A program made the translations under genes and the position numbers. Shown here one piece after another: positions 1-64,000 of a DNA stretch of 64,000 bases; position 1 is the stretch's first letter, and each line of letters opens with the position of its first letter. A model generated the notes under the pieces. It was not told the DNA's origin. It made no database searches and saw only the letters and a program-made list of their open reading frames with translations. The DNA is from Dendrobates tinctorius (taxonomy: Eukaryota): positions 72,044,001 through 72,108,000 of the forward strand of contig NW_027361738.1 in NCBI RefSeq assembly GCF_039654945.1. Reading direction: 5' to 3'.

Positions 1-903
1 AGATAGATTTTTTTGTTTTATTTTATAGCATTCACCATTCAGTATTACACATATAAGCTTTATTCCATACCTCCCAACTTTTGAAGAGCAGAAAGTGGGA
101 CAGAATCTGGCACGCAAAAATTTTTGACCACGCCAATAGCCACACCCATTCCCCATTTCTTTCAACCCTGGCAGGAGATGTCAAAGAGGCGGTGGCAGCG
201 AGAGAAACTCTGCAGACGCCCGAGACTGCAGGGCGTAGACCCAAATCTGGGACTTTCCCGTTATCTAGGGCGGACGGGACTAGAGATGAGCGAATCGTTT
301 CACTAGTGCGGTTCAGCATCCAGACCAGTGTTACCGGGGGCTTGAACAGGAGGCCGTGAATTTCTTACTTTCCAACGTTGTTGACGCAGCTTTTGATTAG
401 CCAGGGCTGACGCGATATCATCTGTGTCCTTCTCATCTCTGGTTGGGACCTGTGGATTTTTTTTTTGTTCATTCATTCATAGTCGTAACAGCCAGAATGT
501 TCACATTTTTACGTAGCTTCACTGTCTGAGATAAAAAAAAAATCTGAATTACTCTGTAGTTGTAAAGCTTGTTGCCGCCCCATGAGTAAAGTTGTTGAAC
601 TGTTACCAGTCTTCGCCTGCCGTCATTCCAAATTAAGAAACCACTTTGTCACGAATGGCCATTTATCCACACTCTTAAAAAGGGGCATATTACTACATTA
701 TCTTTAATAAAAGGGGTAACACCACCTTCCACCACCGAACGGAAACAAGCCTTGTTACAATCCCTTTTTTACAAGCCTTTTTCATGATGTGACTTTAGAC
801 TTACGACCTTGGTCAACGGACGTAGAATAAGACAAGGAGAATGACGTCAGCCGCATGATATAAAAATTGTTATAAAATTCTGTTGGTCCACAAGCATCGA
901 TAA

Positions 904-1328
904 GGGTGGTATCACATTAGCGTTTCAGGGCGCAGCGACGGCCTGCCCCTGCCGCCAAGCCCCGCCCCCCTGCCGCGCCTCCTCAGGTAGCTCCGCCTAC
1001 CGGCGCATGATGCTGCATGCGTCCCCTATCTTTATCACTGGGGACGCAGGCCGTGCGCAGTATGCGTTTGGCGGCGCAGCGATCAGCTCCAAACGCAACT
1101 TGTTGCAATTTGGTTGCGCTCGGCGCACCGTCAAAAGGATGCATGCGCCACCAAACGCATACTGCGCACGGCCTGCGTCCCCAGTGTTAAAGATAGGGGA
1201 CGCAGGATGCATGCAGCGTCATGCGCCGGTAGGCGGAGCTGCTGGAGGAGGTGCAGCAGGGGGCGGAGCTTAGCAGCGGCCGTGTGCAGGCCGTTGCTGC
1301 GCCCTGAAACGCTAATGTGAAACCACCC
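904..1328. mobile_element. PIF/Harbinger (Tourist-like) fold-back MITE
   Basis: Termini GGGTGGTATCACATTAGCGTTTCAGGGCGCAGC / GCTGCGCCCTGAAACGCTAATGTGAAACCACCC, TAA on both sides, most of the element is self-complementary. Confidence 0.85.
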
Positions 1329-1444
1329 TAATAAGTACTACACCTATAGGAGTTGCAGTATGAGCATATTTGTATACTGGTAAAAAAACATTTAGTAATA
1401 AAATTAAAAAGAAGTTATTATGTATAATAAAAAAAAAGGACAAC

Positions 1445-2075
1445 AGTATTTTAGGAGTGATACCTTTATTGGTTAACCAGAAAAATGATATTTGCAGCTT
1501 TCAGAGCACAGAGGGTCCTTCATCAGGCAGAACTCTTAAATGACTTAATGAGACCAAAACATAACATTTAAGAGATGTTACAGCAGGACAGTTGTAGATG
1601 GGGTGATGCCTCCTAAAGATAAGCCAAAGTTAGAAAATTAATTTTTTTTGTTACAGATGGAGAAGTAGTGGGAGTGATGGCTTAGGAGGACTTTAGTGAT
1701 CCAGAGTCAGTCTAGAGGAGGTGCGAACTGCGTCCCTATGGTGAGTCATAAGACCAGGTGCTAGATTGCGCCCTATTGTTAACATTATGAGCAGCTTGAA
1801 TTCCCAGATTTTTCTCTGCAGTCGTTAAAATGACCTTACAGTATTACGACTTTTAAAGCTGTCATACTGTGTCCAGATACAGAGAAATATTTACACAGAG
1901 GCATGCCCAGCTCATTAGATATAGAATACCAGTGTAGTCTAAATCTCGATTGCAGTTTTTGCTTAGTTTCTCCAATATAGATACCTTAAAGGAACCTTAT
2001 ACACTTTATGATGAAGACCATATTAGAGAATGTGCATGAAAAGAAATCCAAGACCTGGCAGAATTTTGGATGGGA
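1445..2075 (-). mobile_element. Penelope-like element 3' remnant (degenerate GIY-YIG endonuclease plus terminal hammerhead-like motif)
   Basis: Minus strand reads FSCTFSNMVFIIKCIRFL*GIYIGETKQKLQSRFRLH...GHSMTALKVVIL*; downstream CTGATGA..GAAAGCT then AATAAAGGTATCAC. Confidence 0.8.
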
Positions 2076-2226
2076 GGTGTGTATCACCAAGGTGGCAAGC
2101 TTCAGGGATATGAAACCTGGTAAGCAGGCTCCAGCTGTAATAGGTGCTGAGAGGGATAATATGACCAGTATGGGCTCAGATTATTAGGAAGTAATAGAAG
2201 GAATGGTCAGGACTAGTCGTTCCCTC

Positions 2227-2372
2227 CAGAGGCGTAGCTAAGGGTTTAGCTCAGGGGAGGTGAAATATCTGAGTGTGCCCCTAAACAGGTAACCCCAGTT
2301 ACAACTACAGTGGCACACCCTAATTGTGGGCATAGGGGAACCTCCGCAGATGACCATGGTATTACTGAAAAT
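2227..2372. mobile_element. Left end of a hAT-like non-autonomous element interrupted by the CR1
   Basis: Starts CAGAGGCGTAGCTA, a terminus type seen in hAT-like non-autonomous elements; matching right TIR not found. Confidence 0.4.
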
Positions 2373-2594
2373 ACATAGTAACATAGTAACATAGTTATTA
2401 AGGTTGAAGGGAGACTTTAAGTCCATCTAGTTCAACCCATATCCTATCCTAACTTGCCCTAACATGTTGATCCAGAGGAAGGCAAAAAAAACCCATGTGG
2501 CAACAGTAAGCTTCACATTGGGGAAAAAAATTCCTTCCCGACTTCACATACGGCAATCAGACTAGCTCCCTGGATCAACGCAATATTAAGGAGA

Positions 2595-5371
2595 CTAGTG
2601 TATATACCCTGTAATATTATACTTTTCAAGAAAGGCATCCAGTCCCTTCTTAAATTTTAGTAGTGAATCACTCATTACAACATCATATGGCAGAGAGTTC
2701 CATAGTCTCACTGCTCTTAAAGTAAAGAATCCGCGTCTGTGAGTATGCTTAAACCTTCTTTCCTCCAGACGTAGAGGATGCCCCCTTGTCCCCGTCACAG
2801 GTCTAAGAGTAAAAAGATCATTAGAAAGGTCTTGGTATTGTCCCCGCATATATTTATACATTGTAATAAGATCACCCCTAAGCCTTCGATTCTCCAAACT
2901 AAATAACACCAAGTGTAATAACCTGTCTTGGTATTGCAGACCCCCTAGTTCCCTAATAACCTTGGTCGCTCTTCTCTGCACCCGCTCCAGTTCAGCTATG
3001 TCTTTCTTATACACCGGAGACCAGAACTGTACACAGTATTCTAAGTGTGGTCGCACTAGTGACTTATATAGAGGTAAAATTATGTTCTCCTCATGAGCAT
3101 CTATGCCTCTTTTAATGCATCCCATTATTTTATTTGCCTTTGCAGCAGCTGCTTGACTCTGGCCACTAAATGTGAGTTTGTCGTCCACCCATACACCCAG
3201 GTCTTTTTCAGTGACTGTTTTGCCCAGTGTTTTACAATTAAGCACATAATTATACAACTTGTTCGTTCTACCCAAGTGCATGACCTTACATTTATCCCCA
3301 TTAAAGCTCATTTGCCATTTATCAGCCCAAGCTTCTAGTTTACATAAATCCTCCTGTAATATAAAATTGTCCTCCTCTGTATTAATTACCCTGCAGAGTT
3401 TAGTGTCATCTGCAAATATTGAAATTCTACTCTCTATGCCCCCTACAAGGTCATTAATAAATATGTTAAAAAGAAGCGGGCCCAAAACTGACCCCTGTGG
3501 TACCCCACTGCTAACCGTGACCCAGTCCGAGTGTGCTCCATTAATAACCACCCTTTGTTTCCTATCCCTGAGCCAGCTCTTAACCCACCTACACATATTT
3601 TCCCCTATCCCCATTGTTCTCATTTTATGTATCAACCTTTTGTGTGGCACCGTATCAAAAGCTTTTGAAAAGTCCATGTACACCACGTCCACTGCATACC
3701 CTTGGTCCAGTCCGGAACTTACCTCTTCATAAAAGCTTATCAGATTAGTCTGACAGGAACGGTCCCTTGTAAACCCTTGTTGATATTGGGTCATGAGGTT
3801 ATTCTTCTTCAGATACTCCAGTATAGTATCTCTTAGAAAACCCTCCAGGATTTTACCCACAGTTGAGGTTAAACTTACTGGCCTATAATTTCCAAGTTCA
3901 GTTTTTGTCCCCTTTTTGAATATTGGCACCACATTTGCTATACGCCAGTCCTGTGGTACAGACCCTGTTATTATGGAATCTTTAAAGATTAAAAATAGTG
4001 GTCTATCTATGACTGTGCTTAATTCCTGCAGTACTCGGGGGTGTATCCCATCCGGGCCCGGGGATTTGTCAATTTTAGTGATTTGTAGACGCCGCCGTAC
4101 TTCCTGCTGGGTTAAGCAGGTGGCATTTAATGGAGAATTTTTATCCCTGATCATGTTATCCGTCATGGGATTTTCTTGTGTAAATACTGTTGAAAAAAAG
4201 TCATTTAGCATATTGGCTTTTTCCTCATCCTCATCCACCATTTCACCCAGACTATTTTTAAGGGGACCAACACTATCATTTTTTAGCTTCTTACTATTTA
4301 TGTAGTTAAAGAATATTTTGGGATTATTTTTACTTTCTCTGGCAATGAGTCTCTCTGTCTCAATCTTTGCTGTCTTGATTTGCTTTTTACAGAGTTTATT
4401 TAATCTTCTGTATTTAGTTAATGCCTCATCACTACCTACTTGCTTTAATTCTCTAAATGCTTTATTTTTATCTCTTATTGCGCCCCTTACAGCTCTATTT
4501 AGCCATAGCGGTTTCCTCCTATTTCTCGCATATTTATTCCCATACGGTATATATTGTGCACAGGTCCTATTCAGGATGCTAATAAACGTCTCCCATTTTC
4601 TTTGTGTATTTTTATGTCTCAGGATATCGTCCCAGTTAATTGCACCAAGATCATCTCTCATCCGTTGGAAATTTGCCTTCCTGAAGTTTAGTGTCCTTGT
4701 AACCCCTCTACTACACATCTTATTAAAGGATACATGAAAACTTATTAATTTGTGATCACTATTACCCAAGTGACCCTCAACCCTTACATTTGATATGCGG
4801 TCTGGCCTGTTGGTTAATATTAGGTCTAGCAGTGCCCCCCTCTTGTTGGGTCCTGAACCAGTTGTGAAAGGTAATTGTCTCTCATCGTTGTCAGAAACCT
4901 ATCACCTTTGCTGGAACTGCAGGTTTCGGTTCCCCAATGTATTTCAGGGTAGTTGAAGTCCCCCATAATAATGACTTCTCCTTGAGTCGCTGCTTCATCT
5001 ATTTGCTTGATGAGGATATTCTCTTTTGCTTCCATTATTTTTGGAGATTTATAACAAACCCCTATCAGTAATTTATTATTTTTCCCCCCTCCCCTTACCT
5101 CTACCCACAGGGACTCTACATTTTCATTAGATTCATATATATTATCACGCAGGATGGGTTTTAAGGATGATTTTACATATAAACGCACTCCTCCCCCTCG
5201 CTTATTTGTACGGTCATCTCTGAACAGACTATAGCCCTGTAAATTAACCGCCCAGTCATGGCTCTCGTCCAGCCATGTCTTAGATATCCCCACCATGTCA
5301 TAATTATGTTCCAACAACATTAACTCCAATTCCTCCATTTTGTTGGCGAGGCTTCTGGCATTAGTATACAT
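2595..5371 (-). pseudogene. CR1 ORF2 (APE endonuclease + reverse transcriptase), one frameshift at 4835-4840
   Basis: EN motifs YTNARSL, GDFN, SDH; RT motifs KSPGPDG, NYRPVSLTS, DFSKAFD, GVPQGSVLGP, FADD; split into ORFs 4826..5371 and 2595..4769. Confidence 0.92.
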
Positions 5372-5527
5372 GCACTTTATGTATCTCTCTGTACCTCTAT
5401 TCTTAAATTATTAACTGTTCTAACCCCACCCCCCATGCCACCCCCATCCCCAATTTCATTATTTGTGCCCAGGTCTCTATCTGCACTGTCTTCCCCTCCT
5501 ATAAAAGGAATACCCTCCCCCCCGTCC

Positions 5528-6509
5528 CTAGTTTAAACACTCCTCCAACCTTCTAGCCATTTTCTCCCCCAGCACAGCTGCACCCTCCCCATTGAGGTGC
5601 AGCCCGTCCCTAGCGTAGAACCTGTAGCCAACTGAGAAGTCGGCCCAGTTCTGCAGGAACCCAAACCCCTCCTTCCTACACCAATTCCTGAGCCACTTAT
5701 TAACCTCCCTAATCTCCCGCTGCCTCTCTGGCGTGGCACGTGGTACAGGAAGTATTTCCGAAAATACCACCTTGGAGGTCCCTGCTTTAAGCTTACAGCC
5801 TAATTCCCTGAAATCATCTTTAAGGACCTTCCACCTACCTCTAACTTTGTCATTTGTGCCAATGTGCACCATGACCACTGGATCCTCTCCAGCCCCTCCC
5901 AGTAATCTGTCATCCCGATCCGTGATGTGTCGGACTCGAGCGCCAGGTAGGCAGCACACCATTCGATAATACCTGTCTTTGTGACAGATTGCCCTATCTG
6001 TTCCCCTAATAATGGAGTCTCCCACTACCAGAACCTGTCTGGCCTGCCCTGCTCTCCTATTTCCCCCCTTACTGGAGCAGACACTCCTCCGGCTTTCAGA
6101 GGACATGCCTTGCTGCAGCAGTACTACTCCTGCACTAACACTCCCCTCATCTGCCAACTTAGCAAACTTATTGGGGTGTGCCAGATCAGGACTAGCCTCC
6201 CTGGTGCTCTTCCCTCTACCCCGCCTTCTAACTGTCACCCAGCTAGCTGCTTCATTGTCCTGCAGCTCCAACCTAGCATCCCCCCTCATCTATCCCATTG
6301 AGCGTCTGCTCAGTGAGCAGAAGACTCCTTTCCATATTGTCTATGGATCTCAGTGTTACCAGCTGCACATTTAGATCCAGTATCTGGGCTTCCAAATGCA
6401 CAACGTGCTCACATCTCGCACAGCAGTATGCACCCTCGACCGGCTGTTCAAGGGTTTCATACATGCAGCAAGACGTGCACTGGATGGCATTGGCAATAGT
6501 GGAGCACAT
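5528..6509 (-). pseudogene. CR1 ORF1 (Cys-rich zinc finger, coiled coil, SGNH esterase), one frameshift at 6280-6285
   Basis: CTSCCMY...CARCEH then heptad region; esterase blocks VGDSIIR, GTND, DGLHLN. Confidence 0.88.
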
Positions 6510-7184
6510 CCTAGTGGGGATTGCACCAGACAATAAGATAAGCAAAAATAAATAAGAAAAAAAAAAAAAAAAAAGTATTAATATAATAACAGCAATTCAG
6601 TAAGACCTCCCTTGGAAACTCCCTGAATCTAAAGTCACTGAATCTCAAGTCACACACTTACCACAGTTCGCACTTACACTCAGGTCACGCTCAGCTCGTT
6701 CACACTCGCTCAGGAAGAAGATTTAAAAGAGTTTTTTTTTTTTTCCCCTTTTACCAGCACACCACCCTGCTGCTCAATGCACTTCCAATCTCTATAAGAA
6801 AAAAAAAACACTGTTATTAACGCCATATGGTGCTAGATACCACAACTGCAGAACATATAGGAGATTACAGTACAGTTATAAATAGTGACTTACAGGTGAT
6901 GTTCTTCTTGATGGAAACATTCACTTTTCCCTTCTTTTCCATTTGGCCCAGAGTGACATGACATAACTTCTCCAGCCAGGACTCAGCTGCAGATATTATA
7001 ACAAAGACACATATGATTTCTCACTTTTCCAGCACCGTTCCCATCTATTTCCTGCCTGTACAACCTCCTCATCCTACTGGTACTGCCAACTTTGACAATC
7101 ACAAAACTCTGAGTGCCCCTATAACAATAATGCTTCTTAACTGCCCAATTAACATTTAATATTGTCCCGAGTACCCAAAATGTA

Positions 7185-7720
7185 CAGCTCCCCTATACAC
7201 AGTACGATGGGCCCACAGCTGCCCTATACACAGTACGATGGGCCCACAGCTGCCCTATGCACAGTATGATGGGTCCACAGCTCCTCTATGCACAGTATGA
7301 ACAACCTACAGCTGCCCTATACATAGCAGGGTGGGTCCACAGCTCTCCTATGCACAGTATGAGGGGCCCACTGCTCCTTAAAACACGATATAATGGCTCC
7401 CACAGTAGCACCCACACTATATAATGGCCTCCACACTGTCAAATGGCTCCCACAGTAGCCCCAATACTATATATTGGCCCTCACACTTGAAATTAGCCTC
7501 TACAGTAGTCTCCACACTATATGATGGCCCCTAAACTGTAGAATGGCGCTCATATTAACTCTGACACTGTATAATGGCCCCGCAGTAGTCCCCACACTTT
7601 ATATTGGCTCCCACACTGTATGAAGGCCTCTCACAGTAGTCCCCATATTAGCCCCCAAGCTGTACAATTGCCCTCTCATTAGCTCCCAAACTGTATAACG
7701 GCCCCAACAGTAGTCCTCAC
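7185..7720. repeat. Degenerate ~38-40-bp tandem repeats
   Basis: Reiterated cagctgccctatacacagtacgatgggcccac and cacagtagtccccacactgtataatggcc-type units. Confidence 0.7.
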
Positions 7721-8329
7721 ACCAGGGCTGCCACTAGGAATTTCGGGGCCCCATGCTGGCAACATTTTTTGGGGCCCCCTTGAGACTCCATCCCAGCCCC
7801 GCCTCCACCCCTTGAATTGTCCACTGTCCTCTCTTGGAAAACTGCACTTCTGTACCACGTCCTCACCAATCACACATTAACAGTTCCCATCACCAGATTA
7901 CATACATTGCCAGCAGCTTATGTTTTGGACAAAATATTTTTTAATCTGCCACCATGACAAGTTAGACTCTTTTGGCCGAGCCGTACTTTACTCTATCCTA
8001 TTAATCGTTTGTTAAATTATCCAATACAATTTAGATATATTTGTATTTATTTTTCAATGTTTAAAATGACCAATAATATCACATGCAAGGAACAAATACC
8101 ACCACACCATGACCAGATTACCACCACAGTGACCGAATAATACCAGATACAAAAAACAAATACCACCACACCATGACCAGATCACATATTACCACCACAG
8201 TGACCGAATACCACATACAAAGAATACGGCCACACAATGACCAGCCCAGATATTACCACCACTTAGTGACCGAATACTTCAATACTGATCATTAATTAAA
8301 GAGACACAATACTAATATCACCATAAGTG

Positions 8330-9065
8330 CCATTATACACAGGAGATCTGTATTTAGTATGCAGTGTCCATGTAAGGTAATACAGTGATCACTGGTGACA
8401 TTATACACAGCAGCTCTGTATACAGCATTTAGTGTATAGTGTCAGTGTACAGATAATAGTGGTCACCGGTGACCTTATGCACAGGACCTCTGTATATAGT
8501 GCCAGTGTACAGGTAATACAGTGATCACTGGTGACATTGTACATAGGAGCTCTGTATATAGTGTCAGTGTACAGGTAATATAGTGATCACTGGTGACATT
8601 ATACACAGGAGCTCTGTACAGTGTCAGGGTAAAGGTAATCGTGATCACTGGTGACATTGTACACAGGAGCTCTGTATACAGCATTTAGTCCAGCATTTAG
8701 TAGTATAGTATAGTGTCAGTGTACAGGTAATACAGTGATCACCAGTGACATTATACACAGGACCTCTGTATATAGTGTCAGTGTACAGCTAATACAGTGA
8801 TCACTGGTGACATTATACACAGCAGCTTTGTATACAGCATTTAATGTACAGTGTCCGTGTACAGGTAATACAGTGCTCACCAGTGACATTATGCACAGGA
8901 GCCCTGTATAGTCTGTGTACAGGTAATATAGTGATCACTGGTGACATTGTACACAGGAGCTCTGTATACAATGTCAGGGTAAATGTAATACAGTGATCAC
9001 TGGTGACATTATACACAGGACCGCTGTATATAGTACACAGTGTATAGTGTCAGTGTACAGGTAAA
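8330..9065. repeat. ~58-bp minisatellite
   Basis: acaggtaatacagtgatcactggtgacattatacacaggagctctgtatatagtgtcagtgt repeated roughly a dozen times; follows a hAT-like terminus CAGGGCTGCCACTAGG at ~7723. Confidence 0.85.
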
Positions 9066-9186
9066 ACACTGACTCATCAGTGACATCTCTAGGTGAAGTC
9101 CTTCATCTTCACTTTTCATCTTCATCCAGCACAGATCGCCATCACTTGTTCCAGCCAGGGCGTGCCTCTGAAGGAAATAACAGTTA

Positions 9187-9381
9187 GGCTGAGGTCACAC
9201 TTGCGAGAAACTAGCACAAGTCTCTCGTCTCAATACCCGGTACTGCTGCCGGCACTCTGACCAGAGCGCTCAGCTGCATAGAAATAAATTCAGCCGCACA
9301 CTCCGGTCCAGAGTGCCGGCGGCAGTGTTGGGTATTGAGACAAGAGACTTGTGCGAGCTTCTCGCAAGTGTGACCCCGGCC
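9187..9381. mobile_element. Harbinger-type MITE
   Basis: GGCTGAGGTCACACTTGCGAG...CTCGCAAGTGTGACCCCGGCC, TTA TSD. Confidence 0.85.
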
Positions 9382-9872
9382 TTATCAAGAGCACAACTTG
9401 CAGAGCACATTACTTCATTTTTCCCAACTTCTACACTACACCAGATGAAGAAAAAAAAGGCAACAGTGTCGCTCTGCACAGTAACAGGACCGCCCGATTG
9501 AAAACAGTATCCTCAAAAAATAAAATACATGACTGCAGTAATAAAATCCTTTAATTAGCCCCTAGGCTAATATCCCCCATCCTCGCCCCCTTGTCTCATT
9601 ACTTTCTCCATCCATATGTTCTATCATCCTGCCGTCATGAGTATCCATTCTCCCCATGTGATGTCCCATCCTGCCCCACAATCTCCTCATCCTGCCCCAT
9701 CTGTTCCCATGATCCTGCCTCATCTGTGGCATTTTATTCATCCTGTCCCATGAACTTGCCCCATCTGTCTCCATCATACCCTATCTGTCTCCATCCTGTC
9801 CCATAATCCTGCACAATGTCTCCATCCTGCCCCATATTCCTGCACCATGAGTCTCCATCCTGCCCCATCTGT

Positions 9873-10355
9873 TGTCCGATATGTGAGCGGTGTGTGTATC
9901 CAATATGTGAGTGATGTGTGTGTGTGTATCCGATATGTGAGGCGTGTGTGTGTATCCGATGTGAGCGGTATGTGTGTATATCCGATGTGAGCAGTGTGCG
10001 CGCTGTATGTATCCGATATGTGAGCGGTGTGTGTATCCGATATGTGAGCGGTGTGTGTATCCGATGTGAGCGGTGTGTGTGTATCCGATGTGAGCGGTAT
10101 GTGTGTATATCCGATGTGAGCAGTGTGTGCGCTGTATGTATCCGATATGTGAGCGGTGTGTCTGTATCCGATGTGAGCGGTATGTGTGTATATCCGATGT
10201 GAGCAGTGTGTGTGCTGTATGTATCCGATATGTGAGCGGTGTGTGTGCTGCATGTGTCCGATATGTGAGCGGTGTGTGTGTGTTGTATGTATCCGATATG
10301 TGAGCAGTGTGTGTGTGCTGCATGTGTCTGACATGTGAGCAGTGTGTGTGCGCTG
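9873..10355. repeat. GT-rich minisatellite (tatccgatatgtgagcggtgtgtg variants)
   Basis: Direct inspection; explains the His/Thr-rich pseudo-ORFs. Confidence 0.9.
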
Positions 10356-11384
10356 TATAGAATAGGACCTGAATAGCAGCAGATGGGGAAGAATGAGCAA
10401 CACTAAAAGTGAATCTATACAGAAAATTTCACGAGTTAGACCCCGCTTGATTACCAATGACACGTTAACAAGAAACAAAGCAGCTAAAAGTTTTATTGCA
10501 GAGAGACTAAGTTGACAATGTGACCCTCAGAGTTTGTGCACCCCTGCTTGGGACTCACCAGTACCTGGAGAGTCCGGATTTCTTCTGCTCCTCGGTTTTT
10601 ACAGGTAAATAAAATGAAGATCATGAATGGTTTTACAACTTTTTAACATGTAAAATAAAGTAGACCCTCAGTCACAATCTTTTAGATATTCCGGTTTATT
10701 TTAGAACATAAAAAAAAAGACATTTTCAGAAAGCAATTTGCAACATATGAGAGATGGGAATAAATGTAGTTTTTGTTCTTAAAATTAGGGCAAATTCATA
10801 ATAAAATCTAAACCGATGAGCGAGACGTTATTTATCGGTATCCTGCAATATCTGGTAACCAGATATTGTTCTGACCCGTTACCAATTATTATTAAAGATT
10901 CCAAAACCTCCATCTGTAACCAATGAACCAAGCGCAACTAGTGAGTCACTAGGAGATTAGGATCAGATCGGCCTATCAGTACTACTGCTGGAGCGGACTT
11001 TGTGATCAGCCTCGTACCTCAGCGAGGTGACCCACTCTCACGACAATCAAGAAAAACATGAAAAACAAAAAAATGTACATGAAGTCATTTCTGCTATGGA
11101 AAAACCTTAAAACAAATTATATTATTAAAGAACAAACATATCCAACATTTGAAACGCTTATAAAATAAATCATTACACTCCATACAAAAATTAATTTCCA
11201 TATTCCTCACATTTTACACAGCATCTCAGAGTACACAGTAACCAAATGAAACGTGTGAATCTGCCCCGCTGTGTCGGTTGGTAAATTACATCACCTTTTT
11301 GAAATTTTACCTAAAACAGCGCCACTCTTGTCCATAGGAGAGTTCTGGTATTGCAGTTCAGCCCCAAATCAACTGAAAACAATG

Positions 11385-11475
11385 GGATATAGGGATTTTT
11401 GTGTACTCACCGAAAAAATCCTTTTATCCGAGCCATTCATTGGGTCTGTGTCCCCCAATGAGGCGTAGGAGAAAA
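11385..11475. mobile_element. Collapsed DIRS-like terminal remnant
   Basis: ggatttttgtgtactcaccgaaaaaatcc...cattcattggg followed by ctgtgtcccccaatgaggcgtaggagaaa resembles DIRS1 terminal/ICR motifs as I recall them. Confidence 0.4.
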
Positions 11476-11569
11476 CAGTTCAGCAGTTTCAGTGGGGAAA
11501 GAAAAAAAAAAAAAGTATTTTCCCTGTAGTCTAATAGAGCGTTACATATTTTTACATAGCTTACTATTA

Positions 11570-11708
11570 GGCTTTATTCACACATCAGTATTTATAGGCC
11601 AAAACCAAGAGAGTCTCCAAAACACAGAACAGCGGTCAATCAATTATACTTTTCCTGATTGTTCCACTCCTGGTTTTGGCTTACAAACACTGACGTGTGA
11701 ATGAGGCC
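11570..11708. mobile_element. Harbinger-type MITE
   Basis: GGCTTTATTCACACATCAGT...ACTGACGTGTGAATGAGGCC, TTA TSD. Confidence 0.75.
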
Positions 11709-12920
11709 TTATGCCGGAGGCAGCAGGACTTATAGAGAACGATGCACTTTAACAGATATAGCCCAGGTCAGTACGATTATAGCAATACTAGAATTCTAGA
11801 ATTTTTTTTTCTAGTGGTAAAAAAAAAAAAAAAAAAAAAAAAAATTCAGAAGAATTTTGTGAAAAAAAATATAATAAATAAATAAAAAATTGGGGATTGG
11901 GTTTGTGAGATCCATAGCTTTTATTTTTCGGTCAATTAAGCTGGTGTAAGGGTATATTTTATTTTAGAGTTTTTTAGTAATAACATTTGATGCTTTCTTC
12001 CCTTTTGATTGCATTTTTAAGGTTTTCATTTTTTTTTCATTCTTATGGTATTTAACAACATATGGGCTTAATTAATCTGAGGTTTAAATGTGATTCTTGA
12101 CTGTTAAACTGGTGCCTAACTTTTTTTTTTTTCAGTTCGCTTGTTCTATATAGTCCTCTAGAGATAATTTCCTGTTGATAAAACTATGATTTTATCAAAA
12201 CTGCAGCAAGTAGCCCGTAAGTGACGTCACTGGAATCGAGGTCTCTGTCTTTACATAGCATAAAAACTGCTGAAAGATTCCCTATAAGGAGAGCATCTGA
12301 CCACAAAATCATCAGAAAGAGCAAATTCAATTATTTTCTGGAGGACTGCATTGCCATCAAAAATCACTCTATTCTAGTTGTCATTTCTTGATTATTTTTT
12401 TTTTTATCAGATGAGCTTCAGCTGATAGGGATGATTTTTAGAGGAATTTTGAAATCTGTCTAGGGAAGTCTGAAAACTGGGAAGAAGAGTAATACTATTA
12501 CAAAGCCATGTATATCTAACTAGTAGAGAAGCTGAACAAGTGATTTATTTCCCTGCAGTGCCTCCGCAGGAAAAATGAAATATTACATGGTTTCCATTAA
12601 AATCAATGAGCTTCACAAATGTGATGGGTCCTCCAAAGCGAGCAAGTCTTGATGCTTCTGGTTAGGACCCTAAACAACAAGTGTGATCCATTGTTCTATA
12701 GTTTTTTTTTCTAAGCCAGGGTGTTAAGAAATGTGTTTTCTGGTTTTAGAAAGTGTAAAAAAAACCAAACAAACAACATTAAAAAAGTTGTATAGACGAC
12801 ATTATGACCAGCATATATGCCACTTCTATGCGAAGCAGAGATGTGCAGAGAAGAGGTTGGGGGTTAGTGTCCTGTAAAATCCTCTCATCTGAGCTATGTA
12901 CAACAATAGCCATAGATTTA

Positions 12921-13115
12921 GGCCGAAGTCACACTACAGCGAGATACGGCCGAGTCTCGCAGGTTAAAACCAAGCTCTGGCACCGGCACTCCGGAGCGGA
13001 GCGTGCAGCTCCATGTATTGCTGTGCGGCTACACGCTCCGCTCCGGAGTGCCGGCGCCAGAGCTTGGTTTTAACCTGCGAGACTCGGCCGTATCTCGCTA
13101 TGTGTGATCTCGGCC
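12921..13115. mobile_element. Harbinger-type palindromic MITE
   Basis: GGCCGAAGTCACAC...GTGTGATCTCGGCC, near-perfect fold-back, TTA TSD. Confidence 0.88.
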
Positions 13116-16095
13116 TTACACTTATTCTCTGTGCTTGCAAAAGCAGAACAGTCCCGGTCCCAGCCACAAAAACAGAACAATTAGATTTTAGTCCACCATT
13201 AAGTACATAGAATCCCTTCCTTCAATATAAAAAGTAACAAAAAAATCCAGTAAAACCACTAAACACGGTATAATCTACATCAGGTTATTATACAGAGATA
13301 GCGGCGACAGTGTAACTAATACCGACGTCATATTGCTACAGATCACTAGAGATGACATTACTACGGTCGCCCGGGGCTGAAGAATAGAGATTTCCTTCTC
13401 ATTATCTGAGACTGATTGTTGTGGCCCCCATCATTAAGGCCTAGTAGTTGTGTTTTGTTCCCTGCAGCACCTCCACAGGTAAAATTAAGTATTACACAAT
13501 TAAGTAGGAACTAAATGCCATTGAAATCAATTGTCTGCACACAAAAAACTGGTTCTAAATCAAGCAACTGCGCCCATCCCATATCGAAACTTCATGTGTT
13601 CACTAGCTCAAGTTTAGATCAGTCTCCCTCATTGTATGGCGGTGTGTCAACAGACAAGTGAAATGTCTAAGATCTAACCTTGGGAATCAGAGAATGTATC
13701 CATTATGTTGGCGCCATTTTTGCACCTATCGAAGACCTATGGGAGGTTAGGTTTTGTTGTTGCTAAACAGACTTTTGGGCATAGGACACATATTTGGCCT
13801 CCTGTCAGTCTCGAAAATGGTGGAGGACAGATTAGCGCCTCGAAATACGGGGCATTCAAGGTTCCTATCCTCAGGCTGATCCCACCTTAGAGCGAGTTGA
13901 ATGAAGCACTCTTAGTGCGAACATGACCAATAATATGTAGACGGCACCACTTTGTAGACGTCAACCCCCAAAAGTGTGTCCCCCAGGATCACAACCTATA
14001 TGAGTAGATGGGCCAATTTTTCCAGATAATGAAAAAAGTACCAATGTGTCCATTACAGCAAGATGTATGGGAGATTGGGCTTTGCAGTGTACACACTTTG
14101 GGGCACAGCCCTGTTCATCTATGTTGGACACATGCTTGGCCCCCACAGTTTCAGAAGTGCTAAAGGACAATCTGGCTTCCCGAGAAAGAGCCACTAGGGT
14201 TCAGATTCTGAGATTGACGTCACCTTAGAAAGTAGATTAGCGCCTCATTAATGTGAGCATCATCAACACTGTGCAGGAGGCTCAACGTTATCGAGGACCA
14301 CCCCCAAGGTATGGTGTCTAACCCCCAAGGAGTGCCCTTCAAGGCTCAGACCCTGTCAGATCAGTTGGTCCAATATTTCCAAAAGGAAAAACCGTGCCCA
14401 GTTAAGTACCAATATGTCCATTACAAGGTGGAGAGCAATGACCCCTATCCTTCAGCTCTGGACACCCCCATTACATGGCAGAAGATCAAGCCATTTAGGA
14501 CACTGGTGTAATAAGGTTATCACGCACAGACATTTCTAATGACTTGAGACGATAGCAGAACAAAATCACAAAACAAAAACGGATGTTGGCAAAAACTGAA
14601 TTCAGGAAAATTTACCCGAGTAAAGAAATAACTTATTTACTAAATTAATAAACATTTCTATACAGTGTATTATATTTATGTACAGGTGTAGTTATGAAAA
14701 ACAGATTCACGGAAAATTCACGGGAGTTTCAGTCATTTGAGAATAAAAGTTGTTGTTATCTTTTTTTTTAATGATCCCTTTAATTGTTTTAAAAAGAGGT
14801 AAACGAAATAACACAAATCATGACCTATTATACAGAACGGAAAAAAAATTATATTTACCCTAATCCTTCTTTGGTGTAAAATGTCTTGTCGTATTACTCA
14901 CAAAAGATTATAGGTCCCGATTCATCAAAGCGTTTTCTGGTCTACAACACTGTGAAAAGTCGTAAAACTTTTGTCTTTCAATGAGTTTTCACGCTAGTTT
15001 CAGCCTGACCTACCAAAGTGAGATGAGCTGGCGGTGAGACGGGGCGAATCCCACCTGATAAGTTCATCAAAATTTGTAGCTTAAGTTACGCCAGAAATGT
15101 TACTCCCGTCACTATGAAAAGCCTGTCATAATGAACTCGTGCCCATAGTGATTTACTGTCAAAACTTCGATATTTCAAGATACCCTACCTGTGGTCATAA
15201 CGATACACTAAATGTCCTTGATTAGAAAAAGGGATCGTATCTTGTCCTTTGTCTGGCATCACAGGTTAGCCCTGTTCACTTAAATGGGACCAAGCACATT
15301 AAGACACTTGATGATGTTACTGGCGTTACTGGGGGGGGGGTAAAAAAAAAAAAAAAAAAAATGAATCAGTTTGATTAATCTAAGACAACCTGAATGGGGC
15401 TGTTCAATATTAGTATTCTGTTGAATGGTATAAATAAACAATGTTCCAAACTCTTCTCTTCATTCCACCACTAGATGTAATCCTCAACAGTCTTTCTACA
15501 GCCTGTGATCGCTGCAGCAAAGGTAAACATATACATGACTGCTGCAGTCAATCACTGGCCTTACAGGCGTGTTATGTCTGTGTGTACTGCACGAGAATTT
15601 TAAGTCTAGTGATTGGGTGCAGAGAGCACCTAAACGTAATGCAGGTGATCGCTGCAGCATAGGAAACAAAGGCCAGCTAGGACAATGAACCCTGGAGGAG
15701 TAGAATTAGAAATGAGAATGCAGGATTTTTATTTTCTGATTTATATACCATTCCCTGCTTTTATGAAAAAAAACAACCCTTGGAAGGTATTTTCCTGCTG
15801 CTCTGTAGGCCCCCAATAACGTCTGCCGGGGCTGATATTCATGTGTCCCTGCGTGTGTTGAGGCTGTCAAACAGCCATGAGACATGCAGCGACTCAAACA
15901 TATTTTACGAAGCCGCCGAAGACACTTGTTTAGCACCTGAGCATGCTCAGATAACACCTTAACGAGGATGTTCACTCATCACTAATTAGGACCCGTTGGA
16001 GAATGACAATAACAACGTTTTTGGTGTGTCAATACCCTTTAAAAACTAAGAGCTAATGTTTCCTTGATGCTCAGCCAAATCAATGTCCCTTAGAG

Positions 16096-16249
16096 CAGGG
16101 TTTCCCAACTCCAGTCGTCAAGGCCCACCAACAGATCATGTTTTCAGGATTTCTTTAGTATTGCTCAGGTGATAATTGCTTCACCTGTGCAATACAAAGG
16201 GAATAATAAAAACATGATCTGTTGGTGGGCCTTGAGTTGGGGAATCCTG
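16096..16249. mobile_element. hAT MITE
   Basis: TIR CAGGGTTTCCCAACTC / GAGTTGGGGAATCCTG; perfect 8-bp TSD CCTTAGAG. Confidence 0.9.
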
Positions 16250-16739
16250 CCTTAGAGGACACCAAGCGTGGACCTTCACTGTAATACTAGACCCCCCTCG
16301 CTCACAATGACTCAATGAGGCCAAAGATAAAAGATGTTGAAAATCAATTATGTAATAGGTCAATTAGAAGTCGAAATTCTCACGCAGCGGACAAAAGAAA
16401 GAGGACATCTGTTCTACAGGTGATCCTATAGAGAATCATGTACAATACGAGAGATATCACAACCGAGTGCAAGTACGTGGTCACCAGGAATAAAACACCA
16501 GGACGTCACTAATTACCCATCATGAATTGGCGGCGTAACGAGAACTTCTGAAATGTCCACGATTCTCTCTTTACAGTGTATTATACAAGGGTTTCAATGG
16601 GACGAAGATCTGTGGAACCTAAACCTCGGCTTAATAAATCGGCTAATTGTGAAATTAAAAAAGGCAAGGTCTAATAATGGGGGGGTGACGGTACAGGTGT
16701 TACATAGGTGCTACAGCTAAGAGTCCGGGCTACTAGGGC

Positions 16740-16953
16740 TTATAGAAGAGCCTTCTGGGAGTAGTTCTGTGGTTGATCTTGGCTGGCTGAGGATGGAGAG
16801 AGAGTAGTAGAGGGTAGTGTATAGTTTGGGACATGGGACATGTTCGTACCAGTCTGATAAATAGGGAGGTCAATGGCAGCGGTAGGATTTGGCGTGTATC
16901 CTTGCGTTGGCCCAACATACGCGTTTCCTGCGGCAATTCTGGCAACTGTGGAC
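16740..16953 (-). CDS. STAM: STAM terminal coding exon 14 (...[30 protein letters not shown])
   Basis: Inside ORF 16740..17027; pyrimidine tract plus CAG acceptor; C-terminus YSQKALL as in STAM1. Confidence 0.92.
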
Positions 16954-19900
16954 CTGAAAGACAAGGGCGAAGGAGAGAAATATATTAGATAGGGATTACA
17001 ACCCTCGCAAAGAAAAAATGATCGCAAAACTTTCCACTAGTCAAAGCTTCAAGTTTGCATTTCAATATCTTGCAGTCACTGATTGAAAATTCTTGAGAAC
17101 TTCTTGCAGCCACAATCATGGCGCACGTTATACATCTGTAATATAGCTGCTGACGGTGGGTTATATGGATCATAGGGATCCGCGACGCTGTTAGTGTTGG
17201 TCAGTGGACTCGCAATCAAACTAAGCATAACAGTCCAGAGCTGAGCTTTATAGCAGAGCGAGCTTTTTAGCAGAGCTGGGGAACGTCAGGTGTCTCACAT
17301 GTAGAAATGTAGCAGAGCTAAGCTTTGTAGCAGAGCCCAGCAGCACAGCAGAGCTAGGGATGTTACAATGTATACTCACAAATGTGAGGTAAATGCATCT
17401 GCAATAAATCCATCTCCCGATTATATGTTACTCATTATGAAGTGCCGGCATTGTGGGGTGTTTTTTTTGTTTTTTTTCTGTAGTGTATTATACAAGCCTT
17501 ATTAAGGCTCCTTTGGTGACAGCTTAAGTAGTGTCATGGTGCACATGCTTTTCTATTTTTCAGGTGCAAAGGAGAAAACTACTGGAAAACAGTCAGAAAA
17601 ACACATCACTCTCAGAGAACAAAAAAAAAGGAAAAACACTGACCGCCAAAATGACACAGAATAAAACACACAAAGATCAGTGCTTTGGGATGCCAAGAAT
17701 AAGGCAATGCCGAGCCCAGAATTTGAAATAGGCAGAGGAGCACATCTTCCACTTCTGCTCTATTTGTTGTCAATGAGGCTAGTGGAAAAAACAGAGCACA
17801 GCGCTCCATTCTTCCCAGCAGTCCTATAGACAATGAATGAAGCAGAGGTCAAGCTTGTGAGTTTGTATGTTCTCCCCGTGTTTGTGCAGGTTTCCTCCGG
17901 GTACTCCGGTTTCCTCCCACACTCCAAAGACATACCGATAGAGAAAGTAGATTGTGAGTCCCAATGGGGACAGTGATGATAAAGTCTAAAGTACTGTAAA
18001 AAATAATGGTGCTATATAAGTGACTAAAAAAAATTAAAATACATAACATATAAACACACCTCATGCAATATCAAAAAATGGAACCAGAACCTTTCCACCA
18101 ATGCTATATAAAATAAATTCTACTGTACAAAAAACATTTTAAAAGGGGTTGTCCAATACTTTACTTAAAAATGGGCCCTAAAATTAAACTAGATGGGCAT
18201 TTCCTGAAGGAAATACATGGTGCTTGAACAGAGCTGCCATCTTTACAGCAGTGTATCAGGTGTCGACTGTAAGAAAGTAAAGTTAGAATATGAATGCATT
18301 ACACATCCCCGTTCTAGTGATTTGGGGGGTGTTTTTAAGTAATTTTTATACACAGTCAGCCTTTGGGGGATGCTCTGATCCTAATGCACACACTTAAAAT
18401 TAAATCTATGACGAAAAAGTCACTCAGACCCCGCTTTTCGGGGTATTTTTTCATCGCAGTCGAATGTTAATGTGTGCAGTAGCATTTAGCTAAGGATTCC
18501 TCAGATTTTCCCGCAAAAATCGCATGCGTTTTTTGCGGGAAAATTAGAGGAACCCTTAGCTGATGCTACTGCACACATGAAAATTGCACTGCGATGCCAA
18601 AATACCCCGTAAACCGGGGTCAGAGTGACCTTTTCTTCACAGATCACCTCTGACAACCTGCCCCAGGCTCCTCCAGCCTCTGACAACCTGCCCCAGGCTC
18701 CACCAGCCTCTGACAACCTGCCCCAGGCTCCACCAGCCTCTGACAACCTGCCCCAGGCTCCGACAGCCTCTGACAACCTGCCCCAGGCTCCGACAGCCTC
18801 TGACAACCTGCCCCAGGCTCCGACAGCCTCTGACAACCTGCCCCAGGCTCCGACAGCCTCTGACAACCTGCCCCAGGCACTTCCAGCCTCTGAAAACCTG
18901 CCCCAGGCTCCGACAGCCTCTAACAACCTGCCCCCAGCCTCCGACAGCCTCTCACAACCTGCCCCAGGCTCCGACAGCCTCTGACAACCTGCCCCAGGCT
19001 CCGACAGCCTCTGACAACCTGCCCCCAGCCTCAGACAACCTGCCCCCAGCCTCCGACAGCCTCTGACAACCTGCCCCAGGCTCCGACAGCCTCTGACAAC
19101 CTGCCCCAGGCTCCGACAATCTCTGACAACCTGCCCCCAGCCTCTGACAACCTGCCCCAGGCTCCAACAGCCTCTGACAACCTGCCCCAGGCTCCGACAG
19201 CCTCTGACAACCTGCCCCAGGCTCCGACAGCCTCTGACAACCTGCCCCAGGCTCCGACAGCCTCTGACAACCTGCCCCAGGCTCCGACAGCCTCTGACAA
19301 CCTGCCCCAGGCTCTTCCAGCCTCTGACAACCTGCCCCCAGGCTCCGACAGCCTCTGACAACCTGCCCCCAGGCTCCGACAGCCTCTGACAACCTGCCCC
19401 AGGCTCCGACAGCCTCTGACAACCTGCCCCAGGCTCCGACAGCCTCTGACAACCTGCCCCAGGCTCCGACAGCCTCTGACAACCTGCCCCAGGCTCCGAC
19501 AGCCTCTGACAACCTGCCCCAGGCTCCGACAGCCTCCGACAACCTGCCCCCAGCCTCCGACAACCTGCCCCCAGCCTCCGACAACCTGCCCCCAGCCTCC
19601 GACAACCTGCCCCCAGCCTCCGACAACCTGCCCCCAGCCTCCGACAACCTGCCCCCAGCCTCCGACAACCTGCCTCCAGCCTCCGACAACCTGCCCCCAG
19701 CCTCCGACAACCTGCCCCCAGCCTCCGACAACTTGGTAGCCACTTTGGCTATTGGCTATTAGCTAATACGGGTCATGTGAGGAAGCTGCATTTGCATAGC
19801 TGCCATCTTTGTAAGGTCACTGCACCTGCGCTGTGGCTTCAATCCCTGTCAGTTGGGGGTCATGGAATGGTCGTCCTTAATTCCTAGGGGAAAATTTTTG

Positions 19901-22900
19901 CTTAAAATGCGATTTTTTTAGAAAAAACTACAATTCGGATCGACTCCAAAAATACATAGCACACCTATCCCCACCGAGGGCTTCGAAACGCCGCTGAACG
20001 GGGTCTCTGTGCCAAGCGGTTCGGGCCGCATTAATTGCAGAAAACGCGGAGAAGAAGTAGAATAAAGTTTAAGAAATCGGATTACAATAAGTTGCTTGAA
20101 CCTAGGAGGTTCAAGCACCATAAAAAATTTTTTTTTAAAAATGCGCACTCATCTGTGAACGCTGCAAGCAATTAGTTTGCTTAGATTGTCGGCAGTAGTC
20201 ACACGACCCCTCCTGCCAAAGCGAAGAGATCGACAGCAATGCTGAGGAGCAGTAACATAGGGATAAAGTCTATTGTAAAGGGAACCCGGCGCTGATGTTT
20301 ATAGCAACTCAACAGTAAGCTGCTGCCGGGGATAACTACCCTCATTTTCTTCTGCACTAGTTGTATGTGACATAGGGAGAGACTAAATACAAGCTCCAGT
20401 GACACCGAGATATGGGAGAACATTATCGCTTAAATGCTGTGTAAAAGTACAAAAATATATTCACGTTACTTATAGGAAGCTTGTGGTGACTGGCTGGGAA
20501 GTTCGGAGGCAGTAGGAAGCACTGCGGCTACCGGAAGCTGTTCTGGAGGGACTGGGTAGGTCTGTATGGGGCCCATCTGCGTGTTCCCACTGACAAGGTA
20601 AGTGGCGTTCGGATGTTGTCCTTGATACGTCTATAAAAAGAAGCAATGAAAATAAAAATCAATAGAAAAGTTTCTTCCTGCAGAAGAACACAGGGCAGCG
20701 TCCAGACGGAAATTACAGCACCTGCTGTGCAGGGCCCCCTGCTGGAGGCATGTAGTACTGCTGGTTCTGCATCTTGGCGTACATGGAATACATCGGGTCT
20801 TCGTTCATTAACTTTGTGTATAATGACAGCGCTTCCATCACCTTGACGTTGAGTTCTGAAAGTTCAGAGTGTTTCCTGCAAAACAGCAGAGATGGTCACG
20901 ATGCGGAGTTACATTTTCTGCAGGAATGTTACAGTATTATATGAAACAAGACCAAATCGTAGGTCAAAAAGCGGCTACCAATCACAACGTTGTTCCACCT
21001 TCAACAATTCTGGGAAGGATTTCTACAAGATATTGGATGCGTCTGTGGGAATTTTAGCACCTTCGTCCAGGGGAACATTTGCGAGGTCAGGCACTGATGT
21101 TGGGGAGAGGCCGGGATCACAATCTACCATCTAGATCATCCCAAAAGTGTTGGATGGGTTCAGGTTTGGGCTCTGTGTGGCCGGTTATGTTCCTCCACAC
21201 CAAACTATCCCAATCAGATGCCAGACAGAGAGCATAGGCCATCAATACAAGATCGGCGAGGGTCTCACACTCCCACTGATCAGTTGTGTTTTGCTCAGCA
21301 GACCCATTCAAGGTGTTTATTTCTGGATACCGCTGGAGCAAAAAACATCTGATCGGAGGGGGTGCTGGGGTTGGATACCCACTGATCTGGTATTGACTAC
21401 CTATCCTGTGAGTCATCAATACTGTGTGCCTGGACAACCCCTTTTAGCCTCCATTATGTCAAGATAACCAGTGCAGAGATTAAACCTACCTGTCAATATC
21501 TTCCAACTTTTCATCAATCATTGGCCCCATCTGGTGACACGCAGCTACGAACAAAAAGCGTTAGATGCAGTAAATGAAATTTATAACACCCTATAGGCAC
21601 AATACATGATAACAAATAATCTGGAACATTTTTTCTTAGAGCTATCCCTCAGTTATTCCTCATGGAAATAAATTAATATTAGTTGTGAGTGTAACACTGA
21701 GCACTCTAAAAAGGGGTCCTCAAATCAAAGAGAATGGTAAATGTCCATTATCGGGGGAATGCCAGGATTTTCTAAACACAGGAGTCAGAAGGGGAGACAA
21801 GTTCTCTGCATGTAAGTTTTCTAATAAAATGCTTTGTGTTTGCACAGAACGGACATGACAAATGAGACACGCGGGTGTTGCAGTAAATTAAGTTGGGAAA
21901 TCTGAATGAAAACGATAAACGCGTCAATAGCGCTGACAAACGGCTACGATTATGTCCGGACCAGGGAGTCAGACAAACCAATCCATCACTAGTCAGCTGA
22001 CAGCACATCGCTGGTCAAGGCTACACTTTTCAATATTAACTAGCCATACACTGAACTGTGTGACGCCGCCCGTTTACAGCCGAGGGGAATATTCACTGTA
22101 AGTTCCTACACACCTACTGCATTTCATTTTCAGACTTTACTTAAAAGGATATGAACACTTTGGAGGACATTTATTCTTTAACCCAAATGTAATGACTGAA
22201 GCTGAACATAACCTATACAAACGGGTTTGATTTAAAAACGTTGAACAGTTTGGCCCTTTTGCTTCCCTGCACGTTGCTGGCTGCAGAACAATTTAACTAA
22301 CAATTTGTATATGAGCCCAAAAGAGGGAGATTGTAACACTTCTATATATCTTTTTCTGACCGCAGACCACACTGAAGTGGAGCTTAACTTTGATGTGGTT
22401 AAACATCAGCTGAGCGGCACCCAGAAATAGACAAATAAAAGACAAAAAACTTTGTCAGAAAGAGCTCACCGACAAGATTCCCAGTTATCTCATTCTGGAG
22501 CCAGTGATGTGCAGGAAAACACAGAGTCTGTATAAGCCAAACGGTACAACAAAACCCAAATGCAAAAATTATTTTAGCCCCAAAAGGAAAAAAAAAAGTC
22601 CTTGAATTATTATTTTTTTTTGTGCAGATCTCACACAATTTACAGTACAATATTAGTGGATGCGACTTTCAAAACTCCTAATGACTGGTAGCAGAAAATA
22701 ACAGTGCGGGATCTAAAGTAAGCGAACATGGCCGATCATCATTTTAGAAAGGGAGAACCTTGGTCTTGTCCATGCTCACCTTCAAGGTGGATAAGATCAG
22801 ATGGATCGGGTAAACCATCGGTGGGATCTGCGCTCTGCAACATCTGTAGTAACTGATCCATTTTTTCCTACAGAGACAAGAAAACGGAAGAATTTATGGA

Positions 22901-25900
22901 TTTGAAAGTTTAAAAAATGAACCCACTTACGTATAGCCCAAAGTAAAATGGTCACTGCGGGTTCAGATAATTTAGTCGCGCAAAAAGTAACAAAAAAAAA
23001 AATCCAAAGCGCCCTCCACTGGTTATCTCCTTTCTGACTAACTCAAGGTCCACTGACTACAATGAGAAATCCAACAGTCCAGACACCCGGCTGGATGCCA
23101 GTAGTGGAGGGTTTCGGACTATGGCCGGCTCCTGTTGTGCTAGTAGCCACAGCCTCTCCAGTGCCAATTATGACTCCTCTAATTACCTATGTGGGGAGAA
23201 TTTATCAATCTATTTTTTGCCAGAAAACCAGAGTAGAAAACCTGTACATTTTACATAACATGAAGTTGAGAAACATTTTTTGGCTTTTATGCTGGATCCA
23301 ATAATTTTTTAGAAAAGTGAGCAAAGAAAGGACTTGGCCTCAAAAATGGCGTCAATTATAGCAAAAATGTACTTGGGTCCATGGTGCACTTGCAGCTGAG
23401 ACATACGCCAAATTCATTTAGAGGAGAACTTGAGGGAATCTGTCGGCAGGATTTCACATCCCAAACTATATATATGTGCACGTATCACTTTAAAAGTACA
23501 GCAACAATACCTTTACATGGCCGGTTCATTCATCAGTTACTGATAAATCTGTATCTTCATTGATATTCAAATGAAGGTAAAGGACTATTAGTAGATCTGA
23601 AGCCTCTGTCACCCCAGCTCTATTCCCCACCCGTTGCCATGTCCTTCTGTCTGACCGACAGCTTCTATGCTGTGTGACTTTAAGCAAAGGAGCAGTCAGT
23701 ACAGCAGGAGGACGCAGCGCTGGGTGGGGAATAGAGCTCGAGCCTGCAGAACAAAACGCCAGTCATGATGAATTCCCTCCGTTCTATGTACTAGCCATTA
23801 ATTCTCTGCTATAACAGGATCGGTCCCGGCCAGCATATGGCTCAGCGATATTCAGCGGAAGGCCGTCAACCCTGTCTACTCTTCTATATATGTGTGCTCA
23901 CAGCGATGCATGGCAGCCTGCAGAGAAGCCACGCTAACATCTGCTGGATGAGAGAAACCTCACAATCCAATCCCCCCTCCTCCCACTACACTTTACTGCA
24001 GGAGGAAGCTGCATCCTTCCCGCTGGTGGGAGGCCCCCTCGCGAGTGGCCATCCTTCCCGCTGGTGGGAAGTCCCCCCCCCCGCGAATGGTCATCCTTCC
24101 CGCTGGTGGGAAGTCCCCCCCCCCGCGAATGGTCATCCTTCCCGCTGGTGGGAGGCCCCCCCCCGCGAATGGCCATCCTTCCCGCTGGTGGGAGGCCCCC
24201 CCCCGCGAATGGCCATCCCTCCCGCTGGTGGGAGGCCCCCCCCCCGCGAATGGCCATCCCTCCCGCTGGTGGGAGGCCCCCCCCGCGAATGGCCATCCCT
24301 CCCGCTGGTGGGAGGCCCCCCCCCGCGAATGGCCATCCCCCCCGCTGGTGGGAGGCCCCCCCCCCCCCCGCGAATGGCCATCCTTCCCGCTGGTGGGAGG
24401 CCTCCCCCCCGCGAGTGGCCATCCTTCCCGCTGGTGGGAGGCACTGCAGACATGCCAGTGCAGGATGGTAAAGAGGAGCACAGAAGAATTGTACCACTGG
24501 AGGGGAATTTCCTGATTTAACAGTGAATCCGCCGGTAATCATCAGCAACATCCATAAGAAACCCCACTGACTTCCAAAGTAAACTCAACAGGGGAAATTC
24601 ACAGCATACATTGACAAAATCCACAGGTCGATTTCTACTGCAGCGTTCTCCCAGATCACCTGGATTCCATGTATACAAGGTCATCCACTTTCTACTAGTA
24701 TCCCGCTAAGGATTTTTTCCAACTAATTTACCTGTAAAATCCACAGTGTATCCACTAACATACCCTTAGGACAAGGTTCCTGTGGCACTCCAGCTGTGGC
24801 AAAACCACAACTCTCAACACGCTCTTAACAGCTGATCAGCGGGGGTCGGCAAGTGTCAGACCGGACTGCTATTGATGACTTATTCGGCAGAGAGGACATT
24901 GTCCTATGCCAGAACAATCCCTTTAACAGTCTCACAGGCATATATGGTTGTTGTGTTTGGGTCAAGTGATTAGCAGCCGGTCCGGACATTACAGTCTGTG
25001 CTCCGACAGGGAAAGTCAAATGTGTAAAGCTGGCCTCAGAGTTTATCGAAAAGTACAACTGACAAAGCGGAGTTGGTACCCCTCAGCAGAAACTAAGTGC
25101 CCCGTCCATCCCACATCTCTTTTTACCATGTATCACCCCGCCGCCATGCATGACGGGTTACCTCATCGATGTACACCGGCTCTGGCTCTGGTTCTATTGT
25201 CTCCACTTGGACTTCATCACTGAATTGGACCGTCTTCTTCTCAGTCTTCACTGGAGATAAAGACAGGAATTTACCATACCATATAATGTACTGAGAAATA
25301 GGGGAAAAAATCCAAGTTTGGAAGTTTGGTGGAATTGTACAAAGATGGCAATCGTGCGGACTATCAGCAGGTTGCATTGCAACCCATCGGCTCCCTGCGA
25401 TCGTGTTGAGGGAGGGAGAAAAGGCACCTTAAAAATGCGTGGAACCCAGACTGTATGCCCAAAATGCTGCTGTCAGAGATTGACAGCAGCATTTAAGTGT
25501 TGAAACAGGAGCAGTAATCAGAGCAAGCCCCTTTTGCTGCTGTTAGAGGCAGTCGCGGGCTGTATAAGGTCCTGATTCTGAGCCATAGACCTGACATGTA
25601 ACGTATCTGTCAAAGGAACCGGTTAACGCATGTTAAAATGTATTTATTCCATGTCTTTATTACGACAGCTTTTACCTGTATAAAAAAAAAAATGCAACTT
25701 TTTGGAGACTTTTATGAAGTATTAATAATTTGTCGAACTTCATTCACTTTTTAAATTTTGGGGAAGACAATAAAAGAATGGAGTATCAAATGGCATTAAA
25801 AAAAAAATGATATATTTGGTGGAGGCATTTACAGCAAGAAAAGATTGCAAAGCAAGACTGTCCAAAAAAAAGAAAAAAAAAAAAAAATCAAATTTGGATA

Positions 25901-28900
25901 TGATCATTTAAAAATTTTTTTTTTTACAAAACTACTTGGAGACTGCACTTATTTTTCAGATTTGGTAAGTGATAAAAAAGAAAAAAAAAAAAGATCTAAA
26001 TTTTCCTGTAAATTTATAACGTATCATTTGTGGGTTTTTTTTTCCAAAAAAACCTGATAATGCCGATGTACTTGCTGTGAAACTCAGTAAAAATGGCTGT
26101 ATAATCACTTTTGAAAACTTTTCTCTCCTGATAAAACTCCTTGCCGAAATGAGCCATGTACAGGCACTTTATGCTTACTTACTCATTTCTGGCTCTGCTG
26201 TCAGGTCGGCGGTGACAAAATTTGAGGGAAACAATCCAATTCCTTCGCTCGTCTCTCCTTTCCACCAGTTTGGGTCACTGAAATAAAGGTATAGGTGTTA
26301 CATGCTCTCCTGCGAGGCGGGGGCAATGATGGATCCTTAGGCCGAGCTCACACATCAGACATTCACGGCCTGAGCACGGTCAGGACCGCCCGCTAGCCTC
26401 CACATGTATGATGCCGTTAGCTCAGGTTAGGAAAGACCCCTGGATGGTCCGGACAACGCAATGACCACGAATGTCAGACATTTGAATATGGCAGATCGGA
26501 GGGCAGTGGATCTCAGCCGTCCCGCGTAGCGGGGGGCACGCACATCTCCTCCGTCCGTCATAGCGAGAGGGCACATGGATCTCAGCTCTCTAGCAAAGCG
26601 GGGGGGTTAGTGTCAAGCAGATCTCAGATGACTGGCTTAGCCAGGGACACATGGATCCCAAATGTCTGGCATAGCAGGGGATACGCAAATCCCAGCTGTC
26701 TGGCAACTACATATGTAGCTATCTGTAGCTATCTGCATTGTAAACTTGCAGCTACTGTCCATCACTGACGTCAGGGTCCGGCATATTCATGAGCTGCGGC
26801 TCCCCCGTTCTCCAGCCACTGTGCATTGGGAAAAAGCGGTCAAGCAGTGGCTGGAGAACGGGGGAGCCGCAGCTCATGAATATGCCGGACCCTGACGTCA
26901 CAGTGATGTCCGCTCCCTGGACTCCTGCTCAAGCTATTGTATAGGATCACGCAAACATGTCCATCCATAAACAGCGCCACTCCCATCTATGGGTCGTGTC
27001 TGTAATTGAAGCTTAGTCTCCGTGACATTAATGAACCCGAGTTGCAATACCACATACAACCTGTAGAAAGGCGTGGTGCTGTTTTTGGGTGAAAGCAGCC
27101 ATGTTTTCTAATCCTGGACAGCCTCATTGAAGCTTGTGCCTCACAATTCCTAGTCAATCATATGAACTGTACTTATAATGATGTACAGCAGGGCCAGACT
27201 ATTCCTAAAGGGGTACGCTCTACTAAGATGAGAAGTGTTTTGAGAAGGCTCTGTCCTTGGCCCCCTACTTTTTTCCATCTATACTCTTGGCCTAGGACAA
27301 CTCAAAGTCCCATGGCTTCCAGAAACACCTGTACACGGACGACACTCATATCTACCTCTCTGGCCCAGATGTCACCTCTCTGCTGTCCAGAATCCCAGAG
27401 TGTCTATGAGCCATATCCTCCTTTTTCACCTCTCACTTTCTAAAACTAAATGTAGACAAAATTGAACTCATTATCTTCCCTCCATCTCACAAATCTTCCC
27501 TACCCGATCTATCTATTATGGTAAACGGCATCACGTTCTCTCCCGTACCTGAAATCTTCTGCCTCTGAGTAACTCTCGACTCTGCCCTGTCCTTCAAACC
27601 ACACGTCCAAACTCTTGCCGCCTCCAACTCAAAAATATTTCCAGAATCCGTACCTTCCTCAGACCTCAATCTACTAAGAAACTCTTGCACATGCCCTCAT
27701 CATCTCCCACCTTGACTACTGCAACACTCTCCTCTGTAGCCTCCCTGCTAACTCTCTTGCACCGCTCCAGTCTGTCCTCAACTCTGCTGCCCAACTAATC
27801 CACCTCTCTCCTCTCTGCAAATCCCTCCACTGGCTCCCAATTCAAACTACTAACACTGACCTACAAAGCCATCCACAACCTTTCCCCTCCCTATATCTCT
27901 GAACTAATCTCCCGATATCTTCCCTCACGTAATCTCCGATCCTCCCAAGACCTCCTACTCTCCTCCACACTTATTCATTCCTCACACAACCTCCTCCAAG
28001 ATTTCTCCAGAATATCCCCTATCCTCTGGAATGCCATGCCTCAACACGTCCGATTATCCACCACCATAGGATCCTTCAAACGGAACCTGAAAACCCATCT
28101 TTTCAGGAAAGCTTACAGCATGAAATGACCCCGCTGCCTCCTCACCACCGCCCGAGCCGCTGCCTCATCACCGCCAGAGCTGCTGCACCCCCGACCTTCT
28201 GTCTCTTCCCCACTATCCCGAAGAATGTAAGTCCACAAGGACAGGGTCCTCTCCCCTCTGTACCAGTCCGTCATTGTAAATTTGTTTGCTGTTAACGATA
28301 TCTATAACTTTGTATGTAACCCCCCTTCCCATGTACAGCACCATGGAATTACTGGCGCTATATAAATATATAATAATAATAATAATGTGATTTCTACTTA
28401 AGGGGTATTCTCATCCCATCACTGAGACATGCCAGCTCTGCTCCCAGTGTCTGTTATAGTCTGCAGTGCTAATGTCACACAGATAGCGCTGCAACCAATC
28501 TGTGAGCTCAGTGACTCATGCCATCATCTTGGGAAGATTTGCTGAACTCATCCATCAGTTGCAGACAGAAAAATAGACATTGGTAGAGCAATGGTTGAGA
28601 CTCCGCACTGGACCTGGGAAAGGTGAGTAATTTTATTTATTTATTTTTTTTTATTTTTTAACAAATTGCAGCCGTGGGTAGGACTTTTCCAAAACCCCTT
28701 TAATGACCAGCAGGATAATCTATTTACCTTTGCAACCCTAGATCTAGTGAATGGTCCCCTTTAGGGACTGAGGCCTCGTCCTCACCTGTCATCCAGCACA
28801 GTGACTATTTCACCCGCTTTAAACGTCAGCTCATTATCCTCAGCGGCTTCAAAGTCGTAGATGGCCTGCACCTTCCGGCCTTCAGGCTTGTGACCAGACA

Positions 28901-29532
28901 AGAAGATTGTGCTCGGGTACAGACCGGACACCGCCCCGGGTTGTTTCTGTTCTTTCAGGGATAATTCGATTGCTGCAATGTAACGGAAGTATAGTCAGAG
29001 CTCTCCATGTCTCTGCACATACCATAAGCGAGTCAGAAGTGGTAATATCCTACATTACAAGATTGTAAAAAATTTTGTTTTGAGAAACATAACTTAATTT
29101 TTCTTTTAGTGATCTCCTGGTTGATGGGGGGGTTTAACAGGACCCTTTCAGGATCTAACCACTTAGATGCCGTTGGCAAAGATTGAGCTGGAGCAGAGAG
29201 GACATATCGGAGATGACGGACCGGCTCTACGCACATGTTGGGTGCAAGTCACATTCGAGAGGACGTTAAGGAAGTGATCACATATACGAGAGGACGTTAA
29301 GGAAGTGATCACATATATATAGGGCCTTCTGGTTTTTGGTTATTTTGCACTCCAGTATGATGCCGGTTGATTTACATAGGATCGTTTCAGAAATCTGGCA
29401 CATTCGTTCTAGCATCCAACAGGTCCAGGAGCAAGGACAAAAAAAAGGCAGAAGTATTTTTCTGTTTTCCAGATTATAGATGACAGACTGGTACACAACT
29501 TTTTTTTTTATTTCTGCTAGCTCTGTCCAGCT

Positions 29533-29588
<56 letters not shown>

Positions 29589-30731
29589 ACCCAGCATACA
29601 GTATATATAGAATACTACATTTTCTCAGTATGTTCGGGTGAAATGTTCCCTGCACCAGCCATGAGTTTCTGAAGGTGGGTCAGCAACTTAAAGGGCTTGT
29701 TGAGATGAGACAATACGCTTAAGCCTCCCTTAAGCCTCCGTGCAATATTCCTTGCATATATGGTGGATATCTGTTGCGCATGTATGACACAGAGGCCGCC
29801 CAATACACGGCCCTGTTTAGCCACATAAATGCCCATTATTAATTGTTTGCATAATTCAGATCACCCCCCTTTCTTTCCAACATTCAGAACTTTTTTTTTT
29901 TTTTTTTAGAAGCAGCCTAAAAAAGTGAATCAGGTCCTTAGAAGAACATCTAGGTATCTGTTTACATCTGCATTCTGCTTTTTGTCATAAAATAATAATA
30001 CTGTATGTAGAAATCCACTTTGAAAAGGGAAAATATCCCTCACCTATACATTGATTACCAGTCCATAGAAAGGTAAATCCATAAAACGACGCCATGTGCT
30101 GCTAATACGCAGCAACGTAGGAGCAGAATTACAGGCATAACTTGCCTTTAGCGAGATCTTCCTCCTCTTTCTTGGTGGCCACGGTTCCGGGGTCTTTAGT
30201 TACCAGCGCAGGGCTCGCCTTAGCCTGTTCTGCCGCCTATAAAATAAACATGCAAGTCACATATGTAGGAAAGAATATGGCTGACTGCTGAGACCCCCAC
30301 ATTTCAGTGGTGACGCAAGCACACCACCGCTCCATCCATTGCCTATACGGATTTTCCAGCAGATTTAACCCTCTGCAATGCAAAAGATGAAATCTACATA
30401 TTTTTGTGCGAATTTACAGACTAGTTCCAGATGGTGTGAACAGAACCTCGAACTGGGCATTATTTTTCAGCAGTAGCCCTCTCCAAATCAGGAGTCCGTT
30501 GTATATTTTCGTTGTGAGGTGTCATCAGAACAAGTGTTTATACAGGAAAAAAAACGCGGCATCAACCTAACGTCACATTTACCTGTGACCCGATGGCCGG
30601 GAAGGTCACTCCTTGTTCCTTCAGATTCTTAATCATTGCGGAAATGAGACTAAGTTGCGGGTCGTTCTTGAATTCGTCCGCCCACTCTACCATCAGCGCT
30701 TTTAACTTTTCACAAACTTTTGGGTGTCCCT

Positions 30732-30786
<55 letters not shown>

Positions 30787-33700
30787 GAGCTTAGTCTCAC
30801 AATACAAAGAGCAAAAATCCTTTTCCTTATTTTACTCCCAACATGTCCATGAATACGGCCGGGCAAAAGTCTGTACTCCTAAGTCTCAGCCCAACATTTC
30901 CTTCCTCTGAGATTTAATGAATGGATATTAAAAGGGAAGTTATCATCAAAAAATTGCATTCACTTTTATATCTGATTATTTTATCTGTTTTTATTTATAT
31001 GTCGATCCACAGAAAATCTTGAAATATTCCAGTGTTCAGAGGCCACTAAAGCAAACTAAATAAGCAAATAATTCCTTGTCGTCAGCTTTGATGAGTAGAA
31101 TTGGACAAAATCAGCGACATATTTATATCATTTGTTGTGTCTGCGGGCTCCGGTGTTGAGCCCGCATCTTTCCCCACACATGACAGCTGAAGGTCAGTTT
31201 TAGCATTTAGTGAACATGGTAAATAAAAACCCCAAAAACTATTGTGGAATTGCACTTTTTTTTGCAATTTCACCGCACTTGGAATTTATTTTCCCTGTTT
31301 TTCAATATATGGTAAAATCAATGGAGGCATTCAAAAGTACAACTCATCCCACAAAAAAAAAAAAAAAAAAAAAAAGGCTCTTGGAAACCAGAAAATGGAC
31401 AAAATGACCCTGGTCCAGTGGCCACATTGGTGGTTTGTGTCCACCAGACCGCAAATTTCATTCTGCATGCCAACATGTAGCACCTCTTCTGAGCAGCAGC
31501 CTCAGTGCAATGCATGTATCACGATCCATTTTTGGATCTGTGTCAGATTCTGGATTCTCTTATATAAACTTTTTTCCTTTCAGGCCACCGGGGGTTAATA
31601 TTAGTTTTTGCCACCGGTGGCCGCTGATGTTACTACTTGTTTGGTTAGTCTGATTCTGCTGATGGTGACCACTCCCACCTTCCTATATAAGGTCACCTGA
31701 GGCATCAGCTGGTGTCGGTGATACACAACCGTGGCAAGACAAGAGCTGGCTGAGAGCAGTGGTGCTTCTGCTGATCCGGTGCCTTACTCTGCTGCTCGGT
31801 GCATTGCAGCAGAGAAAGCTATGTGTTGTTTGTCTTACCTTAGGTGTTATATTAGTGCAGCAGTGGGACCAGTGTCCGCACTTACCAAATCCCTAGTGAG
31901 GGATAGGTGTAGGGTAAGTGAGGGACAAGGTATCCTGCTCGGCAACAGGTTGAAAGACCCTGTATAAGGATGTCAGGTTAGTCTAGGACTCAACCGCAGC
32001 AGAGTGCAGGAGGTGTCCCTTCCCCGTTCCCTATAGCAGGGCCCACCGTTTTAATTGTGTCCCCTTGTTTGTCTTGCTATTTTGGTGACCGACCGGTCGT
32101 TGGGTCGCACCACGCAGGGTCAGTCACATATCCTGACATTATCAATCGTGACAGCATGCCTGAACTCAAGCTGAGTGGCCTATTCATCCAGAAGAAGATT
32201 TAGGAGGAAGAATTGTCATGGACGGACTTGTAATCCCGGTGGCTCCTATTACAGGACCACGCTGATATCACGAAGCTTTGCGTCACCAACCATCCCGTCA
32301 TGTTAGTAAAGACGGACGGCACATTAAGCCGTGCCTCTCAATTCTTTTCTCCATGTAGTGTATACCCCATGTGATTAAAGGAGCAAATTACAATCCCGCA
32401 GTGTCCAGGCCACTGAGGACAGCGACTGGACTCACCTTATTTAATACACTGCTGACCTCGCTTGCAAAGTCTCGGGAACAAACTTCTAAGTGAAATATCT
32501 TCCCGCAGTTGGACACACAAGCTCCGAGCAGCTGAAATACAAGAGGAAATAATAATTATTTATTAACAATGATGATTCATGAAACACAGATGCATCCAAA
32601 TATCATTGTTGACACATTTCTTTATAAGGGGTTTTTCCACTGCGGGCAATCCCCATCCCGCTAGCAGGTTTCATAACTAGCTGATTATAGGGGAGCCTGG
32701 AGAAGGTGACCCAGTCTTCTAAGCAGGATCAATACAGGGTTTTAAGATCCTTGAGTCGATTTTGAGTCATACATTAATATTACAAGAGATGAGCAAAAAG
32801 ATTTGAAGCACAGAGTTGTAAGCGGCAGAGGTGACCTGGATGCCAAGCACAGAACTGCTGGCTCAGAAGTGAACACCAACATGTTCCGGTTCCCACAGCG
32901 GATCGATCTGGGCGCCAGAGCAGGATAGATCAAATGTTTGCTCATCTCTATACATTAATAATATACATTACACACAGTGGAGAAAAAAACCAAGTCGATT
33001 CCCTAGAAATCAATAACTGTGACATGGCCAGGATCTGAGCTTCCACTGGAATGGCGCACCCTCACTGGGGCACCGTCTGTCCCGGGGCGTCCGCACTGGG
33101 GCACCGTCTGTCCCGGGGCGTCCGCACTGGGGCACCGTCTGTCCCGGGGCGTCCGCATGGTTCTAGGGCACCCAATACTGGGGCATTGATGGGATTAGCA
33201 CGCCCACACAGGGGTACTGCCATGCATTTTCAGAGGTGCCATACATAAGGAGGCGAGGTTGTTGGTGCATCTGCAGTCTGGTTCAGGAGGTCATCCAAAG
33301 CTTTATCTGCCACAGTATACCTACATCACCCCTTTTGTAATGAACTTGGATGAGTGATCACATTTCATGAGCGATGTTCGCAGGTTACTGATCCTCGTTC
33401 TGCTGTACGCACACATTGCCGTCCAGATTCCCCTTATATTCTGCATTTCCCTTCTTTTATGATGCACTTTGCTAATGGTGTTAGATTGCAGCAGCCGGCA
33501 GTGAGAACACTTACTGTAAGTGCTTGCATCGCAACGTGGGGGTCTTTATGGTTCACTCGCTTCATAATGGAACGGAGACAGTCTTTGGGCCTGAAAGAAG
33601 AATTAGTTCACTTGTTACATTTTCTTTTCAAATCCATTTGTTCTTACAGAAAGCTTGTCGTCATCGTCATCTGCATTTCCTCCCACTTCTCTGTACAAAA

Positions 33701-36700
33701 TACTTTATGGATCAACTGCAGTAAAAAAAAAATATAGATCCTGTCGACGGCTTATGGTCACAGACGCGCGCCCCCGCATCTGTCTGAACTCGCACATACA
33801 CCATAGACTTCTAAGGGAGTGTTTGGTCTCAAAATCCATTAAAAAAAAACGTAATCTATGCGTTAATGAGCCTCCTATCACCTGTAACCCCTTAATGACC
33901 ACATTTCAGCAGCCATAACTATTTTTCTTACAGACTTGGCTGTATCGGGCTTTGTATTATGCCATCTGCTCCCATGAGATGTATCTGCTGCAGACTAAAA
34001 GTCTACTTGAACCATCAACGCTGCGGACATCAACTTTTGGAAGCATATTATCCTAAGTCATATTGAAAGACTCGTTAAAGGGTTAATTGTGACTTGTAGG
34101 ATCGCCGCTTCCAACAGGTGGCGCTATAGAGTCCTTCTCTCTGAAGAGGCAATTTGCATATTAGAAAAGAAAAGCACTTACCCCGTACGTGACTGCCCAA
34201 CTTTATCACATAGGTCGAGGATGAGCCCCCAGTCCTCCGCTGTGTTCAACTCACTTGTTGCTTTTTCTATCGTGAAAAAAAAACCAAAGGAATGGCATTA
34301 TCCCTCCTCATTTTTCAAATTGCCATTAAAAAAAAAAAAAAAATACAAAATTACCGCCTCATCAGGACCATGCCTATAATGCCTGGGCATGCTCCTGAGG
34401 AGGCGGCGGATGTTCTCCTGAAGGATCTCTTCCAAGACCTGGATTAAAGCATCAGTCACCTCCGGAACAGTCTGTGGTGCAACGTTGCGTTGGTGGTTGG
34501 AAAGAGACATTATGTCCCAGATGTGCGCGACTTGATTCAGGTCTAGGGAACGGGAAAGCCAGTCTATAACATCAATGCCTTCATCATGCAGGAACTGCAG
34601 ACAACCTTCAGACATGAGTCCTAGCACTGTTATGGATCAGAGGGAACCCAGCATCCACTGCACCAGCATATGGTCTCACAAGGGGTCTGAGGATCTCATC
34701 TCGATACCTAATGGCAGTCAGGCTACCTCTGGCGAGCACATGGAGGGCTGTCCGGTCCTCCAAAGAAATGCCACCCCACACCATTACTGACTCACTGTCA
34801 AACCGGTCATGCTGAAGGATGTTGCAGGCAGATCGCTCACCACGGCGTCTCCAGACTCCACATGTGCTCAGTGTAAACCTGCTCTCATCCGTGAAGAACA
34901 CAGGAAGACAAATGTTGAATCTGGCATTTGACAGAGAACACTACGATTGGCAACCTCCCTGCACGGTGTTGGCTGTAAGAACACCACCCTACATGTGGAT
35001 GTCGAGCCCTCATACCATCCCTCATAGAGTCTGTCTCTGACAGTTTGAGCAGACACATGGATGTTAGTGGCCTGCTGGAGGCCATTTTGCAGGGCTCTGG
35101 CAGTGCTCCTACTGTTCCTCCTAGCACAAAGGAGGAGGTAGCGCTCCTGCTGCTGTGTTGGTGCCTTCCTACGGCTCCCTTCACATCTCCTGGTGTACTG
35201 GCCTGTCTCCTGGTTGTGCTGACAGAGACAGCTACACATCTTGACACAGCTCACATTGATGTGCCATCCTGGATGAGCTGCACTACCTGAGCAACTTCTG
35301 TGGGTTGTAGACACCACCTCATGATACTGTACAGTACCTCAAAGAGTGAGAGCTACGACAAAATGAAAAAATAAACAAAACAGCCAAAAACAATGAGAAC
35401 AGAGAAATGGTCTGTGGTCACCCCCAGCAGAACCACTCCGTTATAGGGGTCGTCTTGCTAATTGACTATCATTTCTACCTATTGTCTGTTCCATTTGCAC
35501 AACAGCAGAAAAACAATGATTCATAATCAGTGTTGCTTCATAACTAGACAGGTTCATTTCACAGAACTATGATTGACTTGGAGTTACATTGTGCTATTTG
35601 AGCTTTCCCTTTATTTTTTGAGCAGTGTAAATATATCATTTATTTTAAATTTCAGTGTATGTGTATATACATACATACATATACACACACACACACACAC
35701 ACAAAAATACAGCTCTGGCAAAAATTGAGAGACCATTTTCAAATGTTCAGTTTGTCTGATTTTCCTCTTTATAGGTATATTTTTGAGTAAAATGTAATTT
35801 GTTCTATTAGTCTATAAACTTCTGACAAAATGTCTCCGAGTTTCCAAGCAATAAGTTTTGTATTTTTTTTCTGACAAAGAAAAATGGTCAAAATTTATAA
35901 AAAAACAAAAAAAACAGTACTTTCAGACCTCAAATAATGCAAAGAAAATGAGTTAATAATCAACAATTCTAATGTTTTAACTCCGGAAGAGTTCAGAAAT
36001 CAATATTTTGTGAAATTACCATGATTTTTAATCACAGCTTTCATGCGTCTCGGCTGCTTTCCACCAGTCTTTCACACGGCTTCTGGTGCAAAATTGTAAG
36101 TAGTTCTTCTTTGTTTGATGGCTTGTGACTATCCATCATCCTCTTGATTACATTCCAGAGATTTTCAGTGGGGTTCAGGTCTGGAGAATGGGCTGCCCAT
36201 GTTTATGATGTCATAATGGTTGACTATGGGATAAAGATATGTATGATGGGTATATGGGCACGGGACTATGGGATGGAGGATATGTATGATGGGTATATGG
36301 GCACGGGACTATGAAATGGCGAATATGTATGATGGGTATATGGGCATGGGACTATGAAATGGCGAATATGTATGATGGGTATATGGGCATGGGACTATGG
36401 GATGGAAGATGTATGATGGGTATATGGGCACGGGACTATGGGGTAAAGATATGTATGATGGGTATATGGGCATGGGACTATGGGATGGAAGATGTGTGAT
36501 GGGTATATGGGCATGGGACTATGGGATGGAGGATATGTATGATGGGTATATGGGCACGGGACTATGGGATGGAGGATATGTATGATGGGTATATGGGCAC
36601 GGGACTATGGGATGGAGGATATATATGATGGGTATATGGTCACGGGCCTATGGGATGGTGGATATGTATGATGGGTATATGGGCACGGGACTATGGGATG

Positions 36701-39700
36701 GAGGATAATTATAATTTGTTATAACTAACCACAGTTAGTTACTATGGGGCAGCGCCGGGGCTCTTCAGCTAGTATATATATATATATATTTTTTTTTAAT
36801 TATTTTTTTTCCTGCGCATTGTGACAATCACTAAGCATCTTAGATCTGCTTTTGAAATGATAAATGTCTTGTGCGAACCACCGAATGCACACGACCTCAG
36901 AGGAAATAACTGCGACACTGCTGATTAACATTCCTTGTCCACAATCAGATTCCCAGGCTTCCCTATGGCGCTCAGTAGCTGCATCGCTTTACCAGTCATC
37001 AGGAGACAAGGTTAACTTACACACCAATATATGCAATATCAAGCAGTAAACCACATATTCCTACAAGAAATGTTAAAGCATACCTATCTTTTCTGGTAGC
37101 TCTTCGGGATAGCTGTGCTGTGTGTACAGGAAGAATTAGAAAACCTGGCCATTATATATCTTGTATCTGGCATTTTTCACTCATTTTCAGTTGTCTCTGA
37201 GCTGGTGGATGCAGACTAAACATGACGATGCCTCCCCATACACAGCACACACAGACATGAAGGATTCCTGCTCTCCTTGCCTACATGATCAGAAGCAGCT
37301 CCTCTCTCTCTGTGTCTCCAACCACCTCTTCACTCCCTGTGATCCCTCCTCCGCCTCCATAGACTTCAATAGACAGCAGTATTCTACCATCTTGCAGTGC
37401 TGGCAGCATGAGTTATTGTGAATAAGAAGGGTTTTTAAATGTTGTTGTGGAGTCAATGTTTAGTTCAGAAGACAGAGAAAAGAGGCTCATAAGTGGAGAA
37501 AGGCACGAGTTTCTTTGAAAAGATACATTACAACTAGTGAAGAGAGAACATGCTTGGATAAGGTGTTATCTGAGCATGCTCATGTGCAAACCGAGTATCT
37601 TCAGCATGCTCGAAAAATATGTTTGAGTCCCCGAGGAATGATCTACTTTAAATACCAGTAAGGCTGTCAGGGTGTGCTGGGAGCTGCAGGTGGCTTTGCA
37701 TGGAACCATGCGGGGCAATGGCCGAGCGCTCTGTACAGCTTTCCTGTTCTCATTCATTAGTGGCTCCTTTGGAATCCAGAATCACCAATTCTTTGGCCTC
37801 GCTTACTGTGCAGCGGGGAGGAAGGACAGCTATTTCCTTTAAGAGTTTGAAATTCCATAATGAGGAGTGACCTCCCGATACTGGAGGCCACGGAGTGCAG
37901 AAAGCATGTGACATGTGGAAATGCCGTCTGGGCCTGCTGTATAGGCTGGAGCTAAGCATTTACTGTGCATTACGTGCCGGAGCCGCTCCTGGGTCATTGA
38001 GCCATTTACCCCTTCAGATAAATAATATTTACATGAGATCTTACGTGTACATTAATCATCCGAGGACGGTCGACCAGTGATAAATCACGCAGACACCATG
38101 ATGCAAAGGGAAGAGCGAGTGAAAAAAAATTTAAAAAAAAAAAAAATCAGCAAGTGTTCACGGCCCGAAAGTCTATCACCAAACCTACAGAAAACCAGTG
38201 CAGAAGGCGACGAAACATCCGCGGAGCGTCTACACGGCCTGCAACATCATCAGCGCCGCTCGCAATGTGGAAATAACCAGCGGCCAAAAAAAAAAAAAAA
38301 CTGTAAAAGTCTTGATTATTATTATTTTTTTTTTTTTTTTAATGAAGAACAAAGAAATTGTGCAAATAAAAATATGATATCCTGCGCCCCTGTAGTTCTT
38401 CCTGTGGACACAGCTGTAACGCGCCAGGGATCCTACGGCTGCAGCCGTCACATCCCAGGTTACTGACATCGCTGCTCTTATTGCCGGGCGGCGATGCTAG
38501 TGGTCCAGCATGTGACCATTGATTGATGGCAGCGGTCACATACCAAGGGAGAAGTGACTGCTGGGGAAAGAAGAAAGGGGGGGGGGGGGGGGGAGGTTTA
38601 TTTTAAAAATATTTTTTATTTAAGTGTATGAAAGTGGCGCAAGTGTAAAAGTCATATGCAAATTAGATAGGAAGTGCATTGGGGGGCGTGTCCAGTTGGG
38701 GAAAGCAGACACGCCCCAATGCACTTCCCACCTAATTTGCATACGTTTCTACAGTACATGGCTCAAGACACATCTGATCTCAAAAAAAAAAAAAATAGCC
38801 ATTTTTCTAGAAGGAGAAGCTCCTTTACTTCCACAATGCTGACAGGTTCCCTTTAATAGATATAGCCGAGTCATCAACTGTCCTAATGAAGCAAGGCCAG
38901 ACGTTATCTATAAAGCCAGCAGTACCTGTGTCCCTATGATAACACTGCCTGTGCTCAAGCTCTGCAATTAGACAAGTATGTATTTTTCTTGTCTTTTTAC
39001 GACTCAGGCTACACAGCAACAGTGGCCACAGCCAGAGAGCGCTTTATCTGCTGCTACATAACCAGGTGGATGGGGGGGGGGGTCACGCTGCGTCCCACAG
39101 GGTAATACGACCACGATAAATTAGTCATAAAATGTGTGAACCAGTTGGGATTATTTTTGGTCATGGTATCTTGGGGATCACAACAAGATCCCATTAGTGA
39201 TGAGCCAACGTGCTCAGATAAAGGTGTTATCTGAGCATGCTCAGGTGCTCGAAAAATATGTTTGAGTCCCCATGGCTGCATCTCTCATGGCTGTTTTACA
39301 GCTGCAACACATGCAGAGACTGTCTAACAAACAGGAAATCCCTGCATGTGTTGCGGCTTTCTAACAGTCGCTGAGACATGCAGCTAACAGGACTCGAACA
39401 TACTTTTTGAGCACCCGAGCATGCTCAGATAACACCTTTTCCCAGCATACTTGCTCATCACTGGACCCCATTTATCTGCAATATTTGACCTTTGTAGTGG
39501 CAAACGTTACGGTGTAGCTGTAGTCTAAGGGCTCATTCACTTGACAGGTTTTTACGAGTAGCACTTGTACCTAGAATAGTAAGCGAGAGGCTGTCTGCAC
39601 ATCAGGGATTCTTTATGGACCAAATGGTGAATGCAAAAATCGAAGACGTGTCCGATATTGATGCGAATATCAAATCCAACTTGGCATAGGAGGTCTATGG

Positions 39701-42700
39701 GTCCTTAAAAAAAAAAAAAAAAAAAAAATCAGATGCCATCTTTGTGTCCATTTTTTCACTGACTCATGGGAGGTGGAGAAAGGTTTCTTTTTTCTCATCA
39801 GTGGAAAAAAAAAAAAATGAAATNNNNNNNNNNNNNNNNNNNNNNNNNNNNNNNNNNNNNNNNNNNNNNNNNNNNNNNNNNNNNNNNNNNNNNNNNNNNN
39901 NNNNNNNNNNNNNNNNNNNNNNNNNNNNNNNNNNNNNNNNNNNNNNNNNNNNNNATCAGGGTAACAGGGTATTGCCATCACAGGCAATCACGGCTGATAT
40001 AAAAAATAAGCGCATCTTCTCTTTAATTAACTAAATGGTCACACAAGTGTTGTCTTAAGGTACGTATCACCACCTCCTACATTTCCTATACATATACGGT
40101 ATATCCCATCAGATGCGGCTGGATCGGCCCTTCAAGCATGTGTCAGATCAGAATTCATAACCTTGCAGAGGATAAACAAGGGAGTCATTTTCCTCTGGAC
40201 TGAAGAAACTCAATTTCCAGGCTCCGTCACTAAATACCTTCCTTACGTACAGGAATTGACTAAAGTGAGTGTCAATCCTTCGCAATGGATATAATTGTGG
40301 TAATCCGCTGTAATGGCCGAGGCTCTGGACATCTGGTGATGACCCCGCAGCACAATCTGCTCCTGACATCTGAGCTCTCATCTCACAGGTAACGGAGGAG
40401 ACGCTGCACCTAAGGGACTGGGGTCTATAAAGAAACCTCAGACTTGGATACATGACAAAGCTTAAAACTGGGACCACCCATCATTGATGCCTGAGATTTT
40501 ACATCATGATGTGCAATGTGCAGCAACATCGTGCGCCAAGTAAGCACCAAAGGATCCCAAGACGCCGGGTCAAGGACGTCTGCCACATAAGTGAATATCG
40601 GCTGCCAGAGAGGACCGAACCGGATGCTCATCTCTACTGCCATCAGCTAGACACGGGAGCGTCACTGACATAGTGCCAGCAGTTGCGCACCCCCCACTGT
40701 ACCTCTTCATGTACAGGTGTTCTCCAGCCTGACTTCAGGACTGCCACCATCCTGGAGAACGTGAGTCCTAATGACGCCCATCAGGCAGTAGTGATGTAAC
40801 CCAAGTAGGATGTCAGGAGCACATCTAGTGCTATATGGACAGGAGACCTCTTCCTCTCGTTTGGATGCCGTACTATTAATCCCGGCCAAACAGCAAGAAA
40901 TAAGTCTCTGTTTGTGCCACCCAAACATGTGTCAATGCCCAGGTCTGTCCGGAGAGAGGAGCTCCAGTAATGCAACGGATCCTCACCAACTATAGCACTT
41001 CTGACGTATTTGTGGACGAACATTGTGTCTGGTGGAGACATTGATCAGGGAAAAGACGACTAGTGCTGCCATGTACAGGGGCTGCCCGGCACAAACTGGC
41101 AGAGAGATCTGCAATGGTATTTACTCCAACCTTTCTAATCTGAGGATGTGGATGAATTTATTTTCTCAGTTCAGACTCCAGTTTTTTATCCATTTCATTG
41201 TGCATTCTGTGCATATATGGGTGTGACCGCCCTCTTTCTGAGCTGGGAAAACCATCCTGTCTGGCCTATGCTTTTACTAGTGGTTCAGCCGCTCGATCCT
41301 TGTTCACATTCACGTCACTTGGCAGGTGAAAAGGTTTTAAATACAAGAGTTAGGACTGTCCCACAAGGGTTGCCGTGACGTGGCGGGATGGCTTGTACAT
41401 TATTTTGATCAAAATTATGTTTACTAAATACCCTTATTATTATTACCTTTATGCATTATTTGCAGTTTATTTTTTACTTTTTATTTGTGTTGCTTTTTGT
41501 TTTCTCATGTACAGGGGCTGCCCGGCACAAACTGGCAGAGAGATCTGCAATGGTATTTACTCCAACCTTTATAATCTGAGGATGTGGATGACCCCAGTCA
41601 CATTTACTGCCAGTGCTACTTGTGTGCGTGGCACAGGATACCGTGTAATGTGAAGTCCAGCTGTAATGATAGATTCGATGGAGCTCCCCTGAGGGAGAAA
41701 GAGGAAGGACAGATGGACGGGCCGGAGCTCCCCTGAGGGAGAAAGAGGAGGGACAGATGGACGGGCCGGAGCTCCCCTGAGGGAGAAAGAGGAGGGACAG
41801 ATGGACGGGCCGGAGCTCCCCTGAGGGAGAAAGAGGAGGGACAGATGGACGGGCCGGAGCTCCCCTGAGGGAGAAAGAGGAGGGACAGATGGACGGGCCG
41901 GAGCTCCCCTGAGGGAGAAAGAGGAGGGACAGATGGACGGGCCGGAGCTCCCCTGAGGGAGAAAGAGGAGGGACACATGGACGGGCCGGAGCGCCCCTGA
42001 GGGAGAAAGAGGAGGGACACATGGACGGGCCGGAGCTCTCCTAAGGGAGAAAGAGGAGGGACACATGGACGGGCAGGAGCTCTCCTAAGGGAGAAAGAGG
42101 AGGGACAGATGGACGGGCCGGAGCTCCCCTGAGGGAGAAAGAGGAGGGACAGATGGACGGGCCGGAGCTCCCCTGAGGGAGAAAGAGGAGGGACAGATGG
42201 ACGGGCCGGAGCTCCCCTGAGGGAGAAAGAGGAGGGACAGATGGACGGGCCGGAGCTCCCCTGAGGGAGAAAGAGGAGGGACACATGGACGGGCCGGAGC
42301 TCCCCTGAGGGAGAAAGAGGAGGGACACATGGACGGGCCGGAGCGCCCCTGAGGGAGAAAGAGGAGGGACACATGGACGGGCCGGAGCTCTCCTAAGGGA
42401 GAAAGAGGAGGGACAGATGGACGGGCAGGAGCTCTCCTAAGGGAGAAAGAGGAGGGACAGATGGACGGGGCGGAGCTCCCCTGAGGGAGAAAGAGGAGGG
42501 ACAGATGGACGGGCCGGAGCGCCCCTGAGGGAGAAAGAGGAGGGACACATGGACGGGCCGGAGCTCTCCTAAGGGAGAAAGAGGAGGGACAGATGGACGG
42601 GCCGGAGCTCTCCTAAGGGAGAAAGAGGAGGGACACATGGACGGGCCGGAGCTCTCCTAAGGGAGAAAGAGGAGGGACAGATGGACGGGCCGGAGCTCTC

Positions 42701-44189
42701 CTAAGGGAGAAAGAGGAGGGACAGATGGACGGGCCGGAGCTCCCCTGAGGGAGAAAGAGGAAGGACAGATGGACGGGCCGGAGCTCCCCTGAGGGAGAAA
42801 GAGGAGGGACAGATGGACGGGCCGGAGCTCCCCTGAGGGAGAAAGAGGAGGGACAGATGGACGGGCCGGAGCTCCCCTGAGGGAGAAAGAGGAGGGACAG
42901 ATGGACGGGCCGGAGCTCCCCTGAGGGAGAAAGAGGAGGGACAGATGGACGGGCCGGAGCTCCCCTGAGGGAGAAAGAGGAGGGACAGATGGACGGGCCG
43001 GAGCTCCCCTGAGGGAGAAAGAGGAGGGACAGATGGACGGGCCGGAGCTCCCCTGAGGGAGAAAGAGGAGGGACAGATGGACGGGCCGGAGCTCCCCTGA
43101 GGGAGAAAGAGGAGGGACAGATGGACGGGCCGGAGCTCCCCTGAGGGAGAAAGAGGAGGGACAGATGGACGGGCCGGAGCTCCCCTGAGGGAGAAAGAGG
43201 AGGGACAGATGGACGGGCCGGAGCTCCCCTGAGGGAGAAAGAGGAGGGACAGATGGACGGGCCGGAGCTCCCCTGAGGGAGAAAGAGGAGGGACAGATGG
43301 ACGGGCCGGAGCTCCCCTGAGGGAGAAAGAGGAGGGACAGATGGACGGGCCGGAGCTCCCCTGAGGGAGAAAGAGGAGGGACAGATGGACGGGCCGGAGC
43401 TCCCCTGAGGGAGAAAGAGGAGGGACAGATGGACGGGCCGGAGCTCCCCTGAGGGAGAAAGAGGAGGGACACATGGACGGGCCGGAGCGCCCCTGAGGGA
43501 GAAAGAGGAGGGACACATGGACGGGCCGGAGCGCCCCTGAGGGAGAAAGAGGAGGGACACATGGACGGGCCGGAGCTCTCCTAAGGGAGAAAGAGGAGGG
43601 ACAGATGGACGGGCAGGAGCTCTCCTAAGGGAGAAAGAGGAGGGACAGATGGACGGGGCGGAGCTCCCCTGAGGGAGAAAGAGGAGGGACAGATGGACGG
43701 GCCGGAGCTCCCCTGAGGGAGAAAGAGGAGGGACACATGGACGGGCCGGAGCTCCCCTGAGGGAGAAAGAGGAGGGACAGATGGACGGGCCGGAGCTCCC
43801 CTGAGGGAGAAAGAGGAGGGACAGATGGACGGGCCGGAGCTCCCCTGAGGGAGAAAGAGGAGGGACAGGCAGGGTCATGCTCCCCTGGGCACAAGACAGA
43901 CAGCGTGACGCTCCCCTTGTGGGGGGAATAGCCAGAGCTCCTGTAGCGGGCAGTCCTTCTAGGGGGAGGGGGGATGGAGCTCCTCGAGGGGAGGGCTGAA
44001 TTTCTCCTATGGGGGAGGGGACTATAATGGAGGCAAAGGGAGAAAGCGAGGGGGAGGGGCCAGAGCCTGATGTTCCTCTGGGGGAGGGGAGAGAAGAAGC
44101 TGAGGCTGGAGTCACACAATGGCTGGGCGGCAGGATGTTGTTATCTTACCTACATCAGGATCGAAGGGGTTGGATGTGAAGAGAGGCAT
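16740..44189 (-). CDS. STAM: Signal transducing adapter molecule 1 (STAM1), full spliced gene, 14 coding exons, 525 aa
   Basis: Exons read by hand give [37 protein letters not shown]...[16 protein letters not shown]...[16 protein letters not shown] (UIM)...[19 protein letters not shown]...DPNWWKG (SH3)...YSQKALL*; exon lengths 40+85+76+96+147+91+187+95+89+88+55+154+161+214=1578 nt, frame preserved across all junctions. Confidence 0.97.
17859..18035 (+). mobile_element. 5'-truncated V-SINE-like element with L2-type tail
   Basis: V-domain-like core gagtttgtatgttctccccgtgtttgtgcaggtttcctccgggtactccggtttcctcccaca; ends gtgctatataa plus A-rich tail. Confidence 0.75.
18648..19731. repeat. Minisatellite of 30-bp and 21-bp units in STAM intron 13
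   Basis: ctctgacaacctgccccaggctccgacagc (30 bp) switching to ctccgacaacctgcccccagc (21 bp). Confidence 0.95.
20470..20630 (-). CDS. STAM: STAM exon 13 ([32 protein letters not shown]...)
   Basis: TAG acceptor after a 91-nt intron; donor AA|GTAACG gives correct phase 2 into exon 14; 161 nt. Confidence 0.85.
20722..20875 (-). CDS. STAM: STAM exon 12 ([41 protein letters not shown]...)
   Basis: CAG acceptor, GT donor, 154 nt; coiled coil and ITAM-like tyrosines. Confidence 0.93.
21490..21544 (-). CDS. STAM: STAM exon 11 ([17 protein letters not shown])
   Basis: TAG acceptor, GTAGGT donor, 55 nt. Confidence 0.94.
22780..22867 (-). CDS. STAM: STAM exon 10 ([29 protein letters not shown])
   Basis: TAG acceptor, GTGAGC donor, 88 nt. 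Confidence 0.94.
24010..24441. repeat. ~41-45-bp GC-rich minisatellite in STAM intron 9
   Basis: ggccatccttcccgctggtgggaggc(c)ngcgaat, about 10 copies. Confidence 0.93.
25162..25250 (-). CDS. STAM: STAM exon 9 ([29 protein letters not shown])
   Basis: Inside ORF 25123..25377; CAG/GT sites, 89 nt. Confidence 0.95.
26183..26277 (-). CDS. STAM: STAM exon 8 ([31 protein letters not shown]; SH3)
   Basis: CAG acceptor, GTAAGT donor, 95 nt. Confidence 0.95.
26766..26900. repeat. Perfect 56-bp inverted repeat with 23-nt spacer
   Basis: 26766-26821 is the exact reverse complement of 26845-26900. Confidence 0.95.
27290..28386 (+). mobile_element. L2 LINE 3' fragment (degenerate)
   Basis: [10 protein letters not shown] (YADD region), [42 protein letters not shown]; ends gcgctatataaa plus (taa)n. 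Confidence 0.88.
28786..28972 (-). CDS. STAM: STAM exon 7 (IELSLKEQ...[30 protein letters not shown]; UIM end and SH3 start)
   Basis: CAG acceptor, GTGAGG donor, 187 nt. Confidence 0.95.
30146..30236 (-). CDS. STAM: STAM exon 6 ([30 protein letters not shown]), GC donor
   Basis: TAG acceptor; ends AAAG|GCAAGT; 91 nt keeps frame with exon 7. Confidence 0.92.
30583..30729 (-). CDS. STAM: STAM exon 5 ([49 protein letters not shown])
   Basis: Inside ORF 30562..30807; CAG acceptor, GTAAAT donor, 147 nt. Confidence 0.95.
30733..30783. repeat. (TAA)17 microsatellite abutting the exon 5 acceptor
   Basis: Direct count, 51 nt. Confidence 0.95.
31517..32153 (+). mobile_element. Solo LTR (637 bp)
   Basis: Ends T(A)TCACGAT...ATCGTGACA, 5-bp TSD GCATG on both sides, internal TATATAA at ~31684. 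Confidence 0.8.
32436..32531 (-). CDS. STAM: STAM exon 4 ([32 protein letters not shown])
   Basis: CAG acceptor, GTGAGT donor, 96 nt. Confidence 0.95.
33515..33590 (-). CDS. STAM: STAM exon 3 ([25 protein letters not shown])
   Basis: CAG acceptor, GTAAGT donor, 76 nt. Confidence 0.95.
34182..34266 (-). CDS. STAM: STAM exon 2 ([27 protein letters not shown]; VHS)
   Basis: TAG acceptor, GTAAGT donor, 85 nt. Confidence 0.95.
34357..35627 (-). mobile_element. Tc1-like transposon remnant
   Basis: Terminus CACTGCTCAAAAAATAAAGGGAA next to TA; frameshifted transposase pieces [31 protein letters not shown]. Confidence 0.88.
35710..36200 (-). mobile_element. Second Tc1-like family, 3' end fragment
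   Basis: TA|CAGCTCTGGCAAAAATT terminus; minus strand [17 protein letters not shown]. Confidence 0.78.
36223..36706. repeat. ~43-bp minisatellite
   Basis: gactatgggatggaggatatgtatgatgggtatatgggcacgg, about 11 copies. Confidence 0.93.
39195..39463. mobile_element. hAT MITE (TAGTGATGAGC termini)
   Basis: TIR TAGTGATGAGC / GCTCATCACTG, TSD GATCCCAT / GACCCCAT; related pieces near 15790-15985 and 37535-37630. Confidence 0.82.
39824..39954. other. Assembly gap (N run) in STAM intron 1
   Basis: Run of N. Confidence 1.
41681..43867. repeat. 44-bp purine-rich VNTR, about 50 copies, STAM intron 1
   Basis: gagctcccctgagggagaaagaggagggacagatggacgggccg with few variants. Confidence 0.97.
44150..44189 (-). 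CDS. STAM: STAM coding exon 1 ([13 protein letters not shown])
   Basis: GCCGCCATG Kozak context; donor G|GTAAGA; 40 nt. Confidence 0.95.
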
Positions 44190-44480
44190 GGCGGCCGCCC
44201 CGGGAGCAGCAGCTTCCACACTACACGCGGTCTCCGGCGGCTCCTGCTGTGGCTCCGTCCTCCTCTAGCGCTGCATCAGGAGAGGCCACACAACGAGAGA
44301 TGCTGAGTCCCGAAGAGCTGAAGGACCTGTGGTGACGTCACTGTCATGTGATGAGTCACATGATTAGGAGGAGCCAGGCGCCGGACAAAATGCGCATGCG
44401 CGGCTTTTTGGGTAGTTCACACTGACTGCACAGCAGAGCTGGGAGTGTTTTGTGCTGTGTCCTGTGCGCGCAAACCTGTC
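44190..44480 (-). promoter_or_regulatory. STAM 5'UTR and proximal promoter (GC/CpG rich) with CRE, AP-1, M-box-like and NRF1 motifs
   Basis: TGACGTCA 44333-44340, TCATGTGA 44344-44351, TGAGTCA 44352-44358, GTCACATGA 44355-44363, TGCGCATGCGC 44391-44401, directly upstream of the ATG; TSS itself not determinable. Confidence 0.65.
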
Positions 44481-44530
44481 CTCTCCCGGGACGTGTATAT
44501 ATCACCTCCGCCTCTCCCCGGACACGTATA

Positions 44531-46152
44531 CAGTACAGACCAAAAGTTTGGACACACCTTCTCATTCAAGGAGTTTTCTTTATTTCCATGACTATGAAAA
44601 TTGTAGATTCACTCTGGAGGCATCAAAACTATGAATTAACACATGTGGAATTATATAATTAACAAAAAAGTGTGAAACAACTGAAAATATGTCTTATATT
44701 CTAGGTTCTTCAAAGTAGCCACCTTTTGCTTTGATTACTGCTTTGCACACTCTTGGCATTCTCTTGATGAGCTTCAAGAGGTAGTCACCGGAAATGGTTT
44801 TCACTTCACAGGTGTGCCCTGTCAGGTTTAATAAGTGGGATTTTTTGCCTTATAAATGGGGTTGGGGCCATCAGTTGTGTTGTGCAGAAGTCTGGTGGAT
44901 ACACAGCTGATAGTCCTACTGAATAGACTGTTAGAATTTGTATTATTGAAGGAAAAAGCAGCTAAGAAAAACGAGTGGCCATCATTACTTTAAGAAATGA
45001 AGGTCAGTCAGTCTGAAAAATTGGGAAAACTTTGAAAGTGTCTCCAAGTGCAGTGGCAAAAACCATCAAGCGCTACAAAGAAACTGGCTCACATGAGGAC
45101 CGCCCCAGGAAAGGAAGACCAAGAATCACCTCTGCTGCGGAGGATAAGTTCATCGGAGTCACCAGCCTCAGAAATTGCAGATTAACAGCAGCTCAGATTA
45201 GAGACCAGGTCAATGCCACACAGAGTTCTAGCAGCAGACACATCTCTACAACAACTGTTAAGAGGAGACTTTGTGCAGCAGGCCTTCATGGTAAAATAGC
45301 TGCTAGGAAACCACTGCTAAGGACAGGCAACAAGCAGAAGAGACTTGTTTGGGCTGAAGAACACAAGTAATGGACATTAGACCAGTGGAAATCTGTGCTT
45401 TGGTATGAGGAGTCCAAATTTGAGATCTTTGGTTCCAACCACCATGTCTTTATGCGACGCAGAAAAGGTGAACGGATGGACTCTACATGCCTGGTTCCCA
45501 CCGTGAATCATGGAGGAGGAGGTGGTGAGATGGTGTGGGGGTACTTTGTTGGTGACACTGTTCGGGATTTGTTCAAAATTGAAGGCATACTGAACCAGCA
45601 TGGCTACCACAGCATCTTGCAGCGGCATGCTATTCCATCCGGTTTGCATGTAGTTGGACCATCATTTATTTTTCAACAGGACAATGGCCTCAAACACACC
45701 TCCAGGCTGTGTAAGGGCCATTTGACCAAGAAGGAGAGTGATGGGGTGTTACGCAAGACAACCTGGCCTCCACAGTCACCAGACCTGAACCCAATCGAGA
45801 TCGTTTGGGGTGAGCTGGACCGCAGAGTGAAGGCAAAAGGGCCAACAAGTGCTAAGCATCTCTGGGAACTCCTTCAAGACTGTTGGAAGACCATTTCAGG
45901 TGACTACCTCTTGAAACTCATCAAGAGAATGCCAAGAGTGTGCAAAGCAGTAATCAAAGCAAAAGGTGGCTACTTTGAAGAACCTAGAATATAAGACATA
46001 TTTTCAGTTGTTTCACACTTTTTTGTTAATTATGATTCCACATGTGTTAATTCATAGTTTTGATGCCTTCAGATTGAAACTACAATTTTCATAGCCATGA
46101 AAATAAAGAAAACTCTTTGAATGAGGTGTGTCCAAACTTTTGGTCTGTACTG
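44531..46152 (+). mobile_element. Full-length Tc1-like transposon (1622 bp), defective transposase
   Basis: TIR begins CAGTACAGACCAAAAGTTTGGACACACCT, TA TSD; transposase ~44947-45994 with damaged start, in-frame stops (e.g. 45368-45370) and first catalytic D read as E (WYEESKF); QQDNG and SPDLNPIE present. Confidence 0.95.
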
Positions 46153-46417
46153 TATATCGCCTTCACCTCTCCCGGGATGTGTATATATCCCCTCTGCCTC
46201 TCCCGGGACGTGTATATATCCCCTCCGCCTCTCCCGGGACATGTACATATCCCCTCCGCCTCTCCCGGGACATGTATATATCGCCTCCATCTCTCCCGGG
46301 ACGTGTATATATGCCCTCCACCTCTCCCGGGATGTGTATATGTCTCCTCCACCCCTCCCGGGACGTGTATGTATCCTCTCCCGGGATGTGTATATATCCC
46401 CTCCCGGGACGTGTATA

Positions 46418-47655
46418 TGACGCGCCCCGGGGTACTCGGAGTCGGGCCCGTCGACTTCAATGGGGGACGGTGTCACGGCGGCTGGGACCCGATCCGTGGC
46501 CCCAGGCGGTCAAAGGCAATTATTTACGTGGTATTTAAGGAGATGGGAATAAAGTTTATGGTTGAATACGTGACACCACCTGTGGTAATCTGGTCAGAGG
46601 TGACCAGCGCTTCAGTGTCGCTTCTCTGGGATGGATGTTGGGCGCAGCTATGATGTTGTAGCCCTCCACAGGTAGGGCTGTAGTCCCAGGGCAGAATAGA
46701 TTAAGTTGTTGGAAGAGTTGGTAGATGTGGTATGGAGTAAAGGAGTGGCGCAGGAATAAAAAGGAGGACACAATCGCATGTAGTTCAATGGGCTTTACTC
46801 ACAGTCTGTCTGCAGTACAGATGCCCGCTTCAGTGCTGAGTCCTCCTGGTCAGGGGTCCAGTAAACTCCCAGGTAGATGAGTACACCGCTCCAACACTCC
46901 CTTTCAGTATGTGCCTTCCTAGGCTGTCTCACTGTACTGGTTTCCTCTCTTTCCTCCCTTTCCAGCACCTTCACAGTCAGTGTCCCAGGCTAGCTGCCGC
47001 AGGTCCTGTCAGAATTCGTCACTCAGGCGGTTCCTTGATCCTATATGGCTGCCTTTCTGGGAAGATACCTGTGGGATTCGCTGTGGCCCATACAGCAACC
47101 ACAACTGTCAGCTTGCATGTTAAGTTCGTTGTTTACTTCGCTAGGCTAGGGGCTGAGACCCTTCTGCCACCTGATTTCTTCTTCCACCTGATAGGAATTT
47201 CTAGAGTCCCACGCTGATTACTTTCTTTCCTCCCGGGAGCTTTCCCTCCCAGCCAATCTATCCGGCAGCTCCTCCTGACAGGAGTTGCTCCAAGCGCATC
47301 CTTACACCTGCTCTTCCCCTGAGGGAACTCTCCTCAACTCCTATCAAATCTCCCACTCTTTCTCCAAGCTCCGCCCACTCGCTGTTCCCTTTGGCTGCTC
47401 TACATCACTCCACTTTCTAAGCTCCTCCCCTTTTCCTACCATCCCCACTAGCTCCCCACACCCTTTCCTAGCCAGTCTGGGATGAGGCCATCCTCCCGTA
47501 GGGTACGCCCAGGTGCCCTGACTAGCTAGTGTGTGTGCATTGAGTGCAGTGTTAGGAGTGTGGTGAGGTGCCCCCATCTTACCTGGTCATGAGATACCAC
47601 ACCTCTGGATGAGATGCAGTACCTCTGTGGCGACAGGACCCGCAGGGGCGCCACA
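46418..47655 (-). mobile_element. Solo LTR (1238 bp), Gypsy-like, related to the LTRs at 55839/58973
   Basis: TG...CA ends, 4-bp TSD TATA; minus strand starts TGTGGCGCCCCTGCGGGTCCTGTCGCCACAGAGGTACTGCA like the other LTRs. Confidence 0.88.
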
Positions 47656-49116
47656 TATATATTCCCTCCACCTCTCCCGGGACGTGTACATATTCCCTCC
47701 ACCTCTCCCAGGACGTGTACATATCTCCTCCACCTCTCCTGGGACGTGTATATATCCCCTCCATCTCTCCCGGGACGTGTACATATTCCCTCCACTTCTC
47801 CCGGGACGTGTACATATCCTCTCCACCTCTCCCGGGACGTCTATATATCCCCTCCACCTCTCCCGGGACGTGTATATATCCCTTCTACCTCTCCAGGGAC
47901 GTGTATATATCCCCTCCACCTCTCCCGGAACGTGTACATGTCACCTCCACCTCTCCTGGGACGTGTATATATCTCCTCCATCTCTCCTGGGTAGAGTTGA
48001 GCGAAACGGGTCGAAAAATTTCAAAAGTCGCCGACTTTTGGCAAAGTCGGGTTTCATGAAATGAAACCCGACCCTAGGATGAGGTCGGCCACGAGGTCGG
48101 CGACTTACGCGCCAAAGTCGCGTTTCAAAAGTTTGTTTTGCGCTCTTTCAGCCAATCAGGATCCACAGACACTGTGGGCAACGTGATGACATAGGCACGG
48201 GTCACCACCATCTTTCAGAAGGGCATGCAAGTGATTGGCTTGCTTTGGTGGGCGTCACAGGGGGTATAAAAGGGCGTGCACGCCGACCGCCATCTTCTGC
48301 CGATCTCAGTATAGGGAGAGGTTGCTGCTGATTCTGTAGGGAGAGCGTTAGGCAGGGAAGAAGACAAAAAAACTGCTTCTGCTGCTAGCGATTTGGCCTG
48401 CACAACACACCAGTCACTGTGTGTGTAGTGCAAGGGAAGGCTATATAGTGGTGTATCAGTGGTGTTGGTTGTTGGGCTGCCTTCTAAGGCTTCCTGACAT
48501 TCCTGCATTGCTGTTTACCCACTGCTCCGCAAACTGCTTTTTTAAAAGCAATCCCAATTTTTTTTTTTGTCCTGCTGAGAAGAAAAAAAAACTGCTTCTG
48601 CTGCTAGCGATTTGGCCTGCACAACACACCAGTCACTATGTGTGCAGTGCAAGGGGAGGCTATATTGTGGTGTATCAGTGGTGTTGGTTGTTGGGCTGCC
48701 TTTTAAGGCTTCCTGACAGGATGGCATTGCTGTTTACCCACTGCTCTGCAAACTTCTTTTTTAAAAGCAATCCAATCTCCCTTATCCTCTAGTCACTTTT
48801 GTCACAGCTGTGCCATCGAGCCTGTGACATAGCGCTCAGATATCAGTGGGCCTCACACAATCCAAAAGTGTCCAGTGTCCACAAGTGTCTGCAGAAATTC
48901 AAAATCTCCCTTATCCTCTAGTCACTTTGGTCACAGCTGTGCCATCGAGCCTGTCACATAGCGCTCAGATATTCATTGGGCCTCACACAATCCAAAAGTG
49001 TCCAGTGTCCACAAGTGTCTGCAGAAATTCAAAATCTCCCCTGTCCTATAGACACCTTGTACCTTGTTTTACATTACTATATAGTTTGTTGGATTTTGTC
49101 TACATTTCTACCAAAA

Positions 49117-52100
49117 ATGAGGAAGGCTGGTGGAAGAGGCCGTGGAATTGGGCGGGGGTTGGCAGCTGGTAATGATGGTGTTGGTGGTGGATCTGATGGT
49201 AGTGGCAAGAGCAAAATAGGACCGAATGCAGGAGGTGTTGAGCCTGCGTCATCGTCTGGCTACATAAGGCCTCGAACGCTTAGTTTTCTAGGAGTTGGCA
49301 AACCGCTTTTAAAGCCAGAGCATCAGGAAAAAGTTTTGTCTTACATTGCTGACTCAGCCTCCAGCTCTATCGCCTCCTCTTCTTCAGTTGTAAAAAGTAA
49401 AAGCACTGAGTCGTCATTGGAGGCTCATGTTCATGAACCACACCTTTCCTTGTGTCCTTCACCCCAACCAAGATTGAAGGATGACGCAGGCCATACTACT
49501 GATTACTCCATGGAGCTGTTTTCACATACCATGCCTGGATTATCAAGTCAAATGGTGAATTACCCAGGCCAAGATGAATCTGACATGGAGTGCACTGATG
49601 CACAGCCGCTGATGGATGATTCTGCTGGTACATTCACTCAGAGCACTACATTGTCCTCGCAGTGTACAGAGCCAGATTCTGACCCTGATGAGACTCAGGT
49701 GCCCCTTCCCGCACACTATACCACCATACACGGTGACACAGAGGAAGGTGCACATGACATAGAAGAGGAGGTGATGGATGACCCAGTTGTTGACCCAGAT
49801 TGGCATCCATTGGGGGAAGAGGGTGCTGCTTCCAATAGCTCAGATGAGGAGCATCCACAGCAGACATCGACATCGCAACAGCTGTTATCTGGCAGGCCCG
49901 GAGCACTCCAAAGACAGGTTCCAAACATCAAAAGAGTTGCTGGACAGCTTGTCCAGAGGGTCAAAAGATCACAGCGTGCTAGGCCGCAAAATGTCTGCCA
50001 AAGTAGGAAGAGTGCAGTGTGGCACTTTTTTGACCAAAATCCTCATGATCAGGCCAAGGTTATCTGTAAGAAGTGCACAAAGACCTTTAGCCGAGGGAAA
50101 AATCTGAAAAATTTGAATACCAGTTGCATGCTTAGACATTTAACCAGCATGCACTTGCAAGCGTGGACACAACACCAAACCTCAAGTGCCACATGTGCAA
50201 CTGATCACAACGAAGGTAGTCAGCAACGCTACATTGTTTCCCCCACTGTAAGCCCACCGGTTAGCACAGCAGCAAATGTTGAGGTGTCGTTGCAAGGCCA
50301 CAGCAGTCAGGGAATCCCACTGTTATATCAACGAAAGACTGATTCTAGGCCATCAGAAAGAACACCAACTCCATCACCATCATCAACCCTCTCTCAGTCC
50401 GCCCTGTCCACCGCTACTTCCACCATATGCAGCTCTCAAGTCCAGCTCACCCTCCCAGACACTATGAGTAGGTCAAGAAAGTACTCAGTCTCTCATCCGC
50501 GTACACTGGGTTTGAACGCCCACATTGCCAAACTAATCTCGTTTGAGATGATGCCCTTTCGGTTGGTGGAAAGCACAGCTTTCCGCGAACTCATGGCCTA
50601 TGCAGTACCACGCTATGACCTACCCAGTCGCCACTTCTTCTCTCGCAAAGCCATCCCAGCCCTCCACCATCATGTGAAAGACCGCATTGTCCATGCACTC
50701 AAGCAGTCAGTGAGCGGAAAGGTGCACCTCACAACTGATGCATGGTCCAGTCGGCATGGCCAGGGCCGTTACGTGTCCATCACTGCGCACTGGGTTAATG
50801 TGGTGGATGCAGGGTCCACAGGGGACAGCGGTGGTGGGACAGTGCTGCCTAGCCCACGGTATAGGAAACAGTTGGCTGTAGGCGTTCGACCCTCCTCCTC
50901 CTCCTCCTCCTCCTCCTCCTCCTCCTCCAGAAGCGAAAGCTCGTCCACAGAGCGCAGTCGTACGAGCACTCCATCTGCAGCTGCCACTGTTGCACACGAT
51001 GTGTCCCCCTATCGAGCAGCTAGTGGAAAGCGTCAGCAGGCTGTGTTGCAGATGATGTGTTTGGGCGACAGACACACCGCCGAGGTGCTGGCCGAGTACT
51101 TGAAGCGACAAACTGAGTCATGGCTGGGCAGTGTACATCTTGAGGCAGGCAAGGTAGTTAGTGATAACGGCCGTAATTTTGTGGCAGCCATAGCCCTTTC
51201 AAAACTCAGCCACATACCTTGCTTGGCTCACACCTTGAACCTGGTGGTGCAGTGCTTCCTCAAAAATTATCCGGAGTTAACAGCCCTGCTCCAGAAGGTG
51301 CGAAGACTGTGCGCGCACATCCGCCGGTCGCCTGTACACTCCGTTCGTATGCAGAAGCTGCAGCGATTGCTCCACCTTCCCAACCACCGCCTCATTATCG
51401 ACATTGCAACAAGGTGGAACTCCACCCTGCACATGGTGGAGCGGCTGTGCGAGCAGAGGCAGGCCATAATGCATTTGTGGGAGGATACACGGCCAGGCAC
51501 TTTGAGAGCAGACATGGAGTTGACAGGTGTGCAGTGGTCGAAGCTGAAAGACCTCTGTAAAGTCCTTCAGTGTTTTGAGGAATGCACACGGCTGGTAAGC
51601 GCAGACGACGCCATCCTAAGCATGAGCATCCCACTTATGCGTCTGCTCATGCAATCTTTGACGCACCTTAAGGAGCAGGCGTCTGCAGCCAATGTTGATG
51701 AGGAGGAAGAGGAGGAGGGAATCCTTGATGACATTCAGCCATTGTCTGCTCAGGGACCTCTCCTGGACGAGGTGGAGGAAGAAGAGGAGGAGGAGGATGA
51801 TTACTTAGGGGAGGAGCATGCATCTCGTGGGGCAAGTGAAAATGTTGGCGTGGCAAGGTCTGGTACAGGGTTTGTGCGTGACTGGAGGGATGTGGATTTG
51901 CCAGAAAGTGCTCCTCCAACTAGCACTCGCAGTGCATCATTGACACCGGGAACATTGGCCCACATGTCAGATTATGCCTTGCAGATCCTAAAAAGGGACC
52001 CACGCATTGCCAAAATGATGAACGATGACGACTACTGGTTGGCCAGCATCCTGGATCCACGCTATAAAGGCAAATTACAAAACATCATGCCACAGGAGAA

Positions 52101-52656
52101 CCTTGACCTAATATTGGCTAATAAACAAGCAACTCTGGTAAATCGGTTGCTTGAGGCATTCCCAGCACACAGCAGCGGTGATGGTTCTCACACGAGCCGT
52201 ACGGGCCGGGGGCAGCTTGGCAGAGGTGTTCGTGGTGCACACAGCAGTAGTGGCGTTGGAGACAGGGGTTTCATGACAATGTTGTGGACTCATTTTTCAA
52301 GTACCGCTCACACAACTGGTAATACTGCATCGATGGAAAGTGACAGGAGACAGCAGTTGTCAACTATGGTTACAAACTACTTTTCCTCCCATATCGATGT
52401 TCTCCCACACAGGTCATTCCCCTTTGACTATTGGGCCGCTAAACTGGACACCTGGTCTGAATTGGCACAATATGCCTTACAGGAGCTCGCTTGCCCAGCT
52501 GGAAGTGTGCTATCGGAAAGAGTCTTCAGTGCAGCTGGATCAACAGAAAAAAGGACCCGTCTGTCAACCCAAAATGTGGATGATCTAACCTTCATTAAAA
52601 TGAACCACGCATGGGTTTCCAAGAATTTTGTCCCACCTTCCCCTGATGACACATAG
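49117..52656 (+). CDS. hAT transposase (ZBED-like), 1179 aa from first ATG, uninterrupted
   Basis: BED finger (SAVWHFF..CKKC..LRHLTSMH); LTTDAW, VSDNGRN, CLAHTLNL (CxxH), TRWNS, LDPRYK, dimerisation domain with SERVFS. Confidence 0.93.
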   Translation: MRKAGGRGRGIGRGLAAGNDGVGGGSDGSGKSKIGPNAGGVEPASSSGYIRPRTLSFLGVGKPLLKPEHQEKVLSYIADSASSSIASSSSVVKSKSTESSLEAHVHEPHLSLCPSPQPRLKDDAGHTTDYSMELFSHTMPGLSSQMVNYPGQDESDMECTDAQPLMDDSAGTFTQSTTLSSQCTEPDSDPDETQVPLPAHYTTIHGDTEEGAHDIEEEVMDDPVVDPDWHPLGEEGAASNSSDEEHPQQTSTSQQLLSGRPGALQRQVPNIKRVAGQLVQRVKRSQRARPQNVCQSRKSAVWHFFDQNPHDQAKVICKKCTKTFSRGKNLKNLNTSCMLRHLTSMHLQAWTQHQTSSATCATDHNEGSQQRYIVSPTVSPPVSTAANVEVSLQGHSSQGIPLLYQRKTDSRPSERTPTPSPSSTLSQSALSTATSTICSSQVQLTLPDTMSRSRKYSVSHPRTLGLNAHIAKLISFEMMPFRLVESTAFRELMAYAVPRYDLPSRHFFSRKAIPALHHHVKDRIVHALKQSVSGKVHLTTDAWSSRHGQGRYVSITAHWVNVVDAGSTGDSGGGTVLPSPRYRKQLAVGVRPSSSSSSSSSSSSRSESSSTERSRTSTPSAAATVAHDVSPYRAASGKRQQAVLQMMCLGDRHTAEVLAEYLKRQTESWLGSVHLEAGKVVSDNGRNFVAAIALSKLSHIPCLAHTLNLVVQCFLKNYPELTALLQKVRRLCAHIRRSPVHSVRMQKLQRLLHLPNHRLIIDIATRWNSTLHMVERLCEQRQAIMHLWEDTRPGTLRADMELTGVQWSKLKDLCKVLQCFEECTRLVSADDAILSMSIPLMRLLMQSLTHLKEQASAANVDEEEEEEGILDDIQPLSAQGPLLDEVEEEEEEEDDYLGEEHASRGASENVGVARSGTGFVRDWRDVDLPESAPPTSTRSASLTPGTLAHMSDYALQILKRDPRIAKMMNDDDYWLASILDPRYKGKLQNIMPQENLDLILANKQATLVNRLLEAFPAHSSGDGSHTSRTGRGQLGRGVRGAHSSSGVGDRGFMTMLWTHFSSTAHTTGNTASMESDRRQQLSTMVTNYFSSHIDVLPHRSFPFDYWAAKLDTWSELAQYALQELACPAGSVLSERVFSAAGSTEKRTRLSTQNVDDLTFIKMNHAWVSKNFVPPSPDDT

Positions 52657-53078
52657 GGTGACAGAAAAATGGCTTGCTTTGGTCCACCTCTTCCTGGGAC
52701 TTGACCTATTTCACCTTTTGCATCAGCTGAATGTCCAACATCAACATATGCCACTTTCTAAAACTCCCTAACTGTGCTGCCTCCCCCCCCCCCATGGCCG
52801 GGGTCACCACCTAGCGCACGACGCCGTGCGAGTGCCGTTGCCCTGGACAGGTGGGTAGGCCGACTCTTGGGCGCGGGCACTGGCACAGGGTCCCTCATAG
52901 TGCAATCAAGTGTCTCTGACGGTGGTGGTGCACACCCGCCGTCAGACACACCGCCGTACTATGAGGGGCCCAGTGCCAGTACCGACACCCACGAGTGGGC
53001 CCCCCTTGCTTGGGCAGGGCCCCAGCATTTGCAATCTTTACCTCTCCCTGCTCCTCCGCTGTGTAGTCTGGGCCATCA

Positions 53079-53480
53079 AATCCATACTGTGCCTGACACC
53101 GTCTGAGCCTGCCTCCTGATGTATAGACATATATTTTGAATGTGTACGCTATCCATACATGTTATCTGGGGATACGGTACCCTTTCTAACCTTTGTGCAA
53201 TCACGTGCAATCCATACTGGGCCTAACACCGTCTGAGCCTGCCTCCTGATGTATAGACATATTTTGAATGTGTACGCTATCCATACATGTTATCCGGGGA
53301 TACGGTACCCTTTCTAACCTTTGTGCAATCACGTGCAATCCATACTGGGCCTAACACCGTCTGAGCCTGCCTCCTGATGTATAGACATATATTTTGAATG
53401 TGTACGCTATCCATACATGTTATCTGGGGATACGGTACCCTTTCTCACCTATGTGCAATCACGTGTAATCCATACTGGGC
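53079..53480. repeat. Three tandem ~130-bp repeats inside hAT 3' region
   Basis: aatccatactgggcctaacaccgtctgagcc... starts at 53079, 53209, 53337, partial at 53467. Confidence 0.92.
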
Positions 53481-53590
53481 GTGAGAACGGCTGGCGAGCT
53501 GTTAAGCAAGCTACAGCACCTGTGGTTTTGCACACGTAAGTTTTTCATTTTTTCAGGAATGACGGTTAGGCCTAATTCCAGAACTGCGGT

Positions 53591-54061
53591 TGACCTGCAC
53601 TTACTGGGAAATCATTGTTCGCGGGTAATAATTGTAGTCAGTGATCCCCATCACTAACGTTGTTCAGCGGGTTATCTGCACCTGTAAGCGACAAACGCTG
53701 GCCTTTTCAGTGTAGCGCACATGCAGCCACGGACATGTAGGGCATGACACACCAGTTATTGGCCAATCTCATGTGCCAGAGCCTCACGTGTCACTCTAGT
53801 AAGCCGGACTCGGACCGCGGGGCATGACGGAGTCTCGTTCGTTAACGGAATTAAGCTTGCAATGTGTGCATCTGTTCTGTAGCTGGCATGGTTGAGGTTT
53901 CCCAGGTGGAGTCTAATTTAACTGTAGGCTCCACTCCTGGTGGTACCCTTCTGGACATTCCTTTAAGGTTCAGCTTTGCAACCATACTGCCCACGTAAAA
54001 CAAACACTTTGCCTTCATGAACGCTGTTTGGAGGGTCATGACTCGTGGGAATAACGCCGCC
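53591..54061 (-). pseudogene. Diverged 18S rRNA fragment (3' major domain) embedded in the hAT element
   Basis: Minus strand has colinear 18S blocks GGCGGCGTTATTCCC, AGTATGGTTGCAAAGCTGAA-CTTAAAGGAAT, ACCACCAGGAGTGGAGCCT, GGGAAACCTCA, TTAATTCCG-TAACGAACGAGACTC, GCGCTACACTGA, GTGATGGGGATC, TTCCCAGTAAGTGC-GGTCA, with substitutions and deletions. Confidence 0.88.
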
Positions 54062-55838
54062 CAATCAGTTAACCTGCTAGAGAGATCGTTCGTTGCTCCC
54101 AAGCATGACATCACACTCCCTAGGAAGAAGGTAATGCCACTGTGGCGACCGTACTCCTGGGGGCGACACAAGTGCACTGATGCCCAGCCACTGCTCGATG
54201 AATCTGCTGGTACATTGACCCAGACCACTACATTCCCCTCGCACGCTACACGACCTGAATCTGACCCTGATGAAACTCAGGTTACCCTTCCCATATACAG
54301 TTCCATCTTACACGGTGACAAAGAGGAAGCTGCAGATGAAAGTGCAGGTTCGGCCCACCCGCCATCAGACACCACCGTACTATCAGGGGCCCTGTGCCAG
54401 TGCCGTCGCCAACGAGTGGGCCCCCCCTGCTTGCTCAGGATCACAGCACTTGCAAAGTTGAAATACTGTGCAGTGAGATGGAAGATGGGGACGACGAGGA
54501 ATCCAGACAAGTACAGGGATTCCCTAGCGAGGAGACTTATTTGATTGTTTTCAATGTTGGGACAGCAATTTTTGGGGAGCACTATACTCTGGAGAATGAT
54601 AGATGGCGCCCACCATACACTGGAACATTCCAAAGGTGGACATCAGACACTGGAGCAGCATTTACAGGGCCCATTATACACTAGAGCATTAGAAATGGGG
54701 CCCATTATGTTTGGAGCATTATTTGGGCCCATAAGACAGTGGAGCTTCATCCATGGGGACCAACATATACTGTAGCATTATGTGGAGCTCATCATATACT
54801 GTTTCAAACATTATATGGGACCAATGATTCTGTATGGTGAAATAGATGGGCCTCGTCATGAGATGTAAAAAGTGAGGTATTTTTCATAGTACTATACCGC
54901 TATTTCTCTGCCGTATCGGAGCATGATGAGTTGTGGTATGTGTTAAAGGGGCGCTCTTTCGCCCAGGGCACATGAAAACCTGCAGCCAGCCCTCCCCCCC
55001 ACAACTTTAGCCAAATAACCCCCATTTTTCAGTGCGTAACTTGTATTATGAAGTTAATTAAGGTTGACAAGCTTAAGTAAGAAGAATTGATGCTTTTGGC
55101 ATTCAAATGGGCACTGTTGGTGTGTTTCCTGTCCTCCTCTCACTGCCGACTTTTATTCCCCATTGAGTTTCGTGTTTCGGGACGAACCCGACTTTTCCCT
55201 ATAATCGGACGATCTTGCTCGACCCGACTTTTGGAAAAGTCGGGTTTCACGAAACGAAACGCGACCCTAAAAAACCCAAAAGTCGCTCAACTCTACTCCT
55301 GGGACGTGTATATATCCCCTCCACCTCTCCCGGGACGTGTATATATCCCCTCCACCTCTCCCGGGACGTGTATATATCCCCTCCACCTCTCCTGGGACGT
55401 GTACATATCTCCTCTTCCTCTCCTGGAACGTGTACATATCACCTCCACCTCTCCTGGGACGTGTATATCTCTCCTCCACCTCTCCTGGGACATGTACATC
55501 TCTCCTCCACCTCTCCTGGGACATGTACATATCTCCTCCACCTCTCCCGGGACGTGTAAATATCTCCTCCACCTCTCCTGGGACGTGTACATATCTCCTC
55601 CACCTCTCCCGGGACGTGTACATATCTCCTCTACCTCTCCTGGGACATGTATATATCCCTCCACCTCTCCCGTGACGTGTATATATCTCCTCCACCCCTC
55701 CTGGGACATGTACATATCTCCTCCACCCCTCCTGGGACATGTACATATCTCCTCCACCCCTCCTGGGACATGTACATATCTCCTCCACCCCTCCTGGGAC
55801 ATGTACATATCTCCTCCACCCCTCCTGGGACATGTACA

Positions 55839-58800
55839 TGTTGCGCGCCTGAGGCTCAGTCGCCACAGAGGTACTGCACCTCCTCCTGAGGTGTGGTGCC
55901 CCACCATCCAGGTAAGGTGGAGACACCTGACCACACTCCAACACCTGCACCCCACACCACAAAGTAGTGTAGCAAAGCACCTACGGCAGCTCCCTGCTTG
56001 GAGTATAGCAAAGCACCCCTTGGTGGCTCCCTGCTTGGAACACGAAACGTGCTGGGAGGTGGGTGGAGTTAGTTTACATTACAAAGAGCGGGAAGAGTTT
56101 AGAGTAAATAGTTCAGTTGGTTAGAGATTTGGAGGGAAGAAGATTCCCGGAGAGAGGGATAGATGGATGGAAGTGCTGCAGCAGATCCCAGTGACCTGGG
56201 TCTGCTGGCACGGGAAAGGAAGAGAGGGAGAGCAACATAGACTGAAAGCCTGACTCTCCATAGAGAGGAAGATTAGTACGGAACGTGAGGAGTAAAAGAG
56301 AACAGAGGACGTGGGTTAGAAGAGAACCCTTCCTAGAAGTTCTAAGCGCAAGGCCGGTGCCTGGTCCTCGAGATTATATGGATACTAATGGTCCTGCAGC
56401 AGACACTGGAGGAATAGAAGTAGTGACCACTTTATTCCCACACAAGACTTGGGGGCACAACAGCAACTGGATAGCGAGCTGGGACTTAGTAGCAAGGAGT
56501 CACCGAAGCAGGCTACAGCTGTCTGCCGTACAAGTAGAGTTCATAGGAACATCGGACAGGAGGAACTCCAGTGTAACTCAGTACTAGGAGTACTTCATTT
56601 AAAGGCGCTATAAGAGGAGACGCTCAGAAAGGCATATGTTGGTGGAGTGCTGGAAAGGAGTATTCCATCTGGCCTGGAGGTTGACCGAGTCCCTGACCCG
56701 GAGGACACAGCATGGAGGCAGGCACCTGTTTGTACAACAGACTGTGAGTAAAGCTTTGGAACTACATGCCCTGGTGTCCTCCACTCATTCCTGCGAGAAC
56801 CTGCCCAGCACTGCCACATCCCTTGTGCCAGACACTACACCATCTACGTGTCACTTCTCCTACTCTGCTCCGGGACTACAGCCCTGCCTGTGGAGGGCTA
56901 TAATATCATTGCTGCACCACACCATCAGTCCCAGAGGATCTGTTTGCAGCGTCGGCTTACATCTCTATTGCCGAACACCACAGGTGGCGTCACAAACTAT
57001 TCATTTAATCAACTACATTCCACCATTCAATTCCCCTTTTTACATTTGGCGCCCAGGGCCAGGACCGGGTCACCGCTGCTGTGACACCTTCCCCTCTGAG
57101 TTGCCGGCCCGGTACCAAGTATTCCACAGCCCTGGGAGGGTGACCCAACTTGGCGTCACGCACAGGATGAGACCTGATGCCATCGGGTTCTGTGTGCCTA
57201 AGACTTAAATCTTTGAAATGTGCAGAAGACCCAATTTAATAGACTGTGAAATGAATGCTAGAAATGGCCGCTGGTGCGGTGAAGAAGGGCGTGACAATAT
57301 GGGTGGTCCTAAGAAAAGAGCGCGGACTGTCCTGGGCCTCCCCTGTCTGAACTTCTATGCGACAGCAACATGGCCTACCCCCCCCGAGGGGTTCGTATAC
57401 TGGCTTGGTATGGAGGAGTAGGAAGACGACGACGCCCTCAGAAGGAGGGGCGAGAGCCAGTGGCGGGAAGAGAGCAGAGGCAGGAAGAAGAACGCCAGAA
57501 TGCCATATTGGAAGGAGAAGGGAGGAGGCATGCGGAGCGCGAGGAGGTCGAGCTGAATCTCCTCGGCGCAATGGCTGAAGGCTCCGACCCCACTTCCGAG
57601 ATGACCCACCGACAGCTGGAGGAGGAGATTACCCGGCTAACACACCATCTGAGGCAGGAGGCATTATGGAGGATGAACTGGCAGCATGCCCCGGAGGGGC
57701 CTACACCTGCGGTACCCCAGTCACAGGTACCCGCAGTCGCTATACCGGGTCCTCTCCAGGCAGACCCTGTGGAGCCTGCGGCTGCTGCCGTACCATCGGC
57801 AGCATCTATAGTCCCCTCTCTGCCGTCACCACCGGAGGAGTTGTCTGAGACCCTGGGAGCTGAAGCAGGGGGAAGAGGAGCTCCCGCCTGGACCTGACGC
57901 GGCCGCGCAGGTCCCAATGGAGGCCCCCGTGGACCTGGAGCCGCTATCCGTTCCACTGCCGCCTCTGATATCTATTTGGGCAGTCACAACCACCACCGCT
58001 GCCACCAAACCCACACCAGAGCCGAGACGCCACCAGCAACTGTTGAAGTCACCACCCCTGCTGTACCTCAGGCAGCATCTTCAACCACTGCAATCGTATC
58101 TGGAGGACACCCAGAGCATCTCCCCTGGAAGAAGCCCAAGAAACCAGCTTTCAGAAACCCAGGAGGGGATCACTAGCCATACCCTTGATTTAAACTAACT
58201 TTTGTTGCCCAGGAGGGTATTAGCAAGTTTTCAGCTTTTCTATTTTTTTTCTATTTTTGATTATGATGTTTATTTGTTGATCCTGTTGTTGCCTAGTTTC
58301 ATTGGCAGCGTTCTTCTATTACTTGAACTGTGGAGATCATGGACGCTGAGTGATCCAGAACTGTAATTGTAAATAGTTTGCACCTCTTTAGGTGCTTTCT
58401 CTTGGTTTTACAAAGGAACCTTTCCCTTGGAACAAGGACTACCTCGTTATAAGGACATATCCAGACTTGATGGCCGGGCCAATGTCTACTATTTGCACTT
58501 ATGAATAATGCTTAGTATTTTTGAACAAGAAAAGTGATAATGTGTAGTAACAGTATTAATGACAGATTTTATAGGGTTCGATTGAGAAAGATATAGAGAA
58601 TGTTTTACAATACGTGAATAAAGATGTGAGAATTGAATAAAAGTATGTAGTTGACGAACCAGGTGCTGACGGTTGTCACTCATTAAGAAAGTAGAAAGTA
58701 TGACAGATAACAAAGGAAAGAAATGTGATGTTAGAAAATGTGTTACCCAAGCTGATAGTGAATTTGCTTCTATAGCATGTAAAAATTAGGTAGCATAACT

Positions 58801-60279
58801 TTAAATATAGAAAGACAGTTAAATTGTTTGTAACGTTCAAGAAACAGTGCCTCCCACATTGGGAAGTTTAGCATAAAACATGTTTATTATGCAATATAAA
58901 AATTTGTATGTTCCTGTATTGTCAACATTGATTCCTTTCAGCCCGTGGATGTGCTGTGTTTAACGGGGGGTATGTGGCGCCCCTGAGGCTCAGTCGCCAC
59001 AGAGGTACTGCACCTCCTCCTGAGGTGTGGTGCCCCACCATCCAGGTAAGGTGGAGACACCTGACCACACTCCAACACCTGCACCTCACACCACAAAGTA
59101 GTGTAGCAAAGCACCTTCGGCGGCTCCCTGCTTGGAGTATAGCAAAGCACCCATTGGTGGCTCCCTGCTTGGAACACGAAACGTGCTGGGAGGTGGGTGG
59201 AGTTAGTTTACATTACAAAGAGCGGGAAGAGTTTAGAGTAAAGAGGTCAGTTGGTTAGAGAGTTGGAGGGAAGATCCCCGAAGAGAGGGATAGATGGATG
59301 GAAGTGCTGCAGCAGATCCCAGTGACCTGGGTCTGCTGGCACGGGAAAGGAAGAGAGGGAGAGCAACATAGACTGAAAGCCTGACTCTCCATAGAGAGGA
59401 AGATTAGTACGGAACGTAAGGAGTAAAAGAGAACAGAGGACGTGGGTTAGAAGAGAACCCTTCCTAGAAGTTGTAAGCGCAAGGCCGGGTGCCCGGTCCC
59501 CGAGGTTATATGGATACTAATGGTCCCGCAGCAGACACCGGAGGAATAGAACTAGTGACCACTTTATTCCCACACAAGACTTGGGGGCACAACAGCAACT
59601 GGATAGTGAGCCGGGACTTAGTAGCAAGGAGTCCCCGAAGCAGGCTACAGCTGTCTGCCGTACAAGTAGAGTTCATAGGAACATCGGACAGGAGGAACTC
59701 CAGTGTAACTCAGTACTAGGAGTACTTCATTTAAAGGCGCTATAAGAGGAGACGTTCAGAAAGGCACATGTTGGCGGAGTGCTGGAAAGAAGTATTCCAT
59801 CTGGCCTGGAGGTTGACTGAGTCCCTGACCCGGAGGACACGGCACGGAGGCAGGCACCTGTTTGTACAACAGACTGTGAGTAAAGCTTTGGAACTACATG
59901 CCCTGGTGTCCTCCACTCATTCCTGCGAGAACCTGCCCAGCACTGCCACATCCCTTGCGCCAGACACTACACCATCTACGTGTCACTTCTCCTACTCTGC
60001 CCCGGGACTACAGCCCTGCCTGTGGAGGGCTATAACATCATTGCTGCACCATACCATCTGTCCCAGAGGATCTGTCTGCAGCGTCGGCTTACATCTCTAT
60101 TGCCGAACACCACAGGTGGTGTCACAAACTATTCATTTAATCAACTACATTCCACCATTCAATTCCCTTTTTACATTGGGCGCCCAGGGCCACGGACCGG
60201 GTCACCGTTGCTGTGACACCTTCCCCTCTGAGTTGCCGGCCCGGTACCAAGTATTCCACAGCCCTGGGAGGGTGACCCA
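55839..60279 (+). mobile_element. Non-autonomous Gypsy-like LTR retrotransposon (LTRs 55839-57147 and 58973-60279)
   Basis: Two ~1.3-kb direct repeats with TG..CA ends, 4-bp TSD TACA, PBS TGGCGTCACGCACAGGAT at 57151-57168 (complementary, 1 mismatch, to the 3' end of a tRNA-Ser(CGA) as I recall it), purine tract AACGGGGGG before 3' LTR; no pol in the 1.8-kb interior. Confidence 0.93.
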
Positions 60280-63101
60280 TACATATCTCCTCCACCCCTC
60301 CTGGGACATGTATACTGTATATCATCTCCTCTTCTCCCCGGATGTGTATATAGCCCCTCCACCTCTCCTGGGACGTGTATATGTCCCCCCACCTCTCCTG
60401 GGACATTTTTTTTTTCTAAGAGCCAGAACTTTTTTTTTTTATTACCATATAAAATACAGTAAAAAAAACAAAAAAAACAATTTAAGTTGCAATGAAATTA
60501 GGAAAGGCCCAACAATTCTGCTGATTTTTAGGTTTAGTATAATTACAGCGTTCCCTTTGAAGTGTGGACGAGCGGCGCTTTGTTCTGTGAGTCAGGCTGG
60601 TTGTGGTGACGCTGATAAAAAAAAAAAAAAAAAGGTATAAAACTTTCTACTTGTTTTACCAGCTAATAATTATAAAATAAAAACTTGAGAAAAAAAGTTT
60701 GCCTTTCTCTGCAACTCACTTTCCATTTTTCTGGGGTTGATATTTGCAGGTTGAGCTGTAGTTTTTATTGATATCATTTTCAGCTCCTTTTTCATTTTAT
60801 TTATTCCGTCTTTTTGATTTATTTTTACATCCTGGCTTTCCTCGTACCAGATAAGTATCTGTATATGTTATCAGTTACCAAATATGTTACTTTTGTATTT
60901 TGTTAAGAACTTGCTATTTGCACTACCGAAAAATCTAAACTTTTGTGTTTTTGTTTTTTTTTTTTTTTAATTTGGAGGATGCATTTTAATTTTTACATTT
61001 TTTTTAATATCTTTTAACATTTTGAGTTATTCCATTTAGGGGACATATAGAGGGTGGTGGTGTAACATTGCAGCCAATGAATGGAGGATTAGTGCACATG
61101 CCAAAGGGGCCTTTCAGAGTCCAGCTCTCAGGATGGATGGGGCTTCGAAGTTTTAGGACAGGTGATACCTTTCAGTGTTGGAAATAGCCTTTTCAGATTT
61201 GACTCATCCGAGGTTGCAGATGACACCGTAGAAAGGCGAGCAGCTTGTGAAGGAGCAGCTGAGGCCGGGCTGTAATGAGCGTGCATTGTTCTGCGGCTGA
61301 GTCACAGACATCATGTGCTCCCGTCACACGCTTTCTTTTGATCACCGGAGTAAATGTCAGTCACTCTGATTTGCACATGACAAATATGGCTGAATACGTC
61401 ACTGCAGAAAAAAATCCTCAAAAGCACAAAGAAAAACTGATACAGTGGCACAGTGTTAACACAACAACCTCTCTCTGCATGACATTAACATTACACCAAG
61501 AAGGAAAAGTTGTGGGATGATGGAAATCACAGGAGAGCTAGACGTGCTGCTCACAGTAGCATGAGCAACATGCGCCCTTGTGTTATTGCGTTGATGGGAC
61601 ACTGCAAAAATGGCGTAAGCAATGGTTCCACAACCAAATCAATGTGACATTGAGCTGTTGGTGTACTAGGAGTGAAGACTATTGGGGTCCGGCCAGCACA
61701 TTGTGCCGCGTTACACCATAGTCCCAATGTGACATTCCGTTGTGAAGGCTTCTCTTTATGGCGTTGGACCTGTCGTCCAAGACAAGAACAGAACTCATTG
61801 CTGAAGAGGAAAGACCTCCGTTTCATCCTCCGGTCTCCGTCTGTAGATCACGAGGCAATGCTACAAGTTTACATGTACAGCAGATACCGGACTTTTTTTT
61901 TATCAGCTTATATGTATGATGTATCCTACAATAAATAACTCCATGTATATACCTATACTATCCCACCCTATTACTATCTCATTATGCAGCCATACAGTAT
62001 TGATTATATACTTTAATACATGGGGGGCACAGTGGGGTTCAATACATTATTCTATCATTGATAACTATTTTACTGCGGGGAGTTATTATCTACAGTGGGG
62101 ATTTCTGAGTTCGCCCTACCGCGCGCAGGTCCTCTGATGACGGTGGCAGCGCATGCGCAGATTGATGAAATTGATTGCCGATGATGATACTGTGCATGCG
62201 CCACCTTCGGCGCCATTTTGCTGTAGTAAAGAAAAAAATTGCTCCAGCCACAAGACGTCGGCGCCGGCACTTGCGCAGCTGCTTCTATTGGAACGCGATA
62301 GATGCCACTGCACATGCGCCGCCTTCGGCACCATTTTGTTGTAGTTAAAATTGTTTTTGCTGCAGCAACAAGAAGCCAGCGGAGGCGCTTGCTCAGTAGC
62401 ATCTACCGGAACACATTAGATGCTACTGTGCAGGCGCAGCCGGCGTCGCAATTTTAATGAAGTGATTTTTTTTTTTTTATTAAACAAGAAAATATAATAG
62501 GCACTAACTGATACTTGATAGTGTGTAGGCGCCGCCATTTTGGTGGTCACTTTTTTTTCAAATACACACATTAGAATATTCAATATGTAAATTAGAGGGC
62601 AGGTCAGTGAGGGATCAGTGACCTGTCAGAAGCCATACTGGTGAATACCTAATCAGAGCACCACATGAAGACCCCCCCCACAGACCACCCCGGGGCACGA
62701 GCATATCATTAACTAAAAACTGAAAATAAAGATTAAAAAAGAAGCACAAGATGGATTTCATCACCAGGTATCATTGTAAACAGTATGATGGCGCTGACCT
62801 GACACTGTCTGTAGGTTACTGAGCACAATCCTGCTGACAGGTTCCCTTCAAAGAATTAGAGTCATCATTAATGAAATAGAAAAATGAATTAAGTGACCTG
62901 GAGATGTGTGGAAAAAACGATCCTGCTCCAATTTGAAGATGTGATGTATTTCTATTCAGTAAAGTTCTTGCATTCAATGGTTGTAGGTGATGATCAATAG
63001 TTCACAATAGATGTCCAGGAGCGCGTGCTCAGCTCCTCTCTGTGTATAATGTCCCCAGGCAAGGGAGGTTTAATGAGTAGATGTAGTTCTTATCCCATTA
63101 A

Positions 63102-63231
63102 GGCCGGGGTCACACTTGCGAGAAAATCGCATGAGTCTCGTGTCTCAACATTCCGGCCCCGTGTGCCGGCGGCAGTGCCGGGCATTGAGAAGCGAGACTC
63201 GTACGGGTTTCTCGCAAGTGTGAACCCGGCC
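63102..63231. mobile_element. Harbinger-type MITE, same family as 9187-9381
   Basis: GGCCGGGGTCACACTTGCGAG...CTCGCAAGTGTGAACCCGGCC, TAA TSD. Confidence 0.85.
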
Positions 63232-64000
63232 TAAGTCAGAGATGCAGATTGTGCCTTTAGCTGCTGCGGCTTTGTTTTATCAATTAGAACCTTCTTTGTA
63301 GGGGAAGAGCTGGTGTTTTTATTTTTTACTATTTTTTTTTATTTAAAAAGATGAATTAGCTTATTTTGATCTATGATATTCTATTTTTTACTAATTTTAG
63401 AACTGTAAACATTTTTATTGTAGGATAAGCAAAGCAAGAAAATCCAGCTTCCCGCTTCATAAAATTCCAAAAGCATTCAGAGAATTTTTGTATTAAAAAA
63501 ATTGCTACATGATGTTACAAAAATAGCAATGTGCTCCAAAAGCACACGCCTGCTCTTCTCAAACATTTTTATTACTGCAATCATGATGACCAATGGAAGA
63601 AAGGTTAATAAGTTTGCATTAGGTTTCACTCTCTTACCTTCATTGTCTACTTTATTTTCAGGCTCCCCGTGTACAGTTTGCAGCCTGATCCAAGTTTCAC
63701 ATTACTCTCTTGTGGGAGTGTCTCTCCCTGTAATACAGGCTGGATGTGAAGTCAGTGTGTATCCAGGGTGCTGCTGTCATTAGCTCTTATACCAGCACAG
63801 CTTCTCTCCTGCACTAATTATCTCTTCATGTCCTTTCCTCCTTATCGGCAGCCTGTTTTCTCTGCCCTCCCTAAGACTTTAGAAGCTTTTTTTCTGCCTT
63901 CAGACTGTAGAGATCTGTATACACTGATCTCTGTAACACTAAGACTAGGGAGAGGGAGAACATAGAGAGCGATCAGTAGCAAGAGCTCTGACGGACTTGC

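Follow-up and report, generated by a model that had tools for sequence, protein, structure and literature searches.

The locus described here, chosen for its unusual look, lies in a window of 64,000 nucleotides from Dendrobates tinctorius and includes the 5′ end of STAM1. The coding part of exon 1 is at 44150-44189 on the minus strand, with its ATG at 44189-44187 and 13 residues ahead of a GT splice donor, and exon pieces further downstream (34181-34297 and 30565-30831) match the STAM1 structure PDB 3LDZ, the exons having been matched individually, one by one. The 5′ UTR and core promoter region (44190-44477, minus strand) is CpG-rich, with a GC content of 0.58 and a CpG observed/expected ratio of 0.66 over 44100-44477. 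It contains TGACGTCA at 44333-44340 and GCGCATGCGC at 44392-44401, which we take to be CRE-like and NRF1-like motifs, respectively.

A minisatellite with a 31-bp unit spans 44478-60406 and begins 289 bp upstream of the STAM1 ATG. Four transposable elements sit side by side within it, none nested in another, and together added 14,623 bp; with these elements and one copy of each target site duplication (TSD) taken out, the array measures 1306 bp, or ~41 units. Every interrupted unit returns to exactly 31 bp by the same operation. An earlier note on this DNA had placed a ~31-bp array of ~1.3 kb about 290 bp from the STAM ATG, with four non-nested insertions of ~14.6 kb and an array that resumes in phase after each, and these points all held, with the bounds now exact.

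Specifically, the array was divided by the elements into five segments, to which no strand was assigned: A1 (44478-44530) with 1.7 units, the final two nucleotides of which (44529-44530) are the TA duplicated by a Tc1 element; A2 (46153-46417) with units 2-10, two of them of 23 bp, with TA duplicated at its left edge and TATA at its right; A3 (47656-47991) with units 10-21, ending in the hAT duplication CTCCTGGG at 47984-47991; A4 (55296-55838) with units 21-38; and A5 (60280-60406) with units 38-41. TRF reported pieces of the 31-bp array at 46153-46431, 47659-47991, 55296-55839, and 60326-60404. The final five units of A4 are identical, and its distal half is dominated by CpG-decayed variants (CCTGGG, ACATG). 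Along the array as a whole the CpG observed/expected ratio falls from 1.26 to 0.28, a gradient that hints at the edge of a CpG island. The unit was absent from the remainder of the window and from 88 kb of Ranitomeya variabilis loci searched by BLAST. That the array might be part of one of the elements was considered and rejected, because no element carries the unit and all junctions are clean TSDs.

Transposon insertions and a probable excision footprint

The Tc1-like transposon, of the IR/DR type, occupies 44531-46152 on the plus strand (1622 bp) between TA duplications at 44529-44530 and 46153-46154. Its ends read CAGTACAG...CTGTACTG, and its terminal inverted repeats (TIRs) of 272 bp start with CAGT, the two arms (44531-44802 and 45886-46152) having ~94-94.5% identity. 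The transposase lies in a single reading frame broken by three in-frame stops, which predict that the resident copy is inactive, and encodes the Pfam domains HTH_Tnp_Tc3_2 (6e-12), HTH_32 (1e-9), and DDE_3 (4e-7). The TA duplication, the long CAGT TIRs, and the transposase with HTH and DDE domains are those of Tc1/mariner elements of the IR/DR type. BLAST found no other copies of the family in the rest of the window or in the 88 kb of R. variabilis.

A fifth event, probably the excision of a Tc1 element, is recorded in unit 39, one unit beyond the LTR element described below. This unit contains TACTGTA at 60313-60319 (no strand), of which CTGTA (60315-60319) is extra, giving a length of 36 bp that returns to 31 bp when CTGTA is removed, and the putative footprint is at the same central TA that the resident Tc1 uses. 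Canonical Sleeping Beauty (SB)/Tc1 excision footprints are TACAGTA or TACTGTA, with a net gain of 5 bp (PMC6943129). In the window, TACWGTA was observed 19 times against 6.4 expected, and a 7-mer this frequent is weak evidence of a footprint by its sequence alone; the call depends mainly on the change in unit length and on the precise position. Slippage was rejected as the source of the extra 5 bp, as CTGTA is no copy of the neighbouring bases.

Two of the insertions are related LTR elements. The solo LTR (46418-47655, 1238 bp, minus strand) has TG...CA ends and is flanked by TATA at 46414-46417 and 47656-47659; the spacing of array copies across it is 1242, that is 1238 + 4, so that phase is restored. 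The second is an LTR retroelement at 55839-60279 (4441 bp, plus strand), with TACA duplications at 55835-55838 and 60280-60283 and with LTRs at 55839-57147 (1309 bp) and 58973-60279 (1307 bp) that have TG...CA ends and are 96.6% identical (K2P 0.030). The internal part of 1825 bp had no recognisable gag or pol, nor any Pfam domain in its open reading frames, from which we judge the element to be non-autonomous, and a word search returned no relatives of its 175-aa internal open reading frame. A PBS-like stretch starting with TGG, TGGCGTCACGCACAGG, is located 4 nt past the 5′ LTR, and the purine run AACGGGGGGTA immediately precedes the 3′ LTR. The solo LTR, in the opposite orientation, matches these LTRs at 81-86% over the first ~115 bp and in patches of 72-86% inside, and belongs to a related yet distinct family. 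Other copies of the LTR families were absent from the rest of the window and from the 88 kb of R. variabilis (BLAST).

The hAT transposon (47992-55295, 7304 bp, plus strand) is flanked by the 8-bp duplication CTCCTGGG at 47984-47991 and 55296-55303, and its TIR, TAGAGTTGAGCGA, matches the opposite end at 13 of 14 bases. Its transposase gene is intact, with one open frame of 1179 aa (49117-52656) that encodes zf-BED (6e-12) and Dimer_Tnp_hAT (3e-5) domains. The length of the duplication, the short TIRs, and the combination of a BED finger with a C-terminal dimerisation domain assign the element to the hAT superfamily. An exact-protein look-up returned no identical protein on record, and the closest relatives found, with both ends present, were in R. 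variabilis at 77-81% nucleotide identity. Additionally, the element carries a fragment of 18S rRNA on the minus strand (53562-53992; Rfam SSU_rRNA_eukarya, 90.8 bits). About 1.1 kb of the 3′ region, the 18S piece included, was unmatched in the Ranitomeya copies, and this region may hold nested fragments.

Target sites in the repeat unit and in neighbouring arrays

The TSDs of the Tc1 and of both LTR insertions end at a common offset of 12 in the unit (GTG-TAYA^TAT), within an alternating pyrimidine-purine core, GT(A/G)TA(T/C)ATAT, that is present in ~40 copies. The earlier note had pointed to this TA-rich segment as the site used, which the common offset and the position of the footprint at the same TA bear out; that note had recorded neither the offset itself, nor the probable fifth event, nor that the two LTRs are related. 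Both LTR duplications (TATA and TACA) conform to TRYA, which begins at 7.8% of array positions, and two of two would be drawn by chance within the array at ~0.006. A preference of these frog LTR families for TRYA is suggested by two sites, both in one repeat, and since the unit holds ~2.4 TRYA sites, the common offset adds little once that preference is assumed. The target of the Tc1 was the TA in the middle of GTATATAT, which matches at 7/8 positions the octamer ATATATAT, centred on TA, that SB prefers (PMC8934666); SB100X used the full octamer in only 2-3% of its insertions (PMC8934666). Since Tc1 requires TA, and the unit has all its TAs inside a stretch of 6 bp, the position of this insertion is little informative.

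Compared with the remainder of the window, the density of TATATA in the array is 19-fold and that of GTATATAT-type sites 48-fold, while the enrichment of TRYA is modest, only 3.4-fold. The array makes up 21% of the 6.3-kb neighbourhood as it was before the insertions, and contributes 60-65% of the TRYA/TAYA sites and 90-100% of the TATATA-type sites there. These contents would suit the target preferences of the Tc1 and LTR families as we reconstruct them here. Drosophila gypsy-clade elements make 4-bp TRYA/TATA duplications (PMC3276498).

The hAT inserted where the unit is rich in GC. Its duplication, CTCCTGGG, fits the hAT consensus nTnnnnAn at T2 but has G, not A, at position 7, whereas the clean duplications of related R. 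variabilis copies, CTAGGGAC and TTTACAAC, fit at both positions; the consensus is itself weak across all hATs (table in PMC3276498). Sites conforming to nTnnnnAn occur in the array at 0.9-fold, that is, without enrichment, and the proposal that the unit contains a hAT-compatible octamer was not supported.

Two other VNTRs in the window, at 18647-19732 and 41680-43868, are uninterrupted (TRF), as had been noted before. The latter, 2.2 kb of 44-bp units, is in intron 1, starts ~280 bp downstream of exon 1, and is as near to the promoter as the 31-bp array, yet has no insertion. Their use as controls fails, however: they hold 1 and 10 TA dinucleotides and zero TRYA, so that three of the four insertions would have been impossible there and the comparison is unfair.

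Origins of the insertion cluster

On balance, we lean towards reading the array as a neutral spacer beside the STAM1 CpG-island promoter that gathered five separate transposon events. With ~40 copies of the pyrimidine-purine core, the repeat unit would suit two of the three kinds of element well as a target: SB-like Tc1 transposases need TA and favour ATATATAT, and the related LTR elements made 4-bp TAYA duplications, like those of Drosophila gypsy-clade integrases. The Tc1 insertion, the Tc1 footprint, the solo LTR, and the LTR element, four events out of five, all lie at one core and one offset. The hAT hit is unexplained by the sequence of the unit, which makes a promoter-proximal bias of hATs, or chance, its likelier cause; Tol2, a hAT, is biased to transcription start sites (TSSs) and CpG islands (PMC8151067). 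The insertions would have persisted because the gene needs nothing in the array, which we infer to be neutral and dispensable to it, and a dedicated landing-pad function would be unnecessary.

Simple accumulation by chance, in which an old, dispensable 1.3-kb stretch filled up in a genome that is about three-quarters repeat and the common site reflects trivial needs of the elements (TA for Tc1, AT-rich flexible DNA for the integrase), carries some weight, though we hold it to be unlikely. D. tinctorius has 74.72% repeats, with 11.3 million annotations and 2.2 million LTR, Tc1, and hAT pieces (PMC11152451), figures that amount to an expectation of 0.45-1.8 such pieces in 1.3 kb. The probability of at least four is 0.001-0.11, ~1,500-130,000 such bins would reach that number genome-wide, and the insertion count is not clearly more than chance would give in a genome of ~75% repeats. 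The array is, however, presumably of more recent origin than unique DNA on average, which makes the genome-wide expectation an upper bound. Transposon density in the window was uninformative when assessed by self-similarity, by which only two MITE families recur; palindromic MITE-like structures number at least ~0.27 per kb. The excess of TACWGTA in the window, suggestive of heavy Tc1 traffic everywhere, and the closest hAT relatives, those of Ranitomeya, which mark the window as dendrobatid-like, are also in keeping with chance. The layout is less so, as the absence of any later insertion within the 14.6 kb of resident elements has P = 0.001-0.024 if targeting is uniform across the locus, and two TRYA duplications from two LTR insertions would be a rare draw within the array.

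Promoter chromatin that is open, as the earlier note proposed, and unmethylated, and that attracts several superfamilies regardless of the unit sequence, would account for the hAT hit that the unit does not, and the proximal array looks CpG-island-like (CpG observed/expected 0.79-1.26, GC 55-58%); a preference for TSSs and CpG islands is known from Tol2, piggyBac, and gamma-retroviruses (PMC8151067). We nevertheless regard it as distinctly unlikely, given that the insertion-free 44-bp VNTR is equally near the promoter, that SB-like Tc1 integration is near-random relative to genes (PMC8151067), and that the distal units are CpG-decayed (0.28-0.33), as in methylated DNA. Very unlikely, in our judgement, is a true multi-family hotspot, in which the TAYATA core of the 31-bp family would draw Tc1 and TRYA-type LTRs many-fold above background, perhaps aided by a non-B C-rich half, and would serve as a sink at CpG-island edges that shields the core promoter. 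The landing-pad reading of the earlier note is partly supported, in that the TA-rich core matches known target motifs; its hAT octamer and its VNTR controls are not. Finally, wrong joins of repeat-rich reads could have put four elements into one array to which they do not belong; assembly is difficult in arrays and young transposons, and the window has a run of N elsewhere (39824-39954). Such an artefact is extremely improbable in view of eight exact junctions with the TSD lengths proper to each superfamily, the restored 31-bp units, and the continuity of variants across the LTR element, where the variant of units 34-37 recurs in the split unit 38.

The STAM1 array beside known systems

Taken as a spacer that gathered separate insertions, the locus is in our reading ordinary in kind and exceptionally clean as an example. 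Every mechanism involved is already known, and a genome like this one could be expected to yield as many insertions. The frog Tc1 resembles Sleeping Beauty and other IR/DR Tc1 elements in its TA duplication, CAG...CTG ends, TIRs of ~270 bp, and putative TACTGTA footprint; unlike Sleeping Beauty, it is a decayed natural copy with three in-frame stops. The TATA and TACA duplications are of the TRYA form, in an alternating pyrimidine-purine context, as in the Drosophila gypsy clade (gypsy, Burdock, opus, and HMS-Beagle), and the opposite orientations of the two related LTRs are as expected for a palindromic target. The frog elements differ from that clade in having neither pol nor gag, in the bases that flank the duplication (G and T, versus A and T in Drosophila), and in amounting to two sites only. 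Class I endogenous retroviruses likewise make 4-bp duplications.

The hAT shares its 8-bp duplication, short TIRs, BED finger, and dimerisation domain with Ac, hobo, Hermes, and Tol2, and departs from the superfamily consensus in the G at position 7 of CTCCTGGG. Before the other insertions, it would have stood a few hundred bases upstream of the CpG-island promoter, like hATs that are biased to TSSs and CpG islands. Repeat-targeting, safe-haven, and trap systems include microsatellite-specific LINEs, the rDNA-specific R1/R2, Ty1/Ty3 upstream of tRNA genes, and piRNA clusters, and in them either a single family targets its sites strictly or a functional trap yields small RNAs. The STAM1 array is like them in that several insertions crowd into gene-adjacent DNA that is repetitive and dispensable, and unlike them in the involvement of three superfamilies with loose preferences and no evident function.

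If this reading of the sequence holds, a single minisatellite can present a weak target motif about forty times over, and insertions of unrelated elements would be concentrated in one harmless place beside a housekeeping promoter. The two LTR sites would also hint at a TRYA habit, so far described for the insect gypsy clade, in a vertebrate LTR lineage. This single array contains one target in filled, excised, and empty form, and so offers a handy natural record from which the activity of poison-frog transposons could be dated and put in order.

The interrupted minisatellite upstream of STAM1

STAM1 lies on the minus strand, with its ATG at 44189-44187; exon 1 was read by translation, and downstream exon pieces, searched one at a time and unjoined, matched the solved STAM1 VHS domain (PDB 3LDZ; 3e-14 and 3e-24). 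The 31-bp minisatellite runs from 44478, which is 289 bp upstream of the ATG, to the end of its last unit at 60406. Excising each of four transposable elements with one copy of its target site duplication (TSD) left an array of 1306 bp (~41 units) in which every interrupted unit was restored to exactly 31 bp. The earlier note's description of the array and its four insertions was therefore correct in all particulars, as was its figure of 14.6 kb of inserted DNA, and the pile-up is real. CpG observed/expected fell steadily from 1.26 on the promoter side to 0.28 at the distal end, and the unit variants CCCGGG/ACGTG were replaced distally by CCTGGG/ACATG; a CpG gradient of this kind would be expected where an unmethylated CpG island ends.

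All class-defining features that gave a clear test result were present in the four elements, apart from gag and pol in the LTR element. The Tc1-like element (44531-46152, 1622 bp) had a TA TSD, CAG...CTG ends, terminal inverted repeats (TIRs) of 272 bp with 94.5% identity, and the Pfam domains HTH_Tnp_Tc3_2 and DDE_3, in a transposase occupying one frame with three in-frame stops. The LTR element (55839-60279, 4441 bp; LTRs at 55839-57147 and 58973-60279; TSD TACA) lacked gag and pol, and Pfam and protein searches of its 1.8-kb interior found no domain and no protein relatives. Its LTRs were 96.6% identical (K2P 0.030, or 0.020 excluding CpG transitions), giving an age of roughly 3-15 million years at assumed rates of 1-3e-9 substitutions per site per year. 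The solo LTR (46418-47655, 1238 bp, minus strand; TG...CA, TSD TATA) lay in the opposite orientation to the LTRs of the full element, to which it was related: identity was 81-86% across the first ~115 bp and 72-86% in internal patches. Of the earlier claim of independent hits by different superfamilies, the four insertions stand, but two of them thus came from a single LTR lineage. The solo LTR runs in the direction of STAM transcription, now ~2 kb upstream of the promoter, and could serve as an alternative promoter or enhancer.

A fifth event, later reversed, is the most likely reading of unit 39 (from 60303), which was 36 bp long and carried an extra CTGTA at 60315-60319, creating TACTGTA at 60313-60319. 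This heptamer is one of the two canonical Sleeping Beauty/Tc1 excision footprints (PMC6943129). It was located at the same central TA as the resident Tc1, whose end is likewise CTG. Across the whole window, TACWGTA occurred 19 times against 6.4 ± 2.4 expected, a count reached in none of 100 dinucleotide shuffles. Such heptamers can represent either a Tc1 footprint or a TSD plus the start of a TIR, and their excess, three times over expectation, is suggestive of numerous old Tc1 ends or footprints in the STAM introns and of heavy Tc1 traffic in general. One case, at 35325-36, consisted of back-to-back TACTGTACAGTA.

Target motifs and the placement of insertions

The TSDs of the Tc1, solo LTR and LTR element all ended at one unit offset, GGGACGTGTAYA^TAT, after base 12. 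The Tc1 duplication was the central TA of GTATATAT, and those of the LTRs were TAYA tetranucleotides that end at this TA too, within a unit core of alternating pyrimidines and purines. The IR/DR Tc1-like element Sleeping Beauty has a preference for palindromic ATATATAT centred on its TA (PMC8934666), and Drosophila gypsy-clade LTR elements produce 4-bp TRYA/TATA duplications (PMC3276498), a form shared by both array LTR duplications. The alternating core fits these published target preferences and most likely directs the choice of site. TRYA starts made up 7.8% of array positions, so that the chance of both LTR duplications being TRYA was ~0.006. The density of TRYA in the array was 3.4-fold that in the remainder of the window, with 19-fold for TATATA and 48-fold for GTATATAT-type sites. 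The array formed 21% of the 6.3-kb pre-insertion neighbourhood but accounted for 60-65% of its TRYA/TAYA sites and for 90-100% of its TATATA-type sites. Target motifs probably shape insertion placement in the array.

The earlier note had contrasted the array with two insertion-free VNTRs (18647-19732 and 41680-43868), which are not valid controls: they contained 1 and 10 TA and no TRYA, so three of the four insertions would have been impossible there. The second, a very homogeneous 44-bp VNTR (50 copies, 97% matches, GC 65%, almost no TA), occupies the first part of STAM intron 1, with ~280 bp between it and exon 1. Being equally promoter-proximal yet insertion-free, it favours sequence rather than chromatin as the chief influence on placement.

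The hAT (47992-55295, 7304 bp; TIR TAGAGTTGAGCGA) is a different case. The proposal that the unit supplies its target octamer was not supported, as its TSD CTCCTGGG agreed with nTnnnnAn at T2 only and nTnnnnAn sites were not enriched in the array (0.9-fold); clean TSDs of two related copies in Ranitomeya variabilis, CTAGGGAC and TTTACAAC, matched at both positions. Tol2, also hAT-type, has a reported bias to TSSs and CpG islands (PMC8151067), and such a bias, or plain chance, would probably explain this insertion better than unit sequence does.

Whether the array receives more than its share

Within-locus and genome-wide estimates point in opposite directions. Under uniform targeting, the absence of any later insertion inside existing elements (up to 14.6 kb) had P 0.001-0.024, by event order, at a locus chosen for its striking look. 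Repeats make up 74.72% of the dyeing poison frog assembly, and its 11.3 million annotations include 2.2 million for LTR, Tc1 or hAT (PMC11152451). From these counts, 0.45-1.8 such pieces are expected per 1.3 kb and P for four or more is 0.001-0.11; genome-wide, chance alone would put at least four into some 1,500 to 130,000 bins of 1.3 kb. A raised rate for the array is not demonstrated by these figures, and the dedicated landing-pad role proposed earlier is not needed to explain it. The pile-up resembles known target-motif preference combined with insertion tolerance in dispensable DNA, unlike strict repeat-targeting systems or a piRNA-type trap. Its interest lies in the hint, from two sites, of a vertebrate LTR lineage using TRYA targets, and in filled, excised and empty target states side by side in a single array.

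The hAT element and its relatives

The hAT may still be mobile, since both TIRs were intact and its frame at 49117-52656 (plus strand) was fully open, encoding 1179 aa with zf-BED and hAT dimerisation domains. The nearest relatives of the transposase were from R. variabilis and R. imitator (65-70% identity), and two R. variabilis loci carried relatives with both ends at 77-81% nucleotide identity (L001, about 5228-14510; L002, 2979-17365). In the 3′ non-coding region of the window's large hAT was a 430-bp 18S rRNA fragment (53562-53992, minus strand; Rfam SSU_rRNA_eukarya, 90.8 bits, model positions 1118-1666). This looks like a lineage-specific capture, because ~1.1 kb around it (query positions 5044-6180) was unmatched in the related R. 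variabilis copies. Elsewhere in L001, 18 kb (15976-34260) lay between hAT-like TIRs TAGAGATGAGCCA / CCGCTCATCTCTA with an exact 8-bp TSD, TTTACAAC, and may represent a very large hAT-type element or an end pair around other DNA. Short palindromic MITE-like elements recurred in the window (9184-9393 and 63099-63246; 15891-15987, 37532-37629 and 39193-39249; 32784-32950), some with hAT-like TIRs (TAGAGATGAGC, TAGTGATGAGC) similar to the ends of the large hAT.
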